A stretch of 64,000 bases of DNA from contig JAXHNB010000005.1 in assembly GCA_034520945.1 (NCBI GenBank), positions 480,001-544,000 on the forward strand. Reading direction: 5' to 3'. The stretch comes from Trueperaceae bacterium (GTDB lineage Bacteria; Deinococcota; Deinococci; Deinococcales; Trueperaceae). The notes beneath the pieces were generated by a model, which was given only the letters and a program-made list of their open reading frames with translations, did no database searches and had not been told where the DNA came from. The translations under genes and the position numbers were made by a program. Shown one piece after another: positions 1 to 64,000 of the stretch. Numbering within the stretch: the stretch's first letter is position 1; the number at the start of each line of letters is the position of its first letter.

Positions 1-2
1 GC

Positions 3-1403
3 ATCGACGTGGTGCTGAACCACTGCGCCGATCAGCACGCCTGGGCGCAGCGCGCCACCGCCGGCGAGAAGCGCTACCAGGACTACTTCTACACCTTCGA
101 GGACCGCACCATGCCGGACGCGTACGAGCGCACGCTGCCCGAGGTGTTCCCGGACATGGCGCCCGGAAACTTCACCTACCAGCCCGACATGGGGCGCTGG
201 GTGTGGACGACGTTCCACACCTACCAGTGGGACCTGAACTGGTCCAACCCGCACGTGTTCTCCGAGATCGTGCGGGCGATGGTGGACCTCGCCAACCTGG
301 GGGTGGAGGTGTTCCGCTTGGACGCCGTCGCGTTCATGTGGAAGCGCCTGGGCACCAACGGCCAGAATCAGCCCGAGGTGCACGACCTGCTGCAGGGTCT
401 GCGCGCGTGCAGCAAGATCGCCACCCCGGCGGTCGCGCACAAGGCGGAGGCGATCGTCAGCCCCGACGACCTGATCCACTACTTCGGCACCGGTCGGCGC
501 TACGGCAAGGTGAGCAACATCGCCTACCACAACACGTTGATGGTGCAGTTCTGGTCGTCCTTGGCCAGCCGCGACACGCGCCTGATGACGCGCACGCTGC
601 AGGAGTTCCCTCGGACGCCCACCTCGATCGCGTGGGGCACGTACCTGCGCGGCCACGACGACGTGGGCTGGGCCATCACCGACGAGGACGCGGCCGCGGT
701 CGGGCTGGACGGCGCCACGCACCGCGCGTTCCTGTCGGACTTCTACGCCGGCGCGTTTCCGGGCAGTCACGCCCGCGGGCGGGTGTTCGCCTTCAACCCG
801 AAGACGCACGACCGGCGGATCTCCGGGATGCTGGCCAGCCTGGCGGGCTTGGAGCAGGCGCTGGACGAGGGGGACGAGCGCCGCGTGGCCCTCAGCATCG
901 AGCGGATCCTGCTGGGGCACGCGCTGATCTTCGGCTTCGGGGGGATCCCGCTGCTGTACATGGGGGACGAGCTGGGCATGCGCAACGACTACGGCTATGA
1001 GCGCCGCAATGATCACGTGGGCGACAACCGTTGGCTGCACCGGCCGTTCATGGACTGGGACGCGGCCGAACGGCGGCGGGACGCCGATGCGGTGGAGGGC
1101 CGAATCTTCCAGGGCCTGCGGCGGCTGGTGCGCGCCCGGGCGCGCACCCCGCACCTGCACGCGGCGTACGGCACGGAGGTCTTGGACGTCGGCCATCCGA
1201 GCCTGTTCGTATTCGTTCGCCCGCATCCGTTGGGCCAGCTGCTGGCGGTGATGAACATGACCGAGCGGGCGCAGTCCATGCCCGCGGGCGTGCTGTTCGA
1301 TCACGGCATCGAGCAGCCGTTCGACCAGATCGAGCAGGCCTTCGTCGACGTCTCCAGCGGCCACCTCGCCCTGACCCCGTACCAGCGCTACTGGCTGATC
1401 TAG
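3..1403 (+). CDS. Amylosucrase-like GH13 alpha-amylase family protein (5' end outside window)
   Basis: Frame open from the window edge (IDVVLNH). GH13 motifs FRLDAVAFMWK, KAEAIV, YLRGHDDVGW, GGIPLLYMGDE and DNRWLHRP are typical of amylosucrases. Confidence 0.8.
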   Translation: MDVVLNHCADQHAWAQRATAGEKRYQDYFYTFEDRTMPDAYERTLPEVFPDMAPGNFTYQPDMGRWVWTTFHTYQWDLNWSNPHVFSEIVRAMVDLANLGVEVFRLDAVAFMWKRLGTNGQNQPEVHDLLQGLRACSKIATPAVAHKAEAIVSPDDLIHYFGTGRRYGKVSNIAYHNTLMVQFWSSLASRDTRLMTRTLQEFPRTPTSIAWGTYLRGHDDVGWAITDEDAAAVGLDGATHRAFLSDFYAGAFPGSHARGRVFAFNPKTHDRRISGMLASLAGLEQALDEGDERRVALSIERILLGHALIFGFGGIPLLYMGDELGMRNDYGYERRNDHVGDNRWLHRPFMDWDAAERRRDADAVEGRIFQGLRRLVRARARTPHLHAAYGTEVLDVGHPSLFVFVRPHPLGQLLAVMNMTERAQSMPAGVLFDHGIEQPFDQIEQAFVDVSSGHLALTPYQRYWLI

Positions 1404-1447
1404 GCGCCGGTCCTGGGGTCGTGCGGCGCGTCCCGGCGCGCCGGGGC

Positions 1448-1477
1448 TTGCGCGGGAGCGGGTGCACCCGCTATACT
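1448..1477 (+). promoter_or_regulatory. Probable sigma70 promoter of the str operon (TTGCGC-N18-TATACT) with a 16-bp palindrome in the spacer
   Basis: TTGCGC at 1448-1453, TATACT at 1472-1477, palindrome AGCGGGTGCACCCGCT at 1457-1472. Confidence 0.6.
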
Positions 1478-1728
1478 GGCAAAGTTTGCGTCCCCCTGGC
1501 TCGCAGCGACGGGTCCGGGGGCTGGCCTGTCGTGAGCGTTCGCGATCAATGACGGGTCGCTTGCACCCAGGTGCGGGGACGCGTACCCCTTCAGCGCGAG
1601 GGACGCCGTTCCGGGGACGCCCCGGACCCCGCGCGCCGCCTCGACCGTCCGGAGACCGTTAGGCCCGTACACGTACACGCGCCGACCCATGCACGGGCCG
1701 GTGACGCCAGGAACGAGGAGTGATCACG

Positions 1729-2118
<390 letters not shown>

Positions 2119-2129
2119 GGAGGGGGGAC

Positions 2130-2600
2130 ATGGGACGCAGAAGAAGAGCCGAAATCCGCAAGCTGGAACCGGACCTGGTCTATGCCGACACCACGGTCAC
2201 CGCCTTCGTGAACAAGATGATGCGCGCCGGCAAGAAGAACCTGGCCAGCCGCATCTTCTACGGGGCCTGTCGCTTGATCCAGGAGCGCAGCGGCCAGGAG
2301 CCGCTCAAGGTCTTCCGGCAGGCGGCCGACAACGTGCGGCCGAAGACCGAGGTCAAGAGCCGACGCGTCGGCGGGGCCACCTACCAGGTGCCGGTCGAGG
2401 TCAATGCGCGCCGCGCCCACTCGTTGAGCCTGCGCTGGTTGGTGGCCGCATCCGATTCGCGTCCCGAACGCACCGCCGTCGAGCGCGTGGCGGGCGAACT
2501 GTTGGACGCCTCGCAGGGACGCGGCGGCGCCGCGAAGAAGAAGGAGGACGTCGAGCGCATGGCGGAGGCCAACAGGGCCTACGCGCACTACCGCTGGTAG
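2130..2600 (+). CDS. rpsG: 30S ribosomal protein S7
   Basis: [14 protein letters not shown] and [13 protein letters not shown] motifs; SD AAGGAGG. Confidence 0.98.
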
Positions 2601-2616
2601 GCGCCGACACATTCAG

Positions 2617-4686
2617 ATGGCTACTTCCACCACGATCGACCTACGCTGGGTACGCAACATCGGGATCGCTGCGCACATCGATGCCGGCAAGACCACGTTG
2701 ACGGAGCGGATCCTGTTCTACGCCGGCCGCATCCACAAGATGGGCGAGACGCACGAGGGCGGCTCGCAGATGGACTGGATGGAGCAGGAGAAGGAGCGCG
2801 GCATCACCATCACCTCGGCTGTGACGCAGTGCGCCTGGAACGACCACCGCATCAACATCATCGACACCCCGGGCCACGTCGACTTCACGATCGAGGTCGA
2901 GCGCTCGATGCGCGTGTTGGATGCTGCGGTGGCTGTGTTCGACGCTTCGCAGGGGGTCGAGCCGCAGTCGGAGACGGTCTGGCGCCAGGCCGACCGGTAC
3001 CACGTGCCGCGGCTGGCGTTCGCCAACAAGATGGACAAGACCGGGGCCGACTTCCAGTTGGTGCTCGACTCGATGGACGAGCGCCTGGGGGCCAACGCGG
3101 TGCCGATCCAGTGGCCGATGGGGGCGGAGGACAAGTTCCTCGGCGTGATCGACCTGGTCGAGATGAAGGCGTACACCTTCATGGACGACATGGGCAAGGA
3201 CATCCGCATCTCCGACGTTCCCGAGGAGTACGCCGAGACGGCCAAGGCGAAGCGCAACCTGATGGTCGAGCGGCTGGCCGACGTGGACGACGAGGTGGCG
3301 ATGGCGTACCTCGAGGGCGAGGAGGTCGACGTCGACACCGTGAAGAACGCCATCCGGAAGGGCGTCATCGCGCTCGAGGTGTTTCCCGTGATGTGCGGCT
3401 CCGCGCTCAAGAACAAGGGCGTGCAGCGCGTCCTGGACGCGGTGACCTACTACCTGCCCAGCCCGTTGGACGTCCCGCCGATTCACGGCCTGCTGCCCGA
3501 CGGCAGCGAGGAGAGCCGGCCGGCCGACCGGGACGCGCCGACCGCGGCGCTGGCGTTCAAGATCGCGACCGACCCCTACGTGGGGCGCCTCACCTTCGTC
3601 CGGGTGTACTCGGGCGTGCTGGAGGCGGGCTCGTACGTGTACAACGTGTCGAAGGGCAAGCGCGAGCGCATCGGGCGCCTGCTGAAGATGCACGCCAACA
3701 GCCGTGAGGAGGTCGACCGCATCGAGGCGGGCGATCTCGGCGCCGTGATCGGGCTGAAGGACACCACCACCGGCGATACCTTGGCCGATCCCGACCACAT
3801 GATCGAGCTGGAGTCGATCGAGATCCCCGAGCCCGTGATCACGGTCGCGATCGAGCCGGTGTCGAAGGCGGACCAGGACAAGCTGAGCAACGGCATCGCC
3901 AAGCTGGCGGAGGAGGATCCGACCTTCCGCGTCGAGACCGACCCCGAAACCGCCCAGACCAAGATCTCGGGCATGGGCGAGTTGCACCTCGACATCATCG
4001 TCGACCGCCTGCGGCGGGAGTTCAAGGTGGCCGCCAACGTCGGCGCGCCGCAGGTCGCCTACCGCGAGACCATCACGCGGCCCGTGGACGTGGAGGGCAA
4101 GTTCGTCCGGCAGACCGGCGGGCGTGGGCAGTACGGTCACGTCAAGATCAAGGCGGCGCCGCGCGACCGCGGCGAGGGGTTCGAGTTCGAGAACGCCGTC
4201 GTGGGCGGGACCATCCCCAAGGACTACATTCCCGCGGTGCAGAAGGGCGTCGAGGAGGCCATGCAGAACGGGCCGCTCCTCGGCTTCCCGATCGTGGACG
4301 TGAAGGTGACGCTGTACGAGGGCTCCTACCACGAGGTGGACAGCTCCGAGATGGCGTTCAAGATCGCCGCGTCGATGGCCATTCGGAACGTGATGGCCCA
4401 GGGCGGCGCCGTCCTCCTCGAACCCGTGATGCGGGTCGAGGTCGTCACGCCCGAACAGCACATGGGCGATGTGATCGGCAATCTGAACTCGCGCCGCGGC
4501 CAGATCCAAGGCATGGAGCCGCGCGGCAAGTACCAGGTCGTCACCGCGCACGTTCCGCTGGCCGAGATGTTCGGCTACGCGACCGACCTTCGCAGCCTGA
4601 CGCAGGGCCGCGCCACCTTCACGATGTTCCTCGATCACTACGCGGAAGTGCCGAAGAGCATCCAGGAACAACTCACCAAGAAGTAA
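2617..4686 (+). CDS. fusA: Elongation factor G
   Basis: [27 protein letters not shown] and GGRGQYGHV motifs; 689 aa. Confidence 0.99.
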
Positions 4687-4700
4687 GGAGCTGAGGAGTC

Positions 4701-5918
4701 ATGGCGAAAGCGACGTTTGAGCGTTCGAAGCCGCATGTGAATGTGGGGACGATTGGGCATGTGGATCATGGGAAGACGACGTTGACGGCTGCGATTACGT
4801 TTGCGGCTGCGGCGGCGGATCCGTCTGCTGAGACGATGTCGTATGAGCAGATCGATAAGGCGCCGGAGGAGAAGGCGCGGGGGATTACGATTAATACGGC
4901 GCATGTGGAGTATCAGACGGGGGCGCGTCATTATTCGCATGTGGATTGTCCGGGGCATGCGGATTATGTGAAGAACATGATTACGGGGGCGGCGCAGATG
5001 GATGGTGCGGTGTTGGTGGTGTCGGCGGCGGATGGGCCGATGCCGCAGACGCGTGAGCATATTTTGTTGGCGCGTCAGGTGGGGGTGCCGTATGTGGTGG
5101 TGTTTTTGAACAAGGTGGACATGGTGGATGATGAGGAGTTGTTGGAGTTGGTGGAGATGGAGGTGCGGGAGCTTTTGTCGAGTTATGAGTTTCCCGGCGA
5201 TGATGTGCCGGTGGTGTCGGGGTCGGCGTTGAAGGCGTTGGAGGCGTTGGTGGCGAATCCGAATGTGCAGCGGGGTGAGGATTCGTGGGTGGATCAGGTT
5301 TGGTCGTTGATGGATGCGTTGGATGGGTATGTGCCGACGCCTGAGCGTGATGTGGATAAGCCGTTTTTGATGCCTGTGGAGGATGTGTTCACGATTACGG
5401 GTCGTGGGACGGTGGCGACGGGTCGTGTTGAGCGGGGTGTGGTGAAGACGGGGGATGAGGTCGAGATCGTGGGGTTGTCGGCGACGCGGAAGTCTGTGGT
5501 GACGGGTGTGGAGATGCATCGGAAGACGCTTCAGTCGGGGATGGCTGGGGATAATGTGGGGGTTTTGTTGCGGGGGGTTGCGCGTGATGAGGTGGCGCGG
5601 GGTCAGGTGTTGGCGAAGCCTGGGTCGATTACGCCGCATACGAAGTTTCGGGGGTCGGTGTATGTGTTGCGGAAGGATGAGGGGGGTCGGCATAGTGCGT
5701 TTTTTGCGGGGTATCGGCCTCAGTTTTACTTTCGTACGACGGATGTGACGGGGGTGTGTACGTTGCCGGGGGATGTGGAGATGGTGATGCCGGGGGATAA
5801 TGTGGAGTTGTCGGTGTCGTTGATTAAGCCGATTGCGATGGAGGAGGGGTTGCGGTTTGCGATTCGTGAGGGGGGTCGTACGGTGGGTGCGGGTGTCGTG
5901 ACGGGGATCGAGGAGTAA
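4701..5918 (+). CDS. tuf: Elongation factor Tu (extreme G/T-ending codon usage)
   Basis: [34 protein letters not shown] and [13 protein letters not shown] motifs. Confidence 0.99.
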
Positions 5919-5921
5919 GCC

Positions 5922-6242
5922 GTGGCGACCCCGAAGATTCGCATCAAACTGAAGGCGTTCGACCACCGCAGCCTCGACAGCTCCGCCACCCGGATCGTCG
6001 ACACCGTTCGCCGCACCGGCGCCGACGTGGCGGGACCGGTGCCGCTGCCGACGCGTGTGCGCCGGTTCTGCGTCCTTCGTAGTCCGTTCACGGACAAGGA
6101 CAGCCGCGAGCACTTCGAGATCCGTACCCACAACCGGTTGATCGACATCAAGTCGCCCACCAAGGGCACGATCGACAGCCTCATGCACCTCGACCTCCCG
6201 ACAGGGGTGGACATCGAGATCAAGACGGTCGGAGGCCGCTAG
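5922..6242 (+). CDS. rpsJ: 30S ribosomal protein S10
   Basis: [18 protein letters not shown] and [11 protein letters not shown] motifs. Confidence 0.98.
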
Positions 6243-6865
6243 TGAAAGGAATCCTCGGCACCAAGGTGGGCATGACCCAGGTCTGGCGCGGTGAACGGTT
6301 GATTCCCGTCACCGTCGTCCTGGCCGGTCCGTGCCCCGTGGTGCAGCGAAAGACCGCGGCCCACGACGGCTACGACGCCGTCCAACTGGGCTGGGACGAG
6401 GTTCGAGAATCGTCGGTGAACAGGCCGACGAAGGGGCACTTCGACGCGCACGGGGCGCCGCCGCAGCGGCACCTCGTCGAGTTCCGCGACTACGCGCCCG
6501 AGGACGACTCGGTCACGGTCGAGGTCTTCGACGGCGTTCAGGTGGTCGACGTCATCGGCACCACCAAGGGACGTGGCACCGCCGGCGTCATAAAGCGCTG
6601 GAACTTCTCGGGCATGCCCGCCACCCACGGCACCAAGAAGAAGCACCGCCACCCGGGCTCGATCGGGACCGGCCAGACGCCGGGCCGCGTGTACAAGGGC
6701 CGCAAGATGGCGGGCCGCTACGGGGCGAAACCGGTCACCACGATCGGGCTCGAGGTGTTCGAAGTGCGCAAGGACGACAACCTGCTGTTGCTGAAGGGCG
6801 CCGTGCCGGGTCCCAAGGGCGGCATGGTGGTCGTCAAGCAATCGCAACGGAAGAAGGTGAGCTGA
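6242..6865 (+). CDS. rplC: 50S ribosomal protein L3
   Basis: [20 protein letters not shown] and HRHPGSIG motifs. Confidence 0.98.
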
Positions 6866-7458
6866 TGCCGGTCACGCTGGACGTCGTCGGCAGCGGCCGC
6901 ACCGTGACGTTGGACCTGCCCGAGCCTCAGGAGTCGGTGCTGCACGAAGTCGTCGCCTGGCAGTTGGCCAAGAGGCGCCGGGGCACCGCCGCCACCAAGT
7001 CGCGGGGCAAGGTCGCGGGCTCCACGGCGAAGATCTACCCGCAGAAGGGGACCGGCCGCGCCCGACACGGCAGCCGCAAGGCGCCGATCTTCGTGGGCGG
7101 CGGGATCACCTTCGGCCCCGCGCCTCGTTCGTACGGCTACACGCTGCCGCGCCGCGTCCGCAAGCTCGGACTGCACATGGCGCTGGCGGCCCGGGCCCAA
7201 GAGGGCAAGCTGACCCTGGTCGAGTCGTTCGACGTGAACGGCAAGACCAAGGAGTTCGTCGCCTGGGCACGGGCCAACGGGTTCGACGGCAGCGAGCACG
7301 TGCTGCTGGTCACCGACGACGAACTGGCGCGCCGCGCCGCCCGCAACCTGCCGTGGGTGCACGTGCTGCCGGGTCGCGGCCTGAACGTGTACGACATCCT
7401 GCGTCACGAGGCGCTCATCGCCGACGCCGCGCTGTTCGACGGGGAGGACGCGGAATGA
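6865..7458 (+). CDS. rplD: 50S ribosomal protein L4
   Basis: [11 protein letters not shown] and PIFVGGG motifs; TGATG coupling with rplC. Confidence 0.97.
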
Positions 7459-7742
7459 ATGTTCACGACGTGATCCGGCGACCCGTGCTGAGCGAGAAGG
7501 CCGTCTCGGAGATCGAAGCCGGCAAGTACGCCTTCTTCGTGCACCCAGGCGCCAACCGTACCCAGATCAAGGACGCCGTCGAGACCGTGTTCGAGGTCGA
7601 CGTCGTCAAGATCAACCTTTTGAACGTGCCCGGCAAGCTCAAGCGCATGGGGCGGTACCAGGGGCGTAGCCCGAACCGGAAGAAAGCCGTCGTCACCCTC
7701 GCTGCGGGACAGAAGATCCAGCAGCTCGAGGGCCTGACCTAA
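7455..7742 (+). CDS. rplW: 50S ribosomal protein L23
   Basis: PVLSEKA and KKAVVTL motifs; ATGA overlap; gene order. Confidence 0.96.
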
Positions 7743-7752
7743 GGGAGGGGCC

Positions 7753-8589
7753 ATGGCCACCAAGAAGTACAGACCGTATACGCCCTCCCGACGCTTCATG
7801 ACCACCTCCGACTTCGCGGAGGTCACGCATGCGAAGCCGGAGAAGTCGCTGCTGACCCGCATGAAGCGGACGGGGGGCCGCAACAATCGGGGCCGGATCA
7901 CCTCGCGCTTCCGGGGGGGCGGGCACAAGCGTCGCTACCGGATCATCGACTTCCGGCGCCGCGACAAGGAGAGCGTGCCGGCCAAGGTCGCGCGCATCGA
8001 GTACGACCCCAACCGCACCGCCCGCATCGCGCTGCTGCACTACGTCGACGGCGAGAAGCGCTACGTGTTGGCCCCCGAGCGGATCCGCGTCGGGAGCTCC
8101 ATCGTGGCCGGTCCGGACGCCGAACCGGTCGTCGGCAACGCGCTGCCGCTGCGCTTCATCCCGGTCGGGGTGGTCGTGCACGCGGTCGAGCTGGTGCCCG
8201 GCAAGGGCGCACAGTTGGCCCGCAGCGCCGGCACCAGGATCCAGATCCAGGGGCGGGACGGCGCCTACGTCACCTTGCGCCTCCCGTCGGGAGAATTGCG
8301 CCGCGTGCACGGCGAGTGTTACGCCACGGTAGGCACAGTCAGCAATGCCGAGCACAAGAACTTGGTGCTGGGCAAGGCCGGCCGCCAGCGCTGGATGGGG
8401 CGCAAGCCGCACCAGCGCGGGCGCGCGATGAACCCGGTCGATCATCCGCACGGCGGGGGCGAGGGTCGCTCCAGCGGCGGACGCCCGCCGGTCAGCCCCT
8501 GGGGCCAGCAATCCAAGGGTCTCAAGACGCGTGATCGGCGCAAGACCTCGAGCCGCTTCATCGTGCGGCGTCGGAAGGGAAGGAAGTAA
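7753..8589 (+). CDS. rplB: 50S ribosomal protein L2
   Basis: [20 protein letters not shown] and [13 protein letters not shown] motifs. Confidence 0.99.
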
Positions 8590-8852
8590 TGGCGCGCAGC
8601 ATGAAGAAGGGGCCGTTCGTCGACGAGCACCTGCTCACCAAGATCGACGCGGCCAACGAGGCGGGCGACCGCCGCGTGATCCGCACCTGGAGCCGCCGCA
8701 GCACGGTGGTGCCCGAGATGGTGGGCCTCACGCTCGGCGTCTACAACGGGCGGCAGCACGTGCCGGTGTTCGTGCAGGAGAACATGGTGGGGCACAAGCT
8801 CGGTGAGTTCGCCCCCACCCGGACCTTCCGCACGCACGGACGGAGGGAGTGA
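8589..8852 (+). CDS. rpsS: 30S ribosomal protein S19
   Basis: [16 protein letters not shown] and [11 protein letters not shown] motifs. Confidence 0.98.
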
Positions 8853-8853
8853 G

Positions 8854-9195
8854 GTGCGGGCCTCCGCCACCCTCCGCATGCACCGTGCGTCGCCGCGCAA
8901 GGCGCGGCTGGTCATCGACCTGATCCGCGGCAAGGACGTCAGCGAGGCGGAGTCGATCCTGCGCTTCACCGACAAGCGTGCCGCCGCGCCCGTGCTGAAA
9001 CTGCTGACCAGCGCGAAGGCCAACGCCGTCAACAACCACGACATGTTCGAGGACGCCCTCTACGTGTCCGAGGTGCAGGTGGGCGACGGTCCGACGCTCA
9101 AGCGCTTTTTGCCGCGCGCCCGCGGCCGCGCCGATCTTATGCGCAAGCGCACGAGCCACGTCACCATCACCCTGGAGGAACGCAGTGGGCAATAA
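8854..9195 (+). CDS. rplV: 50S ribosomal protein L22
   Basis: [21 protein letters not shown] and KRTSHVT motifs; GTG start inferred. Confidence 0.95.
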
Positions 9196-9943
9196 AATCA
9201 ATCCGCTCGGTTTCCGCCTCGGCGTCAACAAGGTCGCTTCGGCCCGTTGGTACGCCGGCAAGGCCGACTACCCCCGCCTGTTGGCGGAGGACGAGACGAT
9301 CCGCCGGCTGATCCACAAGAGCGTGGGACACGCCGGCATCGCACGGGTCGACATCGAACGCGCCGCGCACAACCTGAACGTCACCGTGTTCACGGCCAAG
9401 CCCGGCGTGGTGATCGGCCGGGGCGGCGAGGCGATCAAGGCGTTGCGGGCGGAGCTGGACAAGCAGATCGACGGCACCGTCGCCGTGAACGTCCAGGAGG
9501 TGCCGAACGCCAACACCAACGGCATGTTGGTGGCGCAGCGCATCCGCGATCAGCTGGAGCGCCGCTTCGCGTTCCGTCGCGCCATGAAGCAGGCGGTGCA
9601 GCGCACCATGGAGTCGGGCGCCAAGGGCGTCAAGATCCGCTGCTCCGGTCGTCTGGGCGGCACCGAGCAGGCCCGGCCCGAGTGGTACAGTGACGGCCGC
9701 GTTCCGCTGCAGACGCTGCGAGCGGATATCGACTACGGCACCGCGGAGGCGCGGACCGCCTACGGCGTGGTCGGGGTCAAGGCCTGGGTGTTCCACGGCG
9801 AGATCGTCGGGGACAAGCAACGCGAGGCCGCCGTGCTGCCCCGTACCCGCCGCGACGACGACGACAAGAAGAAGCGCCGCCGTCCCACGCGTCGCCGCGA
9901 CGCGCCGGGCGGACGCCGCACCCGCGTGAGGAAGGACGACTGA
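9185..9943 (+). CDS. rpsC: 30S ribosomal protein S3 (basic C-terminal tail)
   Basis: [13 protein letters not shown] and [14 protein letters not shown] motifs. Confidence 0.98.
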
Positions 9944-9946
9944 GCG

Positions 9947-10372
9947 ATGCTGCTCCCCAAGCGCGTCAAATACCGCAAGCAGTTCCGCGGTCGCATGAAG
10001 GGCGACACCAAGGGCGGCGACTACGTCGCGTTCGGCGATTACGCCCTGGTCGCGACCGAGCCCGCTTGGATCAAGTCCAACCAGATCGAGGCGTGCCGCA
10101 TCACCATGAGCCGCTACTTCAAGCGCGGCGGCAAGATCTACATCCGCATCTTCCCCGACAAGCCCGTCACCAAGAAGCCGCAGGAAGTGCGCATGGGCAA
10201 GGGCAAGGGCGCGGTCGAGTTCTGGGTCGCGGTGGTGAAGCCCGGCCGCATTTTGTTCGAGGTCGCCAACGTGACCGAGGCGCAGGCGCAAGAGGCGTTC
10301 CGCCTCGCGACCAACAAGCTGCCGATCGCCACCAAGATGGTTTCGCGGGAGATCTACGATGAAGCCCAATGA
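9947..10372 (+). CDS. rplP: 50S ribosomal protein L16
   Basis: [11 protein letters not shown] and RMGKGKG motifs. Confidence 0.98.
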
Positions 10373-10550
10373 GATTCGCAACCTGACGGCGGAGGAGATC
10401 GCGGCCGCCGTGGACGAGCGCCGGGAGGAACTGCTGGATTTGCGCTTCCAGGCCGCGGTCGGGCAGGCGTCGGATCCCCGCCGGATCCGGACCACCAAGC
10501 GAGAGATCGCGCGGCTTCTCACCATCCACCATGAAAAGGAGGCGTCGTGA
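10359..10550 (+). CDS. rpmC: 50S ribosomal protein L29
   Basis: ELLDLRFQ and KREIARLLT motifs; gene order. Confidence 0.95.
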
Positions 10551-10792
10551 AGAGGGTCCTGCAAGGCCGCGTCGTGAGCGACAAGGCCGAAAAGACCGTG
10601 ACCGTGTCGGTCGAGCGGCGCTTCAAGCACCCGCTCTACGAGAAGGTCGTCAGTCGCAGTCAGAAGTATCTCGCGCACGACGAGGAGAACGCCTACGGCG
10701 TCGGTGACACGGTCGAGATCGTGTCCACCCGCCCGGTGAGCAAGCGCAAGCGCTTCCGTGTGAGCAGGCTTCTCGAAAAAGCGCGTAGTTAG
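10547..10792 (+). CDS. rpsQ: 30S ribosomal protein S17
   Basis: [18 protein letters not shown] and RPVSKRK motifs. Confidence 0.97.
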
Positions 10793-10806
10793 GCCTCGGA
10801 GGCATC

Positions 10807-11175
10807 GTGATTCAACAGGAGAGTTATCTCGACGTCGCCGACAACTCCGGCGCAAGGCGGATCCAGTGCATCCGCGTGCTGGGGACGGGACGTCAGTTCG
10901 TGGGCGGGGTGGGCGACATCATCGTCGCCTCGGTCAAGGACGCGATCCCGAAGGGCCAGGTCAAGAAGGGCGAAGTGGTCCGCGCGGTGATCGTCCGTAC
11001 CGCCAAGGAGATCAACCGCAAGGACGGGTCGTCGATCCGTTTCGACGGCAACGCCGCCGTGCTCGTGACGCCCGAGAACGAACCGCGCGGCACGCGCGTG
11101 TTCGGCCCGGTCGCGCGCGAGCTGCGCGAGAAGCGCTTCATGCGCATCGTTTCGCTCGCCCCGGAGGTGCTGTGA
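10807..11175 (+). CDS. rplN: 50S ribosomal protein L14
   Basis: [20 protein letters not shown] and IVSLAPEVL motifs. Confidence 0.98.
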
Positions 11176-11501
11176 TGCCCAGGCGACTCAGGCTCAAGAA
11201 GGGCGATCAGGTCCGCGTCATCGCCGGCAAGAACAAGGGCCTCGAGGGCGAGATCATCGACGTCCAACACCACACCAGTCGCGTGGTGGTCGAGAACGTG
11301 AACATCGTCAAGCGCGCCCAACGCCCCACCCAGGAGAACCCCCGGGGCGGCTTCGACGAGCGGGAGGCCGCGATCCACGCCAGCAACGTGCAGGTGCTCG
11401 ACCCGAACACCAGCGAGCCGACCCGTGTCGGCAGCAAGATCGACGAGAACGGCCGCAAGGTGCGCGTCGCCGTGAAGAGCGGAGTGACCCTCGATGAGTG
11501 A
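11175..11501 (+). CDS. rplX: 50S ribosomal protein L24
   Basis: [15 protein letters not shown] motif and EAAIHASNV. Confidence 0.96.
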
Positions 11502-12063
11502 GGAGCGGACAGTGCAAGCCAAGGTCGAGATCCCCCTGCGGCGCCGCTACGCCGAGATCCGCGACACGCTGCGCGAGCGTCACGGCTACCAGAACCCCAT
11601 GGCCATCCCCACCGTGAGCAAGGTGGTGCTGAACATGGGCATCGGGGACGCCCGGGACGACCGCAAGGCCTTGGAGAAGGCGCAGAACGAGTTGGCGCAG
11701 GTCGCGCTGCAGCGGCCCGTCGTCACCAAGGCGAAGAAGTCGGTGTCCAACTTCAAGATCCGCGCCGGCATGCCGGTGGGGTTGAAGGTCACGCTGCGCG
11801 GTGAGCGCATGTGGGCCTTCCTGGACAAGATGATCAACGTGGCGCTCCCGCGCGTGCGCGACTTCCGCGGCATCAGCGCCAACGCGTTCGACGGGCGCGG
11901 CAACTACAGCATGGGCGTCCGCGAACAGCTGGTGTTCCCCGAGCTGGACTACGACTCCGTCGGTGCCGTGCGCGGCATGGACGTGACCATCACCACCACC
12001 GCCGAGACCGACGAGGAGGCGCGCACCCTGCTCGAGCTCCTCGGCATGCCGTTCAGGAAGTAA
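11494..12063 (+). CDS. rplE: 50S ribosomal protein L5
   Basis: LPRVRDFRG and [10 protein letters not shown] motifs. Confidence 0.98.
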
Positions 12064-12073
12064 GGAGACACGC

Positions 12074-12259
12074 GTGGCAACCAAAGCGAAGATCGCCTCC
12101 GCCAAGCGCACGCCCAAGTTCTCCGTCCGGGCCGTGAACCGGTGCAATCGGTGCGGACGCTCGCGCGGCTACCTGCGGGACTTCGGTCTGTGCCGGATCT
12201 GCATGCGGGAGATGGCCCACAAGGGGTACCTGCCGGGCGTCACCAAAGCGAGTTGGTAA
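12074..12259 (+). CDS. rpsZ: 30S ribosomal protein S14 type Z (zinc-binding, 61 aa)
   Basis: CNRC...CRIC and LPGVTKASW motifs. Confidence 0.96.
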
Positions 12260-12335
12260 CGACAACACAGACATCGTGTTTCAGGGGCGCAGGCCGGCGG
12301 AATGGCCGCCGGAACCACCCCCACGGAGGTACAAG

Positions 12336-12731
12336 GTGCACTCTGATCCCATTGCCGACATGCTGAACCGGATCCGCAACGCCGTGGCCGTCGGCCACGC
12401 GCACGTGGACGTCCCCGCCAGCAAGTTCAAGCGCGCCCTCGCCGAGCTGCTGGTCCGCGAGGGCTACCTGAAGGACGCCCGGACCGTCGAGGTCGGCGGG
12501 CACCCCGTGCTCCGCATCGGCCTCAAGTACGGTCCGCGCCGCAAGCCCATCATTCACCAGTTGAGCCGGTTGTCGACGCCCGGCCGCCGCGCGTACACCA
12601 AGTCCAAGCACGTCCCCACGGTGCGGGGCGGCCTCGGGGTCGCCATCGTGTCGACCTCGCAGGGGTTGATGCCCGACCGCGAGGCGCGCCGCGCCGGCAT
12701 GGGCGGCGAACTCGTCTGCGAGGTGTGGTGA
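12336..12731 (+). CDS. rpsH: 30S ribosomal protein S8
   Basis: SDPIADMLNRIRN and GLGVAIVSTSQG motifs; SD GGAGG before the GTG. Confidence 0.97.
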   Translation: MHSDPIADMLNRIRNAVAVGHAHVDVPASKFKRALAELLVREGYLKDARTVEVGGHPVLRIGLKYGPRRKPIIHQLSRLSTPGRRAYTKSKHVPTVRGGLGVAIVSTSQGLMPDREARRAGMGGELVCEVW

Positions 12732-13273
12732 TGTCTCGGATCGGGCGTTGGCCGATTCCGGTCCCCTCGGGGGTCCAGGTGTCCGTGAAGGGCACCAATG
12801 TGCACGTCGAGGGCCCCAAGGGCCAACTCGACGTCGACATCAGTCCCCGCATCCGCGTCGAAGCGGACGAGGACGGCACGCTGACCTTCCACCGTCCCAG
12901 CGACCACCGCGACGACCGTGCGCAGCACGGCCTGGCGCGGAGCCTGGTCGCCAACGCCATCAAAGGCGTGAACGAAGGGTTCGTGAAGCGCCTGGAGATC
13001 CAGGGGGTCGGCTACCGCTGCCAGATGAAGGGCGCGGCCCTGGAACTGGCCGTCGGGTACTCGCACCCCGCCCGCATCGAACCGCCCGAGGGCGTCAGCA
13101 TCGACGCGCCACAACCGACGCGGATCGAGATCCGCGGCATCGACAAGCAGGCCGTCGGTCAGGTCGCCGCCGACATCCGCGCCGTCCGTCCGCCCGACGC
13201 CTATCACGGCAAGGGCGTGCGCTACGAGGGCGAACGCGTGCGACTCAAGGCCGGCAAGGCCGCGTCCCGTTGA
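12731..13273 (+). CDS. rplF: 50S ribosomal protein L6
   Basis: [15 protein letters not shown] and [13 protein letters not shown] motifs. Confidence 0.97.
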
Positions 13274-13293
13274 GCCGGAAGGGGTAGGCAGAG

Positions 13294-13641
13294 ATGAACG
13301 AACGTACCGCCAGACAGCGTCGCACCCTCCGGACCCGGCGCAGGATCCGCCGCCCGGTCGAGACCGGCCGGCTGCGGTTGTCGGTGTTCCGGAGCGCGCG
13401 CTACATCTACGCCCAGGTCATCGACGACCGCACGGGCACCACGGTCGCCCAGGCCAACAGCAAGGGCCTGGACGTGGAAGGCGACAAGACGACCCAAGCG
13501 AGCGCGGTCGGCAAAACGTTGGCCGAGCGCGCCCAGGAGGCCGGCGTACGCCGCGTCGTGTTCGATCGCGGTCCGTACCGGTTCCATGGCCGCGTCAAGG
13601 CGCTGGCCGACGGCGCCCGCGAGGGAGGACTCGAGTTCTGA
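13294..13641 (+). CDS. rplR: 50S ribosomal protein L18
   Basis: [15 protein letters not shown] and VVFDRG...HGRVKALAD motifs. Confidence 0.97.
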
Positions 13642-14114
13642 TGGCTGAACAAGACTTCGAAGACAAGGTCATTTTCATCCGCCGCACCGCCAAGACCTAC
13701 AAGGGCGGCAGGCGGTTCCGCTTCGGCGCCATGGTGGTGATCGGGGACCGGCAGGGACGCGTCGGCGTCGGCCTGGGCAAAGCCAAGGAGGTTCCGATCG
13801 CGGTCCAGAAGGGCCAGTACTTCGCGCGCCGCAACCTGATCGAAGTGCCGATCGAGGAGCCCGGCACCATCCCGCACGAGGTGCTCGGCGCGCACGGCAC
13901 CAGCCGCGTGATGCTGAAGCCCGCGGGCGCCGGCACCGGCGTGATCGCCGGCAGCGTGCCGCGCGCGATCGTGGAGCTGGCCGGCTACAGCAATCTGCTG
14001 ACCAAGGAGTTGGGCTCCCGCAACCAGACCAACGTCGCCTACGCCGTGGTGGACGGGCTGAAGCAGCTGACCACCTACGCCGAGTTGAAGGCCGAGCGAG
14101 AGCGGGCGGAGTGA
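13641..14114 (+). CDS. rpsE: 30S ribosomal protein S5
   Basis: [15 protein letters not shown] and GTGVIAG motifs. Confidence 0.97.
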
Positions 14115-14290
14115 TGCGCCTCACCCTCACGCGCAGCCTGATCGGGGTGCCCCGCGACCAACGCGCCACCGTGCGCGCGCTCGGGCTCCGCAAGACCGGC
14201 GACAGCCGCGAGGTGACCGACACGCCTGACGTCCAGGGGATGGTGCGCAAGGTCGCCTACCTGCTGGAGATCGAGGAGGACGTGAAGTGA
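14114..14290 (+). CDS. rpmD: 50S ribosomal protein L30 (absent from ORF track; 58 aa)
   Basis: Manual translation [27 protein letters not shown]...GMVRKVAYLL; lies between rpsE and rplO. Confidence 0.95.
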   Translation: MRLTLTRSLIGVPRDQRATVRALGLRKTGDSREVTDTPDVQGMVRKVAYLLEIEEDVK

Positions 14291-14748
14291 AGCTGAACGA
14301 ACTCGGACCCCCCCGCGGCAGCAAGCCGCGCCGCAGGCGGGTGGGACGTGGCATCGGAAGCGGGCACGGCAAGACGGCCGGCCGCGGCCACAACGGCCAG
14401 AAGTCGCGCAGCGGCTTCAGCCAGAGCGGCGGTTGGGAAGGTGGCCGCTCCACCCTGATCATGCGCCTGCCCAAGCGTGGCTTCAACCGCGTGAAGGAGC
14501 CCGTGCAGATCGTGAACGTGGAGGACCTGAACCGCTTCGACGACGGCGCCACCGTCGATGCCGCCCTGCTGGCCCAAAGCGGCCTGGTGCGCCACGCGGA
14601 GCGGCCCATCAAGCTGCTCGGCGACGGCACGCTGGAGCGGCGCCTCACCGTCTCGCTGGACGCGGTCAGCCGTAGCGCGGCCGCCGCGGTGAGCGATGCG
14701 GGCGGGACGGTCCGCGGCGGCGCGGGCGAAGAAGAGGCGTTGGGCTGA
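14287..14748 (+). CDS. rplO: 50S ribosomal protein L15
   Basis: RVGRGIGSGHGKTAGRGHNGQKSRSG and RLPKRGF motifs. Confidence 0.97.
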   Translation: MKLNELGPPRGSKPRRRRVGRGIGSGHGKTAGRGHNGQKSRSGFSQSGGWEGGRSTLIMRLPKRGFNRVKEPVQIVNVEDLNRFDDGATVDAALLAQSGLVRHAERPIKLLGDGTLERRLTVSLDAVSRSAAAAVSDAGGTVRGGAGEEEALG

Positions 14749-16067
14749 TGCTGGCAGCCTTCCGCAACGCCGCGGCCATTCCGGCCCTGCGCGCCAAGCT
14801 GCTGGTCGTCATCGGCCTTCTGGCCGTGTACCGGTTGCTGGTGTTCATCCCCACGCCGGGGATCGACATCGACCGGCTGCGGGAGGGGAACTTCGGTCAG
14901 GGGGACATCTTCACCCTGCTCAACTTCATTTCGGGCGGCAACTTCGAGGTGTTCTCGATCGCGGCGCTCGGCGTCATCCCCTACATCACCGCCAGCATCA
15001 TCGTGCAGCTGCTCCAATCCACCTGGCCCCCGCTCGAGAAGCTGGCCAAGGAGGGCGAAGAGGGCCGCCGCAAGATCACCCAGTACACCCGCTACGGCGC
15101 GATCGGCCTCGGCGCCATCCAGGCCGTGTTCCTCGCCATCGCCCTGCTCGGGCCGTCCGGCGCCCTCAAGGTCGGCTGGAGCAACGGCCCGTTCTTCTGG
15201 TTCATCGTGCTGGTCACGCAGGTCGCCGGCATCTCGCTGGTGATGTGGCTGGGCGAGAAGATCAGCGAGCACGGGATCGGGAACGGCATCTCGCTGATCA
15301 TCTACGCCGGCATCGTCGCGGCCTTCCCCAGCGCCATCGCGCAGCAGTTCGCGCTGATCGGACGAGGGGAGGGCAACCTGTTCGGGTTGCTGTTCTTCTT
15401 CGCCTTCCTGATCATCGCCCTGGCGGGGATGGTGCTGGTGCAACAGGCCGAGAGGCGCATCCCGGTGCAGTACGCCCGCAAGGTCGTGGGGCGCCGCGTG
15501 ATGGGCGGGCAGTCGACCTACATCCCGTTGCGGATGAACGCGGCCGGCGTGATTCCGATCATCTTCGCCGTGTCGATCATCATCCTGCCGCAGACGATCA
15601 TCGGCGCCTTTCCCGACCTCGGCTGGCTGCAGGCGATCGGCGCGTGGTTCAACCCCGCCCAGTGGCAGGGGTTGATCACCTCGACCGTGATGATCGTGGC
15701 GTTCACCTACTTCTACACCCAGATCAGCTTCGATCCCCGCCGCATCAGCGAGAACCTGCGCGAGTACGGCGGCTTCGTGCCGGGCGTCCGGCCCGGCCAA
15801 CCGACCACGGAGCACCTCACCCGCATCACCAGCCGCATCACGCTGTGGGGGGCGCTGTTCCTCGGCGCCGTCAACGCGTTGCCGCAGACGTTGGCGTGGC
15901 TGACCGGCACCGGGCAGTTGTCGTTCGTGTTCAGCGGCATCGGCCTGCTGATCATGGTCAGCGTGGCGCTCGACACGCTCCGGCAGCTCGAGTCGCAGCT
16001 GATGATGCGTCACTACGAAGGGTTCGTCTCCAAGGGTCGAATCCGCGGTCGCGGGCGGCGCTTCTGA
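14748..16067 (+). CDS. secY: Preprotein translocase subunit SecY
   Basis: ALGVIPYITASII, GIGNGISLII and AGVIPIIFA motifs; multiple hydrophobic segments. Confidence 0.98.
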   Translation: MLAAFRNAAAIPALRAKLLVVIGLLAVYRLLVFIPTPGIDIDRLREGNFGQGDIFTLLNFISGGNFEVFSIAALGVIPYITASIIVQLLQSTWPPLEKLAKEGEEGRRKITQYTRYGAIGLGAIQAVFLAIALLGPSGALKVGWSNGPFFWFIVLVTQVAGISLVMWLGEKISEHGIGNGISLIIYAGIVAAFPSAIAQQFALIGRGEGNLFGLLFFFAFLIIALAGMVLVQQAERRIPVQYARKVVGRRVMGGQSTYIPLRMNAAGVIPIIFAVSIIILPQTIIGAFPDLGWLQAIGAWFNPAQWQGLITSTVMIVAFTYFYTQISFDPRRISENLREYGGFVPGVRPGQPTTEHLTRITSRITLWGALFLGAVNALPQTLAWLTGTGQLSFVFSGIGLLIMVSVALDTLRQLESQLMMRHYEGFVSKGRIRGRGRRF

Positions 16068-16633
16068 TGGCGTCCCAGGTCGTGCTGCTGATGGGGCCCC
16101 CCGGCGCGGGCAAGGGGACGCAGGCCAGCGCCCTGGCCGAGGTCGAGGGTTTGCGCAAGCTGTCCACCGGCGACATGTTGCGCGATCACGTCTCCCGCGG
16201 GACCGAGCTGGGGGCAAAGGCCAAGGCGATCATGGAGGCCGGCGAGCTGGTGCCGGACGACCTGATCACCGCGATGGTCCGGGACGAGCTCGCGGGAATG
16301 GACGAGGTCCGCGTGCTGTTCGACGGCTTTCCCCGCACGCCGGGCCAGGCCGAGGCGCTGGACGAACTGCTGGGGAAGGCCGGCGCGTCGCTCGACGCCG
16401 CCGTATTGCTGGAGGTGTCGGACGAGGAGCTGGTGCGACGGCTCACGCTCCGCGGCGAGCAGGAAGGCCGGAGCGACGACGACGAGGCCACCGTCCGCAG
16501 GCGGATGAAGGTGTATCGCGACACCACCGCGCCGCTGCTGGCGTTCTACGAGGCGCGCGGCACGCTGCACCGCGTGGACGGGACCGGCTCGGTCAGTGAG
16601 GTCACCGAACGGATCCGCGGGGTGCTGGCTTGA
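16067..16633 (+). CDS. adk: Adenylate kinase (short LID)
   Basis: GPPGAGKGTQA, STGDMLR and DGFPRT motifs. Confidence 0.97.
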   Translation: MASQVVLLMGPPGAGKGTQASALAEVEGLRKLSTGDMLRDHVSRGTELGAKAKAIMEAGELVPDDLITAMVRDELAGMDEVRVLFDGFPRTPGQAEALDELLGKAGASLDAAVLLEVSDEELVRRLTLRGEQEGRSDDDEATVRRRMKVYRDTTAPLLAFYEARGTLHRVDGTGSVSEVTERIRGVLA

Positions 16634-17415
16634 ACCTCAAACGCCCAAGCGAAATCGACGCCATGCGCGCTGCCGCCAAGATCAACCGGGCGGCCCTCGA
16701 GGCCGTCGAGACGCGGATCGCCCCCGGCGTGTCCACGATGGAGTTGAACGACGTGGCCGAAGCGGCTATTCTAGAGGGCGGCGGTACGCCTGCCTTCAAG
16801 GGGTACCGCGGCTTCCCCGCGACGCTGTGCACCTCGGTGGGGGAGGTCGTCGTCCACGGCATTCCGGACGATCGACCGCTCCAGGAGGGGGACATCGTGT
16901 CGGTCGACGTGGGGACGTTCTACCGGGGCTACGCCGCCGACATGGCGCGCACGTACGCGATCGGCACGGTCTCGGACGAGGTCCAGCAGTTGCTGGACGT
17001 GACGGAGCGGTCCCTCTACGCCGGCATCGCGCGCGCCCGCCCCGGGGAGCGCCTCGGCGACGTCTCCGCGGCCATTCAGGACGTCGTCGAGTCGGCGGGG
17101 ATGTGGGTCATCCGCGAGTTCGTGGGACACGGAATCGGCCGTGAATTCCACGAACAACCGGACGTCCCCAACTTCGGGCGAGCCGGTACCGGGCCGGTGA
17201 TGCGCCCTGGGCTGGTCCTGGCGATCGAGCCGATGGTGTCGCTTTCGCGGGCCGCGGTGGTGGTCGCGGACGACGGCTGGACCGCGTCGACCGAGACGGG
17301 CGTGCCAGCCGCACACTTCGAGCACACCGTGGCCGTCACCGACGACGGGCCACGCATCTTGACCCAGGCCGATTCGCGCTCAGGGGTCGCGCAGGGAGGA
17401 ACGCATGGCGCGTAG
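16630..17415 (+). CDS. map: Methionine aminopeptidase type I
   Basis: [21 protein letters not shown] and AHFEHTV motifs; TTG start overlapping the adk stop. Confidence 0.96.
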
Positions 17416-17701
17416 ACGAGGAGGCGGACGGGGGCGTCGCAAGAGCGGCGGCCGCGGCCGAGCCGAGAACCGCCAGAAAGGGAACGAGACCACCCAGGAC
17501 TCGATCCGGACCGAAGGCGTCGTCCTCGAGGCGCGTCCCAACACGACCTTCCTGGTGCAGCTCGACGCGGGCCCCGACATCCTCGCTCACGTCGGCGGCA
17601 AGATGCGCCGCCACTACATCCGTATTCTCCCCGGTGACCGTGTCGTGGTCGAAATCAGCACCTACGATCCGGAAAAGGGCCGGATCGTGTACAGAAAGTA
17701 G
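17405..17701 (+). CDS. infA: Translation initiation factor IF-1 with an Arg/Gly-rich N-terminal extension
   Basis: [16 protein letters not shown] and KGRIVYR motifs; SD GGGAGGA before ATG 17405. Confidence 0.93.
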
Positions 17702-17709
17702 GAGCCGCC

Positions 17710-17826
17710 ATGAAAGTACGCGCCAGCGTGAAACCAATGTGTGCGAGCTGCAAAGTGATCCGGCGGGCCGGGCGGGTCTACGTGATCTGCTCCTCGAACC
17801 CGAAGCACAAGCAGAGGCAGGGGTAG
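17710..17826 (+). CDS. rpmJ: 50S ribosomal protein L36 (absent from ORF track)
   Basis: Manual translation [38 protein letters not shown]. Confidence 0.97.
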
Positions 17827-17829
17827 CGA

Positions 17830-18210
17830 ATGGCACGAATCGCAGGCATCGATCTTCCGCGGGAGAAGCGCGTCGAGTTCGCGCTCCCCTACATCTACGG
17901 CATCGGCGTGTCGCGTGCGCGTGCCATCCTCGACAGCGCGGAGGTCGATCCCGACACGCGCGTCAAGGACCTCGCCGAATCCGAAGTCGCCCGCTTGCGC
18001 GAGGTCGTCGACGCCCAGTACAAGGTCGAGGGCGATCTGCGTCGCGAGGTGCAGCTCAACATCAAGCGGCTGATGGACATCGGCAGCTACCGCGGGCTTC
18101 GTCACCGCCGGGGGCTCCCCGTCCGTGGCCAGTCCACCAAGACCAACGCGCGCACCCGGAAGGGGCCGCGCCGCACCGTCGCCGGCAAGAAGAAGGCGCC
18201 GAGGAAGTAG
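17830..18210 (+). CDS. rpsM: 30S ribosomal protein S13
   Basis: [10 protein letters not shown] and [15 protein letters not shown] motifs. Confidence 0.98.
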
Positions 18211-18223
18211 GGGAGGCCGACTC

Positions 18224-18622
18224 GTGGCGAAGCAACAGACCAAGAGCGCGAAGCCGCGCCGGCGCACCAGGCGTACGCTGGCGGAGGGCAAGGCGTTCAT
18301 TCACGCCAGCTACAACAACACCATCATCACCATCACCGATCCCGAAGGGAACACGGTCGCATGGTCGTCGTCGGGGTCGATCGGGTACAAGGGGTCGAAG
18401 AAGGGCACGCCGTACGCGGCCCAGTTGGCCGCGGCGGACGCCACCCGCAAGGCGCAGAACATGGGCCTGGCGACCCTGGACATCGTGATCCGCGGCACCG
18501 GCTCGGGTCGCGAGCAGGCGATCCGCTCGATCCAGGCGACCGGCGTCACCGTCCGCACGATCATCGACGACACCCCCACGCCGCACAACGGCTGCCGACT
18601 TCGCAAGCGGCGCCGGCAGTAG
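18224..18622 (+). CDS. rpsK: 30S ribosomal protein S11
   Basis: ASYNNTIITITD, KGTPYAAQ and TPTPHNGCR motifs. Confidence 0.97.
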   Translation: MAKQQTKSAKPRRRTRRTLAEGKAFIHASYNNTIITITDPEGNTVAWSSSGSIGYKGSKKGTPYAAQLAAADATRKAQNMGLATLDIVIRGTGSGREQAIRSIQATGVTVRTIIDDTPTPHNGCRLRKRRRQ

Positions 18623-18634
18623 GGCAGGAGGATC

Positions 18635-19252
18635 ATGGGCCGATACACAGGACCGATCGTCAAGATCTGCCGCCGCGAAGGGGTGAACCTCGTCGAGACC
18701 CCCAAGGCGCAGAAGTACATGGAACGCCGGCCGTACCCCCCCGGCGAGCACGGCCAGCGCCGTCGCCGCCGCATCAGCGACTACGGGGTGCGCCTGCGCG
18801 AGAAGCAGAAGCTTCGCTTCTTGTACAACCTCTCCGAGAAGCAGTTCGCCAACCTGTTCGTCGAGGCGTCGAAGAAGAAGGGCGCGACGGGAACCGTGTT
18901 CCTGCAACTCCTCGAACGACGGCTGGACAACGTGGTGTACCGGATGGGCATCGCGCACACCCGGCGGCAGGCACGCCAGTTCGTGGCGCACCGCCACATC
19001 GCCGTGAACGGCCGGCGCATCGACGTGCCGTCCTACCGCGTGCAGCCGGGCGACGAGATCGCCGTGGTGGAGCGCTCCAAGAAGAATCCGCACGTCAAAC
19101 AGAACGTCGAGGACCGCCAGCGCGGCAAGACCGTGCCGTGGTTGGACTTCGACCCGGAGAGCCTGAAGGGCGTGTTCCGGCACGTCCCCTCGCGCGAGGA
19201 CATCGTCGTCCCCGTCAACGAGCTGCAGGTCATCGAGTACTACTCGCGTTGA
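18635..19252 (+). CDS. rpsD: 30S ribosomal protein S4
   Basis: [21 protein letters not shown] and IEYYSR motifs. Confidence 0.98.
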
Positions 19253-19269
19253 GCCGCTAGGAGACAAGC

Positions 19270-20208
19270 GTGCAGATCATCCCCGAATTCAAGGCCAAGG
19301 CCACGGAGTCGTACGGCGAGTTCGTGGTGGAGCCGTTGCAGCGCGGCTTCGGCGTCACCCTGGGGAACCCCCTACGGCGCATCCTCCTCTCCTCGATCCC
19401 CGGCACGGCGGTCACCAGCGTGTACATCGAGGACGTGCTCCACGAGTTCTCCACCATCGACGGCATCAAAGAGGACGTCATGCAGATCGTCCTCAACCTG
19501 AAACAACTCGTGGTCAAGCTGTTCGATGACGAGCCGGTCACCCTCACCCTCCGCAGCGAGGGGGCGGGCACCGTCACCGCCGGCGACCTGGACGTCCCCA
19601 TGGGCGCCGAGGTCGTCAATCCCGACCTGTACATCGCCACGCTGGGCGAGAAGGCCAAGCTGGTGATGGAGGTCCGCGTCGATCCCGGCGTGGGCTACGT
19701 GCCCTCCGAGCTGCTGCACGGCCACAAGGACCGCATCAACTCGATCCCCGTCGACGCCGTGTTCACGCCCGTGCGCCGCGTCGCCTACCGCGTGGAGGAC
19801 ACGCGCGTGGGGCAGAAGACCGACCTCGACCGGTTGGTGATCCGGGTGTGGACCGACGGCAGCGTCGCGCCTCGCGACGCGTTGGACCAATCGGTCGAGA
19901 TCCTGCGCGGTCAGCTGAACGTGTTCGGGGGCGACGGCGTGCAGGTCGAAGAGGACGTGCCGGTCGTGACCATTCCCACCCCCGCCGGCGAGCCGGTCCC
20001 CGAGGACGAGCCGCCCCGGCTGAACCTCGAGAGCCTCGAGCTGTCCAATCGTGTGCTGCACTCGCTGCAGGAAGAGGGCATCGACTCCGTCAACGCCCTG
20101 ATGGCGCTGTCGGAACGCGACCTCAAACGCGTCAGCGGCATCGGCGAAAAGTCGCTCGAAGAGATCCGCGAACGGCTGTCCGCCCGCGGCATGAAACTGA
20201 AGGAGTGA
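19270..20208 (+). CDS. rpoA: RNA polymerase alpha subunit
   Basis: [20 protein letters not shown] and HEFSTI motifs; alpha-[13 protein letters not shown]. Confidence 0.98.
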
Positions 20209-20212
20209 GATC

Positions 20213-20575
20213 GTGCGTCACCAGACCGCCGGACGGAAGCTGAACCGGACCAGCAGTCACCGCGTCGCCCTGGCCCGCAGCCAGGCGACCGCGCTGTTGC
20301 GCCACGGCCGCATCAAGACCACCTTGAGCAAGGCGAAGAACCTGGCGCCCTACGTCGAGAAGCTCATCACCACCGCCCGCGGCGGCGACCTGCACGCGCG
20401 GCGCCTGGTCGCGCGCGAAATCCACGACCGCGAGGTGCTGAGCAAGCTGATGAGCGAGATCGGCCCGCGCTACCAGGACCGCAAGGGCGGCTACACCCGC
20501 ATCTACCGCCTGCAGCCGCGCCGCGGCGACGCCGTGCAGGAGGCGCTGATCGAGCTGGTGAACGACGAGGCCTGA
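20213..20575 (+). CDS. rplQ: 50S ribosomal protein L17
   Basis: MRH...[15 protein letters not shown] and RRGDA motifs. Confidence 0.98.
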
Positions 20576-20590
20576 GCGGGGTCGGTCCGC

Positions 20591-21754
20591 TCAGGCGTGG
20601 GCCCGCAGCGCGGCCGCGAAGCTGGCGCCCGGCCCGTCCCAGCGCACGGCGCACGCCTCGGCGATCGTCGCCCCCAGGTCGGCGAACGAAGCCCGCGTGC
20701 CCAGGTCGCGGCCGGCAGCGCCGTCCGCGTCCGCCAACAGCAGCCCGTACTCCCTCGTGTGGTCGGTGCCGGCCCAGGTGGGGTCGTTGCCGTGGTCGCT
20801 GGTGAGGATGAGCGCGTCGCCCGCCGCCCGCGCCGCCAGAAGCTCCGGCAGGCGCGCGTCGAAGGCGGCCAGCGCCGCCGCGTAGCCGTCCGGGTCCCGC
20901 CGGTGCCCGTAACGGGCGTCGAAATCCACCAGGTTCGTGAACACCAACCCGTCCGGTCGCGCCCGCATCGCCTCCAGCGTGGCGTCCACGCCGGCGTCGT
21001 TGTCGGGCGTGCTCACCGTGCGGGTGATCCCGGAGCCGGCGAAGATGTCGGCGATCTTGCCGATCGCCACCACCTCGCGCCCCGCGCCCGCCAGCGCGTT
21101 CAGCACCGTCCGCGGCGGCGTCAGCGAGTAGTCGTGCCGCGCGCCGTTCAGGCGCTCGTACGCGCCCGGCTCGCCCCGAAACGGCCGCGCGATCACCCGG
21201 GCGACCGCGTTCGGCCCGCGTAGCAGCTCGCGCGCCGCCTCGCACCAGGCGTACAGCGTGTCCAGCGGCACCACGTCCACGTGCGCCGCGACCTGGAACA
21301 CGCTGTCGGCGCTGGTGTACACGATCGGCGCGCCCGTGCGGGCGTGCTCCGGACCGAGCTCTTCGATGATCTCGGTGCCGCTGGCGGGCCGGTTCCCCAG
21401 GTGCGGCCGGCCGGTCGCGGCGTCGAACGCCTCCATGACGGCGTCCGGAAACCGCTGGAAGGTCCGGAACGGCTGGTCCAGCACCACCCCCATGAACTCC
21501 CAATGCCCCGTGGTGGTGTCCTTGCCGGGCGAGCGTTCCCGCATCCGCCCGTACGCCCCGCCGGGCCGCGCGACCGCGGGCACGCTGTGCACGCCCGGCA
21601 CGCACCCCAGGCCCAGGGCGGCCAGGTTCGGCAGCGTCACGCCGGTGCGCGCCAGCGTGTGGTCGAGGGTGTGGGCGCCGGCGTCATTGAACACGTCCGC
21701 GTCCGGTAACGCCCCCACCCCGACCGAATCGAGCACGATCACCGTCAACGTCAT
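20591..21754 (-). CDS. deoB: Phosphopentomutase
   Basis: [34 protein letters not shown] and SDHGNDP...DHTRE motifs; TATGCT 6 nt before ATG. Confidence 0.95.
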
Positions 21755-21791
21755 GGCGGCAGCATACCGGCGGAGTTGCGATACTGCCCAG

Positions 21792-23501
21792 GTGCCCGCC
21801 TCGCCCACGATTCCCGAGCAGATCGCCACCACCCTCCGCTCGCTGGCGCCGCGCGCCAGCGCGGTGGTGGTGGCGGTGTCGGGCGGATCCGACTCCGTCG
21901 CGGTTCTGCGCGCCCTGCACCGGGCCCACGCGGCCGGCGACGCGCCGGCCCTGGTGGCGGCGCACCTCGATCACGGCCTGCGGCCGGCCTCGTCCAGTGA
22001 CGCCGCCTGGGTGCAGGCGTTGTGCGACGCCCTGGCGGTGCCGCTGGCGCGGGAGGCCGTGCGTGTCGGCGAGATCGCGCGGCGCGAAGGCGGCAACGTA
22101 GAAGAGGTCGCCCGAACGCTCCGCTACGCCTTCCTGACGCGCACCGCCAAGGCGCACGGGGCGGACGCGATCGTGACCGGACACACCCGCGACGACGCGG
22201 CCGAGACGGTGCTCCTGCAGCTGCTGCGCGGCAGCGCCCACCCGCGCGGCATCCGGGCGGTGCGCGGTCGGGTGGTGCGGCCGGCCCTGCAGCTGTCCAA
22301 GCGGGACCTGCGTCAGTTTTTGGACGGCTTGGGCCAGTCGTGGCGGGAGGACGCCAGCAACTGGGACGTGTCGGGCGGTGAGCGGGCGTGGATCCGGCAC
22401 GACGTGGTGCCGCGGCTGGAGACGCGCCGACCCGGCGCGGCGGCCCGTCTGGCGCGCTTCGGGCTGCTGCAGCGCGACCAGGCGGAGTTCCTGCGTGCCG
22501 AGGCGGAACGCCGCTTCGGGGCGCGCGGCCCGCTGCCGCGCCGGGCCCTGGCGCTCGCCCCGCGGGCGCTGGCGCGGGAGGCCCTGGCCGGCCGCGTCCG
22601 GGCCGCCGGCGGCACGCTGGACGGGCTGCACCTGGACGCGTTGCTGGACGCCCTGCCGGGCGAGGGCGCGACCCGCCGGGACGTGCCGGGCGGCGTGCGG
22701 GTGCGCATCCTCGGGGGCCGCGTCGAGGTGCTGGCGCGCGGGGCGATGGGCGCCCCCGCCGCGCCCGCGTTCCGGCGCGTCGCCGACCCGGGGGCGCTGC
22801 CGGCGGGCGTGCCGGCCGGCGTGCTGGCGGAGGGTCCCCTCACCCTGCGGGGCTGGCGGCCGGGTGACCGGATCCGGTTGGCGGCCGGCACGCGCACGGT
22901 GGCCGACCTGCTGGGGGAACGCGGCGTGCCCCGCGAGGACCGGCCCGCCGTGCGGGTGCTGGCCCGCGACGACGCGGTGGTCTGGGTCGAGGGGATCGCG
23001 GTGGCCGCGCCCTGGCCGGCCGCCGCGTACGACGCGGACGAACCGTTCATGCGGCGCGCCCTGGCGTGGGCCGACCGCGCCGCGGCGGCCGGGGAGCTGC
23101 CGGTCGGGGCGGTGGTCGTGCGGGACGGCGAGGTCCTGGGGGAAGGGGCCAACGCGCGCGAGGGGAACGCCGACCCCCTCGGCCACGCCGAGACGCTGGC
23201 CATGCGCGCCGCGGCCGCCACCGACGGCGACTGGCGCCTGGCCGGCGCCACGCTGTACGTCACCCTGGAACCGTGTCCCATGTGCGCCGGCGCGATCTTG
23301 CAGTCGCAGCTGGCGCGGGTGGTGTGGGGCGCCGACAACCGGCGCGACGGTGCGTTCGGCAGCGTCGTCGACCTCGGGGCTGGCCCCTGGAAGCGCGTGC
23401 CGGCCCTTCGGGGCGGCGTTCTGGCGCGCGAAGCGGCGCACCGCCTGGCGCGGTTCTTCGCCGCGCGACGCGTCGCGGGGGCGCCGAGCGAGGGGGCGTG
23501 A
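21792..23501 (+). CDS. tilS: TilS-TadA fusion (tRNA-Ile lysidine synthetase + tRNA adenosine deaminase)
   Basis: PP-loop [16 protein letters not shown] and [11 protein letters not shown]-terminal ELPVGAV, HAE and [14 protein letters not shown] in the same frame. Confidence 0.9.
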
Positions 23502-23607
23502 ACGCCCCGCCCGCGGGGAGGGCGAAACGCCCTGGACGGTCCGAGCCCGTCCCGAACGGGCTTCCTGGCGATCGGGCCGTGCGGGCCGCGCATGTATGAT
23601 GGTCGGA

Positions 23608-25395
<1,788 letters not shown>

Positions 25396-25399
25396 CCCG

Positions 25400-26470
25400 G
25401 TGCAGGGGCGTCGCCGCGCCGGCCTGAACCTGCAGCTGGGGATGCGCACCCAGTTGGCCTGGGTGATCGCGTTGTTGTCGTTGCTGCCGAACCTGGTGAT
25501 GGCGGCGCTGGTGCTGCTGCCGGCCGTGCGCGAGTCGGGCGGCCTGGCGGCGCGCGTGACGGGGTCGCTGCTGGTGTGGCTGGTGGCGGTGGTGGCGTTC
25601 TCCGCCGCGATCGGGTACCTGCTGGCGCGCGTGCTGCTGGCGCCGCTGACGCGGGTGACGCGGGACGCGGAGGCGCTGCCGCGCACGGCGCCCCGCCTGG
25701 CCCGAGCCCGCCTGGCGGTGTCGGAGGACGACCCGCCCGAGGTCGCGTCGTTGCGGCACGCCATCAACGGGTTGCTGGCGCAGGTACAGACCGAGCAGCG
25801 GCGCCGCAGCGCCTTCACCGCGACCCTGATGCACGACATGAAGACGCCGCTTTTGGCGCAGGCCAACGCGCTGCGCGTGCTGCGCGAAGGCCCCGAGGGC
25901 CTGCCGGACGCGGAACGCGCCCGACTGCTGGCCGCGGCGGAGGGGGAGACCGACGCGTTGCTGGCGCTGGTGCAGCAGCTCGTGGACGCCCACCGCTTCG
26001 AGCAGGGCGAGGTGCGGGTGCAGCGCCGCCGGGTGGCGTTGCGGTCGTTGGTGGACGACGCGGTGGCGCGGGTGGCGCACCAGGCGCGAGAGCGCGAGGT
26101 GCGGATCACCGTGCACGGCGACGCGCAGGTCGACGTCGATCCCGACCTGGCGGCGCGGATGGTGGCCAACCTGCTGCAGAACGCGGTGCGCTACGCCACC
26201 CGGTCGGTGCGCGTCGAGATCCGGCCCGGCATGCTCCGCGTGCAGGACGACGGGCCCGGCCTTCCCGCGCCGCTGGAGGAGCTGGCGCGCCCCTTCAACG
26301 ACCAACCGGCCCTGATCGACGGGCAACGCTACCGTTCGGGCATGGGCGGGCTCGGCCTGTACGTGGCGCGCAGCATCCTGCAGGCGCACGGCGGCAGGTT
26401 GGTGTCCGAAGCGCACGGGCCGGGCGGCACGGTGCTGCTGGCCTACTTCGGGGATGGGAGCCGCGCGTGA
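25400..26470 (+). CDS. Sensor histidine kinase (2 TM, HAMP, HisKA, HATPase); start uncertain
   Basis: H-box MHDMKTPL, N-box NLLQNAVRY, QDDGPG and GLGLYVARSI. Confidence 0.88.
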   Translation: MQGRRRAGLNLQLGMRTQLAWVIALLSLLPNLVMAALVLLPAVRESGGLAARVTGSLLVWLVAVVAFSAAIGYLLARVLLAPLTRVTRDAEALPRTAPRLARARLAVSEDDPPEVASLRHAINGLLAQVQTEQRRRSAFTATLMHDMKTPLLAQANALRVLREGPEGLPDAERARLLAAAEGETDALLALVQQLVDAHRFEQGEVRVQRRRVALRSLVDDAVARVAHQAREREVRITVHGDAQVDVDPDLAARMVANLLQNAVRYATRSVRVEIRPGMLRVQDDGPGLPAPLEELARPFNDQPALIDGQRYRSGMGGLGLYVARSILQAHGGRLVSEAHGPGGTVLLAYFGDGSRA

Positions 26471-27051
26471 CGCGCATCCTGATCGCCGACGACCACCCGC
26501 TGTTCCGGATCGGGCTGGCGCACGCGCTCCGCGCCCGCGGGTTCGAGGTCGTCGGCGAGGCGGAGAACGGCCGCCACGCCGTCGAGCTGTGCCGCACCCA
26601 CCGCCCCGAGCTGGTGGTGCTGGACGTCCGGATGCCGACCATGGACGGGGTCGAGGCGTGCCGGGCCCTGCGGGCGTTCCCGGATCCGCCCTGCGTGGTG
26701 ATGCTGACCACCTTCGACGAGCCGGCCATCAAGGCCGCCGCCCGCGATGCCGGCGCGGTGGCGTACCTGTCCAAGGAGACCGAACCGGCGCGCTTGGCGG
26801 AGACGCTGCAGCGCATCGCCAACGATCCCACCGGGAACTGGATGCCGGACGTCTCGGTGCCCCGCCTCACCGTCCGCGAGCGTGAGGCGTTGACGCTGCT
26901 GGCGGACGGGCTGTCCAACAAGGAGATCGCCGGTCGCATGGGGATCGGGCCGGACACGGCCAAGGACTACCTGGCGTCGGTGTACCGCAAGCTCGAGGTG
27001 CGCGACCGCGTCAGCGCGGTACGGGAGGCGGAGCGGCTGGGGTTCGTGTAG
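26467..27051 (+). CDS. NarL/LuxR-family response regulator
   Basis: ILIADDHPLFR, LDVRMPTMDG and LuxR HTH LTVRERE...GLSNKEIA. Confidence 0.92.
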   Translation: MTRILIADDHPLFRIGLAHALRARGFEVVGEAENGRHAVELCRTHRPELVVLDVRMPTMDGVEACRALRAFPDPPCVVMLTTFDEPAIKAAARDAGAVAYLSKETEPARLAETLQRIANDPTGNWMPDVSVPRLTVREREALTLLADGLSNKEIAGRMGIGPDTAKDYLASVYRKLEVRDRVSAVREAERLGFV

Positions 27052-27158
27052 GGGGCCGCCCGGCCGGCGCCTGGCTCCGGCCGGTTCGCGCGCTGCGCCC
27101 CCTCGGCCGTGCGCCATGCAGGGCGCACGTGCGCCATCGCACGCCGCTAGCGTGCGGC

Positions 27159-27626
27159 ATGACCCGAAGACGTGGCGTCACGCTGTTGGAGATGCTGGTG
27201 GTGCTGGGCGTCCTGGCCGTCCTGGTCGCGCTGACCTGGCCGGCGTGGCGGCCGTCCTCCGCCCGGCGCGCTGCCCAGACCTACCTCGCGGCGCAGCACG
27301 CCGCGCGTCTGCGGGCCCTGACGGGCCGCGCGGTGGCCCTGCGCTGGGAGGGGCCGGCGGAGGCGTTCGTGGTGCGCGACGGGCGCGCCGAGGACGGGGC
27401 CGAGGGCGCCTGCGCGGCGCCGGTGCTGCGCCGCCACCGGCCGGAGGGCGGCGTGGCGGTCACCCGCGTCCTGCGCGACGGCGTGGCGTGGCTGCCCGAC
27501 GGGGCCGGCCGCAGCTGCGACGGCGGCGGCGTGTACGGCGGCCGCGTCCGCTTCGAGGCTGGGGACGAGGCGTGGGACGTCGTGGTGGCCAGTAGCGGTC
27601 GCCTGCGCCTGGAGCGCGCCCGATGA
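27159..27626 (+). CDS. Type IV minor pilin, FimT/GspH-like
   Basis: Class III signal RRRG|VTLLEMLVVL. Confidence 0.8.
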   Translation: MTRRRGVTLLEMLVVLGVLAVLVALTWPAWRPSSARRAAQTYLAAQHAARLRALTGRAVALRWEGPAEAFVVRDGRAEDGAEGACAAPVLRRHRPEGGVAVTRVLRDGVAWLPDGAGRSCDGGGVYGGRVRFEAGDEAWDVVVASSGRLRLERAR

Positions 27627-28000
27627 CGCGCCCGGGCGGCATGACCCTGATCGAGGTGCTGGTCGCCCTGGCGGTGTTCACCATCTTCGCCGCGGCGGCG
27701 GTGGCGGCGCTGGCGACGGGGCTGCGCGCCAGCGCCGAGGCCGGCCGCCTGCACCGCGCCACGGCGCTGCTGGAGCCCTACGCCGTGCCGGCCCGCGCCG
27801 GCGCGGCGCCGCCGGCGGCCTGCACGGCCGCCCCCGCGCAGGGCGGGCCCTGCACGGCCCGCCGCGAGACCTGCCACCTGAGCGCCGACGGGCTGGTGTG
27901 CGACGGCTCGGGCGGGCTGCGCCTCACCGTGGTCCGGGTCGCGACCCCCGAGGATGGCCGCCCCCACGACGTCCGCTCCTGGAGCCGGGTGTCGCCGTGA
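27623..28000 (+). CDS. Type IV minor pilin, PilV-like
   Basis: G|MTLIEVLVALAVF; Cys-rich C-terminal part. Confidence 0.8.
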   Translation: MTRPGGMTLIEVLVALAVFTIFAAAAVAALATGLRASAEAGRLHRATALLEPYAVPARAGAAPPAACTAAPAQGGPCTARRETCHLSADGLVCDGSGGLRLTVVRVATPEDGRPHDVRSWSRVSP

Positions 28001-28611
28001 CCGCGCCGCGCCACCCCCGTCGCCGGGGCGGATTCACGCTGCTGGAGGTGCTGGTGGCGCTGGCGTTGGCCGCGGTGGTGGCCGCATCGTTGGCGGCGTT
28101 GCTGGTCCGGGTGGGCCGCACCACCGCCGACGTCGGGGTGCGGACCGACCGGGCCCAGCGCGCCGGGCTGGCCGCCGCCCTGCTGCGCGGCGAGGTCGAG
28201 CGGGCCGGCCGCGGCCAGGAGGCGCCGGGGCTGACGCTGACGCTTCAGGACGGCGCGCCCCGCGGCGACCGGGTCACCGTCCGCTACCTGGCCGAAGCGC
28301 ACCGGGTGGCGCCGGCCGAGGTGGACGCGACCTTCTTCGCGGCGACCGATTCGGCCGGCCGGCCCAACCTGTACCGAAAGCCGCCGGACGGCGTGCGGCA
28401 ACCGTGGCTGCTCGGGGTGGAGGGCGTGCACGTCGTCGGGGCGGTGAGCGTAGACGGTCGGACGCGGACGCGGGCGGCGCTGAGTGACGGGATGGAACTG
28501 CGCGCGCTCGACCTACGCGTCGCGCTGTATGACGGGGAGGCGGTGCGGCTGATGGCCGCCACTCGCCGTGCGGGGCCGGTCGCGGTGGACCGCCCCGGGG
28601 GCACGCCGTGA
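27997..28611 (+). CDS. Type IV minor pilin, PulJ/PilW-like
   Basis: RRRGG|FTLLEVLVALAL; GTGA coupling. Confidence 0.8.
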   Translation: MTAPRHPRRRGGFTLLEVLVALALAAVVAASLAALLVRVGRTTADVGVRTDRAQRAGLAAALLRGEVERAGRGQEAPGLTLTLQDGAPRGDRVTVRYLAEAHRVAPAEVDATFFAATDSAGRPNLYRKPPDGVRQPWLLGVEGVHVVGAVSVDGRTRTRAALSDGMELRALDLRVALYDGEAVRLMAATRRAGPVAVDRPGGTP

Positions 28612-28973
28612 GGGGCCGGCGCGGCGTGGTGCTGGCCGCGGTGCTGTTGGCCGGCACCGCGCTGGTGACGGCCGCGTCGTTGGCGGCGCTGCTGGGGTGG
28701 ATGCAGCTCGAGGGCGCGCGCTACGCCCGCCAGCGGCAGGTGGCGCACGCCGCGGCACGCTCCGGGATCACGTTGCTGGACGCCGTCCTGGCGGCCGAGG
28801 TGGCGGGCGGCGGGGGCGTCCCCGAAGGGCCGCCCGAGCTGCCGGCGGGCAGCGGGTTCACGCTGCGGGTGGTGGGGTATCGCCCGCTCGAAGGCGACGC
28901 CGTCGAGGTGGAGGTCGAGGCGCGCGTGCCGGGGGCGTCCGCGACGGCCGGGGCGCGGCTGGCCTACCCGTAA
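28608..28973 (+). CDS. PilX/GspK-like minor pilin (no Glu5)
   Basis: RRG|VVLAAVLL and AARSGI motif; last gene of a four-gene pilin set. Confidence 0.6.
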   Translation: MRGRRGVVLAAVLLAGTALVTAASLAALLGWMQLEGARYARQRQVAHAAARSGITLLDAVLAAEVAGGGGVPEGPPELPAGSGFTLRVVGYRPLEGDAVEVEVEARVPGASATAGARLAYP

Positions 28974-28991
28974 GGGGGTATCCTGCCGTGC

Positions 28992-29516
28992 GTGTCCGTT
29001 CGCGCTCGACTGTGCGCCGCCTTGCTGGCGGCCGGTCGTCCCCTCCGCACCGGCGACCTGGCCCGGGCGTTGAGTCTCGCCCCCGACGCCGTCGAGGAGG
29101 CGACGCAGGACCTGCAGGCCAGCCTGAACCGCGAGGGGCTCGGCCTTCAGGTCGAAGCGGTCGCCGGCGGCTACCGGCTGGTGGTCCACCCGGATGTCCT
29201 GCCGGACCTGCAGGAGCTGCTGGCGCCCCCGGCCCTGCCGCCGCTATCCGCAGCCGCGATCGAGACGCTGGCGATCGTTGCCTACCACCAACCGGTCACG
29301 CGCGGCGAGCTGGAGACGTGGCGCGGCGCCTCGTGCCACTCCACGCTGGACACCCTGCAGGAACGCGAGCTGATCAAGGTGGTCGGCAGGCGCGACGTGA
29401 TCGGCCGGCCGCTGTTGTACGGCACCACGGAGAAGTTCCTGATCGAGTTGGGCTTGCGGTCGCTGGACGACCTCCCGCCCCTCGAGGAGGCGGGCGACGG
29501 CTTCCTGCGCGGGTGA
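28992..29516 (+). CDS. scpB: SMC-Scp complex subunit ScpB
   Basis: VAGGYRL, LSAAAIETLAIVAYHQPVTR, GRPLLYGTT and SLDDLP motifs. Confidence 0.95.
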   Translation: MSVRARLCAALLAAGRPLRTGDLARALSLAPDAVEEATQDLQASLNREGLGLQVEAVAGGYRLVVHPDVLPDLQELLAPPALPPLSAAAIETLAIVAYHQPVTRGELETWRGASCHSTLDTLQERELIKVVGRRDVIGRPLLYGTTEKFLIELGLRSLDDLPPLEEAGDGFLRG

Positions 29517-29544
29517 GCGGCGCGCGCGCCGCACGGGGGCGTGC

Positions 29545-29973
29545 TCAGCGCCGCGCCAGCGCCTCGATCGCGGCGCGGTACCCCTCGAACCCCAGGCCGG
29601 CGATGGTGCCGAGGCACGCCGGCGCCACCAGGCTCTCGCGGCGGAACGGCTCGCGGGCGTGCACGTTGGAGAGGTGCACCTCCACCACCGGCACCTCGAT
29701 CGCCGCGACGGCGTCCCGCAACGCCACCGAGGAATGCGTGTACCCGCCCGGGTTCAGCACCACGCCGTGCATCCCGTCGCGCGGCGCGTCCTGGATCCAG
29801 TCGATCAGTTCGCCCTCGTGGTTGGACTGCCGGCAGGTCACGCCTGCCCCGACGCCCTCGCCCCAGCGCCGGCAGGCCGCCTCCAGGTCGGGCAGGCCGG
29901 CGCGTCCGTACACATCGGGCTCGCGCGTGCCCAGCAGGTTCAGGTTGGGGCCGTTCAGGACCAGGATGTTCAT
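29545..29973 (-). CDS. aroQ: Type II 3-dehydroquinate dehydratase
   Basis: LNGPNLNLLGTREP, QSNHEG and EVHLSNVHAREPFR motifs. Confidence 0.96.
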   Translation of the reverse strand: MNILVLNGPNLNLLGTREPDVYGRAGLPDLEAACRRWGEGVGAGVTCRQSNHEGELIDWIQDAPRDGMHGVVLNPGGYTHSSVALRDAVAAIEVPVVEVHLSNVHAREPFRRESLVAPACLGTIAGLGFEGYRAAIEALARR

Positions 29974-31118
29974 GCCTCTCCCTTCGCGGCGGGCAATTCG
30001 GCCGCCGCCCGCTCGGCCTGCACCGGGTCGGCTAAGAACGCCTCCCACGCCGCCCGCTCGGCGTCCTCCGGCACGCCGTGCTGCAGCGTGGGCCGCCCCG
30101 GCGCCCGCATCAGCACCCAGTGCCGCCGCCCGCCGCGGGTCTTCTTGTCCCGCCCCAGGAACGGCGCCAGCTCGTCCCACGACGCGGCCGGCGGCGGGGC
30201 GGGCGCCACCGTGCGGATCAAGCGCCGCACCAACGCCTGCGCCTCCTCCGCGTCGTCCACGTCCAGCACCCGCGGCGACAGGTAGGCGGCGTACAACAAC
30301 CCCCACGCCACCGCGTCGCCGTGCGCCAGGCGGTGCCCGGAGGCGGCTTCCAGCGCGTGCCCGAGCGTGTGCCCCAGGTTCAGGTGCGCGCGCGCGCCGT
30401 CCTCCCGCGCGTCGCCCGCCACCACCGCCGCCTTGACGCGCCCTGAGGCCGCCAGCCAGCGCGTCAGGGCGGCGTCATCGGCGTCCGGCGCCAACGCGCC
30501 CGACACCACCGCCTCCGCCAGCGCCGGGTCGGCCAGCAGGCCGTGCTTGAACACCTCCACCGTGCCCTGCATGAACACGCGCGGAGGCAGGCTCCGCAGG
30601 GTGCGTACGTCCATCAGCACTGCGCGGGGCTGCCAGAACGCGCCGACGAGGTTCTTGCCTTCCGGCAGGTTCACGGCGGTCTTGCCGCCGATCGCCGCGT
30701 CCGCCATCGCCAGCACCGTGGTCGGCACGTGCACCACGGCGATGCCGCGCATGTAGGCGGCCGCCACGTACCCCGCCAGATCGCACGTCACCCCCCCGCC
30801 CAGCGCCACCACCGCGTCGTCCCGGGCGAAGCCGGCGCGGGCCAGGCGGCCCAACAGCTCGGCCCACACCTCGATGCGTTTGGCGTCCTCACCGGACGGG
30901 ACGCGGAGGCGGAGCACCTGACGCCCGTCCGCCGCCAGGGCGTCCGCCGCCTCGTCCCCGTAGCGGGCGCCTGCGTTCTCGTCCGCGATCAGCGCCACCC
31001 GCCCGCCCGGCGTCAGCGACGCCAGTCCGGAGAGCACGCCCGGGCCGACCCGCACGGGGTAGGGGGGCGTCACCGCCACCTCGAACCGTTCCGGCGCGAC
31101 CGGGCCGGCCTGCCTCAC
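29970..31118 (-). CDS. aroB: 3-dehydroquinate synthase
   Basis: ALGGGVTCDLAG, GGKTAVN, GKNLVGAF and LNLGHTLGHA motifs. Confidence 0.95.
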   Translation of the reverse strand: MRQAGPVAPERFEVAVTPPYPVRVGPGVLSGLASLTPGGRVALIADENAGARYGDEAADALAADGRQVLRLRVPSGEDAKRIEVWAELLGRLARAGFARDDAVVALGGGVTCDLAGYVAAAYMRGIAVVHVPTTVLAMADAAIGGKTAVNLPEGKNLVGAFWQPRAVLMDVRTLRSLPPRVFMQGTVEVFKHGLLADPALAEAVVSGALAPDADDAALTRWLAASGRVKAAVVAGDAREDGARAHLNLGHTLGHALEAASGHRLAHGDAVAWGLLYAAYLSPRVLDVDDAEEAQALVRRLIRTVAPAPPPAASWDELAPFLGRDKKTRGGRRHWVLMRAPGRPTLQHGVPEDAERAAWEAFLADPVQAERAAAELPAAKGEA

Positions 31119-31735
31119 GCCATGGCCTTGCCGTCGTCGCGCCCCGAGCCGGGATCGCGCCCGGCGTCGTCCTGCACGGCGGCCCAGGCGGTGAGGGCGC
31201 GGACGATCTCCTCGACGACGTCCTGGGAGTTCCGCCCGTCGCCGGACACCGTGATGGTGGCCGCCTCCTCGTAGGCGGACGCGCGTTCGGCCATCAACTG
31301 TCGGATGCGTTCGGTCGGGTCGCCGAGCTCCAGCAACGGTCGCTTGTGGCGGCGGGTGCGCTTGTAGATCGTCTCGGGGCTGGCCCGGAGTCGCACCACC
31401 GGCCCGCGGCTGCGCAGCAGGCGTCGGTTCTCCTCGCGCACCACCGTCCCGCCGCCGGTGCTGATCACCACCTCGTCCAGGCGCAGGCAGCGGCGCACCA
31501 CCTCGGTCTCGTAGTCCCGGAACACCGGCTCGCCGTACAACTCGAGGATCTCGGGAATGCGCAGGCAACTCACCCGCTCGATCACGCGATCGGTGTCGAT
31601 GAAGGTCAGGCTGAGGCGCCGCGACAACTCCCAACCGATGCGGCTCTTGCCCGTCCCCATGAACCCGACCAGCGCCACCCAGGTGACCGGCCGATCCGGC
31701 GGGACGAAGTACCGGCGCGCGCGCGGCGTCCGCAT
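31115..31735 (-). CDS. aroK: Shikimate kinase
   Basis: GFMGTGKS, GEPVFRDYE and STGGG motifs. Confidence 0.94.
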   Translation of the reverse strand: MRTPRARRYFVPPDRPVTWVALVGFMGTGKSRIGWELSRRLSLTFIDTDRVIERVSCLRIPEILELYGEPVFRDYETEVVRRCLRLDEVVISTGGGTVVREENRRLLRSRGPVVRLRASPETIYKRTRRHKRPLLELGDPTERIRQLMAERASAYEEAATITVSGDGRNSQDVVEEIVRALTAWAAVQDDAGRDPGSGRDDGKAMA

Positions 31736-31739
31736 GACG

Positions 31740-32894
31740 TCAGTACCCCGCCACGTACGCCCGGTGGACCTCCAGCCGCTCGGTGATCTCGCGCACGGTG
31801 TCGCGGCCGAACTTCTCGCCCAGCGCGTCGGCCAGCACCAGCGCGGTCATCGCCAGCAGCACCACCGACGCGGCCGGCACCGCGGTGGTGTCGCTGCGCT
31901 CGCGGGCCGCGTCGGCCGGATCGCCGGTCGCCACGTCCACGGTGGGGAGCGGCCGCATCAGCGTCGCGATCGGCTTCATGGCGGTGCGCACCACCAGCTC
32001 CTCGCCGGTGGTGATGCCGCCCTCCAGGCCGCCCGCGCGGTTGCTGCGCCGCGCGAAGCCATCGGGTGCCTTGTCGATCGGGTCGTGCACGTCGCTGCCC
32101 GCGACGCCCGCGTTGCGCCAGCCCTCGCCGATCTCGACCGCCTTCATGGCGGGGATGCTCATCGCGGCCTGCGCCAGGCGTCCGTCCAGTTTGCGGTCCC
32201 ACTGGGCGTGGCTGCCCAGCCCGACCGGCACGCCGCGGAAGCGCGCCTCGATCACCCCGCCCAGCGTGTCGCCGTCGCGCTTGGCCTCGTCGATGCGCTC
32301 CTTGATCCGTTCCTCCGCGTCCGCGTCGAAGCTTCGGATCGGGCTCTCGTCCAGCGCGCCCAGACGGTCCCAGTCCATGCCGCCGTCGCAGGCGATCCCG
32401 CCGAGGGACACCACCCGCGCGCTGCCCTGCACGCCCGCGACCTCCAGCAGCCGCAGCGCCACCGCGCCGGCCGCGACCCGGCTGGCGGTCTCGCGGGCGC
32501 TGGCGCGCTCCAGCACGTCGCGCAGGTCCTTGTGTCCGTACTTGATGCCGCCGGCCAGGTCGGCGTGGCCGGGCCGCGCCTTGGTGAGGGGGCGCTTGCG
32601 CGGCTGGCCGTTCGGTTCGGGGCTCATGATCTCGGTCCAGTTCCGCCAGTCGCGGTTCTCGATCTGGATCGCCAGCGGCGCGCCGGTGGTGCGGCCGGCC
32701 CGTACGCCCGCCATGAAGCGCGCGGCGTCGCTCTCGATCAGTTGCCGGCGGCCGCGGCCGTACCCGCCCTGGCGCCGCCGCAACCAGGGGTCGACGTCCC
32801 GCTCGGCGACCAGGTCGAGCCCGGCCGGTACGTCGTCCAGGAGCACCGTCAGCGCCGGGCCGTGCGACTCGCCTGCGGAAAGGTACCTCAGCAT
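31740..32894 (-). CDS. aroC: Chorismate synthase
   Basis: AGESHG, RPGHAD, ERASARET and MKPIATL motifs. Confidence 0.97.
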   Translation of the reverse strand: MLRYLSAGESHGPALTVLLDDVPAGLDLVAERDVDPWLRRRQGGYGRGRRQLIESDAARFMAGVRAGRTTGAPLAIQIENRDWRNWTEIMSPEPNGQPRKRPLTKARPGHADLAGGIKYGHKDLRDVLERASARETASRVAAGAVALRLLEVAGVQGSARVVSLGGIACDGGMDWDRLGALDESPIRSFDADAEERIKERIDEAKRDGDTLGGVIEARFRGVPVGLGSHAQWDRKLDGRLAQAAMSIPAMKAVEIGEGWRNAGVAGSDVHDPIDKAPDGFARRSNRAGGLEGGITTGEELVVRTAMKPIATLMRPLPTVDVATGDPADAARERSDTTAVPAASVVLLAMTALVLADALGEKFGRDTVREITERLEVHRAYVAGY

Positions 32895-32967
32895 GGCGAG
32901 AGCCTACCACGCGCCCCGCGCGCGTCCCGCCTTCGCTGGCGGCGCGGGCGCCCGCCAGGACGGCACG

Positions 32968-32997
32968 AAACGGCGCCCGGGGGAAGCCGGGCGCCGT
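32968..32997 (-). terminator. GC-rich hairpin downstream of pilQ (putative intrinsic terminator)
   Basis: ACGGCGCCCGG / CCGGGCGCCGT stem followed by only a short T run on the minus strand. Confidence 0.55.
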
Positions 32998-33020
32998 CTG
33001 GATCTGCGGGGGTGGGGGGC

Positions 33021-35024
33021 TCAGTCGATGACTTGGGCGTTGACCACCAACATCAGTTCGCTGTTCTCTTCCTCGACCTCGGTGCTGCCGAACAGCGCGC
33101 CGATCAGCGGGATCTGACCCAGGATCGGGACGCGGCGTTCCGTTTGCGAGAACGAGTTCTGCAGCAGGCCACCCAACAGGACCGTCTGGCCGGGCCGAAG
33201 CGTGACGGTGGAGGTGACGTTGCGCTCACTGAAGTCGATGCGTTCGGGGATGCCCCCTTCGTTGATCGGGACCAGCACGTCGGACACCTCGGCCGACACG
33301 TCCAGCGTGACGCGGCCGTCGTCCGCCACGCGCGGCGAGACCTCGATGATCACGCCGAACTCGATGGTGCGGGTCGCGATTTCGCCGTCGCTGCTGGGGA
33401 AGGTGATCTCGATCCGACCGCCGGACTGCATGCGCCCGGTCCCGTTGTTCAGCACCGTCAGGGTCGTATCATCGACGCGTCGCGACAGCCCCTGGCTCTC
33501 CAGCGTGTCCAGCACGGCGCCGATGTTCAGGCCGCTGACCGCCGACTGAGGATCGAACACGAAGCGAAGGCCGGAGTCGAGCAGGTTGGCCGCGAAGTTC
33601 CCGCTGGCCGCACCCAGGTTGATGCCGAGGTTGCTGGCGACGCGGCGGTTGATCTCCTGAATCCGGACCTGCACGTTCACCTGCCGCTGCGGTGCGTCGA
33701 GTTCCGGAATCAGCTCCGCCAGGCGAGCCTGTACGGAAGGGGTCGCCGTCACGACGATTGAGTTGGTTCGCTCATCTGCCACAACGGTGAACTGGCTGTC
33801 ACCTTGGCCGTGCTCGCCGGCCGTCAGGTCTGTGCAAGGGCTGACGTCGATCCTGCGCTCTCGTCACCGTCGCCGTTCGCTTCGGACGCCGTCCGTAGCC
33901 TCCGTGAGCAAGCCAGACCGTTCCAGACCGAAGTTTCGGATCTGCAGCGATCTCGTGCGAGCTCGGTGGCATCGGCGTTGTTCGAGCGAGTAGATGCGCT
34001 GCTCCAGACCAACGCTGCTGCAGGCGGGTCGAATTCTTGGAGCACCTGCTGAACGCGCTCGTGCTGATCCTCCGTGCCAACCACGACAACCACGTGGATC
34101 GTCGACTGACCACCGCTGAGTCTCCTGATCGCCGGATCCCTGCAGCTCTGGTACCAACGTCTTAATAAGGCTCTTGACGTTTTCAGCCTCTCCGTTGACA
34201 CGGTAGACTCGGCGCTCAATAGCTACATCGCGTTCGGCTGCTGCGGCTGCATCACCCGAGGGAAGCGAATCGTACGCTTCCAGCGCCTCCTCGACACGTG
34301 CATGTCCGCTTGGCGTGGTGGTCACGATCACGATGTTGCTGTTGGACCGCGCCGCGATCGAATCTCCTTCGGACACGAACGAGGCCAAGTACTCCGCAGC
34401 CTTCTCGACGGAGCCACGCACCTCGTAGCGACGAAGCTCGCGTGGCTCCTCGTCGAACTCGTCCAGGGCGGCCTGGACCTTGTCGTGTTGCGTCTCCGTA
34501 GCACCCACCAACAACCGGGAGCTGTCTTCGAGCTCCTCCACGGTCCGCGCGCCAGGCACCAGCCGGCCCACCACGCCCGCCAGGTCATTCGGCGAGCCGT
34601 TCACGCGGTACACGCGCTGCACCGTGTCGGCGGCGGCCGGGGCCCCGGCGTCATCGGTCCGCGGTTCGGCGCGGCGCAACGACGCCAGCGCGTCGGTCGG
34701 GCCGATCACGATCACGTCGTTCTCTTGCAGCACGTAGTCCAGGTCGTTCAGGGACAGGATCAGGTTCCAGACCTGCCGGAACGGCGTCGGCTCGTCGATG
34801 TCGTACCGGATGGTCTCCTCGGGGACGTCGTCCACGACGGGGGTGAGGCCGACCGAGCGTGCGAGCGCCGACAGCATGGTGTCGAGGTCCTCGCCCTGAC
34901 GGCCGGTCGAGAACGACACCGTCTGGTCGAAGCGTTCGTCGTCCGGCAGGGGCGCCGGCTGGGCCAGGGCGGCACCCGCCAGCAGGGCGGACGCCAGGAG
35001 GAGAAGGGGCAGAGTACGCGTCAT
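33021..35024 (-). CDS. pilQ: Type IV pilus secretin PilQ, broken by several frameshifts in about 33790-34130
   Basis: Signal peptide, tandem N-domains and a secretin C-domain (QVNVQVRIQE, GQTVLLGGL, VPILGQIPLIGALF) are spread across different frames. Confidence 0.85.
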
Positions 35025-35026
35025 GA

Positions 35027-36150
35027 TCACCGCCTGAGATCCATATTCAAGAGTTGCGAGGTGTCGCCCCGGCTGAACTCGGCGGCCTGGCCGCGGAGAT
35101 CGGTGAGGACGATGTCCGTGTCGGGGAGCGACTGTCCGAGGGCCAGCACGACCGGGCCGGACTCGTCGGCCATGCGGAACACGCCCACGCCGACGGAGCC
35201 GACCACGGAGCCGGTGAAGGTCACGTCGTTGTCGCGAAGGTAGCGACTGAGCGGGTCGGTGCCGGCCACCATCGGCCCATCCGGGACGCCGGTCTCGGCC
35301 ACGGCGCCCGGCGCCAGCGGGGCCGGGTCGCCCTCCGCGTCCGGAAGTTGACCGCCGAGAGGCGCGAGGGCGGGGGTGCCCGGTTCCGTGTCGGGTACGC
35401 GCACGTCGATGCGGTCGCGGGCCGGAACCGGCGTCCTGTCCTGCTCGGGGGCGCGTCGGCCCTGCAGCAGGGTGGGCGCCACGGGCAGGGTGCCGCGGGG
35501 CAGGGCGCGCGGCAGGGCCCGCGGCGACGACGCGGTGCGGGGAGCCAGCGCCTGCGGGGCCGGCGGGGTGGGGGGCGGGGCCGCCTGGGCGGGCTCGACC
35601 TCCGGCGCGTCGGGCACCTCGACCTCCTGCACCTCCGGCGAGGCGGGCGGCGCGTCCGCTTCGGGCGCGTCGGCGGCCTCCACCCGGATGGGGGAGAACG
35701 GGTTCAGGCTGACCTGGACCTCGGAGCCCGGCCGTGCCCCTTCGGCCGCCGCAGCCTCTTCCGCCGCGGCCGCCTCGTCCTCGGCGGGGGGCCCGGTGAC
35801 CAGGAACGGCAGCTCGGCCACCTCCACGTCGCGGCCGACCACGTCCTCCCCGCCCGCCACGACGGTGGGCGGTTCCCCGTCCGCGGGCGCCTCGCCCTCG
35901 GCGGCGGCCGCCTGGGCGTCCTGTGGGTCCTGTGCGTCCGCGTCGCCGGGCGGCACCTCCGCGTCGGCGTCGGCGAGGCATCGGCATCGGCCTGGGCGCC
36001 CGCGTCGGCGTCGGCGGGATCGTCCGGGGTCTGCTGCGTGATCACGCCGGGCGTCTCCGTCGTGGTGGCGAAGAAGTTGATCCACACGAACGCAGCGGCG
36101 GCGACGAGCAACAGGGCGATCAGGATGCGCGCGGTGCGCGAGAGGGTCAT
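35027..36150 (-). CDS. pilW: Thermus-type PilW (TM anchor plus Pro/Ala/acidic linker), 1-nt frameshift near 35976
   Basis: Lies between pilO and pilQ. The N-terminal TM segment (ORF 35704-36150) and C-terminal domain (ORF 35027-36085) are in different frames. Confidence 0.65.
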
Positions 36151-36740
36151 GGCAGGCCCTCCGGGTCGCCGGGATCGTCGCCGGTGAACACGTACACGGT
36201 GAAGCCGAAATTGGCGTTCAGGGTGGGGTCGTCGATCAGTTCGGAGGTGGACAGCGACACCTGCGAGATGCGCGTGAAGCGCTGCAGGTTCTCGAGGGTG
36301 CCGAGGAACGACATCGTCTCACCGAAGGTGCCGACGGTCGCGATCTGGAACCCGATGGGGCGGACGTCCTGGATGTCGCCCTGCCCGCCGCCGCGCCCGA
36401 TCTGGTTCACCTGCACGCCGGCGTCGGCGGCGGAGCCGCGGAGCTCCTCGATCAGGTCCGCGACCTCGCTCTCGGTGGGAAGCTCCGACAGGAAGGCGCG
36501 GCGGTCCTGTTCGAGCTCCGCCACCGCCAGGCGCAGGTCGGGAAGGTTGCGGCGCGCGGCCTCGCCCCGCTCGATCTGGACGTCCAGGCGCGCGATCTCG
36601 TCCTCGAGTGCGGTGATGCGTTCCTGCGAGGGTCGGTACATGAACCAGTACCACGCGGCCGCGAGGACGATGGACAACACGATGAAGATCAGGGCCCAGT
36701 CGCGTTGCCGCAGGCGGCCCAGACCGAGGCGTGGGCTCAT
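36147..36740 (-). CDS. pilO: Type IV pilus assembly protein PilO
   Basis: TM helix, coiled coil, ELPTESEV and GTFGETMSFLGTLENLQRF; gene order. Confidence 0.85.
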   Translation of the reverse strand: MSPRLGLGRLRQRDWALIFIVLSIVLAAAWYWFMYRPSQERITALEDEIARLDVQIERGEAARRNLPDLRLAVAELEQDRRAFLSELPTESEVADLIEELRGSAADAGVQVNQIGRGGGQGDIQDVRPIGFQIATVGTFGETMSFLGTLENLQRFTRISQVSLSTSELIDDPTLNANFGFTVYVFTGDDPGDPEGLP

Positions 36741-37384
36741 TCGCCGTCCCCCCCTTCGTCTTCGTCCGTGGCTTCGTCTTCGTCCGTGGCGCCGACCGTG
36801 AGGCTGTAGGCGTACAGCGCCTCGTCTTCCTCGCCCTGGCGGTTGGCGTTCTGGAACAGCACCCCGAAGTCGGTGGCGTCCTCGAGGTTGCGCACGAACG
36901 ACGCCAGCACGTCGAGGTCGACCACGTTGCCGGAGATCGACATCTCGGCGATCACCTGGGCCCCTTCGTAGCGCTGAGGGTCGGAACTGGGCGGCGTGAC
37001 CGCCTGCATGTTCAGGTTGCGGAAGTCGATCGCTGGGCGGTCGCCGCCGCCCTGTGCGGGTAGCGTCTCCAGCAGTGCCACGATCTCGCCGGACCAGGCG
37101 ATGCGGTTCTCCCGCACGTCCTGGGACACCGAGATCAGCTCGTTCAACTGGCGCTGCCGTGCCTGCAGCGCCTCTTGCTCCTCCAGGAACGGTTGCAGCA
37201 GGACCAGCTGGTCCTCGCGCGACTGAACCTCCCGCTCCAGGTTGCGTTCGGTCTGCCACGCGAAGTACTGGAACGCTGTGATCACGGCCAACACCAAGAG
37301 CGGCACCAGCACCGCCAGCAGGCGCCAGTAGCCGGGCTCGCGGACGCGCCGAAGATTCTTCGGCAGCAGGTTTACGTTAATCAA
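36737..37384 (-). CDS. pilN: Type IV pilus assembly protein PilN
   Basis: N-terminal INVNLLP motif, TM helix, coiled coil. Confidence 0.9.
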   Translation of the reverse strand: MINVNLLPKNLRRVREPGYWRLLAVLVPLLVLAVITAFQYFAWQTERNLEREVQSREDQLVLLQPFLEEQEALQARQRQLNELISVSQDVRENRIAWSGEIVALLETLPAQGGGDRPAIDFRNLNMQAVTPPSSDPQRYEGAQVIAEMSISGNVVDLDVLASFVRNLEDATDFGVLFQNANRQGEEDEALYAYSLTVGATDEDEATDEDEGGDGE

Positions 37385-38564
37385 GGCCGCTCACCCCCCG
37401 AAGCGCCAACCCCAGCGGTACGCCGAACTCCGGGCCGATCTTGGCCAGGTACTGCTCGTCGAACTGCCGCTCGTCGACCGTGACCGACAACCAGGGGTCG
37501 GCCACCTCGACGCGGACGCCCAAGGCGTCGCCGATCGCGTCGGGCAGGCCGCGGAGCTTGGCGCCGCCGCCGGTCGCCAGCATGCGGGCGATGGTGGCGT
37601 CGCCGGTCTGCACCCGGAAGAACTCCAGGCTGCGGCGGATCTCCGTGGTCAGGTCCACCAGCGGCGGGCGCAGCGCCTCGTAGACGCGACTGGGACTGAA
37701 CTGCTCGCGCTTGGCGTCGAAGTTCAGCAGCTCCTCTTCGTCCTCGGTGGGGATGGTGGCGGTGCCGTAGTCCAGTTTGACCTCTTCGGCGCTGTCGAAG
37801 TCCAGCCCGAAGGCGCGCTGCAGGGCGGCGGTGAAGTCGTCGCCGGAGACCCCGACGTTGCGGTTCATCAGCACGCGCTCGCCCCGCACCAGGGTGATGG
37901 TGGTCGAGGAGGCCGCGATGTCGAGGACGACGCCGACCTCGTTGCCTTCGGTGTAGCCCTTGCCCGTCAGGGTGGTCTTGGTGAGATGCTCGCCCAGCAG
38001 GGCGCCCTTGAGGGAGCGCAGCAGGCTGAACGGCTTCACCTCGATCACGACCGGTTCCAGCCCAGCCAGTTTGAGGTACTCCACCTGTTGGGTGACCAGG
38101 TCCAGGCGCGCCGCGGCGATGACGACCTCCAACTGGCCGCCCTCCTCGACGTCCTCGGGATTGTCCAGCACGTAGTAATCCAGCACCACCTCGTCGATGG
38201 CGAAGGGGATGTAGCGTTCGGCTTCCCACTTGATGGCCTCGTCCAGCTCCTGCAGCGACATCTTGGGGACGTTGATGTTGCGGGTGATCGCCTGGCGGTT
38301 GCCGACGGCGGTCACCACGAAGCGCTTGGAGATGCCCGCCTCGTCGAACAACGCCTTGATCTCCTCGGCGAGGCCCTGGGGGTCGACCACCTGGTCCTCC
38401 TGGACCAACCCGGGCGGCATCGCCCGGACCGCCAGCGTGGCCAGGCCGGGCGGAACCCCGGCACGAAGCTCGACGACCTTGAGGTTCGCGGTGCCGACCT
38501 CGAGCCCGACCGCTTCGATTCTTGGGTTGAACAAGCGCGAGAGTCGGTCGCGCGTCGAGGCCAT
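37377..38564 (-). CDS. pilM: Type IV pilus assembly protein PilM
   Basis: VGLEVG, EAERYIPF, EIRRSLEFF, TGGGAKLRGL and GLALRG motifs; SD GGGAGGAG. Confidence 0.93.
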   Translation of the reverse strand: MASTRDRLSRLFNPRIEAVGLEVGTANLKVVELRAGVPPGLATLAVRAMPPGLVQEDQVVDPQGLAEEIKALFDEAGISKRFVVTAVGNRQAITRNINVPKMSLQELDEAIKWEAERYIPFAIDEVVLDYYVLDNPEDVEEGGQLEVVIAAARLDLVTQQVEYLKLAGLEPVVIEVKPFSLLRSLKGALLGEHLTKTTLTGKGYTEGNEVGVVLDIAASSTTITLVRGERVLMNRNVGVSGDDFTAALQRAFGLDFDSAEEVKLDYGTATIPTEDEEELLNFDAKREQFSPSRVYEALRPPLVDLTTEIRRSLEFFRVQTGDATIARMLATGGGAKLRGLPDAIGDALGVRVEVADPWLSVTVDERQFDEQYLAKIGPEFGVPLGLALRGVSGLD

Positions 38565-38661
38565 GTTGACTCCTCCCTGACGATCTCACGGGAGGCTATC
38601 ACGCGCTACGCGCGCCGTATGGTGAAAATTCCCCACCGGGAGCGCGTTCGTGGCCGACTTC

Positions 38662-40569
38662 TCAGCCGGGTTCCGGCGACGCCCCCGGCTCGCGCGGCGC
38701 CGCGGCGCCGGTCGGCCGCGGCCCCTCGGACGCCTCCGCGGCGTCCTGCGGGGGGCTCGGCGGATCCGCGACGGGCGGGGGATCCGGCAGGGCCTCGCCG
38801 CGCATCAGGGTGGCGAACTCGTCCTGGTGCAGCGTCTCGCGCACCAGCAGGACCGACACCACCTCGTCCAACGTGACGCGGTGTTCCTCCAGCATGGCGG
38901 TGACGCGGACGTACTGTCCCTCCACGATGACCTTGATCTCGTCGTCGACCAGCCGCGCGGTCTCCTCGCTGTAGGCGCGCGGCCCCTCGCTCTCGCCCAG
39001 GTAGCCCTCGCTGGACGCGGTCAGCGCCACGCGCCCCAGCCGTTCGCTCATCCCCCACCGGGTCACCATGCGGCGGGCCACGTCGGTGGCCTGCTGGAAA
39101 TCGTTCTGCGCGCCCGTGGTGACGTCGCCCAGCACCAGCTCTTCGGTGGCGCGGCCCGCCAGCGCCACGGCGACGCGGTCGAGAAGGGCCGTGCGCGACG
39201 CCGACATGCGGTCCTCCTCGGGGAACTGCATCACGTAGCCCATCGCGCTGCCGCGCGGCACGATGGTGATCTTGTGGACCGGGTCGGCGTGCTCCAGCAG
39301 GTGCGCCGCCAGGGCGTGGCCGGCCTCGTGGTAGGCGGTGACGCGTTTCTCACGGTCGCTGATCACGCGGCTGCGGCGTTCGGGGCCCATCAGCACGCGA
39401 TCGGCCGCCTCGTCGAGGTCGGGGCCGACGATCTCGCGGCGGTCGCTGCGGGCCGCCACCAACGCCGCCTCGTTCAGGAGGTTCTCCAGGTCGGCGCCGA
39501 CGAAGCCGGGCGTGCGCTGCGCGAGCTTGCGAAGGTCGACGGTGCGGGCCAGCGGCTTGCCGCGGGCGTGGATGCGCAGGATCGCCTCGCGACCGCGCAC
39601 GTCGGGCGCGTCCACGATCACCTGCCGGTCGAAGCGGCCGGGGCGCAGCAGCGCCGGGTCCAGCACGTCGGGGCGGTTGGTGGCGGCGATGATGATGATG
39701 TCGTGCTGGCGCTCGAAGCCGTCCAGCTCGACCAGCAGGGCGTTGAGGGTCTGCTCGCGTTCGTCGTTGCCGCCGTTGGGGTTGAGCCCGCGGCGCCGTC
39801 CCACGGCGTCGATCTCGTCGATGAACACGATGCACGGCGCGTTCTTCTTGGCGGTCTCGAACAGGTCCCGCACCCGCGCGGCACCGACGCCGACGAACAT
39901 CTCGACGAAGTCGGAGCCGCTGATGGAGTAGAACGGGACGCCGGCCTCGCCGGCGACGGCCTTGCCGAGGTGCGTCTTGCCGCTGCCGGGCGGGCCCACC
40001 ATCAGCACGCCGTGCGGAATGCGGGCGCCCAGCGCGTGGAACTTGCTGGGGTTCTTCAGGAACTCGACCACCTCGGTGAGGTCGGCCTTGGCCTCCTCGA
40101 CCCCCGCCACGTCCTGGAACAGCGTGCCGGAGGTCTCCTCGGTCGCCATGCGCGCGCGGCTCTTGCCGAAGTTGGTCGCGCCGTCGCCGCCGGCCCCGCG
40201 GCTACCGCGCAGCAGGAACACCAAGAAGGCCACCATCAGCACGATCGGCACCGCGTACAACGCAATGGTGCCCCAGTCGGTGCCGGGCGGCATCACCTCC
40301 ACCTCGGCACCCGAGGCCAGGAACCGATCCAGGTTCTCGGGCGGGGCCGCGACCCGCGTCCGGTAGGGCTCGCCCGCGACGGGCGTGACCTGCAGCTCGG
40401 TGCCGCGTACCACGAGCTTGCGGACGTTGCCGGCCTGAAGCTCGTGCTCGAAGGCGCTGTACGGGCGCACCTCGCCACCGCCGTCCTCCCCGTTGCGGGT
40501 GGCGAGGAACAGCACGACGGCGAATGCAGCGGCCACGACGATCGCGCCGCGGAGCGGGAACCTACCCAT
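38662..40569 (-). CDS. ftsH: ATP-dependent zinc metalloprotease FtsH
   Basis: [26 protein letters not shown] and HEAGH motifs. Confidence 0.97.
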
Positions 40570-40626
40570 GAAACGATCTTAGCCGAGCAAGGTGAGAGGC
40601 GCCGCAGCGCCGTGAACCGCCCGGGC

Positions 40627-41964
40627 TCACGGGGTGCCGCGCGCCAGGTCGTTGAAGCGCACGTGCGCGTTGTGGAACTGCAGGTCCAGGCTGCCGACGG
40701 GGCCGTTGCGTTGCTTGCCGACCAGGATCTCGGCGATCCCCTGCTTCTCGGAGTGCGGGTCGTAGTACTCGTCTCGGTAGATGAACATTACCAGGTCGGC
40801 GTCCTGCTCGATGGCGCCGGATTCGCGCAGGTCGGAAAGCATCGGCCGCTTGTTGGGCCGCGCCTCGACCGCGCGCGACAGCTGCGACAGCACCAGCACC
40901 GGCACGTCCAACTCCCGCGCCAGCGCCTTGAGGCCCCGCGAGATGGTGCTGATCTCCTGCTGGCGGTTCTCGGCGCCGGAGCGGCCGACGTTGCCGCTGC
41001 TCATCAACTGCAGGTAGTCGACGATGATCAGCCCCAGGTCGTGCTCCGCCATCAGGCGGCGGGCGCGGCTGCGGAGCTCCATCACGTTCAGGTCGGCGTT
41101 GTCGTCGACGAAGATGCGTGCCTCGCTCATGCGGCCGGCGGTGTCGGCCAGCCGCTGGAAGTCCCGGTCGGTCAGTTGGCCGTTGCGGACGCGGCTCATG
41201 TCGACGCGGGCCTCGCTGCACAACATGCGGGTGACCAGCTGCACGCCCGACATCTCCAGGCTGAACAGGCCGACGGTGCGGTCCTCGCGCAGGGCGGCGT
41301 TCAGGGCCATGGAGAGCGCCAGGGCGGTCTTGCCCATCGACGGCCGGGCCGCCAGCACGTTGAGGCTCGAGTTCTGCAGGCCCGCCGTCATCTGGTCCAG
41401 CTCCTTGAAGCCGGTACGGAGGCCCGAGACCGGGTCGGGGTTGGTGAACAGCTCGTTGATGTGGGCGAAGGTCTCGGCGACCAGCTCGTTCATGGAGCCG
41501 AACCCGTGCCGGCGGCGCGCGGTGGACAGCTCGAAGATGGTGCGCTCGGCGGCGTCCAGCACGTCCGCCAGCGGCGAGGCCTGCTCATAGGCGGCCTGCA
41601 TGATCTCGCCGCTGGCGCTGATCAGGTCACGCAGCACGGCCTTCTCGACCACGATGCGGGCGTAGCTCTCCGCATACGCCGCGGTCGGCACGCCCTCCGC
41701 CAGGCCGATCAGGTAGGGGACGTTGCCGACGTCCTCGAGCTCGCCCGACTGCCGCAACTCCTCGGTGAGGGTGACGAGGTCCATCGGCTCACTGCGCTTG
41801 AACAGGCGCTCGATGGCCCGGAACACCTTGCGGTGCGACTCCTTGTAGAAGTGCTCGGGCCGCAGCGTGCCCTCGAGGGTGGCGTACATCTCGTTGTCCA
41901 GCAGAATGCTGCCGAGGACGCTCTGTTCGGCTTCCAGGTTCTGGGGGGGCGTGCGGCGTTCCAC
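40627..41964 (-). CDS. dnaB: Replicative DNA helicase (GTG 41964 preferred; ATG 41973 alternative)
   Basis: PPQNLEAEQSVLG, AARPSMGKT, VDYLQLM and SDLRESGAIEQDAD motifs. Confidence 0.97.
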   Translation of the reverse strand: MERRTPPQNLEAEQSVLGSILLDNEMYATLEGTLRPEHFYKESHRKVFRAIERLFKRSEPMDLVTLTEELRQSGELEDVGNVPYLIGLAEGVPTAAYAESYARIVVEKAVLRDLISASGEIMQAAYEQASPLADVLDAAERTIFELSTARRRHGFGSMNELVAETFAHINELFTNPDPVSGLRTGFKELDQMTAGLQNSSLNVLAARPSMGKTALALSMALNAALREDRTVGLFSLEMSGVQLVTRMLCSEARVDMSRVRNGQLTDRDFQRLADTAGRMSEARIFVDDNADLNVMELRSRARRLMAEHDLGLIIVDYLQLMSSGNVGRSGAENRQQEISTISRGLKALARELDVPVLVLSQLSRAVEARPNKRPMLSDLRESGAIEQDADLVMFIYRDEYYDPHSEKQGIAEILVGKQRNGPVGSLDLQFHNAHVRFNDLARGTP

Positions 41965-42045
41965 GGGGTCCATTCTACGTGCGCCCGGCCGCGGCCGGGC
42001 GCCCCGCGTCGGCGCGCGGCCGGCCGCGCCGGTACAATGGCGGCC

Positions 42046-43728
42046 ATGGAGCCGTCCTGGACCGTGCCGCTGTGGATCCTGGCCGCCTGGATGGTCGGGT
42101 CGTTGCCGTTGGGCGCGTGGTGGGTGCGGCACGCCACCGGCCTGGAACCCCGCGACGTGAACCCCCACCTGCTGGGCGTCGAGAACGTGTTCCGCCTGCT
42201 CGGCCCCCACGTCGCCGCGGTCGGATTCCTGCTGGACGTGCTGAAGGGCGCGGCGTGCGTGGCGGCGCTGCCGGCGCCGGGGGCGGCCGCGGTCGGGGTG
42301 CTGGCCGGCCACCTGTACCCCCCGCCGTGGCCGGGCGACGCGCGCGCGCCGCGCGGACGGGGAAACGGGGTTCTGGTCGGGGCGCTGGCCGCCCTCGCCC
42401 TGCGGGGCGCCGTGCCGCCCGCGGCGGTGTGGGTGGCGTCGCTGGCGTTCGCCGCCGCGCTGGCCCGCTGGCGCTACGTCACGCCGGCGACGCTGATCGG
42501 GCTGCTGCTGGCCCTGTTGGTGCCCGGCACGCCGACGCTGGTGGTCCTCGCCTGGTTAAGCCTGCTGGCGGTGCGGGGCGCCCCCGCGCTGGCCCGGATC
42601 GCGGACGGGACGGAGGCGCGGGTCGGGGCGCCGCCCGCCGTGCGCGGCCTACGACCCGGCCGGGTGCGGGCCGCCTTCATGATCCACCCCATGTCGGTGC
42701 CGGACCTGTGGCAGGCCCGCAGCCAGCGGTGGCTGTCGGGCCCGTACCGCCGCGGTTGGCTGCCCGAACCGCTGCTGCGGCGGGCGCTGCGGTGGCTGCG
42801 CCCCCAGGTGTACGGGGTGCTGCGCGGGGTTCGTCTCCCTGACGGGCGTGAACTGGAGACGGTCCTCATCGGCGGGCCGCTGCTGCCCGACCAGATCCGG
42901 AGCCACCCGGCGGAGGCCACGCAGATGGCGATCCGCGGCGCCGAGCTGGCCCGCGAGATGGGGGCGGAGGCGTTCGGGTTGGGCGCGTACTGGTCCACCG
43001 TCGGCGACAAGGGACGCGAGGTGCAAGCGGCGGTGCCGGACCTGCCGATCACGCACGGCGGGGCGTACACCGCCGCCACCGTCCGCGCGGCGATCCCGGG
43101 CCTGTTGGCGCGCTACCGGGCGCAGGGCGGCACCTTGGCGCGCACCACGGCGGCGGTGGTCGGCGCCAACGGCGTGGTGGCGTTCGGGGTCGCCCGCGCG
43201 TTGGCGCCCGAGGTGGGGTCGCTGCTGCTGATCGGCCGTGACGGCGCGCGCCTCGGGCGGAGCGCCGACACGCTGCGCCGCAAGCGCCCCGGGTTGGTCG
43301 TGGCGACCTCGACGCACATCGCCGACGTGGCCAGGGCCGACCTGGTGTTCACCGCCACCAACGAGCCCGGCCACGTGATCCGGCCCGAGCACGTGCGCCC
43401 GGGGGCCTGGATCTACGACCTGGGCCGGCCCGCCGACGTCTCACCGGCCGTGCGGGAGGTGCCGGGGGTGGAGCTGGTGCCCGGCGGCGTGGTGCGCCCG
43501 CCCGGCGCCACGCGCAGCCAGCTGGACCTGCACTTCGGCGAGGGGCTGGTGCCGGCGTGCCTGGCCGAGACGATGATCCTGGCCGCCACCGGCGCGGCGG
43601 ACCGGGCCTCCACCGGGCCCCTCACCCGCAGCGAGGACGTGGCGTGGTACCTGGCGCAGGGCGAGCGCCTGGGGTTCGAGATCGTCACCTACGACGCCCG
43701 CGTCGCGCGGGCGCCGGAGACGGCGTGA
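42046..43728 (+). CDS. Fusion: degenerate PlsY-like membrane domain + acyl-ACP-reductase-like (COG5322-type) NAD(P)-binding domain
   Basis: N-terminal GSLPLG, LLDVLKG, LAGHLYP and GTEARVG; C-terminal AFMIHP, GLGAYWSTVG, ITHGGAYT, VVGANGVVA, DLGRPADV and ACLAETMIL. Confidence 0.75.
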   Translation: MEPSWTVPLWILAAWMVGSLPLGAWWVRHATGLEPRDVNPHLLGVENVFRLLGPHVAAVGFLLDVLKGAACVAALPAPGAAAVGVLAGHLYPPPWPGDARAPRGRGNGVLVGALAALALRGAVPPAAVWVASLAFAAALARWRYVTPATLIGLLLALLVPGTPTLVVLAWLSLLAVRGAPALARIADGTEARVGAPPAVRGLRPGRVRAAFMIHPMSVPDLWQARSQRWLSGPYRRGWLPEPLLRRALRWLRPQVYGVLRGVRLPDGRELETVLIGGPLLPDQIRSHPAEATQMAIRGAELAREMGAEAFGLGAYWSTVGDKGREVQAAVPDLPITHGGAYTAATVRAAIPGLLARYRAQGGTLARTTAAVVGANGVVAFGVARALAPEVGSLLLIGRDGARLGRSADTLRRKRPGLVVATSTHIADVARADLVFTATNEPGHVIRPEHVRPGAWIYDLGRPADVSPAVREVPGVELVPGGVVRPPGATRSQLDLHFGEGLVPACLAETMILAATGAADRASTGPLTRSEDVAWYLAQGERLGFEIVTYDARVARAPETA

Positions 43729-44498
43729 AGGTGTTCCGGTTCCGCGGGGAGCTGGACGCCGACCCGCCCGAGGCGGCGGCGGTGTGGTCGGCGGGGTGCC
43801 GCGGCATGCAGCAGGACGGGCCCGACGTGTTGGCGTGGTTCGACGAGGAGGTGCCGCTGCCGGTGGCCGGGACCTGGTCGGCGGCGGACGACACCGACTG
43901 GTTGGAGGCGTACTACCGGGGCCTCGAGCCGGTCCGGTTCGACACGCTGGTGGTGGCGCCCAGCCACGCGCCGCTGACGCTACGTCCCGGACAGCGTCCC
44001 CTGTGGTTGGATCCCGGCATGGCGTTCGGGACCGGCCACCACGAGACCACCCGCATGATCCTGGCCGCATTGGACCGGACGCCGCTGGCCGGCCGGCGGG
44101 TGCTGGACGTCGGGGCGGGCTCCGGCATCCTGGCGATCGCCGCCGACCTGCTCGGCGCGGCCGAGGCGCGCGGCGTGGACAACGATCCCGGCACGGTGGC
44201 GGTCGCGCGGGAGAACGCCGCCCGGAACCGCTCGCGGGCCACGTTCGAGGCGGGCACCCTGCCGCCGGCGGGCGACGCCGCGCGGCCCGACCTGGTGGTC
44301 GCCAACCTGTTCGCCGAGCTGCACGTGCGGCTGTTGCCGGCCTACCGGGCCTCCCTCGCGCCCGGTGGGCGGCTGCTGATGAGCGGCATCCTGGCGGAGC
44401 GCGCGGCGCAGGTGCGGGCGGCGCGCCCGCCGGGCCTGCGCGCGGCGGACGCCGAAGTGGACGGGGACTGGACGATGCTGACGTGGGTACGGACGTGA
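43725..44498 (+). CDS. prmA: Ribosomal protein L11 methyltransferase
   Basis: LDPGMAFGTGHHETT, VLDVGAGSGILAI, ANL and SGIL motifs. Confidence 0.93.
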   Translation: MKVFRFRGELDADPPEAAAVWSAGCRGMQQDGPDVLAWFDEEVPLPVAGTWSAADDTDWLEAYYRGLEPVRFDTLVVAPSHAPLTLRPGQRPLWLDPGMAFGTGHHETTRMILAALDRTPLAGRRVLDVGAGSGILAIAADLLGAAEARGVDNDPGTVAVARENAARNRSRATFEAGTLPPAGDAARPDLVVANLFAELHVRLLPAYRASLAPGGRLLMSGILAERAAQVRAARPPGLRAADAEVDGDWTMLTWVRT

Positions 44499-45211
44499 GG
44501 GCGCACCGCGTGCGCGTCGCCTCGTTGCGGGAGGGCCGCGTGTGGCTGTACGGCGGCGAGGCGCACCACCTGGCCCGCGTGCTGCGCAGCCGCCCGGGCG
44601 ACGCGGTCCGCGCCTTCGATGGCGACGGCCTCGAAGCGGAGGGGCGCGTCGCCGCGGTCGCGGGCGACCGCGTCGAGCTGTGCCTGGGGGCGCCGGCGGA
44701 GGCGGAGCGAGAGGCGCCGCTGTCGTTGACGCTGGTGGTGGGCCTGCTCAAGGGCGACAAGTTGACGCAGGTGGTGCGGCAGAGCACCGAGCTGGGCGTC
44801 GACGCGGTCGTGCCGGTGGTGTCGCGCCGCGCCGACGTGCCGCGCCTGTCGCCCGGCAAGGCGGAGCGCTTGGCGCGCGTGGCGGAGCAGGCGGCCAAAC
44901 AGAGCGGGCGCGCCCGCGTCCCACGCATCGGCCCGCCCCGACCCCTGGACGAGGTCGTCTGGGAGGGGCCGGCCTGGGTGGCCGACCCGCACGGCGGCAC
45001 GCCGATCCGGGAGCGCGGCCGCCAACTGGCGGAGGCGGGCGCCGCCCACCTGACGGTGTTCACGGGGCCGGAGGGCGGGTTCACGCCCGAGGAGGTCGAG
45101 GGGCTGCGCGGGCGGGGCGCCACGCCGGTGGCGTTGGGCCCCCGCGTGCTGCGCGCCGAAACGGCGCCGGTCGCGGTGGCTGCGGCGGTGCTGACCTGGT
45201 TGGCGCCGTGA
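44495..45211 (+). CDS. rsmE: 16S rRNA m3U1498 methyltransferase
   Basis: HLARVLR, STELGV, AAKQSGR, GPEGGF and LGPRVLRAETA motifs. Confidence 0.95.
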   Translation: MRAHRVRVASLREGRVWLYGGEAHHLARVLRSRPGDAVRAFDGDGLEAEGRVAAVAGDRVELCLGAPAEAEREAPLSLTLVVGLLKGDKLTQVVRQSTELGVDAVVPVVSRRADVPRLSPGKAERLARVAEQAAKQSGRARVPRIGPPRPLDEVVWEGPAWVADPHGGTPIRERGRQLAEAGAAHLTVFTGPEGGFTPEEVEGLRGRGATPVALGPRVLRAETAPVAVAAAVLTWLAP

Positions 45212-45618
45212 CGCGCCTGCTGCTGCTCCTGCTGGCCGGGCTGGCGTTGGTGGCGGCGCCGGCCTGCCGGCCGCTGTACGTGCCGCTGGTGCCGAGTGAA
45301 ACGTCGTTGCCGCCGGTGCCGGAGCGCCTGCGGTTGTCCGAGGTGCGGGTCGAGGCGAACGACGAGGTGCCGGTGGTGACGTTCGTGCCGCAGGGCGTGA
45401 CGTCCGAGGGGTGGCTGGCGGTGCAGTGGTTCCCGCCCTCGGGCGCGTCGGTGGCGTCGGCCAGCGTGTGGTTGTCCTCAGCGAGGGCGGGGGAGACCCT
45501 CCGCGTCCCGTTCCCGGACGACGTGCCCCGCACGCGCCAGGGTCGCTGGCGGGCGGTGCTGTCGTTCGAGGCGCGCATCCTGCGTCAGGTGTCGTGGGAG
45601 GAACCGCTGGCCCCCTGA
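45208..45618 (+). CDS. Putative lipoprotein, function unknown
   Basis: Hydrophobic signal ending in a lipobox-like APA|C; GTGA coupling to rsmE. Confidence 0.6.
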   Translation: MTRLLLLLLAGLALVAAPACRPLYVPLVPSETSLPPVPERLRLSEVRVEANDEVPVVTFVPQGVTSEGWLAVQWFPPSGASVASASVWLSSARAGETLRVPFPDDVPRTRQGRWRAVLSFEARILRQVSWEEPLAP

Positions 45619-45637
45619 CGCCGCCGGGCGTCAAGCG

Positions 45638-45668
45638 AACGCCCCGGACGCGGGGCGTCCGGGGCGTT
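45638..45668. terminator. Perfect 14-bp hairpin between convergent genes (possible bidirectional terminator)
   Basis: AACGCCCCGGACGC-GGG-GCGTCCGGGGCGTT. Confidence 0.65.
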
Positions 45669-45693
45669 GGCGCACGACCGGGTTCGGCCGGGG

Positions 45694-47886
45694 TCAGGCG
45701 GGCCTGGGGGCGGTGCGCGGCTGGCGTTGGCGGCTCTTGAACCACACCACCAGCGGCGACACGATGAACACGCTGGAGTACGTCCCTACGGCGATGCCGA
45801 TCAGCAGGGTGAGGCTGAAGTCGCGCAGCACGCTGCCGCCGAACAGCAGCAGCGACAGCACCGGCAGCAGGGTGGTGGCGCTGGTCATCACCGTGCGGGA
45901 CAGCGTCTGGTTGACGGACAGGTCGACGATCTCGTCGTAGCTGCGGTCGCGGGTGCGGCGCAGGTTCTCGCGGATGCGGTCCGCGATGATGATGGAGTCG
46001 TTCAGCGAGTAGCCCACCACGAACAACAGCGCCGCCAGCACCGGAATGCTGAACTGGGCGTTCACCAGGTCGATCACGCCCAGGGTGATGCCGACGTCGT
46101 GCACCGCGGCCAGCACCGCCGCGATGGCCACGATCCAGGTCGGCCAGAAGCGCGACGTGACGTACAGCAGGATCAGCATCAGGGCCATCCCGACGGCGTA
46201 CATGGCGCCGCGCCGCAGGTCGGACCCGACGGCCGGCCCGACGAAGTCGGCCTGCAACACGCGCGCGTTCAGCGACTCGGCCAGGGCGTTGGGGAACTCG
46301 CTGGCGACCGCTTCGTCCTGGGTGAGCCCCACCCGGACGCTGACCAGGTTCTCGCCGATGGTGCCGTCCTGCACCTCGACCACGGTGGCGCCCTCGCCGG
46401 ACACGCCGGTGAAGTCCAGCTGGTTGATGGCTCGGCGCACGTCCGCGATGGGGAGGGCCTCCTCGCCCTGCAGCAGCACCGAGGTGCCGCCGGTGAAGTC
46501 GGTCGACATCCGCAGGCCGGTCATGGCGACGCTGCCGATGGCGACCAACGCCAGCAGGGCCGAGATCGACATCACGATCGGCGCCTTCCGCACGAAGCGG
46601 TAGCGAATGCCGCGAAGGTAGAAGCCGCCGGGCATGCGGGGCCGCTTGAAGCGAAGGCTGGCGACGTCCAACATCCAGGGCACCACCACGGTGTTCACGA
46701 ACACGGCGGCGACGATGCCGATGGCCAGCGTGATGGCGAAGCCCCGTACCGGCCCGGTGGTGTACTGGTACAGCGCGGCGGTGGCCAGCAGCGTGGTGGC
46801 GTTGGCGTCGATGATGGCGGAGAGCGAGTTGCCGAAGCCGTTCTTCATGGCCAAGCGGAGGCCACGGCCGTCGCGGAGCTCCTCCTTGATCCGCTCGAAG
46901 CTGATCACGTTGCCGTCGACGGCGGCGCCGATGGTGAGCACCAGGCCCGCCAGGCCCGGCAGCGTCAACGCCGCGCCCAGGCCGGCCAGCACGCCGAACA
47001 CGAACAGCATCGCCAGCCCCAGCCCCAGCGTGAGCACCAGGCCGAACAGCGGACCGTAGTAGGCGATGATCGCGATGATCACCGCGGCCGCGCCGATGAA
47101 GGCGGCGGTGCGTCCGGCCGCGACGGAGTCCTGCCCCAGCGTGGGGCCGATGGCGCGGACCTCCTGCACCTGCAGGTTGATCGGCAGGCTGCCGCTCCGC
47201 AGCACCAGCGCGATGTCGGTGGCCTCCTCCAGGTCCTGGATGCCGGTGATCTGGCCCTGATCGCTGATGCGGGACTGCAGGGTGGGGGCGGTGATGATGT
47301 TGTCGTCCAGCACCACCGCCATGCGGCGCCCGGTGTTGGTGCCGGTGAAGTCGCCGAAGTCGCCGGTGTACTCGCGCTTGATGGTGAAGAACACCGCGGG
47401 GCCGGTGGACGCCCCCGCCACCTGCTGGAAGTCGGCGCGGGCGGTCTGGATGATCTCCCCGGTGAAGGTGGTCTCCTCCAGGTCGTCCAGCGTCAGCTGC
47501 TCCGAGGGCACGCTGTTGGCCTCGGGTCGTACCAGTGCGAACTCGAGCACCGCCTGCTGGCCGATCAGGTCGAGGGCGCGGTCCTGATCCTCGGAGGTGA
47601 GGCCGGGAAGCTCGACGACGACGCGGTTGCCGCCGCTGGTCTGAATCAGCGGCTCGGCGACGCCGAACTCGTTGACGCGGTTCTCGACGATGTTGCGGGC
47701 GGTCTGCATGTCCTCTTGCGCTGGGTTTGGCTCCTCGGCCTGCAGGACGACGCGGAGGCCGCCCTGCAGGTCGAGGCCCAGCTTCAGGCTGTCGGTTCCG
47801 GTCTGGTTCCACGGCTGCCACAGGTAGGCGATCGACGCCAGGACGGCGGCCAGGACGAGGGCGGCTGTGAAGGTTCGCTGGTTCAT
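45694..47886 (-). CDS. secDF: Fused protein translocase subunit SecDF
   Basis: LGLDLQGG, IGPTLG, AVDGNVISFERIKEE, DFTGG and GYSLNDSIIIADRIRE motifs. Confidence 0.97.
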   Translation of the reverse strand: MNQRTFTAALVLAAVLASIAYLWQPWNQTGTDSLKLGLDLQGGLRVVLQAEEPNPAQEDMQTARNIVENRVNEFGVAEPLIQTSGGNRVVVELPGLTSEDQDRALDLIGQQAVLEFALVRPEANSVPSEQLTLDDLEETTFTGEIIQTARADFQQVAGASTGPAVFFTIKREYTGDFGDFTGTNTGRRMAVVLDDNIITAPTLQSRISDQGQITGIQDLEEATDIALVLRSGSLPINLQVQEVRAIGPTLGQDSVAAGRTAAFIGAAAVIIAIIAYYGPLFGLVLTLGLGLAMLFVFGVLAGLGAALTLPGLAGLVLTIGAAVDGNVISFERIKEELRDGRGLRLAMKNGFGNSLSAIIDANATTLLATAALYQYTTGPVRGFAITLAIGIVAAVFVNTVVVPWMLDVASLRFKRPRMPGGFYLRGIRYRFVRKAPIVMSISALLALVAIGSVAMTGLRMSTDFTGGTSVLLQGEEALPIADVRRAINQLDFTGVSGEGATVVEVQDGTIGENLVSVRVGLTQDEAVASEFPNALAESLNARVLQADFVGPAVGSDLRRGAMYAVGMALMLILLYVTSRFWPTWIVAIAAVLAAVHDVGITLGVIDLVNAQFSIPVLAALLFVVGYSLNDSIIIADRIRENLRRTRDRSYDEIVDLSVNQTLSRTVMTSATTLLPVLSLLLFGGSVLRDFSLTLLIGIAVGTYSSVFIVSPLVVWFKSRQRQPRTAPRPA

Positions 47887-47941
47887 GATCCTCCTGGGAG
47901 GGGTGCGAGGGCGTTGGGGTCGGGCAAACGAGGCCGTCGCC

Positions 47942-48310
47942 TCATCCGCCCTCCAGGTTGCGCCTCGAGAACCAGCGTTGGGCGCGGGTGCGCCGGACCG
48001 GCGTGCGCGCGGCGGCCCGGGGCAGCGCCGGCAGCGTGTGGCGGCTGGCCCCGCGCCACGGCCGCACGCCCGGCGTGGCGGCGTCCCCGGTGAGGAGGGC
48101 GGGGACGTACGCGACCGACAGGAGCAGCGGCGGCGGGGGGGCGGCCAGCCCCGCGTGCAGCGGTACCGGCGCGCCGGCGGGCCCTTCGCCGACCGGCGGG
48201 GCGGGGTGCGCCGCGGCGCCCGCCGGCCACGCGCCCGCGCCCGCCGCCAGCAGGGCGGCGATCAGCGTGGTGCGCAGCCGCGCGGCGGCCGTGGGCGCCC
48301 CGCGTCGCAT
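47942..48310 (-). CDS. 122-aa signal-peptide uORF directly upstream of secDF (candidate arrest/monitor peptide)
   Basis: TGATG coupling to the infB stop, Sec-type N-terminus, Pro/Ala-rich body, C-terminus WFSRRNLEGG; ends 55 nt before the secDF ATG. Confidence 0.6.
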   Translation of the reverse strand: MRRGAPTAAARLRTTLIAALLAAGAGAWPAGAAAHPAPPVGEGPAGAPVPLHAGLAAPPPPLLLSVAYVPALLTGDAATPGVRPWRGASRHTLPALPRAAARTPVRRTRAQRWFSRRNLEGG

Positions 48311-50145
48311 CAGGTGCCCGGCACCTCGACCATCTCGTACGCCTCGATGATGTCGCCCTCCTGGACGTTGTCGTAGTTGGACAGGTTGATGCCGCACTCG
48401 AACCCTTGCGTGACCTCGCGAACGTCGTCCTTGAAGCGCTTGAGGCCGGCGATGGAGCCCTTGTACGCCTCCTTGCCGCCCCGGTTGAGGCGCGCCTTGG
48501 CGCCACGCCGGATCACGCCGTGGGTGACGTACGACCCCGCGATGTTGCCGCTGCGCGGGACGCGGATCACCATGCGCACCTCGGCGTGGCCGAGCACCTT
48601 CTCCTCGAACTCCGGCTCGATCTGACCGCGGATCATGCGCTGCACGTCCTCGATCAGTTGGTAGATGATCTTGTACGTCTTGAGCGGGATGCCTTGGCGC
48701 TCGGCCGACTTCTTGACGCTGCCGGGCGGATTGACGCCGAAGGCGATCACCTGCGCGTCGCCGGTGGAGGCCAACAGCAGGTCCGACTCCGTCGGCGCGC
48801 CGACGTCGGCCAGCATGATGTCGATGTCCACGTCGTCGGTCGCTTCGGACTCGCGTTGCAGCACGCCCTTGATCGCTTCGAGGGTGCCCTGCGTGTCCGC
48901 TCGGACGATCAGGTTGATGGTGGCGACGTTGGGCTTGCCGAACAGGTCGGCCAGGGTGAGGTCCTTGCGTCCGATGTCGCCCCGCCCGGACGCCTTGCGC
49001 GCCTCTAGGCGCTCGCCCGCGATCCGCTTGGCGGTGGCCTCGTTCGGGGCGGCCACGACCGTGTCGCCGGCGCCGGGTTGCTCGCTGAAGCCGAGGATCT
49101 GGGCGGGCGTGCTGGGGCCCGCCTCCGAGATCTGCGAGCCGGTGTGATCGCTAAGGCGGCGGATCTTGGCCCACGCCTCGCCCGACACGACGTAATCGGC
49201 GACCCGCAGCGTGCCCTGCTGCACCAGGACGGTGGTGAGCACCCCGGCGCGCTTGTCGAGGAGCGACTCGACCACGACGCCTTCGAACGGTGCCTCGGGG
49301 TCGCCCCGCAGCTCCTGCACCTCGGCGACCAGCCCGATCATCTCGAGCAGGTCGGGGATGCCTTCGCCGGTGGTGGCGCTGATCGGCACCACGATGGTGT
49401 CCCCGCCGAAGTCCTCGGGCACCAGCTCGACCTGCATCAGGTCGCGCTTCACCTTCTCGGGGTCGGCGCGGGGCAGGTCGATCTTGTTGATCGCCACCAG
49501 GATCGGCACGCCGGCCGCCTTGGCGTGCGCGATCGCTTCGCGGGTCTGCGGCATGATGCTGTCGTCGGCCGCGACCACGATGACGGCGATGTCGGTGGCG
49601 TTGGCGCCGCGTTGACGGATGGCGGTGAACGCCTCGTGCCCGGGCGTGTCCAGGAAGGTGATCGGTCCACCGGCGGTCTCGGCCACGTAGGCGCCGATGT
49701 GCTGCGTGATGCCGCCCGCCTCGCCGGCCGCCACCCGTGTCTTACGGATGTAGTCCAGCAGCGAGGTCTTGCCGTGATCCACGTGCCCCATCACCGTCAC
49801 CACCGGGGCGCGGAGCGGGGCGCGTTCGGCCTCGGCGGTCGCCGTGGCGCTGGGCCCGGCGGCGGGCTGCTCCTTGACGGCCGTGCCGCCACGGGGGGCG
49901 TCGCCGCCGGACGCCGCGGTCGGTGCGGGCTCGGGCGCGGCCGGCGCGGGGACGTCGCCGCCCCCGCCGGCGCCCTCATCGCTGCTCTCGTCCACCAGCT
50001 GACGCACCGTCTCCGCCGTGTCGGCGTCCAGGGTGCTGGAGTGCGACTTGTACGCCACCCCCATGTCGTCGAGGATGGCGAGAAGCCTCTTGCTCTCGAT
50101 CCCCAGGTCCTTCGCGAGTTGGTAGATCCGTACCTTTTCGGACAT
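48310..50145 (-). CDS. infB: Translation initiation factor IF-2
   Basis: [30 protein letters not shown] and GFECGI motifs. Confidence 0.98.
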   Translation of the reverse strand: MSEKVRIYQLAKDLGIESKRLLAILDDMGVAYKSHSSTLDADTAETVRQLVDESSDEGAGGGGDVPAPAAPEPAPTAASGGDAPRGGTAVKEQPAAGPSATATAEAERAPLRAPVVTVMGHVDHGKTSLLDYIRKTRVAAGEAGGITQHIGAYVAETAGGPITFLDTPGHEAFTAIRQRGANATDIAVIVVAADDSIMPQTREAIAHAKAAGVPILVAINKIDLPRADPEKVKRDLMQVELVPEDFGGDTIVVPISATTGEGIPDLLEMIGLVAEVQELRGDPEAPFEGVVVESLLDKRAGVLTTVLVQQGTLRVADYVVSGEAWAKIRRLSDHTGSQISEAGPSTPAQILGFSEQPGAGDTVVAAPNEATAKRIAGERLEARKASGRGDIGRKDLTLADLFGKPNVATINLIVRADTQGTLEAIKGVLQRESEATDDVDIDIMLADVGAPTESDLLLASTGDAQVIAFGVNPPGSVKKSAERQGIPLKTYKIIYQLIEDVQRMIRGQIEPEFEEKVLGHAEVRMVIRVPRSGNIAGSYVTHGVIRRGAKARLNRGGKEAYKGSIAGLKRFKDDVREVTQGFECGINLSNYDNVQEGDIIEAYEMVEVPGT

Positions 50146-50424
50146 TCATCCCTCCCGTGCGCTGCGTCGTGTCTCGAGGTGACGATCGAGCTGTTCGGCC
50201 ACCGCGCCCGCCTGCCCGCGGAATGCGCGGCGAAGATCCTTTTCCTTGGCCACGGCCGCGCAGTCGGGGCACACCCATGCCCCGCGCCCGCCGGCGGTGC
50301 CGTCCGGATCGAGGCGCCAGGTCCCGTCCTCCGCCCGCGCGATCCGCAGCAGGGCGGCCTTCGGGGCGGAGGTGCGGCAGCGTACGCAGCGCCGCAGGGG
50401 AACGTGGCGGCTCGTCGGCACCAT
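50146..50424 (-). CDS. ylxR: YlxR/DUF448 RNA-binding protein
   Basis: PLRRCVRCR and GRGAWVC motifs; lies between nusA and infB. Confidence 0.9.
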   Translation of the reverse strand: MVPTSRHVPLRRCVRCRTSAPKAALLRIARAEDGTWRLDPDGTAGGRGAWVCPDCAAVAKEKDLRRAFRGQAGAVAEQLDRHLETRRSAREG

Positions 50425-50426
50425 GG

Positions 50427-51785
<1,359 letters not shown>

Positions 51786-51810
51786 GCGTTCACTCCTATT
51801 CGGTTGTGGG

Positions 51811-52254
51811 TCAGCGCGGCTCGCTGGGCCATTCCGCCAACCGTGCGGTGTCGATGTCGTGCAGCGTGAGTTCCAGGCGTTCTCCGTCCACCTCGAACAC
51901 GACGTTCGTGTCACTGGCCTCCCGAATCACGCCGGTGAAGCTGCGTTCGCCGCTTCGGACCTTGGCGGCCAGGTCGTGGAAGCGGGCGAAGTGCCGGGCG
52001 CGGAACAGCGGCCGCTTGGCGCCGGGCGATTCGACCTCCAGCTGGTAGCGGCCCTGGAACGGGTCCAGGCGGTCCAACTCCAAGCCGAACGCTTCGCTGG
52101 CGGTCTGCACGTCGCCCACGGAGACGGTGCCTTCGTCCCAGCGATCGATGCGGACCAGCACCCGCGGGGTGCGCGTCTTGTGCGACACGTTCACCTCGAG
52201 CACTTCGAACCCGAGGGGCGTGAGCACCTCGGCTGCGGCCTGCGCCAGATCCAT
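51811..52254 (-). CDS. rimP: Ribosome maturation factor RimP
   Basis: YQLEVESPGAKRPL motif; first gene of the nusA operon; SD GGGAGG. Confidence 0.92.
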   Translation of the reverse strand: MDLAQAAAEVLTPLGFEVLEVNVSHKTRTPRVLVRIDRWDEGTVSVGDVQTASEAFGLELDRLDPFQGRYQLEVESPGAKRPLFRARHFARFHDLAAKVRSGERSFTGVIREASDTNVVFEVDGERLELTLHDIDTARLAEWPSEPR

Positions 52255-52349
52255 GCGTCCTCCCTGGTCCGTACCCGCCGACACCGTCCGTGCGCCGGTC
52301 GCGGCCGTGCGGGCCGCGTCCGGTGCCTTGGGGGGTCGGTCCTGCAATG

Positions 52350-52376
52350 AAAAGGGCGGGCTCGTCGAACCCACCC
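52350..52376 (-). terminator. rimP-leader terminator/attenuator hairpin
   Basis: GGGTGGGTTC-GAC-GAGCCCGCCC-TTTT in the 5' UTR of rimP. Confidence 0.7.
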
Positions 52377-52408
52377 GGCAAGGCAGTCGGACCAAACTTC
52401 CGCTCGGG

Positions 52409-52437
52409 AGTATAGCGCTCTGGCGCGCGTGCGACAA
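52409..52437 (-). promoter_or_regulatory. Sigma70 promoter of the rimP-nusA-infB-secDF operon
   Basis: TTGTCG-N17-TATACT on the minus strand. Confidence 0.7.
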
Positions 52438-52656
52438 GGGACCGGACGACGCGCGGACTTGTGCCGGGCGGGACGCAGCGGGTAGCATGCGACGCGATGC
52501 CGCAGGTGTCGCGAGCTTCCAGCTGATGACACGCGTCCAGGACGCGTGTCGCACGTCGGATGGCCCCGAGCGGGGGCCGTCCGTTTCGTTGGGCGGGACG
52601 CCATTGGGCCAGGCCGGACGCGACCCCACGCGCACGCCGCGGCGGTAGGGAGGAAC

Positions 52657-53847
52657 ATGACGAAGCCCACGGGCGAGGTGCTCCTGCTCACGCCGGGCCC
52701 GACCCCGATCCACCCCCGGGCGCTGGCGGCCATGCAGTGGCCCATGCGGGGCCACATGGACCCCGAGGTGTTCGCGTACAACGATGCCCTGGTCGCCGAC
52801 CTGGCGCGCCTGTACGGGGCCGAGGAGGGCGCCTTCCCCAGCCTGCTCTCGGGCACGGGGTCGCTCGGCATGGAGGCCGGGCTGGCCAACCTGCTGGAAC
52901 GGGGCGAGCGGCTGCTGGTCGCCAGCAACGGCGCCTTCGGCGAGCGGATGGCGATGATGGGCAGCCGCCTCGGGCTGGAGGTGAGCGTGGTGCGGGCCGC
53001 GGTGGGCGACGCCATCGACCCCGACGAGCTGCGCCAGGTCGCCCGGCGGGTGCGGCCCAAGGTGATCTCCGTCGTGCACGGCGAGACCAGCACCGGCGTG
53101 CTGAACCCGCTGCCGGCCATCGCGGAGGTGGCGCACGAGGTGGACGCCCTGCTGTCGGTCGACGCGGTCACCACCGTCGGCATGATGCCGTTCGGCATGG
53201 CCGAGCTGGGGATCGACTACGCCTACACCGGCTCGCAGAAGTGCCTGTCGGCGCCGCCCGGCCTGGCGCCGGTGGTGTACAGCGCGCGGGCCATGGAGGC
53301 GGTCGAGGCGCGGCGCCTGCCGCCCGCCACCTGGTACGCCGACGCCCACGGCATGCGCGCCTACTGGGACCCCGGCGGGGCCCGCGCCTACCACCACACC
53401 ATCCCCGTGCAGCTGCACTGGGCCACCGGCGAGGCGATCCGTGCCGCGCTGGAGGAGGGCATGGAGGTGCGCGAGGCCCGCGTGCGGCGCTTGGGGCAGG
53501 CCGTGCTGGCCAGCCTGGCGCCCGAAGGGTTCGCCCCGTTCGTGCCGGAAGGGCGCCGCCTGCCGACCGTGCTGGCGCTCACGCTGCCGCCCGGCCTGAA
53601 TGATCGGGCCGTCCGCCATGCGCTGCGTCACCAGCACGCCATCAGCGTCGCCGGCGGGCTGGGCCGCACCGAGGGGCGGATCTGGCGCCTGGGGCTGATG
53701 GGCGAGAACGCGCGCGTGTCGTACTACCGGCGCCTGATGCAGGCGCTGGCCGAGATCCTGGACGCCCCGGCGCTGCCGGAACGCTTCGACGCCGCCGCGG
53801 TCGCCTCCGCCGGCGGCACGGTGGACGAGGTGGAGGTCCCCGCGTGA
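52657..53847 (+). CDS. Class V PLP aminotransferase (alanine-glyoxylate/serine-pyruvate type)
   Basis: [33 protein letters not shown] and WRLGLMG motifs. Confidence 0.9.
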
Positions 53848-54488
53848 CCCCCCCGCAGGACGGCGGCGCCCCGGAGCCGGTCCCCGAGGACGTGCGCGAC
53901 CACCAGCCCAGCGCGGAGGCCGAGGCGCGCGCCGAGCGCGCCGGGGTGGACCTGGCGCGCGCCCGCAGCGAGGACCCCGAGACGTTCCGGATGCTGAACG
54001 CCGGCGAAATCGCCCGCGTGTCGCCCGAGCTGGCCGACGACGTCGCGGCGCTGGTGTGGTCCGCCTTTCCGGAGCGGCGCATCTACCGGGTGCCCTCCGG
54101 CGCGCACGAACGGCTGCTGGCGTTCCCGCCGCTGGACGCCGCGGCGTATCAAGCCTTCGACGACGGCGCGGCCGACCTGGTCGCCAAGGACGCCTACGCG
54201 GACGCGTACGCCTTCTTCCGCACCGTGCGCGACATCCGCGGCACGCGCCGCGAGTTGATGCTGCCCACGCCGCCGGACGCCTGGCAGGGCGATGCGGCGC
54301 TGATCGGGCCGTTCGACAGCGAGGAGCAGGCCCGTGCCTGGCCCGAGGGGCGCCTCTCCGCCGACCTGATGTCCGACCCGGTCCCGTACCGGGGCCGCTG
54401 GTTCTGCGACGTGTTCCCCAATGACGAGGCCTGGCTGGCCGGCGGCGGCGCGGGCGGGTCCCCGTCTGCGCCCGCGGGCCGCGCTTGA
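53844..54488 (+). CDS. Hypothetical protein (214 aa)
   Basis: GTGA-coupled to the aminotransferase, host-like codon usage; no family recognised. Confidence 0.65.
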
Positions 54489-54513
54489 CGGGGGTCGGGG
54501 CCGGGGCTAGGAT
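54485..54513 (+). promoter_or_regulatory. Sigma70 promoter of pheST
   Basis: TTGACG-N17-TAGGAT, 7 nt before ATG 54521. Confidence 0.8.
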
Positions 54514-54520
54514 TGGCCGC

Positions 54521-54559
54521 ATGACGCGTCCGGCCCGGACCGCAGCCTTCGCCCACTGA
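54521..54559 (+). CDS. Leaderless 12-aa leader peptide MTRPARTAAFAH (putative pheST attenuator peptide)
   Basis: ATG at the expected +1; Phe codon third from the end; followed by a terminator. Confidence 0.55.
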   Translation: MTRPARTAAFAH

Positions 54560-54583
54560 GCGGCGCGGACGCCGCGTCGCCTC

Positions 54584-54616
54584 GCCGCCGTCCCGGGTCC
54601 GGGGCGCGGCTTTTTT
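54584..54616 (+). terminator. Attenuator terminator in the pheS leader
   Basis: GCCGC(C)GTCCCG-GGTC-CGGGGCGCGGC followed by TTTTTT. Confidence 0.75.
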
Positions 54617-54673
54617 GTGGCCGGCGCGCCCCGTGGCGGGCCCGCCACGCCCCACGCCCGAGGAGGCCCCCCG

Positions 54674-55660
54674 ATGTACGAAGACGCCCGCGCCGAGATC
54701 GAGGCCGCCGCCGACCTGGACGTTCTGCAGGAGGTCCGCGTCCGTTGGCTGGGCAAGAAGGGCCGCGTCACCGCCGAGCTCGCCAAGCTGGGCTCGCTTC
54801 CGCCCGAGGAGCGGCGCGAGGCGGGGCGGCGCGTGAACGAAGCCAAGAAGCGCATACAGGAGGCGCTGGACGCCCGCAAGGCCGAGCTGGAGCGCGCGGA
54901 GGTGGCGCGCCGCCTGGCCGCCGAGCGGGTCGACGTGACCCTGCCCGGCACGCGGGGGCCGGACGGCGGCCTGCACCTGCTGACGCGCGTCACCAACCGG
55001 CTGCTGGACGTGTTCCACGGCCTCGGCTACGAGGTGGTGACCGGGCCGGAACTGGAGAGTGACGCCTACAACTTCGAAGCGCTGAACTTCCCGCCCGAGC
55101 ATCCCGCCCGCGACGAGCAGGACACCTTCTGGAGCGAGGACGGCCGGCTGCTGCGCACGCACACCAGCCCCATGCAGGTGCGCTACATGGAGACGCACGC
55201 GCCGCCGTTCAAGGTGGTGGTGCCCGGCAAGGTGTTCCGCAACGAGGCGGTCGACGCCACCCACGAGGCGCAGTTCCATCAACTCGAGGCGCTGGTGGTG
55301 GGCGAGCGCATCACCATGGCCGACCTGCGCGGCGCGATTCAGGCGATGGCCGACGCCTTCTTCGGTGAGGGGACCCGCACCCGGCTGCAGCCCAGCTACT
55401 TCCCGTTCGTCGAGCCCGGCGCGGAGTTCGCGGTGCACTGGACGCACCCCCGTACCGGCCGGCCGGAATGGCTGGAGCTCGGCGGTTGCGGCATGGTGCA
55501 CCCGAACGTGTTCCGTGCCGTGGGGTATCAGGGCGTGACCGGGTTCGCGTTCGGGTTCGGGATCGAACGCCTGGCGATGGTGCCCTACGGCGTGCCGGAC
55601 ATCCGCTGGTTCTACCAGAGCGACCTGCGGGTGCTGCGCCAGTTCCGGGGGGCGCTGTGA
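54674..55660 (+). CDS. pheS: Phenylalanine-tRNA ligase alpha subunit
   Basis: HPARDEQDTF, LLRTHTSP, FHQLE, YFPFVEP and GFAFGFGIERL motifs. Confidence 0.98.
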   Translation: MYEDARAEIEAAADLDVLQEVRVRWLGKKGRVTAELAKLGSLPPEERREAGRRVNEAKKRIQEALDARKAELERAEVARRLAAERVDVTLPGTRGPDGGLHLLTRVTNRLLDVFHGLGYEVVTGPELESDAYNFEALNFPPEHPARDEQDTFWSEDGRLLRTHTSPMQVRYMETHAPPFKVVVPGKVFRNEAVDATHEAQFHQLEALVVGERITMADLRGAIQAMADAFFGEGTRTRLQPSYFPFVEPGAEFAVHWTHPRTGRPEWLELGGCGMVHPNVFRAVGYQGVTGFAFGFGIERLAMVPYGVPDIRWFYQSDLRVLRQFRGAL

Positions 55661-58008
55661 GGATCCCGCACGGCTGGCTGGCGGAGCTGGTGCCGGGGTT
55701 GCCCGACGCCGACGCCTTGAGCGAGCTCCTGCCCGGGCTGGGCCTGGGGGTCGAGGCGGTGCACGAACGACCGGCGGCGCCGGCGGGCGTGGTGGTGGCG
55801 GAGGTGCGCGAGGTTTTGAAGATCGAGGGGTCCGACCACCTGCTGCGCGTACGCGCGTTCGACGGGCGCGATACGCACCAGGTGGTGTGCGGCGCGCCGA
55901 ACTGCCGGCCCGGCGTCCGCAGCGCGCTGGTGCCGCCCGGCACCGAGCTGCCGGCCGCCGGCCTGCGCGTGGAGCGCCGCACCCTGGCCGGCGTGGAGAG
56001 CGCCGGCATGCTGGCGTCGCCGCGGGAGCTGGGCCTGTTCGACCACGCCGCCGGCATCCTCACGCTGCCGCCGGACACGCCGCTCGGCCTGGACCTGCAG
56101 GAGGTCTGGCCGGCCGAGACGGTGCTGGAGTTGGAACTCACCCCCAACCGGGCGGACGCGTTCAGCCTGCTGGGCGTGGCGCGCGACCTGTGCGCCAAGC
56201 TGGGCGTGAGCCTGCGCCACCCCGCCGCCGGCGCCACGCCCGCGGACGGGGACGACGACGCCTTCGAGGTGCAGGTCGCGGACCCCGAGGGCTGTCCGCA
56301 CCTGGTGACCCGACGCATCACCGGCGTGCGGGTGGGGCCCAGTCCCGTGTGGCTGCAACGCCGCCTGGCCGCGCTGGGGCTCCGGCCCCGCAACAACGTC
56401 GTCGACGTCACCAACTACGTCACGTTCGAGCTGGGCCAACCGACGCACGCCTACGACCGCCGCGCCCTGCCGAAGGGCGTGCTGCAGGTCCGCCGCGCCG
56501 AGGCCGGCGAAGAGGTCCAGTTGCTGGATGAACGGACCTACGCGCTGGACCCGCGCGACCTGGTCATCGCCACGCCGAACGAGCACGGCGCGTCCAGCCC
56601 CGTCGGCCTGGCCGGCGTGATGGGCGGCCTGCACGACAGCGTGCGGGCCGACAGCGACGAGGTGGTGCTGGAGGCGGCGCACTTCGACCCGGTGTCGATC
56701 CGCAAGACCGCCAAGCGGCACGGCCTGCACAGCGACGCGCACTACCGCTTCGAACGCGGTGTCGACCCGGCCCTGCCCCCCGTCGCGGCGGCCCGCGCCG
56801 CCGCGCTGATCGCCGAGACCTCCGGCGGCACGGTGGTGCCCGCCCGCAGCCGGACCGGCGGCGCGCCCGCGCCGGCCGAGATCGACTTCCGCCCCTCGCG
56901 CGTGTCGTTCCTGATGGCGTTCGACGTCGAGGCGCCGTTGCAACGCCGCTACCTGGAGGCGCTCGGTTGCGAGGTGCACGAAGACGAAGCGGACGCCTGG
57001 CGGGTGCGGCCGCCCAGCTGGCGCTTCGACCTGAGCATCGAGGAGGACCTGGTCGAGGAGGTGGGGCGGCTGCACGGCTACGAGCACGTCGGGGCGACCC
57101 GGCCGGACCTGTCGTTCACGCCGCCGCACACCGACCCGACCCACCGGGCGTTGCGCGACGCGCTGGCGGCGGCCGGGCTGCAGGAGACGATCGCGTACGT
57201 GTTCAGCGGCGACGAGGAGCTGGCGCGCGCCCACGCCCCCGAGGCGCGGGTCCGGCTGTCCAACCCGCAGGGGGTCGAGCGCGCGCGGCTCCGCACCGCC
57301 CTGCACCCCGGCCTGCTGGCCGCCGCCGCCGCCAACCGCGGCGCGGACGGCCTGGCGCTGTTCGAGATCGGGCGGGTGTTCCTGGAGCCCGAGGAGGAAC
57401 GGCTCGCCGTCCTGCTGTCCGGCGCGTGGGAGCGCGGCGTGTGGCGCGAGGGCACGCGCGTGGACGTGTGGCGCCTGCGCGGCGTGCTGGAGGGGCTGGC
57501 GACGCGTTGGCGCGCCGCCCTGGAGGTGCGGCCCGCCAGGCCGGAGGAGGCGCCGATGCTGCACCCCGGCGTGGCGGGTGTGGTGTCGTGGGAGGGGCGC
57601 GAGGTCGGCATCATGGGCCGGCTCCACCCCGAAGTGGCCGCCGCGTACGAGCTGGCGGACGTCTACCTGGCGGAGCTGACCCTCCCGCTGGCGCCCGGCC
57701 CGCTGGCGATCGAGGACGTGCCCCGCCAGCCGTACGCCGAACGCGACCTGGCGATCGTGGCGCCGGCGGAGGTGCCGTACGCGCGCCTGGCCGCCCTGGT
57801 GCGGGAGCCCGCCGGCCCGCGCCTGGTGCACGCCGAACCGTTCGACGTCTACCAGGGCCCCCCGCTGGGCAGCCACGAGCGAAGCGTCGCCATCCGGCTG
57901 CGCTGGCGGCACCCCGAGCGGGCGCTGCGGGACGAAGAGGTCGACGCCTGGCTGGCGGCGGTCGCAGACGCGGTGCGGGCGGCGGGCTTCGGCATTCGCG
58001 GCTCGTAG
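55657..58008 (+). CDS. pheT: Phenylalanine-tRNA ligase beta subunit
   Basis: VVCGAPN, TPNRAD, NNVVDVTNY, RFERGVD, DLVEEVGRLHGY and FDVYQG motifs. Confidence 0.97.
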   Translation: MRIPHGWLAELVPGLPDADALSELLPGLGLGVEAVHERPAAPAGVVVAEVREVLKIEGSDHLLRVRAFDGRDTHQVVCGAPNCRPGVRSALVPPGTELPAAGLRVERRTLAGVESAGMLASPRELGLFDHAAGILTLPPDTPLGLDLQEVWPAETVLELELTPNRADAFSLLGVARDLCAKLGVSLRHPAAGATPADGDDDAFEVQVADPEGCPHLVTRRITGVRVGPSPVWLQRRLAALGLRPRNNVVDVTNYVTFELGQPTHAYDRRALPKGVLQVRRAEAGEEVQLLDERTYALDPRDLVIATPNEHGASSPVGLAGVMGGLHDSVRADSDEVVLEAAHFDPVSIRKTAKRHGLHSDAHYRFERGVDPALPPVAAARAAALIAETSGGTVVPARSRTGGAPAPAEIDFRPSRVSFLMAFDVEAPLQRRYLEALGCEVHEDEADAWRVRPPSWRFDLSIEEDLVEEVGRLHGYEHVGATRPDLSFTPPHTDPTHRALRDALAAAGLQETIAYVFSGDEELARAHAPEARVRLSNPQGVERARLRTALHPGLLAAAAANRGADGLALFEIGRVFLEPEEERLAVLLSGAWERGVWREGTRVDVWRLRGVLEGLATRWRAALEVRPARPEEAPMLHPGVAGVVSWEGREVGIMGRLHPEVAAAYELADVYLAELTLPLAPGPLAIEDVPRQPYAERDLAIVAPAEVPYARLAALVREPAGPRLVHAEPFDVYQGPPLGSHERSVAIRLRWRHPERALRDEEVDAWLAAVADAVRAAGFGIRGS

Positions 58009-58026
58009 CGAAGGTATGCTCGCGCC

Positions 58027-58569
58027 GTGAGCTGGATCGACGGCGTGTTCGCCCTGCTTCTGGCCGGAATGACGGCCTTCGGCGCCCACCGGCGCCTCAC
58101 CGGCCTGTGGGTCGGCGTGGGCGGGGTGCTGCTGCTGAGGCCGGTGCTGGGCCTGGCGGCGGCGTCGCCGTGGGTGGGCCTGGCGGCCGCCCTCGGCGGT
58201 GGCGTGCTGCTGGGCCTGGTGGGCCGCCACCTGTTCGTGGAGGCGCGCACCGGCCGGGTGTGGCAGCGCGTGCTGGGCGGTCTCGGCGGCGCCTCGCTGG
58301 GGGCGGCGCTGGTGCTGGCCATCGCGGTGTCGCTCCCGATCCAACGCAGCCCGTTCGACCCGAACCAGCTCTACTACCCGCCCCGTGACCTTCCCCCCCT
58401 GGTGCAGGGCGCCGTGTTGCGTTCCTGGACGATGGACGTGGGTCGCGACGTGCTGCTGTTCCCGTTGCTCGACGCGCAGAACGCCGTGCCCGAGGAACGC
58501 CGGGCGCTGCTGCGGGGGCTGCACCGCTTGCTGGTGGTGGGCAGGCCGTGGCGGCAGGAGGGAGGCTGA
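58027..58569 (+). CDS. Membrane protein, possibly CvpA-like
   Basis: MSWID N-terminus, several hydrophobic helices, RVLGGLGG motif; TATGCT 6 nt before GTG. Confidence 0.6.
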   Translation: MSWIDGVFALLLAGMTAFGAHRRLTGLWVGVGGVLLLRPVLGLAAASPWVGLAAALGGGVLLGLVGRHLFVEARTGRVWQRVLGGLGGASLGAALVLAIAVSLPIQRSPFDPNQLYYPPRDLPPLVQGAVLRSWTMDVGRDVLLFPLLDAQNAVPEERRALLRGLHRLLVVGRPWRQEGG

Positions 58570-58599
58570 GGGTCCCCCAAGCTAGGTAGACACGCGAGG

Positions 58600-58860
58600 A
58601 AGCGCAAGCCCGGTCCGCACGCGGACCGGTGACGAGGTGGAGGGCCCCCTGCGGTCCCGCGCCGCGGCCACCAGGCCGGTCGGCGACCCGGGGGGACAGG
58701 CGCACACCGAGAGGTGCGGCGCCGAAAACGCGAGAACGTCTGCGGGCCCCTCCCGAGATGGATCCCTCGCTCGCGTACACGCACGGATCCCTCGCGGCGA
58801 TGCACATCGCCGCCCCCGGCACCCGAGCGGTGCCGCCGGCCCGACCCGCCGGCCCAGCTC
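58600..58860 (+). ncRNA. glmS ribozyme-like RNA (variant with an internal insertion; 3' boundary uncertain)
   Basis: AGCGC cleavage motif, P1 hairpin, TGACGAGG core, GGAGGG/CCCTCC P2 and CGAGA..TGCGG, all directly upstream of glmS. Confidence 0.7.
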
Positions 58861-58902
58861 ACCCCGAACCGAAAACGCTGCTGAACACGAAACGGAGTCC
58901 AC

Positions 58903-60720
58903 ATGTGTGGAATCGTCGGTTACGTCGGCGCGCGTGACGCGTCGCCCATCGTCCTGGACGGGCTGTCCCGCCTGGAGTATCGCGGCTACGACTCCGCAGG
59001 CATCGTCAGCTTGGACGCGGACGGCGCCATGGCGCACGTCAAGCGGGCCGGCAAGCTACGGGTCCTGGCGGACGCCATGCAGCACGCGCCGCTGCCCGGA
59101 CACCTGGCCCTCGGCCACACCCGCTGGGCCACCCACGGCCGGCCCAGCGACGTCAACGCCCATCCTCACCTCAGCGAGGACGGCCGCCTGGCGATCATCC
59201 ACAACGGCATCATCGAGAACTACGCCCCGCTGCGCGCGCGGCTGCAGGACGCCGGCCACGCCTTCGCCAGCGAGACCGACAGCGAGGTGCTGGTCCACCT
59301 GATCGAGCACCACTACCGTGGCGACCTGGCCGCCGCCGTGCGGGCGGCGCTGCGGGAGGTCGAGGGCGCGTTCGCGCTGGTGTGCGCCCACGCCGGTCAC
59401 GACGAGATCGTGGCGGCGCGCGCCACCAGCCCGCTGGTGGTCGGCCTGGGCGACGGCGAGACCTTCCTGGCCAGCGACGTGCCGGCCCTGCTGCCCTACA
59501 CCCGCCGGGTGGTGTACCTCGCCGACGGCGACGTCGCCATCGTCCGCGCCTCGGGCCTGGAACTGCAGGACGTGGACGGCGCCCCCCGGCCGGTGCGCGA
59601 GGACCGCGTCGACTGGGACGCCGAGGCGGCCGAGAAGGGCGGCTACCCGCACTTCATGCTCAAGGAGATCTTCGAGCAGCCCACCGTGCTGCAGAACACC
59701 TTCGGCGGCCGCTTCGATCCCAGCGGCAGCGACGTGAACCTGGACCTGAGCTTGGATCCCGCCGCCGTGGACCGGGTGGTGATCACCGCGTGCGGCACCG
59801 CGTCGTACGCCGGCCAGGTCGGCCGCGCGTTGATCGAGCGCTGGGCGCGCCTGCCGGTCCAGGTGGAGGTCGCCAGCGAATTTCGCTACCAGCGGCCCGT
59901 GCTGGACGCGCGCACCCTGGTGGTGGCGGTCAGCCAGTCGGGCGAGACCATCGACACCCTCGGCGCGGTGCGACGCGCGCGCGAGGCGGGCGCGCGGACG
60001 CTGGCCGTCCTGAACGTGAAGGGCTCGTCCCTGGCGCGGGAGGTGGACGACGTGCTGTACGTGCACGCCGGGCCGGAGATCGGCGTGGCCAGCACCAAGG
60101 CGTACCTGGCGATGATCGCGGCGTTCGCGCTGCTGGCGCTGCGCCTGGGGCGGGCGCGCGGCACGCTCGGGGAGGACGAGGCCCGCGCGCTGATCGAGGA
60201 GCTGCGGCGCATGCCGGGCCTGGCGCAGGAGACCCTCGAGCGGAGGGACGCGGTCGACGCCGTCGCGGCCGGCCTCACCGGCGCGCGGGACGCCCTGTTC
60301 CTGGGGCGCGGCGTGCACGTCGCCACCGCCTTCGAGGGCGCCCTGAAGCTGAAGGAGATCAGCTACCTGCACGCCGAGGCGTACCCGACCGGCGAGATGA
60401 AGCACGGCCCCATCGCCCTGATCGACGAGCACATGCCGGTGATCGTGATCGCCACCGCCGGCGACACCTACGCCAAGACGGTGTCCAACATGCAGGAGGT
60501 GCGCGCGCGGGACGGGCGGCTGATCGCCATCGCCAGCGACGGCGACGATGACATCGCCCAGCAGGCCGACCAGGTGTTGTACGTGCCGCGCACCTCGGAG
60601 CTGCTCTCTGCGCTCCTGGTGGCGATCCCGCTGCAGCTGTTGGCGTACCAGGTGGCGGTGCGGTTGGGCCGCGACGTGGACCAGCCCCGCAACCTGGCGA
60701 AGAGCGTCACCGTGGAGTGA
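58903..60720 (+). CDS. glmS: Glutamine-fructose-6-phosphate transaminase
   Basis: MCGIVG, LEYRGYDSAG, GHTRWATHG, SQSGET and PRNLAKSVTVE motifs. Confidence 0.99.
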   Translation: MCGIVGYVGARDASPIVLDGLSRLEYRGYDSAGIVSLDADGAMAHVKRAGKLRVLADAMQHAPLPGHLALGHTRWATHGRPSDVNAHPHLSEDGRLAIIHNGIIENYAPLRARLQDAGHAFASETDSEVLVHLIEHHYRGDLAAAVRAALREVEGAFALVCAHAGHDEIVAARATSPLVVGLGDGETFLASDVPALLPYTRRVVYLADGDVAIVRASGLELQDVDGAPRPVREDRVDWDAEAAEKGGYPHFMLKEIFEQPTVLQNTFGGRFDPSGSDVNLDLSLDPAAVDRVVITACGTASYAGQVGRALIERWARLPVQVEVASEFRYQRPVLDARTLVVAVSQSGETIDTLGAVRRAREAGARTLAVLNVKGSSLAREVDDVLYVHAGPEIGVASTKAYLAMIAAFALLALRLGRARGTLGEDEARALIEELRRMPGLAQETLERRDAVDAVAAGLTGARDALFLGRGVHVATAFEGALKLKEISYLHAEAYPTGEMKHGPIALIDEHMPVIVIATAGDTYAKTVSNMQEVRARDGRLIAIASDGDDDIAQQADQVLYVPRTSELLSALLVAIPLQLLAYQVAVRLGRDVDQPRNLAKSVTVE

Positions 60721-60814
60721 CCCGGCGGCGCGCGACGCGGCCTACCCCACGGTCAACCGTCACGTCCGCAGGGATAGAGAGCTGCGTATGCTGGTGAATC
60801 GGGAGGCAGGCGAC

Positions 60815-61012
60815 ATGGAGGGTCAGACCCTTTCCGAACGCCAGATTCGCATCATCGGCGAGGTCAGCGCGATCCGCGACCCCGCCCTGTTGAACCGCAT
60901 CGAGCGGCTGATCGACGCCTACCGCAGCGGCCTGCGGGTCCTGAACGACCGCGAGATGGACGACATCCTCGCCGATCTTCGCCCCGGCGACCCGCCGAGC
61001 GAGGAGCGCTGA
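60815..61012 (+). CDS. Small hypothetical protein (65 aa)
   Basis: TATGCT at 60787, SD GGAGG, host-like codons, amphipathic helical sequence. Confidence 0.55.
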   Translation: MEGQTLSERQIRIIGEVSAIRDPALLNRIERLIDAYRSGLRVLNDREMDDILADLRPGDPPSEER

Positions 61013-61048
61013 GCCGGCGCGGCCCGCCCGCCTGGGGCCGGGCCGCGC

Positions 61049-61899
61049 TCAGCCGCGCGTCAGCAGGAACCACACCACCAGGGCTGCCACGGCGGCCCAC
61101 GCGACCCAGCGCGCGCGCCGCCCGCCCAGGCCGCCGCCGGCCTTCTTGATCGTGGCGCGGGCCTCCGCCGTCTCGCGCGCCCGGTCGGCCTTCTGCGCCC
61201 GCCGCAACGCCCGGACGCTCTTGGCGATCTCGCCCTTGCGGCGGTAGGCGACGCCGAGGTTGTGGTGCGCGTTCGGGAAGTCGTCGTTCACGTCCAGCGC
61301 ACGGCGGTACAGCGCGATGGCGTCGTCCACCCGTCCGTCCTCCAACGCCACGTTGCCGAGGTTCACCATCGCGCGGTAGTGGCGGGGGTCCAGTTGGAGG
61401 GCGCGCTCGAACGCGTCCTGCGCCTCGTTCGGCGCGTCGTCGAGGACCTTCGCGGTGCCCAACTGCGTGCGCCACTCCGCCTCCAGCAGGGCCGGCGGGT
61501 CGCCCTCGAGCGTCTCCAGCGCGACCTCTACCTCGCGCCGGTCCAGGGCAGGCCCGGCCGTCTCCAGGCGCGCCAGCTCCGCCTCGAACGCCTCCCACGG
61601 CAGCAGCGGCGGCCGGGCCTCCAACTGATCCAAGCGGCGCCGCGCCCGCGCCCAGGCCTTGTCGCGCAGCAGTCCCTGCACGTCCGCCAGTGCCCGCACC
61701 GCCGCCGCCTCGTCGCCGTCGTCTTCGTCCGCGCCCTCGCCCACGGCGATCAGGCGCAGGCGCGAGGCGGTCTCGAAGCGGCCCTCCGCCAGGAGCTCCC
61801 GCCAGCGGCGCGGGTCGGTCGCGGCGTCGGGGGCGGCCTCCGTCGAGGCGGCCTCCGTCGGTGCGGCGTCGGTCGTGGGGTCGCGTGTCTCGTCGTCGC

Positions 61900-61903
<4 letters not shown>
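61049..61903 (-). CDS. Tetratricopeptide-repeat protein with a C-terminal membrane anchor
   Basis: TPR motifs FERALQLDP, NLGNVAL and HHNLGVAY; C-terminal hydrophobic helix. Confidence 0.85.
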
Positions 61904-63300
<1,397 letters not shown>

Positions 63301-63395
63301 CGCGGGCCAGTGTACACGCAGGCAGTCGGATCGCTTACCGTTCTCATGGCCCGTGACGGCTATCCTTCCCGCATGCCGAACCTCGGGATGCGCGT

Positions 63396-64000
63396 ATGAA
63401 CCGTCGAATCATGATCCTCGTTGCCGGTCTGGTGCTGGTAAGCACGTGGGGGTGGGCCCAGTTCGGGAACGACCGCAGCGAGGAGTTCATGGACGATCCC
63501 ACCGGGCAGGCGCTGGTGCAGGTGTACGGGGCGCTCCGATCCAACTACCTCGACGAGGTGGACAGCGAAACCATTCTGCGCGGCGCGATCGAAGGGATGA
63601 TCGGCGCGCTGGACGACCCGTTCTCGTACTACCTGGAGCCGCGTTCGGCCGAACGGCAGGCGCAGGACCGTACCGGTTCGTTCGAAGGGATCGGCGCGGT
63701 GCTGACGCCGCTGAACCGGCAGACCGGCCGCGGGGTCGAAGTGCTGCAGGTCTACCAGGGCGGCCCGGCGGCGACCGCCGGCCTGCAGCGGGGCGACATC
63801 TTCCTGGAGGTGGACGGCACCGACGTGCGCAAGGCCACCATCAGCGACGTGGTCGATCTGGTCCGCGGCCCGCGCGGCACCGAGGTCGATCTGCGCATGC
63901 GCCGCCCCGGCCGGGATCAACCGGTCGACTTCGCCATTCAACGGGACCGCATCGACATCATCGACGTGGCGTCCACCATGCTGCAGGGCGACGTGGGCTA
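63396..64000 (+). CDS. S41 C-terminal processing protease (PDZ), 3' end outside window; absent from ORF track
   Basis: Manual translation MNRRIMILVAGLVL...GAIEGMIGALDDPFSYY...FEGIGA...GGPAATAGLQRGD...RGPRGTEV. Confidence 0.9.
   Translation, partial: MNRRIMILVAGLVLVSTWGWAQFGNDRSEEFMDDPTGQALVQVYGALRSNYLDEVDSETILRGAIEGMIGALDDPFSYYLEPRSAERQAQDRTGSFEGIGAVLTPLNRQTGRGVEVLQVYQGGPAATAGLQRGDIFLEVDGTDVRKATISDVVDLVRGPRGTEVDLRMRRPGRDQPVDFAIQRDRIDIIDVASTMLQGDVG

Follow-up and report, generated by a model that had tools for sequence, protein, structure and literature searches.

In the 64,000-nucleotide stretch of Trueperaceae DNA analysed here (the window; genome G000), the tuf gene, which encodes elongation factor EF-Tu, the most abundant protein of the cell, has G or T at the end of nearly every codon, and this bias is confined to sequence held identical between paralogs. 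Tuf is a textbook gene for codon-usage selection. Here, and convergently in several phyla, it uses codons that the rest of the genome avoids, and in two phyla the bias is tied to genomes with NucS/EndoMS and no detectable MutS/MutL. We give a slightly better than even chance to the reading that the G/T-only style is the long-term product of a biased conversion drive between the tuf copies, not of translation, transcription or a mutational burst. It is about an even bet that in NucS-only genomes paralog conversion is a strand-specific, keto-biased gene conversion, which rewrites long-lived tracts (tuf, recA) in G/T, overriding codon optimisation and shifting Ile to Val.

The 405 sense codons of tuf have 277 G, 115 T, 12 C and 1 A in the third position, the sole A-ending codon being AAA at codon 3; the first-pass annotation had counted about 12 C and one A by hand, which is exact. 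G or T ends 392 of the 405. Leucine is encoded 24 times by TTG, twice by CTT and never by CTG or CTC, and T ends 25 of 26 Asp, 11 of 11 His, 9 of 10 Tyr, 11 of 12 Phe, 6 of 8 Asn and 11 of 14 Ile codons, so that the codon counts bear out what that annotation had read for leucine and the two-fold codons. Its description of the neighbouring fusA and rpsJ as C-ending also holds, with third positions of C 344, G 310, T 26 and A 9 in fusA (n = 689) and C 59, G 36, T 7 and A 4 in rpsJ (n = 106). Four-fold sites of tuf are 82% G and 17% T, and GGC is replaced by GGG at the Gly codons of biased tuf. On the sense strand C3 is 0.03 and T3 0.28; G+C is 0.59 as against 0.65-0.67 in the neighbours, and GC skew is +0.35 to +0.59 within tuf as against -0.14 to +0.16 in the flanks. 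The edges of this composition are sharp, the ATG lying 14 nt past the fusA stop and the rpsJ start 3 nt past the TAA of tuf. The product matches TIGR00485 (NCBIfam) with 731.2 bits (cut-off 522.4) over residues 1-403, which identifies it as EF-Tu. The features are listed in Table 1.

Table 1. Features of the window that bear on the G/T-only composition of tuf (positions in the window).
Feature	Position	Strand	Basis
tuf (EF-Tu), tufA-type copy after fusA	4701..5918	+	ORF composition; TIGR00485
Paralog-identity (gene-conversion) tract shared with the tufB-type copy	4698..5921	.	1224 nt, 99.67% identical
fusA (EF-G), upstream in the same operon, control	2617..4686	+	C3 0.50, T3 0.04
rpsJ, 3 nt after the tuf stop, control	5922..6242	+	C3 0.56
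Ribosomal-protein cluster, control for highly expressed genes	5922..20575	+	22 ORFs, 3,890 codons

Genome-wide, across 12,639 ORFs of at least 100 aa, GT3 is 0.968 in both tuf copies and 0.81 in the next-highest ORF. The 2,220 likely genes have a K3 of 0.466 +/- 0.061, at most 0.75, which places tuf at +8.2 SD, and no single-copy gene in either set has the tuf skew. Only in the two tuf copies does one codon phase stay at or above 90% G/T for more than 600 nt. Other highly expressed genes are not shifted in the same direction: in the ribosomal cluster C3 is 0.527 and T3 0.043, compared with 0.485 and 0.052 for the genome, and T3 of fusA is 0.04. Within the identity tract the bias is strongest at the 5′ side and weakest toward the 3′ end. 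The first-pass annotation had noted a relaxation in the last codons of tuf, which in this gene is weak and not significant (2 exceptions in the last 25 codons versus 11 in the other 380) and in related genes is significant in 8 of 11 (p<0.05); the same fading is visible in 14 of 16 gene pairs of other phyla.

The second, tufB-type copy lies at G000:C5:293237-294460, 191 kb from the first, and shares its skew. The two copies are 99.67% identical over a tract of 1224 nt, with four synonymous differences (gene nt 491, 494, 497 and 665). Their homology comprises the ORF only, ending about 3 nt beyond it; the flanks are unrelated, one copy following fusA and the other tRNA-Thr/Tyr/Gly/Thr. Paralogs are 98.7-100% identical in all nine relatives checked, orthologs 79-92% at the protein level, and in 16 of 16 tuf pairs of other phyla identity ends 0-23 nt from the ORF; the copies thus evolve in concert. 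Concerted evolution of tufA/tufB by conversion has been described in 6 phyla and 29 orders (PMC6053082), with kinetics from the Salmonella/E. coli model (PMC5485169), and the present pair resembles it in copy number, in the arrangements fusA-tuf-rpsJ and tRNA(Thr-Tyr-Gly-Thr)-tuf, and in near-complete identity limited to the coding sequence. The tuf genes of the model organisms, however, keep optimal, largely C-ending two-fold codons, whereas here C and A are nearly gone at silent sites, and the extracts of those two papers describe no compositional drive. In one relative (G005) the second tuf has three internal stops, is 98.7% identical to the first and has 2 gaps; we rejected its reading as an escaped pseudogene, as this identity and the gaps resemble assembly indels, and the copy is uninformative.

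The biased state is an old, clade-wide equilibrium. Silent sites of biased tuf still turn over, yet remain within G and T: 11-37% of four-fold sites differ between biased genera, and G<->T transversions account for 628 of 717 four-fold differences between biased orthologs. The bias works on the nucleotides of the sense strand, reaching wobble sites, CTG->TTG and some Ile->Val replacements. Biased tuf genes have a first-position A fraction of 0.20-0.22 and an I/(I+V) of 0.20-0.28, unbiased ones 0.25-0.27 and 0.32-0.37; EF-G does not change in the same genomes.

The duplicated recA genes, in which the identity tract differs from the ORF, separate the two. In G000 the tract covers ORF nt 56-1020; K3 is 241/321 = 0.75 within it and 25/52 and 16/32 (together 0.49) in the copy-specific parts of the same ORFs, and TTG makes up 17 of the 28 Leu codons in the tract. 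Three relatives give the same picture, with K3 inside versus outside the tract of 0.79 versus 0.43 (G005), 0.90 versus 0.53 (G019) and 0.88 versus 0.48 (G020), and p from 5e-4 to 2e-9. In all four genomes the bias is confined to the tract; the N-terminal copy-specific codons are unbiased though they stand on the same mRNA, and the bias begins where paralog identity begins. Its limits are those of the paralog-identity tract and not those of the ORF or transcript. The strand-specific skew limited to homology between copies that the first-pass annotation had proposed is therefore upheld twice, by tuf identity ending about 3 nt outside the ORF and by the internal tract of recA. In a relative with MutS and no NucS (G013), the recA tract is 100% identical between copies and not enriched (K3 0.50 versus 0.47).

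Which repair genes accompany the bias? G000 encodes a complete NucS (PF21003 and PF01939 both match; NF003270 227.7 bits, cut-off 216). In this genome, 97.4% complete, there is no TIGR01070 match for MutS at E<=1e-50 and no MutS_I domain at E<=0.01, and for MutL there are only 30-bit fragments, none above cut-off. Judged by these profile matches, G000 appears to be a NucS/EndoMS-only genome, MutS and MutL not having been found. Counted raw and ignoring phylogeny, as in all comparisons of repair genes with bias given here, the 28 genomes of the order with tuf data include 11 with NucS and no MutS found, in which the median GT3 is 0.968 (at least 0.82 in 10), and 14 with MutS, in which it is 0.47 (at least 0.80 in 2). 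The tuf copies of G013 are 100% identical with a GT3 of 0.43. The contrast within family f1 may have one or two evolutionary events behind it and is confounded with G+C, the flanks of its unbiased members having G+C 0.39-0.56.

A second phylum was surveyed in 70 published genomes of resolved copy number. GT3 reaches at least 0.68 in 9 of the 11 genomes that combine two tuf copies with NucS, in none of the 15 that have two copies and lack NucS, in none of the 15 single-copy genomes with NucS and in none of the 29 single-copy genomes without it. In that phylum strong bias needs two copies and NucS together (9/11 versus 0/59), and none of the 44 single-copy genomes is biased, which agrees with the link to tufA/tufB conversion that had been suggested at first. 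Duplication alone was rejected as the cause: 17 of the 26 two-copy genomes there are unbiased, and all nine relatives checked keep near-identical pairs, biased or not. NucS is not the sole route, as MutS without a full NucS occurs in five biased two-copy genomes from other phyla (GT3 0.80-0.89), and in family f4 G031 (0.83) and G027 (0.81) carry MutS and only sub-threshold NucS fragments. Nor is it sufficient, as bias is missing (0.35-0.48) from three Deinococcus-like genomes that carry NucS as well as MutS, and G119, with NucS, no MutS and copies 99.5% identical, has a GT3 of only 0.43. In G046 and G049 the gene is at a contig edge, and G048, a fragmented MAG, has one copy in mid-contig.

A mechanism can be proposed from the specificity of NucS. 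The archaeal and actinobacterial enzymes prefer G-T, G-G and T-T and act weakly or not at all on the remaining mismatches, A-C in particular; the recognition site favours G or T, and homeologous recombination rises 10-fold on loss of NucS (PMC8228993). In Haloferax, deletion of nucS causes a severe gene-conversion defect (PMC11276520). Because NucS recognises G-T, G-G and T-T and not A-C, we propose a strand-polar, mismatch-filtered drive toward G/T. During conversion a single strand of one copy would pair with the other copy, and a G/T-versus-A/C difference would yield a keto-keto (G-T, G-G, T-T) or an amino-amino (A-C, C-C, A-A) mismatch, depending on which copy gives which strand. NucS, cutting only keto-keto mismatches, would suppress recombination between sequences that are not identical. 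Provided that the heteroduplex is mostly entered by the sense strand, a polarity that we assume, copies with C or A on the sense strand would be overwritten more often than those with T or G, and the tract would drift to G/T wherever the protein tolerates it. Such a drive should show where codon-usage selection is weak, as it would be in the G000 genome.

The published mismatch preference of NucS and its activity against homeologous recombination (PMC8228993) would match the base classes seen here, and G000, with its complete NucS and no detectable MutS/MutL, resembles the Actinobacteria and Archaea with NucS/EndoMS repair (PMC8228993, PMC5290159); in the extracts of that literature, however, the enzyme is described for replication fidelity and recombination barriers, not for paralog composition. 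The nearest statement on NucS-shaped paralog composition is one speculative sentence in the extract of a 2026 preprint on mycobacterial gene conversion (PMC13061034). Our literature search found no description of a G/T-only tuf or of NucS-biased conversion, and no direct measurement of conversion direction for any NucS organism. The 3′ fading of the bias agrees with Salmonella tuf, where the conversion rate is 100-500-fold lower at nt 1126 of 1185 nt (PMC5485169). Further observations count against the proposed mechanism: an edge effect of conversion alone predicts fading at both tract ends and only the 3′ end fades, and G018 carries a mosaic of opposite polarity. Replication orientation was considered as the source of polarity and rejected: it fits tuf, whose sense strand is the leading strand, and fails for recA, since in G019 and G020 the two recA copies lie on one contig in inverted orientation.

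In GC-biased gene conversion (gBGC), G and C are favoured alike, whichever strand is read. The drive proposed here would resemble it as a non-adaptive force that arises from biased handling of heteroduplex mismatches and can override codon selection, but it differs in favouring keto bases on one strand and in acting on paralogs, not alleles. Since C is eliminated and T gained, the favoured set is keto; a strand-symmetric gain of G and C is not what the gene displays (C3 0.03, T3 0.28, G+C 0.59). If NucS-shaped conversion is the cause, a non-adaptive drive is able to prevail over selection even in the most highly expressed gene, what a repair enzyme recognises can be read directly from genome sequence, and prokaryotic biased conversion has a strand-specific, keto-biased form distinct from gBGC; a new and predictable law would then tie the chemistry of a repair enzyme to gene composition. 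In these lineages codon-usage-based predictors of expression and detectors of foreign genes will misjudge tuf and recA, and convergent composition will distort DNA-level phylogenies built on either gene.

What else could write a gene in G and T? The bias may be linked to conversion without taking its direction from NucS specificity, ectopic conversion perhaps being far more frequent without MutS and another asymmetric step setting G/T; to this we assign a lesser but real chance. RecA prefers GT-rich single strands, and this preference, or another glycosylase, is a candidate for that step. The homology-tract evidence from tuf and recA fits such a reading equally well, GT3 still reaches 0.80-0.89 in genomes of other phyla that bear MutS, and MutS lowers Salmonella tuf conversion 200-1000-fold (PMC5485169). 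It leaves the exact keto/amino split, including C->G at four-fold sites, unaccounted for, and in the second phylum, 8 of the 15 genomes with two copies and no NucS also have no MutS found, and all 8 are unbiased (GT3 <=0.46). Selection for a C/A-poor message, which would avoid Rho loading on C-rich RNA or have less structure and be spread to both copies by conversion, is unlikely. The predicted MFE of tuf is -441 kcal/mol as against -575 +/- 11.6 for 40 synonymous recodings in genome codon usage, the 5′->3′ fading would suit the Rho logic, and Rho is present in 40 of 41 relatives. However, Rho is found there irrespective of bias and is uninformative, and it was discarded as a discriminator. 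Structure was likewise rejected as the selected trait: shuffling the codons of tuf gives slightly weaker folding (-423 +/- 5.4) than the gene itself has, so that the weak folding of the gene is purely compositional. Against selection on the message stand also the unbiased N-terminal recA codons on the same mRNA, with bias starting at the start of identity, the 0 of 44 biased single-copy genomes of the second phylum, the C-rich leaders, and the ribosomal-protein genes and fusA, which lean slightly to C, the opposite way.

Deamination of the exposed sense strand during transcription (C->T, A->G) in a highly transcribed tufB-type copy, copied by conversion to the other, is a little less likely still. 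Its transitions run from amino to keto, and a very high level of transcription is expected of tuf. Cytosine deamination, a cause put forward in the first-pass annotation, is nevertheless not supported by the four-fold sites, which are G far more often than T, or by the replacement of GGC by GGG. In biased genomes, leaders of 94-228 nt and 3′ trailers on the same transcripts have C 0.29-0.48 and T 0.09-0.17 and vary in sequence, the N-terminal part of recA is unbiased on its transcript, and there is no bias in relatives that have MutS and share the operon layout. The skew is thus not one of the whole transcript. Known strand asymmetry, in which the leading or non-template strand has G>C and T>A (PMC2031905), runs in the same direction, a keto-rich sense or leading strand, but GC skew is about +0.5 in tuf and only about +0.02 in the contig, an order of magnitude apart, and the bias is confined to the tract, not spread over the transcription unit. 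Ordinary translational selection, with G/T-ending codons optimal in the clade and tuf most strongly selected, is very improbable, although tuf is a classic codon-selection gene (PMC4786093) and C34 tRNAs exist for most NNG codons. The ribosomal cluster shifts to C and away from T, and fusA is normal; TTG supplants CTG, amino-acid positions are pushed too, and recA, not among the top-expressed genes, is biased inside its identity tract only. Pyrimidine-ending codons are served only by G34 tRNAs, except Arg-ACG; NNT codons are read by G34 wobble alone, and no special tRNAs match the codon style. The tRNA set is ordinary, and tRNA supply was set aside, as the tRNA-Gly(CCC) upstream of the tufB-type copy is also present at the unbiased G013 locus L004. 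An assembly chimera, contamination or an imported foreign tuf is scarcely credible. The assembly has 10 contigs, 5.13% estimated contamination and large near-identical duplications, but independent metagenome contigs from other studies span both junctions, fusA->tuf in X5 and X6 and tuf->rpsJ in X3, with no chimeric join. Both copies and many relatives share the codon style, and in the EF-Tu tree all 19 sequences from the order fall into a single clade (support 100/100), with G000 inside its own genus. Chimera and import are thereby refuted; neither a chimeric join, nor a foreign donor clade, nor a skewed single-copy gene, each of which the first-pass annotation had named as fatal to its reading, was found.

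That annotation had likened the process to fungal repeat-induced point mutation (RIP). RIP acts on all repeats and on both strands, converts C to T only and destroys genes. The present bias is alike in depending on homology and in altering the base composition of repeats, but it affects only long-lived core paralogs, enriches one strand, acts at synonymous and conservative sites and leaves the ORFs intact, with proteins 79-92% identical to their orthologs; moreover, the biased state is an old, clade-wide one. The idea of a homology-restricted process was thus partly right, and its variant of biased repair during conversion comes close to the explanation preferred here, whereas deamination and a RIP-like attack on repeats lack support. 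Extending the bias to repeats generally was also rejected: IS copies and duplications of 5-25 kb have no skew, and 21 of the 22 other repeat pairs of at least 600 bp have a keto fraction of 0.45-0.62. Genes in the examined pairs have K3 0.38-0.61, except for three mirror-image genes at 0.10-0.28. The one exceptional pair (keto 0.70) consists of tandem repeats inside a gene on the minus strand.

The tuf gene at 4701-5918 (+ strand), whose product is a bona fide EF-Tu by profile match, is written almost exclusively in codons ending in G or T: the third letters of its 405 sense codons are G in 277, T in 115, C in 12 and A in 1, and the recount agrees exactly with that of the first-pass annotation. 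Leucine is TTG 24 times, CTT twice and never CTG, two-fold pyrimidine families are T-ending nearly throughout, and GC skew inside the gene rises to +0.35 to +0.59. Its neighbors on the same strand have ordinary third letters: fusA, 14 nt away, has C 344, G 310, T 26 and A 9 in 689 codons, and rpsJ, 3 nt away, ends in C in 59 of 106. Among 12,639 ORFs of at least 100 aa in this genome, the share of codons ending in G or T (GT3, or K3) is 0.968 in two, both tuf, and 0.81 in the next; K3 of 2,220 likely genes is 0.466 ± 0.061 (maximum 0.75), and only two segments genome-wide have a codon phase at least 90% G/T over more than 600 nt. The G/T-only pattern is unique to tuf within the genome, and no single-copy gene has this skew. 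A wobble-only effect is ruled out by the swap of CTG for TTG, which extends beyond the wobble position, and by a depletion of first-position A and of Ile (relative to Val) that biased tuf genes show and EF-G from those genomes does not.

Two local features accompany this gene. The GTG start of rpsJ stands so close to the tuf stop (5916-5924) that no terminator fits in between, and the str operon is thus fused to the S10 operon. A 516-aa antisense frame (4638-6188, - strand) spans all of tuf in phase; the absence of the A-ending sense codons TTA, CTA and TCA keeps it open, and it is a by-product, not a sign of a gene.

The two outlying ORFs are the genome's pair of tuf genes: one follows fusA, and the other, equally skewed, lies 191 kb upstream on this contig and is preceded by tRNA-Thr, -Tyr, -Gly(CCC) and -Thr. 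They have 1224 nt in common at 99.67% identity, with four differing sites, all synonymous, and identity ends about 3 nt beyond the start and stop codons. This arrangement corresponds to the classic concerted evolution of tufA/tufB, as set out in excerpts from PMC6053082 and PMC5485169. In tuf the dominant Gly codon is GGG, which the Gly(CCC) tRNA reads. The cluster also precedes the unbiased tuf of a relative, G013 (locus L004), and is thus not tied to the bias. An assembly artefact is ruled out by contigs from sequencing runs of other studies, of which X5 and X6 span fusA to tuf and X3 spans tuf to rpsJ without a chimeric join; loose ends of another, X1, match the flanks of the other copy. 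A foreign origin is likewise ruled out, as all 19 EF-Tu sequences from the order fall into a single clade (100/100), in which this protein groups within its genus. Biased genes found in other phyla sit with their own phyla, and well-supported branches require at least four changes of bias state.

The sole other repeated core gene, recA, separates homology from the gene as a unit. Its two copies share an identity tract of 965 nt inside the ORF (nt 56-1020), and K3 rises from about 0.4 to 0.87-0.93 precisely at the onset of identity, then falls along the tract (0.86, 0.73, 0.86, 0.71 and 0.58 by fifths). The copy-specific N- and C-terminal codons have normal K3, with 241/321 G/T-ending codons within the tract against 25/52 and 16/32 outside. 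Each of the family's five contiguous assemblies has two recA copies, against one in the order's other families, and the tract-limited enrichment is repeated in the relatives G005 (0.79 vs 0.43), G019 (0.90 vs 0.53) and G020 (0.88 vs 0.48). The force therefore tracks paralog homology, not ORF, transcript or expression level, and the homology restriction proposed in the first-pass annotation is borne out.

Seven further genomes of the same family have tuf GT3 of at least 0.93, the skew beginning and ending at the gene in each biased relative; in other genomes of the order tuf is intermediate, or normal with C-ending codons up to 0.71. Six strongly biased orthologs, drawn from four genera, differ from one another at 11-37% of their four-fold sites, near saturation in the most distant pair, and 628 of 717 differences are G<->T transversions, with only 41 transitions. 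Silent sites thus still turn over but are confined to G and T, and on these comparisons the bias is an actively maintained clade trait. The last 25 codons are relaxed (p<0.05) in 8 of 11 related tuf genes, and of 16 pairs belonging to other phyla, 14 have more C/A-ending codons in the last 25 than in the first 25. Identity is limited to the ORF in all nine two-copy relatives examined, biased and unbiased alike, so duplication is not sufficient. Two tuf genes are irregular. The tuf of G018 (loci L006 and L034) is a mosaic, the same in both copies: over about the first 216 codons the G/T style is incomplete, with 4-14 codons per 27 ending in C or A, and about the last 190 are near-purely G/T-ending; it may reflect recent import of the 5' segment. 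The fusA-linked tuf of G005 has three stops and is 98.7% identical to the other copy (14 mismatches, 2 gaps); this looks more like indel errors made by a long-read assembly in runs of G than like a pseudogene.

The bias also shows a link to mismatch repair equipment. G013, alone among the five contiguous family assemblies, is unbiased in tuf (0.43) and recA (0.50 vs 0.47) although its tracts are 100% identical, so conversion there runs without producing bias, and it differs from its biased relatives in mismatch repair. In the 28 genomes of the order with tuf data, those with full NucS and no MutS found (n=11) have a median GT3 of 0.968, with at least 0.82 in 10; those with MutS (n=14) have a median of 0.47, with at least 0.80 in two; and those with neither found (n=3) are unbiased. 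In the window's genome NucS is complete, and profile searches found neither a MutL above cut-off nor a MutS mismatch-binding domain.

An all-species genome scan with the G/T-coded version of the HVDHGKTT motif gave at least 120 loci, a motif-selected sample that shows existence, not frequency; among the matches listed, full-length tuf with GT3 of 0.80-0.97 occurs in records labeled Trueperaceae, Nitriliruptoraceae, Gemmatimonadales, Gammaproteobacteria, Thermodesulfobacteriota and Brocadia. Seven of 10 such genomes have two copies, the other three being ambiguous. The phylum of the Nitriliruptoraceae match was sampled evenly (121 genomes, six unpublished left out); full-length tuf was present in 76, with two copies in 26, one in 44 and an ambiguous number in six. 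GT3 reached 0.68 in 9/26 two-copy genomes and in 0/44 single-copy ones; by repair gene, in raw counts uncorrected for shared ancestry, it did so in 9/11 two-copy genomes with NucS found, and in 0/15 two-copy genomes with NucS not found, 0/15 single-copy genomes with NucS and 0/29 with NucS not found. Contrary cases exist: MutS without full NucS occurs in five biased genomes belonging to other phyla (GT3 0.80-0.89), two genomes of family f4 with MutS reach 0.81-0.83, Deinococcus-like genomes with both proteins are unbiased, as is G119 with NucS only and tuf copies 99.5% identical, and the G018 mosaic runs opposite to the usual 5'-to-3' polarity. NucS is thus neither strictly necessary nor sufficient.

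Several explanations that do not involve conversion were considered. Translational selection is rejected: 22 ribosomal-cluster ORFs shift slightly toward C (C3 0.527 vs 0.485; T3 0.043 vs 0.052), fusA is normal and the tRNA set is ordinary. ARAGORN also made some odd calls, namely a tRNA whose anticodon has four bases (agcg), a tRNA-Ser(ACT), and tRNA-Ala and tRNA-Trp of unusual length (95-101 nt), which may be false positives or intron-bearing genes. Cytosine deamination, suggested in the first-pass annotation, is opposed in its transcription-driven form by C-rich leaders (94-228 nt from the last tRNA to the ATG) and trailers on the same transcript, which vary in length and sequence, and by four-fold sites that are 82% G, not T. 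The tuf mRNA folds 11 SD more weakly than recodings with genome codon usage, but shuffling its own codons makes the folding slightly weaker still, which speaks against selection for weak folding. Rho is found in 40 of 41 relatives whatever their bias. A RIP-like process on repeats is excluded as well: 22 other repeat pairs, including IS copies and 5-25 kb duplications, show no G/T effect. What stands of the earlier interpretation is a homology-restricted, strand-specific, conversion-linked process, seen in the recA and tuf tracts; deamination and RIP do not.

The complement of an amino base (A/C) is a keto base (G/T), so a G/T-versus-A/C difference between copies yields one of two mismatch kinds: keto-keto when the G/T-bearing strand would pair with the other copy's complement, and amino-amino in the reciprocal heteroduplex. 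NucS prefers G-T, G-G and T-T mismatches and acts weakly or not at all on the rest, A-C in particular; G or T is favored at its recognition site, and its loss raises homeologous recombination about 10-fold (excerpts from PMC8228993); nucS deletion in Haloferax severely impairs gene conversion (part of PMC11276520). NucS would abort the keto-keto heteroduplex only. If the sense strand were the usual entrant, a putative polarity, sense-strand C/A copies would be overwritten more often than T/G copies, and G<->T differences, giving mixed mismatches, would pass freely. Such filtered conversion predicts the observed features: a restriction to G and T, with turnover between these two; C->G changes besides C->T, as well as the CTG->TTG and Ile->Val replacements; an effect that stays within the homology tract and needs two copies; and its greatest strength where NucS is the sole surveillance. 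The 3' fading resembles Salmonella tuf, where conversion is 100-500-fold lower 59 nt from the 3' end (part of PMC5485169). The logic of the drive is similar to that of gBGC, except that it favors G and T, and does so on a single strand. The least secure step is strand polarity. For tuf, sense and leading strand coincide, but in G019 and G020 the two copies of recA lie in inverted orientation on one contig and are both G/T-rich on the sense strand, for which replication does not account; this points to a candidate transcription-linked asymmetry. One may conjecture that MutS, which also has G-T as its favorite substrate (PMC8228993, in part), gives a weaker form of the same drive, and that codon-selection strength probably modulates its visibility. 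That the G/T style is linked to conversion we regard as highly probable, and we lean toward NucS filtering as its specific form. Full-text literature searches gave no description of G/T-only tuf or NucS-biased conversion; the nearest statement, speculative and in a 2026 preprint (excerpt of PMC13061034), is that NucS-related recombination repair asymmetries could alter the composition of paralogous regions.

Four large duplications among the unaffected repeats (98.6-99.5% identical, 5-25 kb, tandem or at contig ends) may be assembly redundancy from strain haplotypes rather than real repeats, which fits the 5.13% contamination estimate. A mirror-image class of genes has near-exclusively C/A-ending codons (K3 0.10-0.28, C3 0.63-0.76, A3 0.12-0.17). 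Its members include a gene for cytochrome c that carries a 543-nt tandem repeat internally, an IstB/IS21 pair, a DUF1670 gene and a YgjP-like gene; the class could reflect the same drive at opposite strand polarity, or foreign codon usage.

Coordinates of the features in G000, the window's genome, and of one tuf gene in the relative G005 (C, contig; L, locus)
Feature	Location	Strand	Remark
tRNA cluster Thr(TGT)-Tyr(GTA)-Gly(CCC)-Thr(GGT)	G000:C5:292666-293122		before tufB-type copy; L001 927-1383
recA copy 1	G000:C2:418501-419628	+	internal identity tract, copy-specific N- and C-termini
recA copy 2	G000:C6:599146-600213	-	internal identity tract, copy-specific N- and C-termini
tuf with three stops	G005:C13:518418-519632		L031
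Near-identical duplication	G000:C1:274916-295200 / 295206-315488
Near-identical duplication	G000:C2:47290-64159 / 64384-81254
Near-identical duplication	G000:C8:51707-57075 / 57074-62446
Near-identical duplication	G000:C10:2862-28492 / C5:869904-895528
C/A-ending gene	G000:C2:316265-317026	-
C/A-ending gene	G000:C5:587114-587593	+
C/A-ending gene	G000:C5:16362-17051	-
C/A-ending gene	G000:C6:959450-961049	-
C/A-ending pair	G000:C9:213145-213906 / C5:586154-586675	- / +

Follow-up and report, generated by a model that had tools for sequence, protein, structure and literature searches.

Few arrest-motif chemistries have been described, to our knowledge, and among those with a link to protein export the majority depend on proline. 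A ribosome can be held at the stop codon of a leader open reading frame (ORF), as in TnaC, where expression of the downstream gene depends on the hold; TnaC senses tryptophan, carries no export signal, ends in proline and acts through Rho. Closest to the locus analysed here are peptides encoded upstream of secDF or secA, among which uDF_NAP-stop, uA_NSP-stop and uDF_DGMK-stop have been shown to stall ribosomes with a stop codon in the A site (PMC10987492). LudP still arrests, less well, when a stop codon is placed in the A site, and it shows that accommodation of both tRNA and release factor can be blocked by an acidic-Gly element close to the catalytic centre (bioRxiv 10.64898/2026.10.26.761930). 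Four in silico criteria by which Sec/YidC monitoring substrates are sought come from Sakiyama 2021 (PMC7897499) and Fujiwara 2024 (PMC10987492). Here we analyse a small ORF upstream of secDF in Deinococcota and propose, with a probability of about 0.62, that it encodes a secretion-monitoring ribosome arrest peptide for secDF; stalling, its release by export and its effect on secDF are what we infer from the sequence of the family.

The window, a 64,000-nucleotide stretch of a Trueperaceae genome, carries on its minus strand the gene order nusA, ylxR, infB, small ORF, secDF. Pfam profiles identify nusA (50427..51914), ylxR (50146..50424), infB encoding IF-2 (48310..50145; GTP_EFTU, IF-2 and IF2_N, with a TGA stop at 48312-48310) and a secDF gene encoding a fused SecD-SecF protein of 730 amino acids (45694..47886, ATG at 47886; SecD_SecF_C, SecDF_P1_head, SecD_1st and Sec_GG). 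The small ORF (47942..48310), our candidate secDF leader or arrest peptide and a member of what we call the '...RLQL[ED]GG-stop' family, comprises 122 codons followed by TGA at 47944-47942. Its ATG (48310-48308) and the infB stop codon have one base in common in the sequence TGATG, and a minus-strand spacer of 55 nucleotides (47887..47941; C 0.47, G 0.25) that holds the secDF Shine-Dalgarno (SD) sequence AGGAGG (47890-47895) separates it from secDF. Coordinates and frame thus bear out an earlier note made on this DNA from its letters, which had described a 122-residue ORF coupled to the infB stop through TGATG and ending WFSRRNLEGG-stop 55 nucleotides upstream of secDF. The same note had tied secDF to the nusA-infB operon, and this is supported: secDF belongs to the nusA-ylxR-infB row, and neither a sigma-70-like promoter consensus nor an intrinsic terminator consensus is present in 47700-48500.

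The encoded product starts with MRRGAPTAAARLRTT-LIAALLAAGAGAW, continues through a Pro/Ala-rich stretch and finishes with RTRAQRWFSRRNLEGG before TGA. Residues 1-33 (48212..48310, minus strand) form a putative signal sequence or membrane anchor, in which an Arg-rich n-region (R2, R3, R11 and R13) is followed by a hydrophobic stretch whose best 15-residue Kyte-Doolittle window, residues 16-30, has a mean of 1.68. The basic n-region, hydrophobic signal peptide and Pro/Ala linker reported previously are therefore all present. Further along the chain and also on the minus strand lie a copy of the family's mid motif (residues 53-65, AGLAAPPPPLLLS; 48116..48154) and the C-terminal motif (residues 111-122, QRWFSRRNLEGG; 47945..47980), which coincides with a predicted helix at residues 109-119 and has the stop codon directly after it. 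GC content at the three codon positions is 0.83/0.74/0.95 in the small ORF versus 0.66/0.45/0.96 in secDF, and the third-position value of 0.95 fits coding in this frame. Only 2 of the 29,345 stop-to-stop frames of at least 60 amino acids in the genome end in L[ED]GG, and the small ORF is one of them; its ending is far beyond chance. The genome's sole other L[ED]GG frame looks unrelated, and by this ending no second copy was found upstream of its other sec genes.

A search with the single peptide recovered same-genus matches only, a profile of four sequences was also too weak, and synteny was needed to follow the ORF further. The same-genus relatives all lie between infB and secDF and all end RxQRW[FY][AS]RRNL[ED]GG-stop. 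We located secDF in 117 of 128 genomes of the family and, among high-quality genomes at the level of the order, in 219 of 220. We then analysed the 1.5 kb upstream of secDF in 86 genomes (80 + 6), scoring ORFs of at least 50-60 codons with a stop upstream of secDF and an ending of [ED]G[GC]; three of those scored end ...[QR]L instead. An equivalent ORF is present in 70 of these 86 Deinococcota genomes: 48 of 62 Trueperaceae, 9 of 11 in the family containing Deinococcus, all 8 in the family containing Thermus and all 5 in a fourth family, the Thermus and Deinococcus labels resting on the source names of close relatives ('Thermus sp.' and four Deinococcus species). Those relatives are all annotated 'hypothetical protein'. 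Two Trueperaceae cases were missed by the script, one ending ...RWQL-stop (G266) and one recognized by a profile match 636 nucleotides upstream of secDF (G353). The gap between ORF and secDF measures 53-341 nucleotides in 69 of the 70 loci; in the other (G219) it was scored as 15 nucleotides, with an automatic secDF start that is doubtful.

A profile (A2) built from 69 family peptides extends this distribution. It matched at least 200 of 364 genomes of the phylum, with exactly one match in each, and by family at least 82 of 127, 36 of 125, 20 of 23, 57 of 68 and 4 of 19, none of 1, plus the window's own genome. This tally, which takes in one unpublished genome (G337), is an undercount, since 12 candidates were scored per genome and one genome with a clear ORF (G009) was missed. 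Against 1.84 billion representative proteins the profile returned 102 matches at E <=0.001, all of 68-148 amino acids, and in every one the alignment to the last profile position (110, or 109 once) ends 0-1 residue before the end of the protein.

Gene order around the ORF follows two patterns. In most Trueperaceae, in Thermus-type genomes and in the fourth family the order is infB, ORF, secDF, with the ORF start overlapping or closely trailing the infB stop (overlapping in 12 Trueperaceae genomes). In Deinococcus-type loci the ORF lies 53-98 nucleotides from secDF, and infB is 810-850 nucleotides away or not within 1.5 kb. Comparison of these loci establishes the gene and its linkage to secDF, and by its neighbourhood the small ORF belongs functionally to secDF. 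Where the ORF is lacking, infB abuts or overlaps secDF (gap of -4 or 2 nucleotides) or a short spacer is left. The ORF is absent from genera g6, g9, g14, g13, g15 and g32, a pattern that reads as secondary loss, and its absence from whole genera in which infB abuts secDF indicates that it is dispensable.

The most strongly conserved part of the family is its C-terminus. An alignment of 162 non-redundant C-termini gives the consensus L(-12)-x-x-[LFY](-9)-G-R-[LRW]-Q-L-[ED]-G-G-stop, with Gly at -1 in 98% and at -2 in 100%, Glu (65%) or Asp (35%) at -3, Leu at -4 in 85%, Gln at -5 in 61% and Arg at -7 in 71%. Amino-acid conservation covers residues -3 to -9 and -12 and falls to background level by about -16. 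The earlier note had written the motif as RxxLEGG; the conserved form is instead R-[LRW]-Q-L-[ED]-G-G after L-x-x-[LFY]-G. Among the 101 representatives other than the small ORF, 67 end LEGG, 20 LDGG and 14 another x[ED]G[GCA]; 99 of the 101 have [ED]GG. Three genomes (G012, G265 and G266) have ORFs ending ...QL or ...RL-stop without EGG, a further ORF has EGC and one representative DGA at its end, so Gly-Gly-stop is no absolute requirement. If a pause were to sit at the Leu with the Glu/Asp codon in the A site, the ...QL-stop and ...RL-stop endings would be stop-codon versions of it, as with LudP and uDF_DGMK-stop. Such a register would leave the invariant Gly-Gly in need of another explanation.

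Conservation also extends to the N-terminus and the middle of the chain. Every member listed has a basic, hydrophobic N-terminus, often ending LPL, and the hydrophobic window lies 81-101 amino acids from the C-terminus in 34 of 35 genomes of a first set and 76-101 amino acids from it in those genomes of a second set whose top-scoring window was the N-terminal one. Also common to the family is a mid motif, G-[MLWF]-x-A-P...L-[ED], located ~60-70 residues from the C-terminus, and a few Pro/Arg columns are conserved too; the constraint thus reaches beyond the signal peptide and C-terminus. The earlier note had suggested testing whether only a signal peptide and a C-terminal motif are conserved in ORFs upstream of Deinococcota secDF: the outcome is strongly positive for both, and the 'only' does not stand because the mid motif is conserved too.

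Codon usage within the motif separates protein from nucleotide conservation. Leu codons of the motif are CTC (33), CTG (10), CTT (6) and TTG (5), codons at -3 are GAG (25), GAC (25), GAA (16) and GAT (2), and all four Gly codons are in use at both Gly positions. Across 13 close pairs dN/dS ranges from 0.18 to 0.60, a 14th pair being saturated. Together these substitution patterns show that selection acts at the level of the peptide. We also considered the identity of the stop codon as a sign of release-factor specificity and set it aside: TGA ends 38 of 48 Trueperaceae ORFs, like the genome background (840 of 1009), and the absence of TGA from 19 Thermus ORFs (TAG 12, TAA 7), compared with TAG 139, TGA 95 (32%) and TAA 65 in 400 kb of one Thermus genome, is suggestive only, as the species are related.

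Taken at sequence level, the ORF product is best explained as a translated, non-globular and membrane-targeted leader peptide whose family is spread through Deinococcota. All four features sought in Sec/YidC monitoring substrates by Sakiyama 2021 and Fujiwara 2024 are found here: a small ORF of 122 amino acids with no assigned function lies 55 nucleotides upstream of secDF, an N-terminal signal or transmembrane segment is indicated by the hydrophobic window and by predicted helix 8-27, the C-terminal sequence is conserved among homologues, and 76-101 residues lie between hydrophobic window and C-terminus in nearly all members. About a dozen conserved residues flush with a stop codon have the shape that would be expected of an arrest sequence, and a motif that always stands against the stop codon fits arrest at termination. 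Peptide release after a C-terminal Gly is intrinsically slow, which would fit arrest. In scale, about a dozen residues would roughly reach from the catalytic centre as far as the constriction of the tunnel.

In the mechanism that we propose, the last 9-12 residues would act in the upper exit tunnel and peptidyl-transferase centre. The ribosome would thereby be held on the stop codon or beside it, Gly-Gly-tRNA would occupy the P site, and release would be slow or blocked. The N-terminal signal or anchor, about 80-90 residues away, would meanwhile engage the Sec translocon, and pulling on the chain by active export machinery, possibly by SecDF acting on the mid motif, would end the pause. Poor export would then lengthen the pause, and more secDF would be expressed. 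Least certain in this scheme is its output step, which could consist of remodelling of the structured C-rich spacer or of protection of the transcript from Rho.

Conservation of a membrane-targeted product beside secDF could instead reflect a small single-pass membrane protein, maybe a SecDF accessory that replaces YajC and uses RLQL[ED]GG as a binding or processing site, and this is the alternative that survives best, although we consider it unlikely. E. coli yajC is positioned directly upstream of secD/secF, and the small ORF occupies the same slot. YajC (PF02699) was not detected in the genome (97% complete) or in the Thermus thermophilus and Deinococcus radiodurans controls, and was detected in seven other controls, which leaves room for a structural role; yet the PF02699 profile gave no match to the small ORF at E up to 0.1 and matched 0 of 69 family members, and the family resembles no other described one, with 0 of 69 members matched in Pfam and no NCBIfam family among the 69 beyond two stray weak matches. 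AlphaFold2, run with the alignment, predicts the transmembrane helix with high confidence (residues 8-27, pLDDT about 80-94), in favour of an accessory protein, but otherwise returns only helices 30-34, 61-64 and 109-119, without strands and at a pTM of 0.28; pLDDT in the ESM Atlas model is 0.49, and the peptide is predicted to be non-globular. The dN/dS values place the product under selection, and the mid motif and further conserved columns fall outside a tunnel-length segment, as they also would in a protein with a role of its own, whereas the bulk of the chain is of low complexity and varies freely, and the strongest conservation is confined to the last 9 residues, always against the stop. 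Repeated loss of the ORF, from many genera in which infB is tight on secDF, also argues against a stable partner.

The C-terminal Gly-Gly raised the separate question of a ubiquitin-like or sulfur-carrier identity. ThiS, MoaD and TtuB are cytoplasmic beta-grasp proteins with a C-terminal Gly-Gly; the lack of predicted strands, the pTM of 0.28 and the N-terminal membrane segment led us to reject this assignment.

Within the arrest-peptide reading, the link from a paused ribosome to secDF expression could lie in the RNA between motif and start codon. The 121-nucleotide fold of the window locus has a predicted energy of -57.6 kcal/mol (z = -4.8 versus 200 shuffles). It contains a 13-bp hairpin, GGGCGGAUGAGGC / GCCUCGUUUGCCC with loop GACG (47922..47951, minus strand), which takes in both terminal Gly codons together with the stop codon, and a 4-bp CCUC/GAGG hairpin on the SD. 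The earlier note had pointed out complementarity between the last codons and the SD region, and this is indeed present as 9 pairs (CCUGGAGGG / CCCUCCCAGG) with one bulged C. The SD-masking hairpin that it built on this complementarity is disfavoured, at -47.4 versus -57.6 kcal/mol for the preferred fold (10.2 worse), the local 13-bp hairpin being used instead; in thermodynamic prediction the window's SD mini-hairpin stays when the stall site is blocked. In the preferred fold the QRWF codons (47969-47977) also form a 9-bp helix with secDF codons 2-4 (47876-47884) that is perfect in the window; it was rejected as a conserved element since the QRWF codons of relatives pair with different partners.

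The family as a whole gives a similar picture. Across 34 loci the predicted mean unpaired probability of the SD zone is 0.485 in the free RNA versus 0.525 with the stall site blocked, and across 67 loci SD pairing is 0.571 versus 0.574 in composition-matched spacer shuffles. Pairing of the motif with downstream sequence is 0.53 versus 0.48 in shuffles, above the shuffle mean in 42 of 67 loci and in the top tenth in 15 of 67. In these 67 loci we find no family-wide SD masking beyond base composition by comparison with spacer shuffles, as judged from thermodynamic prediction of how this GC-rich RNA folds. For 10 Thermus loci RNAalifold yields only 2 pairs with a compensatory change and thus little covariation.

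A pause at the stop codon might act differently, as in a TnaC-like leader, by covering a site in the C-rich spacer where Rho would load, with transcription running on into secDF as a result. Spacers across the family are rich in C and poor in G (mean 0.354 versus 0.254, with C > G in 56 of 70 loci) and Rho is encoded in the genome, which together make Rho-dependent output a live alternative, and the lack of support for SD masking and of intrinsic terminator and promoter consensus in 47700-48500 agrees with it. Many spacers, however, span just 53-75 nucleotides and are strongly structured, and are thus poor for Rho loading; pairing with the G-rich motif codons and with the SD also accounts for an abundance of C, and this scheme depends on the same putative stalling step as the arrest peptide that we favour. 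We regard it as improbable. Least probable is conservation at the RNA level, in which the G-rich end (GAG GGN GGN) would matter as RNA, being SD-like or structural, and the ORF would only pass ribosomes from infB to secDF: GGNGG always at the end, the predicted hairpin between the last codons and the Arg-Leu codons in Thermus, the 13-bp hairpin across the stop in the window and the 12 overlaps of ORF start and infB stop could be read this way, but third positions vary freely over constant residues, which makes a purely RNA-level element unlikely, residues -3 to -9 and -12 are kept as amino acids, the motif is always in frame and always last, and its pairing with downstream sequence is barely above shuffles.

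A more specific form of the arrest-peptide reading, which we offer tentatively, is that Deinococcota, including Thermus, possess a new kind of arrest: an acidic-Gly-Gly termination arrest without proline, relieved by SecDF-dependent pulling on a conserved motif newly across the membrane. The peptide would then sense SecDF activity directly from within the nusA-infB operon. If true, a Gly-Gly-stop motif used across a whole phylum would represent a new way to block peptide release. Thermus ribosomes, a classic standard for crystallography and cryo-EM, would then offer an obvious structural route to the motif. A 'hypothetical protein' of Thermus and Deinococcus gains a name and a testable function, and the finding suggests how Deinococcota may tune a single SecDF. 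Should the product instead turn out to bind SecDF as a stable partner, it would take the place that YajC leaves vacant in the phylum.

We found no published description of the motif or the family, and the untested candidate clusters of Fujiwara 2024, from which LudP came, may list the family without comment. Neither 'Deinococ' nor 'Thermus' occurs in the main text of PMC10987492, of PMC7897499 or of the LudP preprint. The motifs R-A-G-P, R-A-P-G, R-A-P-P, R-G-P-P and [HQ]-A-P-P are absent from the C-terminus, no Pro is among the top residues at -1 to -12 (n=162), and none of the 101 representatives ends N-A-P, N-S-P or D-G-M-K. The earlier note was right that the small ORF lacks a RAGP/RAPP-type motif, its last 12 residues being QRWFSRRNLEGG.

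Among described systems, YajC (PF02699) resembles the family as a small membrane protein with a single pass whose gene, in many bacteria, immediately precedes secD/secF; it differs in having a folded soluble domain, whereas the present peptide is predicted to be non-globular and has no sequence match to it. TnaC would be alike in the hold at the stop codon of a leader ORF, and an export signal and Gly-Gly end set the Deinococcota family apart. SecM, ApcA, ApdA/ApdP and RQH (RAPP-like) have a similar layout and presumed logic but, as these sources describe them, need an R-A-G-P, R-A-P-G or R-A-P-P-like motif that places proline at the catalytic centre (PMC7897499, PMC10987492, PMC10951233). VemP of Vibrio likewise is an exported peptide encoded upstream of secDF, here secDF2, that monitors export and controls secDF; by contrast, VemP has an internal site at which elongation is arrested, the secDF that it controls is a second copy, and it has no sequence likeness to the present family (PMC5449182, PMC7793623). 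LudP is also encoded upstream of secDF and has an acidic residue followed by Gly near its arrest point (DGEK|E), whereas its register and other residues differ, and the preprint places it in Bacillota only and describes elongation arrest (bioRxiv 10.64898/2026.10.26.761930). Nearest are uDF_NAP-stop, uA_NSP-stop and uDF_DGMK-stop, which, like the ORF described here, are small ORFs with no assigned function that precede secDF or secA, begin with a signal or membrane segment and carry a short conserved motif abutting the stop codon (PMC10987492). According to the same source they occur in Bacteroidota and Bacillota and end N-A-P, N-S-P and D-G-M-K, whereas the present family, in which we infer arrest, is found in Deinococcota and ends L-[ED]-G-G.

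The C-terminal signature of the small ORF between infB and secDF (window 47942..48310, minus strand) takes the form [LH]LYLLY[GR][RK]LQ[LM][ED]GG in 19 genomes of a genus that includes 'Thermus sp.' (loci L111-L129). Their stop codon is TAG in 12 cases, TAA in 7 and never TGA, whereas TGA closes 95 of the 299 coding-like frames counted across 400 kb from one genome of this set. Searching the whole genome that contains the window (G000), we found only one other frame of at least 60 amino acids ending in L[ED]GG. This frame (...GNVPLEGG; contig C6, plus strand, ending at about position 675395) is arginine-rich and lacks the family features, and its L[ED]GG ending is probably a chance occurrence.

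Several peptides depart from the [ED]GG ending. Three lack it altogether, the stop following directly after ...LQL, ...WQL or ...WRL (L064, L065 and L107, in genomes G012, G266 and G265, respectively); one ends in EGC (L079, G200), and one database representative ends in DGA. A further ORF upstream of secDF, with a hydrophobic N terminus and the ending ...RRAARFGGG (L109, G283), was left out of the count made by our automatic ORF scan and is possibly a diverged family member. In some members (L061, L062, L081 and L083, in G335, G336, G196 and G219), the region separating the mid motif from the C-terminal motif contains a second hydrophobic stretch.

The codons for Gln-Arg-Trp-Phe in the small ORF (47969-47977, minus strand; CGCUGGUUC) are perfectly complementary over 9 bp to secDF codons 2-4 (47876-47884, minus strand; GAACCAGCG), and this pairing belongs to the fold predicted for this part of the window. 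Relatives do not preserve it in the same form.

YajC (PF02699), the small membrane protein for which the ORF product would stand in beside SecDF on a rival reading, had no match in the whole 97%-complete genome G000, nor in the Thermus thermophilus and Deinococcus radiodurans control genomes; 7 other controls were matched. In Trueperaceae genera without the small ORF, the infB stop and secDF start overlap (gap of -4) or lie 2 nt apart (L037, L046, L052 and L053, in relatives G356, G018, G015 and G297); in these genera secDF is coupled directly to infB.

Follow-up and report, generated by a model that had tools for sequence, protein, structure and literature searches.

The segment at positions 58593-58790 on the forward strand of the window, by which we mean the whole 64-kb stretch of DNA that was analyzed, is best explained as an RNA of the glmS ribozyme lineage whose structure has been rearranged and which resides in the 5' UTR of glmS. 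Judging from comparative sequence evidence, we consider it probable (about 0.8) that this is the identity of the element and that it exerts feedback on glmS by GlcN6P-dependent self-cleavage. To our knowledge, the glmS ribozyme stands alone among natural ribozymes in using a metabolite as its cofactor, and it is commonly depicted as having a uniform architecture. The form described here does without the P4/P4.1 stability domain and appears to recruit its own 5' leader into the fold, and, as a family-wide form (87 of 128 genomes), it tolerates 58-208 nt inside the double-pseudoknot core, between the 5' strand of P2 and GUCUGCGG. Such a variant would show that parts of the ribozyme scaffold are replaceable, and would provide natural test cases for how the periphery stabilizes the core.

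The Element Precedes an Intact glmS Gene

The element starts 302 nt 5' of an intact gene on the same strand (58903-60720), whose 605-aa product begins with MCGIVGYVG. Because its reading frame carries both the SIS domain (Pfam, 1.1e-54) and the class-II glutamine amidotransferase domain (GATase_6, 1.2e-22), the product can be assigned as GlmS, and this is the gene that the element would regulate. Upstream of glmS lie pheT (55468-58008) and an open reading frame of 180 aa (58027-58569), which has no Pfam match and ends 24 nt before the first strand of the leader helix P0 described below; the C-terminal region of this frame is apparently kept upstream of glmS in some other genera. A scan of 58300-58960 for promoters and terminators returned no site of either kind.

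A sequence-only reading of this DNA had proposed a glmS ribozyme variant in which a large structured insertion separates the 5' strand of P2 from the 3' strand of P2.1, and our comparison of 42 sequences agrees with this proposal. When the sequence was reread, all strings on which the proposal was based were found in place on the forward strand: A58601^G58602 followed by GCGCA (58601-58602), the P1 strands CCGGTCCG and CGGACCGG (58610-58617 and 58622-58629), TGACGAGG (58630-58637), CGAGAACGTCTGCGGG (58731-58746), the strings GTCCC and GGGAC (58654-58658 and 58693-58697) and a GGCGC..CACC-GAGA-GGTG..GCGCC hairpin (58699-58723). Chance is excluded as the origin of this set of motifs. A composite of core motifs, AGCGCAAG-N10-40-GACGAGGNGGAGGG, matches once in the 64-kb window and in none of 100 dinucleotide shuffles, and the 16-mer GTCTGCGGGCCCCTCC has a single match in the 3.47-Mb source genome (97.4% complete, 5.1% contamination), with zero matches to a reversed control.

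Further structure is visible between the element and the start codon. A GCCGG/CCGGC hairpin at 58835-58853 carries CCGACCC in its loop; in other species of the genus, UCCGG-ACCGACCCU-CCGGA follows shortly after P3.1, where a CGGG...CCCG hairpin is found in other genera. The hairpin may represent a further conserved element between ribozyme and start codon. Two extra GC-rich hairpins at 58795-58841 (GCGGCGAUG-CACA-UCGCCGC and CGGCACC-CGAG-CGGUGCCG) are located between P3.1 and this downstream hairpin and are missing in the other members of the genus that were read.

All Strands of the Catalytic Core Are Present in Canonical Order

The strands of the catalytic core are all present and follow each other in the canonical order: A^GCGC(A), P1, GACGAGG, P2, the 3' strand of P2.1 and the 3' strand of P2.2. 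Their conservation across the family is shown by sequence alignment. For this comparison we used 42 distinct parsable sequences, the named ones being from Trueperaceae or Deinococcales, which were aligned with MAFFT (alignment A2), and the structure was written from the window row.

The predicted scissile bond is assigned by homology to A58601^G58602. A^GCGC is invariant in 42/42 sequences, and alignment of the relatives to RF00234 places it on A^GCGCC of the consensus. The 5' strand of P2.2 (58603-58608) comprises CGCA, the bulged A58607 and G58608 and pairs with 58740-58744, all five pairs being invariant (42/42). The suggestion, made from the window alone, that GCGCA/UGCG is a compensated P2.2 is supported; the combination is not a peculiarity of the locus, being standard throughout the four families of the order that carry the ribozyme. 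In the crystallography-derived description of PMC7125110, which our pair scheme follows, P2.1 of the canonical core is given as nucleotides 28-30 with 43-45 and P2.2 as running from the C2-G56 to the 5-53 pair with A6 bulged, and the 5-53 pair is described there as poorly conserved. The A5-U53 pair of the window can thus be regarded as an ordinary compensated variant, and it is also common to f2 and f5, two Deinococcus-like families of the order.

P1 is a hairpin at 58610-58629 (CCGGUCCG-CACG-CGGACCGG) that is recovered by covariation as well as by the MFE fold; its five basal pairs are 97.6% paired in the 42 sequences, and three of the five change on both sides. It is followed by the core strand GACGAGG (58631-58637), in which C58633 and G58634 form P2.1 and in which, in alignment A2, the first G is nearly invariant and A, C, G, A, G and G are invariant. 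Next comes P2, formed by GGAGGG (58639-58644) and CCCTCC (58748-58753), with all six pairs invariant and 100% paired. The invariance of P2 and P2.2 is what is expected for core helices. On the 3' side, a GAAAAC linker (58724-58729) leads into GCG (58730-58732), the 3' strand of P2.1, and GUCUGCGGGCCCCUCC (58738-58753) contains the 3' strand of P2.2 (58740-58744), a 3-nt joiner and the 3' strand of P2.

Within this core, two changes are fixed. P2.1 keeps its pairs C58633-G58732 and G58634-C58731 in 42/42 and 42/42 sequences, respectively, and the third position (A58635/G58730) is A/G and unpaired in 42/42, whereas the canonical ribozyme forms three pairs between CGA and UCG. The presence of GCG instead of UCG, already remarked upon for the window, is thereby confirmed and is shared with f2, a family that is detectable by the Rfam model. 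In addition, the joiner after P2.2 reads GGC here as opposed to GaUG in the Rfam consensus. The very same substitutions could be taken to indicate an active ribozyme with a changed cofactor dependence, responding to a different amino sugar or processing the leader constitutively. We regard such a change as quite unlikely, because the G-for-U exchange in P2.1 is also found in f2 relatives that are nearly accepted by RF00234, and because the exclusive association with glmS is kept, with this genome containing one copy and most of the family genomes that carry the 16-mer matching it a single time. An exclusive association with glmS fits feedback by GlcN6P.

Two Hairpins Are Inserted into the P2 Loop

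Directly after the 5' strand of P2, all 42 sequences contain a first inserted hairpin, P2a (58645-58695 in the window). Its closing stem, as kept in the comparison, pairs CCCCC (58645-58649) with GGGGG (58691-58695); the five basal pairs are 91.9% paired, 5/5 change on both sides, and the length of the hairpin varies from 17 to 73 nt. The second hairpin, P2b (58699-58723), is capped in the window by the GNRA loop GAGA (58709-58712). Its four basal pairs are 87.3% paired, with 3/4 changing on both sides, and its length varies from 10 to 134 nt across the 42 sequences. Boundaries and lengths of both hairpins were taken from per-sequence MFE folds. According to these folds, the linker between the hairpins, ACA in the window (58696-58698), is AUA in most relatives (AUA 26, ACA 5, other 11; n = 42). 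The sequence (G/C)AAA(G/A)(C/U)GCGA is conserved 3' of P2b. From the 5' strand of P2 to GUCUGCGG the segment thus delimited measures 93 nt here, compared to the range of 58-208 nt across relatives. Besides P2a and P2b, 26/42 sequences and most other genera have a third hairpin, located between the strands of P2.1 and P2.2; it is found in none of the sequences from the window's genus. The GTCCC/GGGAC stem originally drawn inside the insert fares less well: both strings exist, but their pairing finds no support in the comparison, where the AC of GGGAC belongs to the ACA linker. Topologically, we infer that the insert expands the short joiner between the P2.1/P2 pseudoknot stems into a multi-helix junction.

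Could the 85-nt insert be an independent second aptamer or sensor, as the sequence-only reading had considered, or a mobile insertion? It is structured and lies inside the core, yet it consists of two plain hairpins of variable length, in which conservation is limited to basal pairs and linkers and the loop sequences are free. A search of 58500-58950 against Rfam at E<=10 yielded no family match for the insert, and a search of its own genome yielded only the self-match as significant, the next best having an E value of 0.011. Moreover, the insert occupies the same site in 42/42 sequences and in the sister family f4. We therefore hold a second aptamer or a mobile element to be highly improbable.

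It had also been suggested that the insert takes the place of the P3/P4 scaffold. P4 and P4.1 are indeed gone, but P3/P3.1 is still present, and f4 has both the insert and a long P3-P4-like 3' domain, which implies that the insert was not, in origin, a replacement. Since f4 combines the same hairpins with a more canonical core and this long 3' domain, the insertion predates the loss of P4. In T. tengcongensis, pairs of P1 serve as the docking site of a GNRA loop (nt 114-117; PMC3494683). The idea that the GNRA loop of P2b generally stands in for the P4.1 loop was considered and dropped: the loop is found in 8/9 sequences of the genus and in only 10/42 overall, so that a like-for-like replacement would at best be genus-specific.

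The 3' Periphery Comprises P3/P3.1 and Is Joined by a Leader Helix

P3 and P4 had escaped recognition in the window. A P3/P3.1 pseudoknot can now be placed at 58754-58790. P3 pairs CGAG (58754-58757) with CUCG (58766-58769), its loop holds the 5' strand of P3.1 (GGAUCC, 58760-58765), and the 3' strand of P3.1 (GGAUCC, 58785-58790) closes the pseudoknot. In the 42 sequences, P3 is 97.0% paired with 2/4 pairs changing on both sides and a closing pair that is UA in 28, CG in 13 and UG in 1, and P3.1 is 86.9% paired with 5/6 pairs changing on both sides, a result with which alignment A1 agrees. When P3/P3.1 was evaluated alone, in an independent alignment of the 3' part, 90.7% pairing was obtained versus 25-49% in controls. 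Of the full peripheral domain (P3, P3.1, P4 and P4.1), the covarying P3 and P3.1 are thus present, and P4/P4.1 is absent, because only 9 nt (58776-58784) are left between the 3' strand of P0 and P3.1. According to PMC10810187, the peripheral domain is stabilizing rather than catalytic. Two metagenome-assembled genomes of Trueperaceae deserve mention here. In one (locus L105), core and leader pairing are kept and a longer leader helix seems to replace P3/P3.1; in the other (L077), P3 is AGAG/CUCU, a double compensatory change.

The leader helix P0 went unnoticed in the sequence-only reading. Its 5' strand CGCGAG (58593-58598) is located 4-9 nt upstream of the cleavage site and pairs with CUCGCG (58770-58775), which is contiguous with the 3' strand of P3 without a gap column in A2; A58592 may add a seventh pair. 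A GAA linker (58599-58601) connects the leader strand to the scissile bond. P0 is 90.1% paired in the 42 sequences of A2, and 4/6 pairs change on both sides. One of the pairs occurs in four Watson-Crick types (GC 13, UA 10, AU 7, CG 2, other 10), and in the most divergent sequence, L009, CGAG/CUCG is exchanged for UUGGG/CCCAA. P0 sits where P4 begins in canonical ribozymes and continues the P3 stack. Further out, a second leader helix, GGAC/GUCC, is 69.3% paired in other genera and is not in register in the window's genus. Separately, GGATCCCTCGC forms a direct repeat at 58761-58771 and 58785-58795, through which CCUCGCG at 58790-58796 becomes a second possible partner of the leader strand (58593-58599). 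This alternative is used by the nested MFE fold and is confined to the window, not being conserved in the genus.

Given these features, might the element descend from a glmS ribozyme and no longer cleave, acting instead as a leader that binds GlcN6P or a protein and controls translation or transcription by its conformation? The fixed changes beside the ligand pocket (A/G in P2.1 in 42/42, GGC for GaUG) would be compatible with this scenario, as would P0, which ties the leader into the fold, the additional hairpins ahead of the start codon and the second possible partner of the leader strand. We nevertheless consider a non-cleaving leader unlikely. A^GCGC, GACGAGG (its first G being nearly invariant), P2.2 and P2 are conserved in 42/42 sequences, and an invariant scissile site and core are hard to explain without selection on the active site. 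Moreover, 58300-58960 contains no terminator-like site, and the partner at 58790-58796 lacks conservation in the genus.

A related idea retains cleavage and concerns the class to which the ribozyme belongs. The family, and f4 in a milder form, might use a distinct class of glmS ribozyme in which P0 is an integral helix stacked on P3 at the place where P4 would normally start and the 5' product is held in a helix beside the 5'-OH, such that its behavior could differ. We find this doubtful at present and offer it tentatively. If it were true, then P0 and the fixed pocket-adjacent changes could result in retention of the product with reversible cleavage and ligation, and activity may depend on folding of the leader, or the response to the cofactor may be altered.

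Pairing Is Conserved while Standard Models Miss the Element

Taking the structure as a whole, 90.1% of 2003 cells in A2 pair, compared to 34.5-46.4% in controls with partners displaced by 1-3 columns, 26/48 pairs change on both sides and 0/500 column shuffles reach the observed values; the sequences being related, the covariation counts overstate independence, and the structure was drawn from these same sequences. The MFE z-score of -1.57 is weak.

As had been anticipated from the window, covariance models miss the element. RF00234 gave no match on the 64-kb window at its gathering threshold (37 bits), a score that is not reached at the locus, and remained silent even at E<=10 on 58500-58950, on the locus as fetched (L011) and on the whole 3.47-Mb genome. 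When the model was run on 41 genomes of the order, it matched 12 of them at E<=1 and exceeded the cut-off in 4. By family, matches were obtained for 4/4 genomes of f5 (42.8-49.4 bits), 4/4 genomes of f2 (31.7-35.6 bits), 4/24 genomes of the element's own family, f1 (14.7-25.6 bits), and 0/4 genomes each of f3 and f4. The best score of the own family (25.6 bits) belongs to L009, which has the shortest insert; here, only the 5' part is sensibly aligned, and P2a is mis-assigned as P3. As the standard model is blind to the variant, no glmS ribozyme is annotated in genomes of this lineage. Both the variant and the related f4 form could be recovered with a revised covariance model.

Sequence profiles built from relatives behave according to the relatives chosen. 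An nhmmer profile of 25 sequences from other genera, with the window's genus excluded, found 58592-58778 as its sole match in the genome (E 2.5e-22, 79.8 bits), and no further match at E<=10 in the 3.47 Mb. A profile of the 8 Rfam-recognized relatives (f2 and f5) missed the element genome-wide, with one spurious match elsewhere (E 1.4), and when applied to the intergenic region alone it aligned only 58598-58642 (1.0 bit, E 0.019). Similarity to the canonical ribozyme is thus confined to short core motifs, and the argument for homology consequently rests on motif order, pairing, synteny and the existence of an intermediate in f4.

The Variant Is Widespread in Its Family

The 16-mer spanning P2.2 and P2 is found in 87/128 genomes of the family, 59/79 of the high-quality genomes and 28/36 genera, compared to 0 for the reversed control; this tally includes the unpublished genome G118 and is based on exact matching, such that the 41 family genomes without the 16-mer are not proof of absence. 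Across species-representative genomes, GTCTGCGGGCCCCTCC occurs in at least 119 stretches. Among the 80 loci listed, the full core was recognized in 18 by a regular expression and in L057 and L061 by eye. The core-bearing loci among those listed are mostly titled Trueperaceae, others being titled Deinococcaceae bacterium, Deinococcales bacterium or uncultured bacterium, and the remaining loci among those listed are apparent chance matches in GC-rich genomes or represent a Bacteroidales repeat. The latter accounts for L042, L047, L050, L053, L055, L079, L088, L091 and L093, all from Bacteroidales or Bacteroidia gut and rumen metagenome-assembled genomes, in which the 16-mer is part of a repeat-like, conserved element (..GTCTGCGGGCCCCTCCCTCTTA..GGCCGAGGGTGGCCA..) without relation to glmS. 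A Thermogutta metagenome-assembled genome (L081) shows a 26-nt identity, which was treated as chance, since the sequence around it looks coding and the core is missing upstream.

By DNA search, glmS loci were fetched from 29/41 genomes of the order; L033 (from G008) was rejected as a glmS locus on inspection. One metagenome-assembled genome of the window's genus (G004) has two glmS loci, L017 and L040, with ribozymes of the subtypes of its own genus and of another genus, which suggests that it is a mixed bin. In four family genomes, G020 (L020), G017, G023 and G024, one of which is a complete single contig, no ribozyme core is present within 450 nt upstream of glmS. Losses of the ribozyme in some family genomes are possible.

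How Might the Element Act?

In B. subtilis, a preformed core binds GlcN6P and cleaves, RNase J1 then degrades the fragment bearing the 5'-OH, and peripheral helices stabilize the core (PMC10810187). By homology with this system, we envision that binding of GlcN6P to the preformed core would trigger cleavage between A58601 and G58602, that the glmS mRNA would be left with a 5'-OH and would then be subject to decay by RNase J, and that the outcome would be negative feedback on GlmS synthesis. RNase J is encoded in this genome (531 bits versus a cut-off of 400). Owing to P0, the ribozyme would keep hold of its 5' cleavage fragment through base pairing. Judging from their position, P2a, P2b and P0 may serve as scaffolds that stabilize the double-pseudoknot core instead of P4/P4.1.

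Is the variant new? McCown et al. reportedly described glmS ribozymes in Deinococcus-Thermus in 2011 and 2012. Neither the variant nor a P0-like leader pairing is described in the glmS ribozyme literature that we searched, a body of work whose scope did not extend to the key 2011 survey. The novelty of the variant is thus probable but unproven.

Comparison with Related and Canonical glmS Ribozymes

Relatives within the order bridge part of the distance to the canonical ribozyme. In f2 and f5, a ribozyme is found at the same place upstream of glmS and shares A^GCGCAAG, (G/A)ACGAGGU, CUGCGG and the UGCG partner with the element of the window. In f2, GCGAG replaces AUCGAA, as it does in the window. 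Unlike the window element, both families keep the full set of P3, P4, P4.1 and P3.1; f2 is without hairpins in the P2 loop, and of the extra hairpins f5 has just the one between P2.1 and P2.2. A possible 3-bp GGG/CCC contact between the leader and nucleotides after P3, seen by eye, is invariant in these families.

The sister family f4, of which three sequences were inspected by eye, carries P2a and P2b at the same site, with the linkers AUAA and RAAAG, and its stems covary among the three sequences (CCCC/GGGG versus CUCG/CGAG). Its leader is base-paired to the strand immediately 3' of P3, as in GGCGGG/CCCGCC, and it has a P2 of 5 bp, a leader linker of 2 nt and a long P3-P4-like 3' domain. Unlike the window element, f4 keeps the canonical GAUCGAGG, CCGCGGAUGCCGCC and GGAUGCC. 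Going by these sequence features, f4 is an intermediate between the canonical ribozyme and the form found in the window.

Compared to the canonical glmS ribozyme (RF00234; Bacillus and Thermoanaerobacter type), the element differs in several respects. An 85-nt segment with two hairpins, A(U/C)A between them and GAAAR after them, takes the place of a P2-P2.1 joiner of 2-3 nt. The periphery consists of a 4-bp P3 and a 6-bp P3.1 pseudoknot, and the canonical P4/P4.1 is missing; the contact between the P4.1 GNRA loop and P1 that is listed in PMC3494683 is therefore not made. The element further has the leader helix P0, a P2 of 6 bp, A-U in place of the C5-G53 pair, A/G in place of an A-U pair in P2.1, and GGC for GaUG. 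Common to both are the location in the 5' UTR of glmS, the A^GCGC cleavage site, the bulged A after P2.2, P1 followed by GACGAGG, the double pseudoknot of P2, P2.1 and P2.2, and a P3 loop that pairs with downstream sequence to form P3.1. The mechanism, too, is expected to be that of the canonical ribozyme, with cleavage triggered by GlcN6P and decay by RNase J, as laid out in PMC10810187 and PMC7125110.
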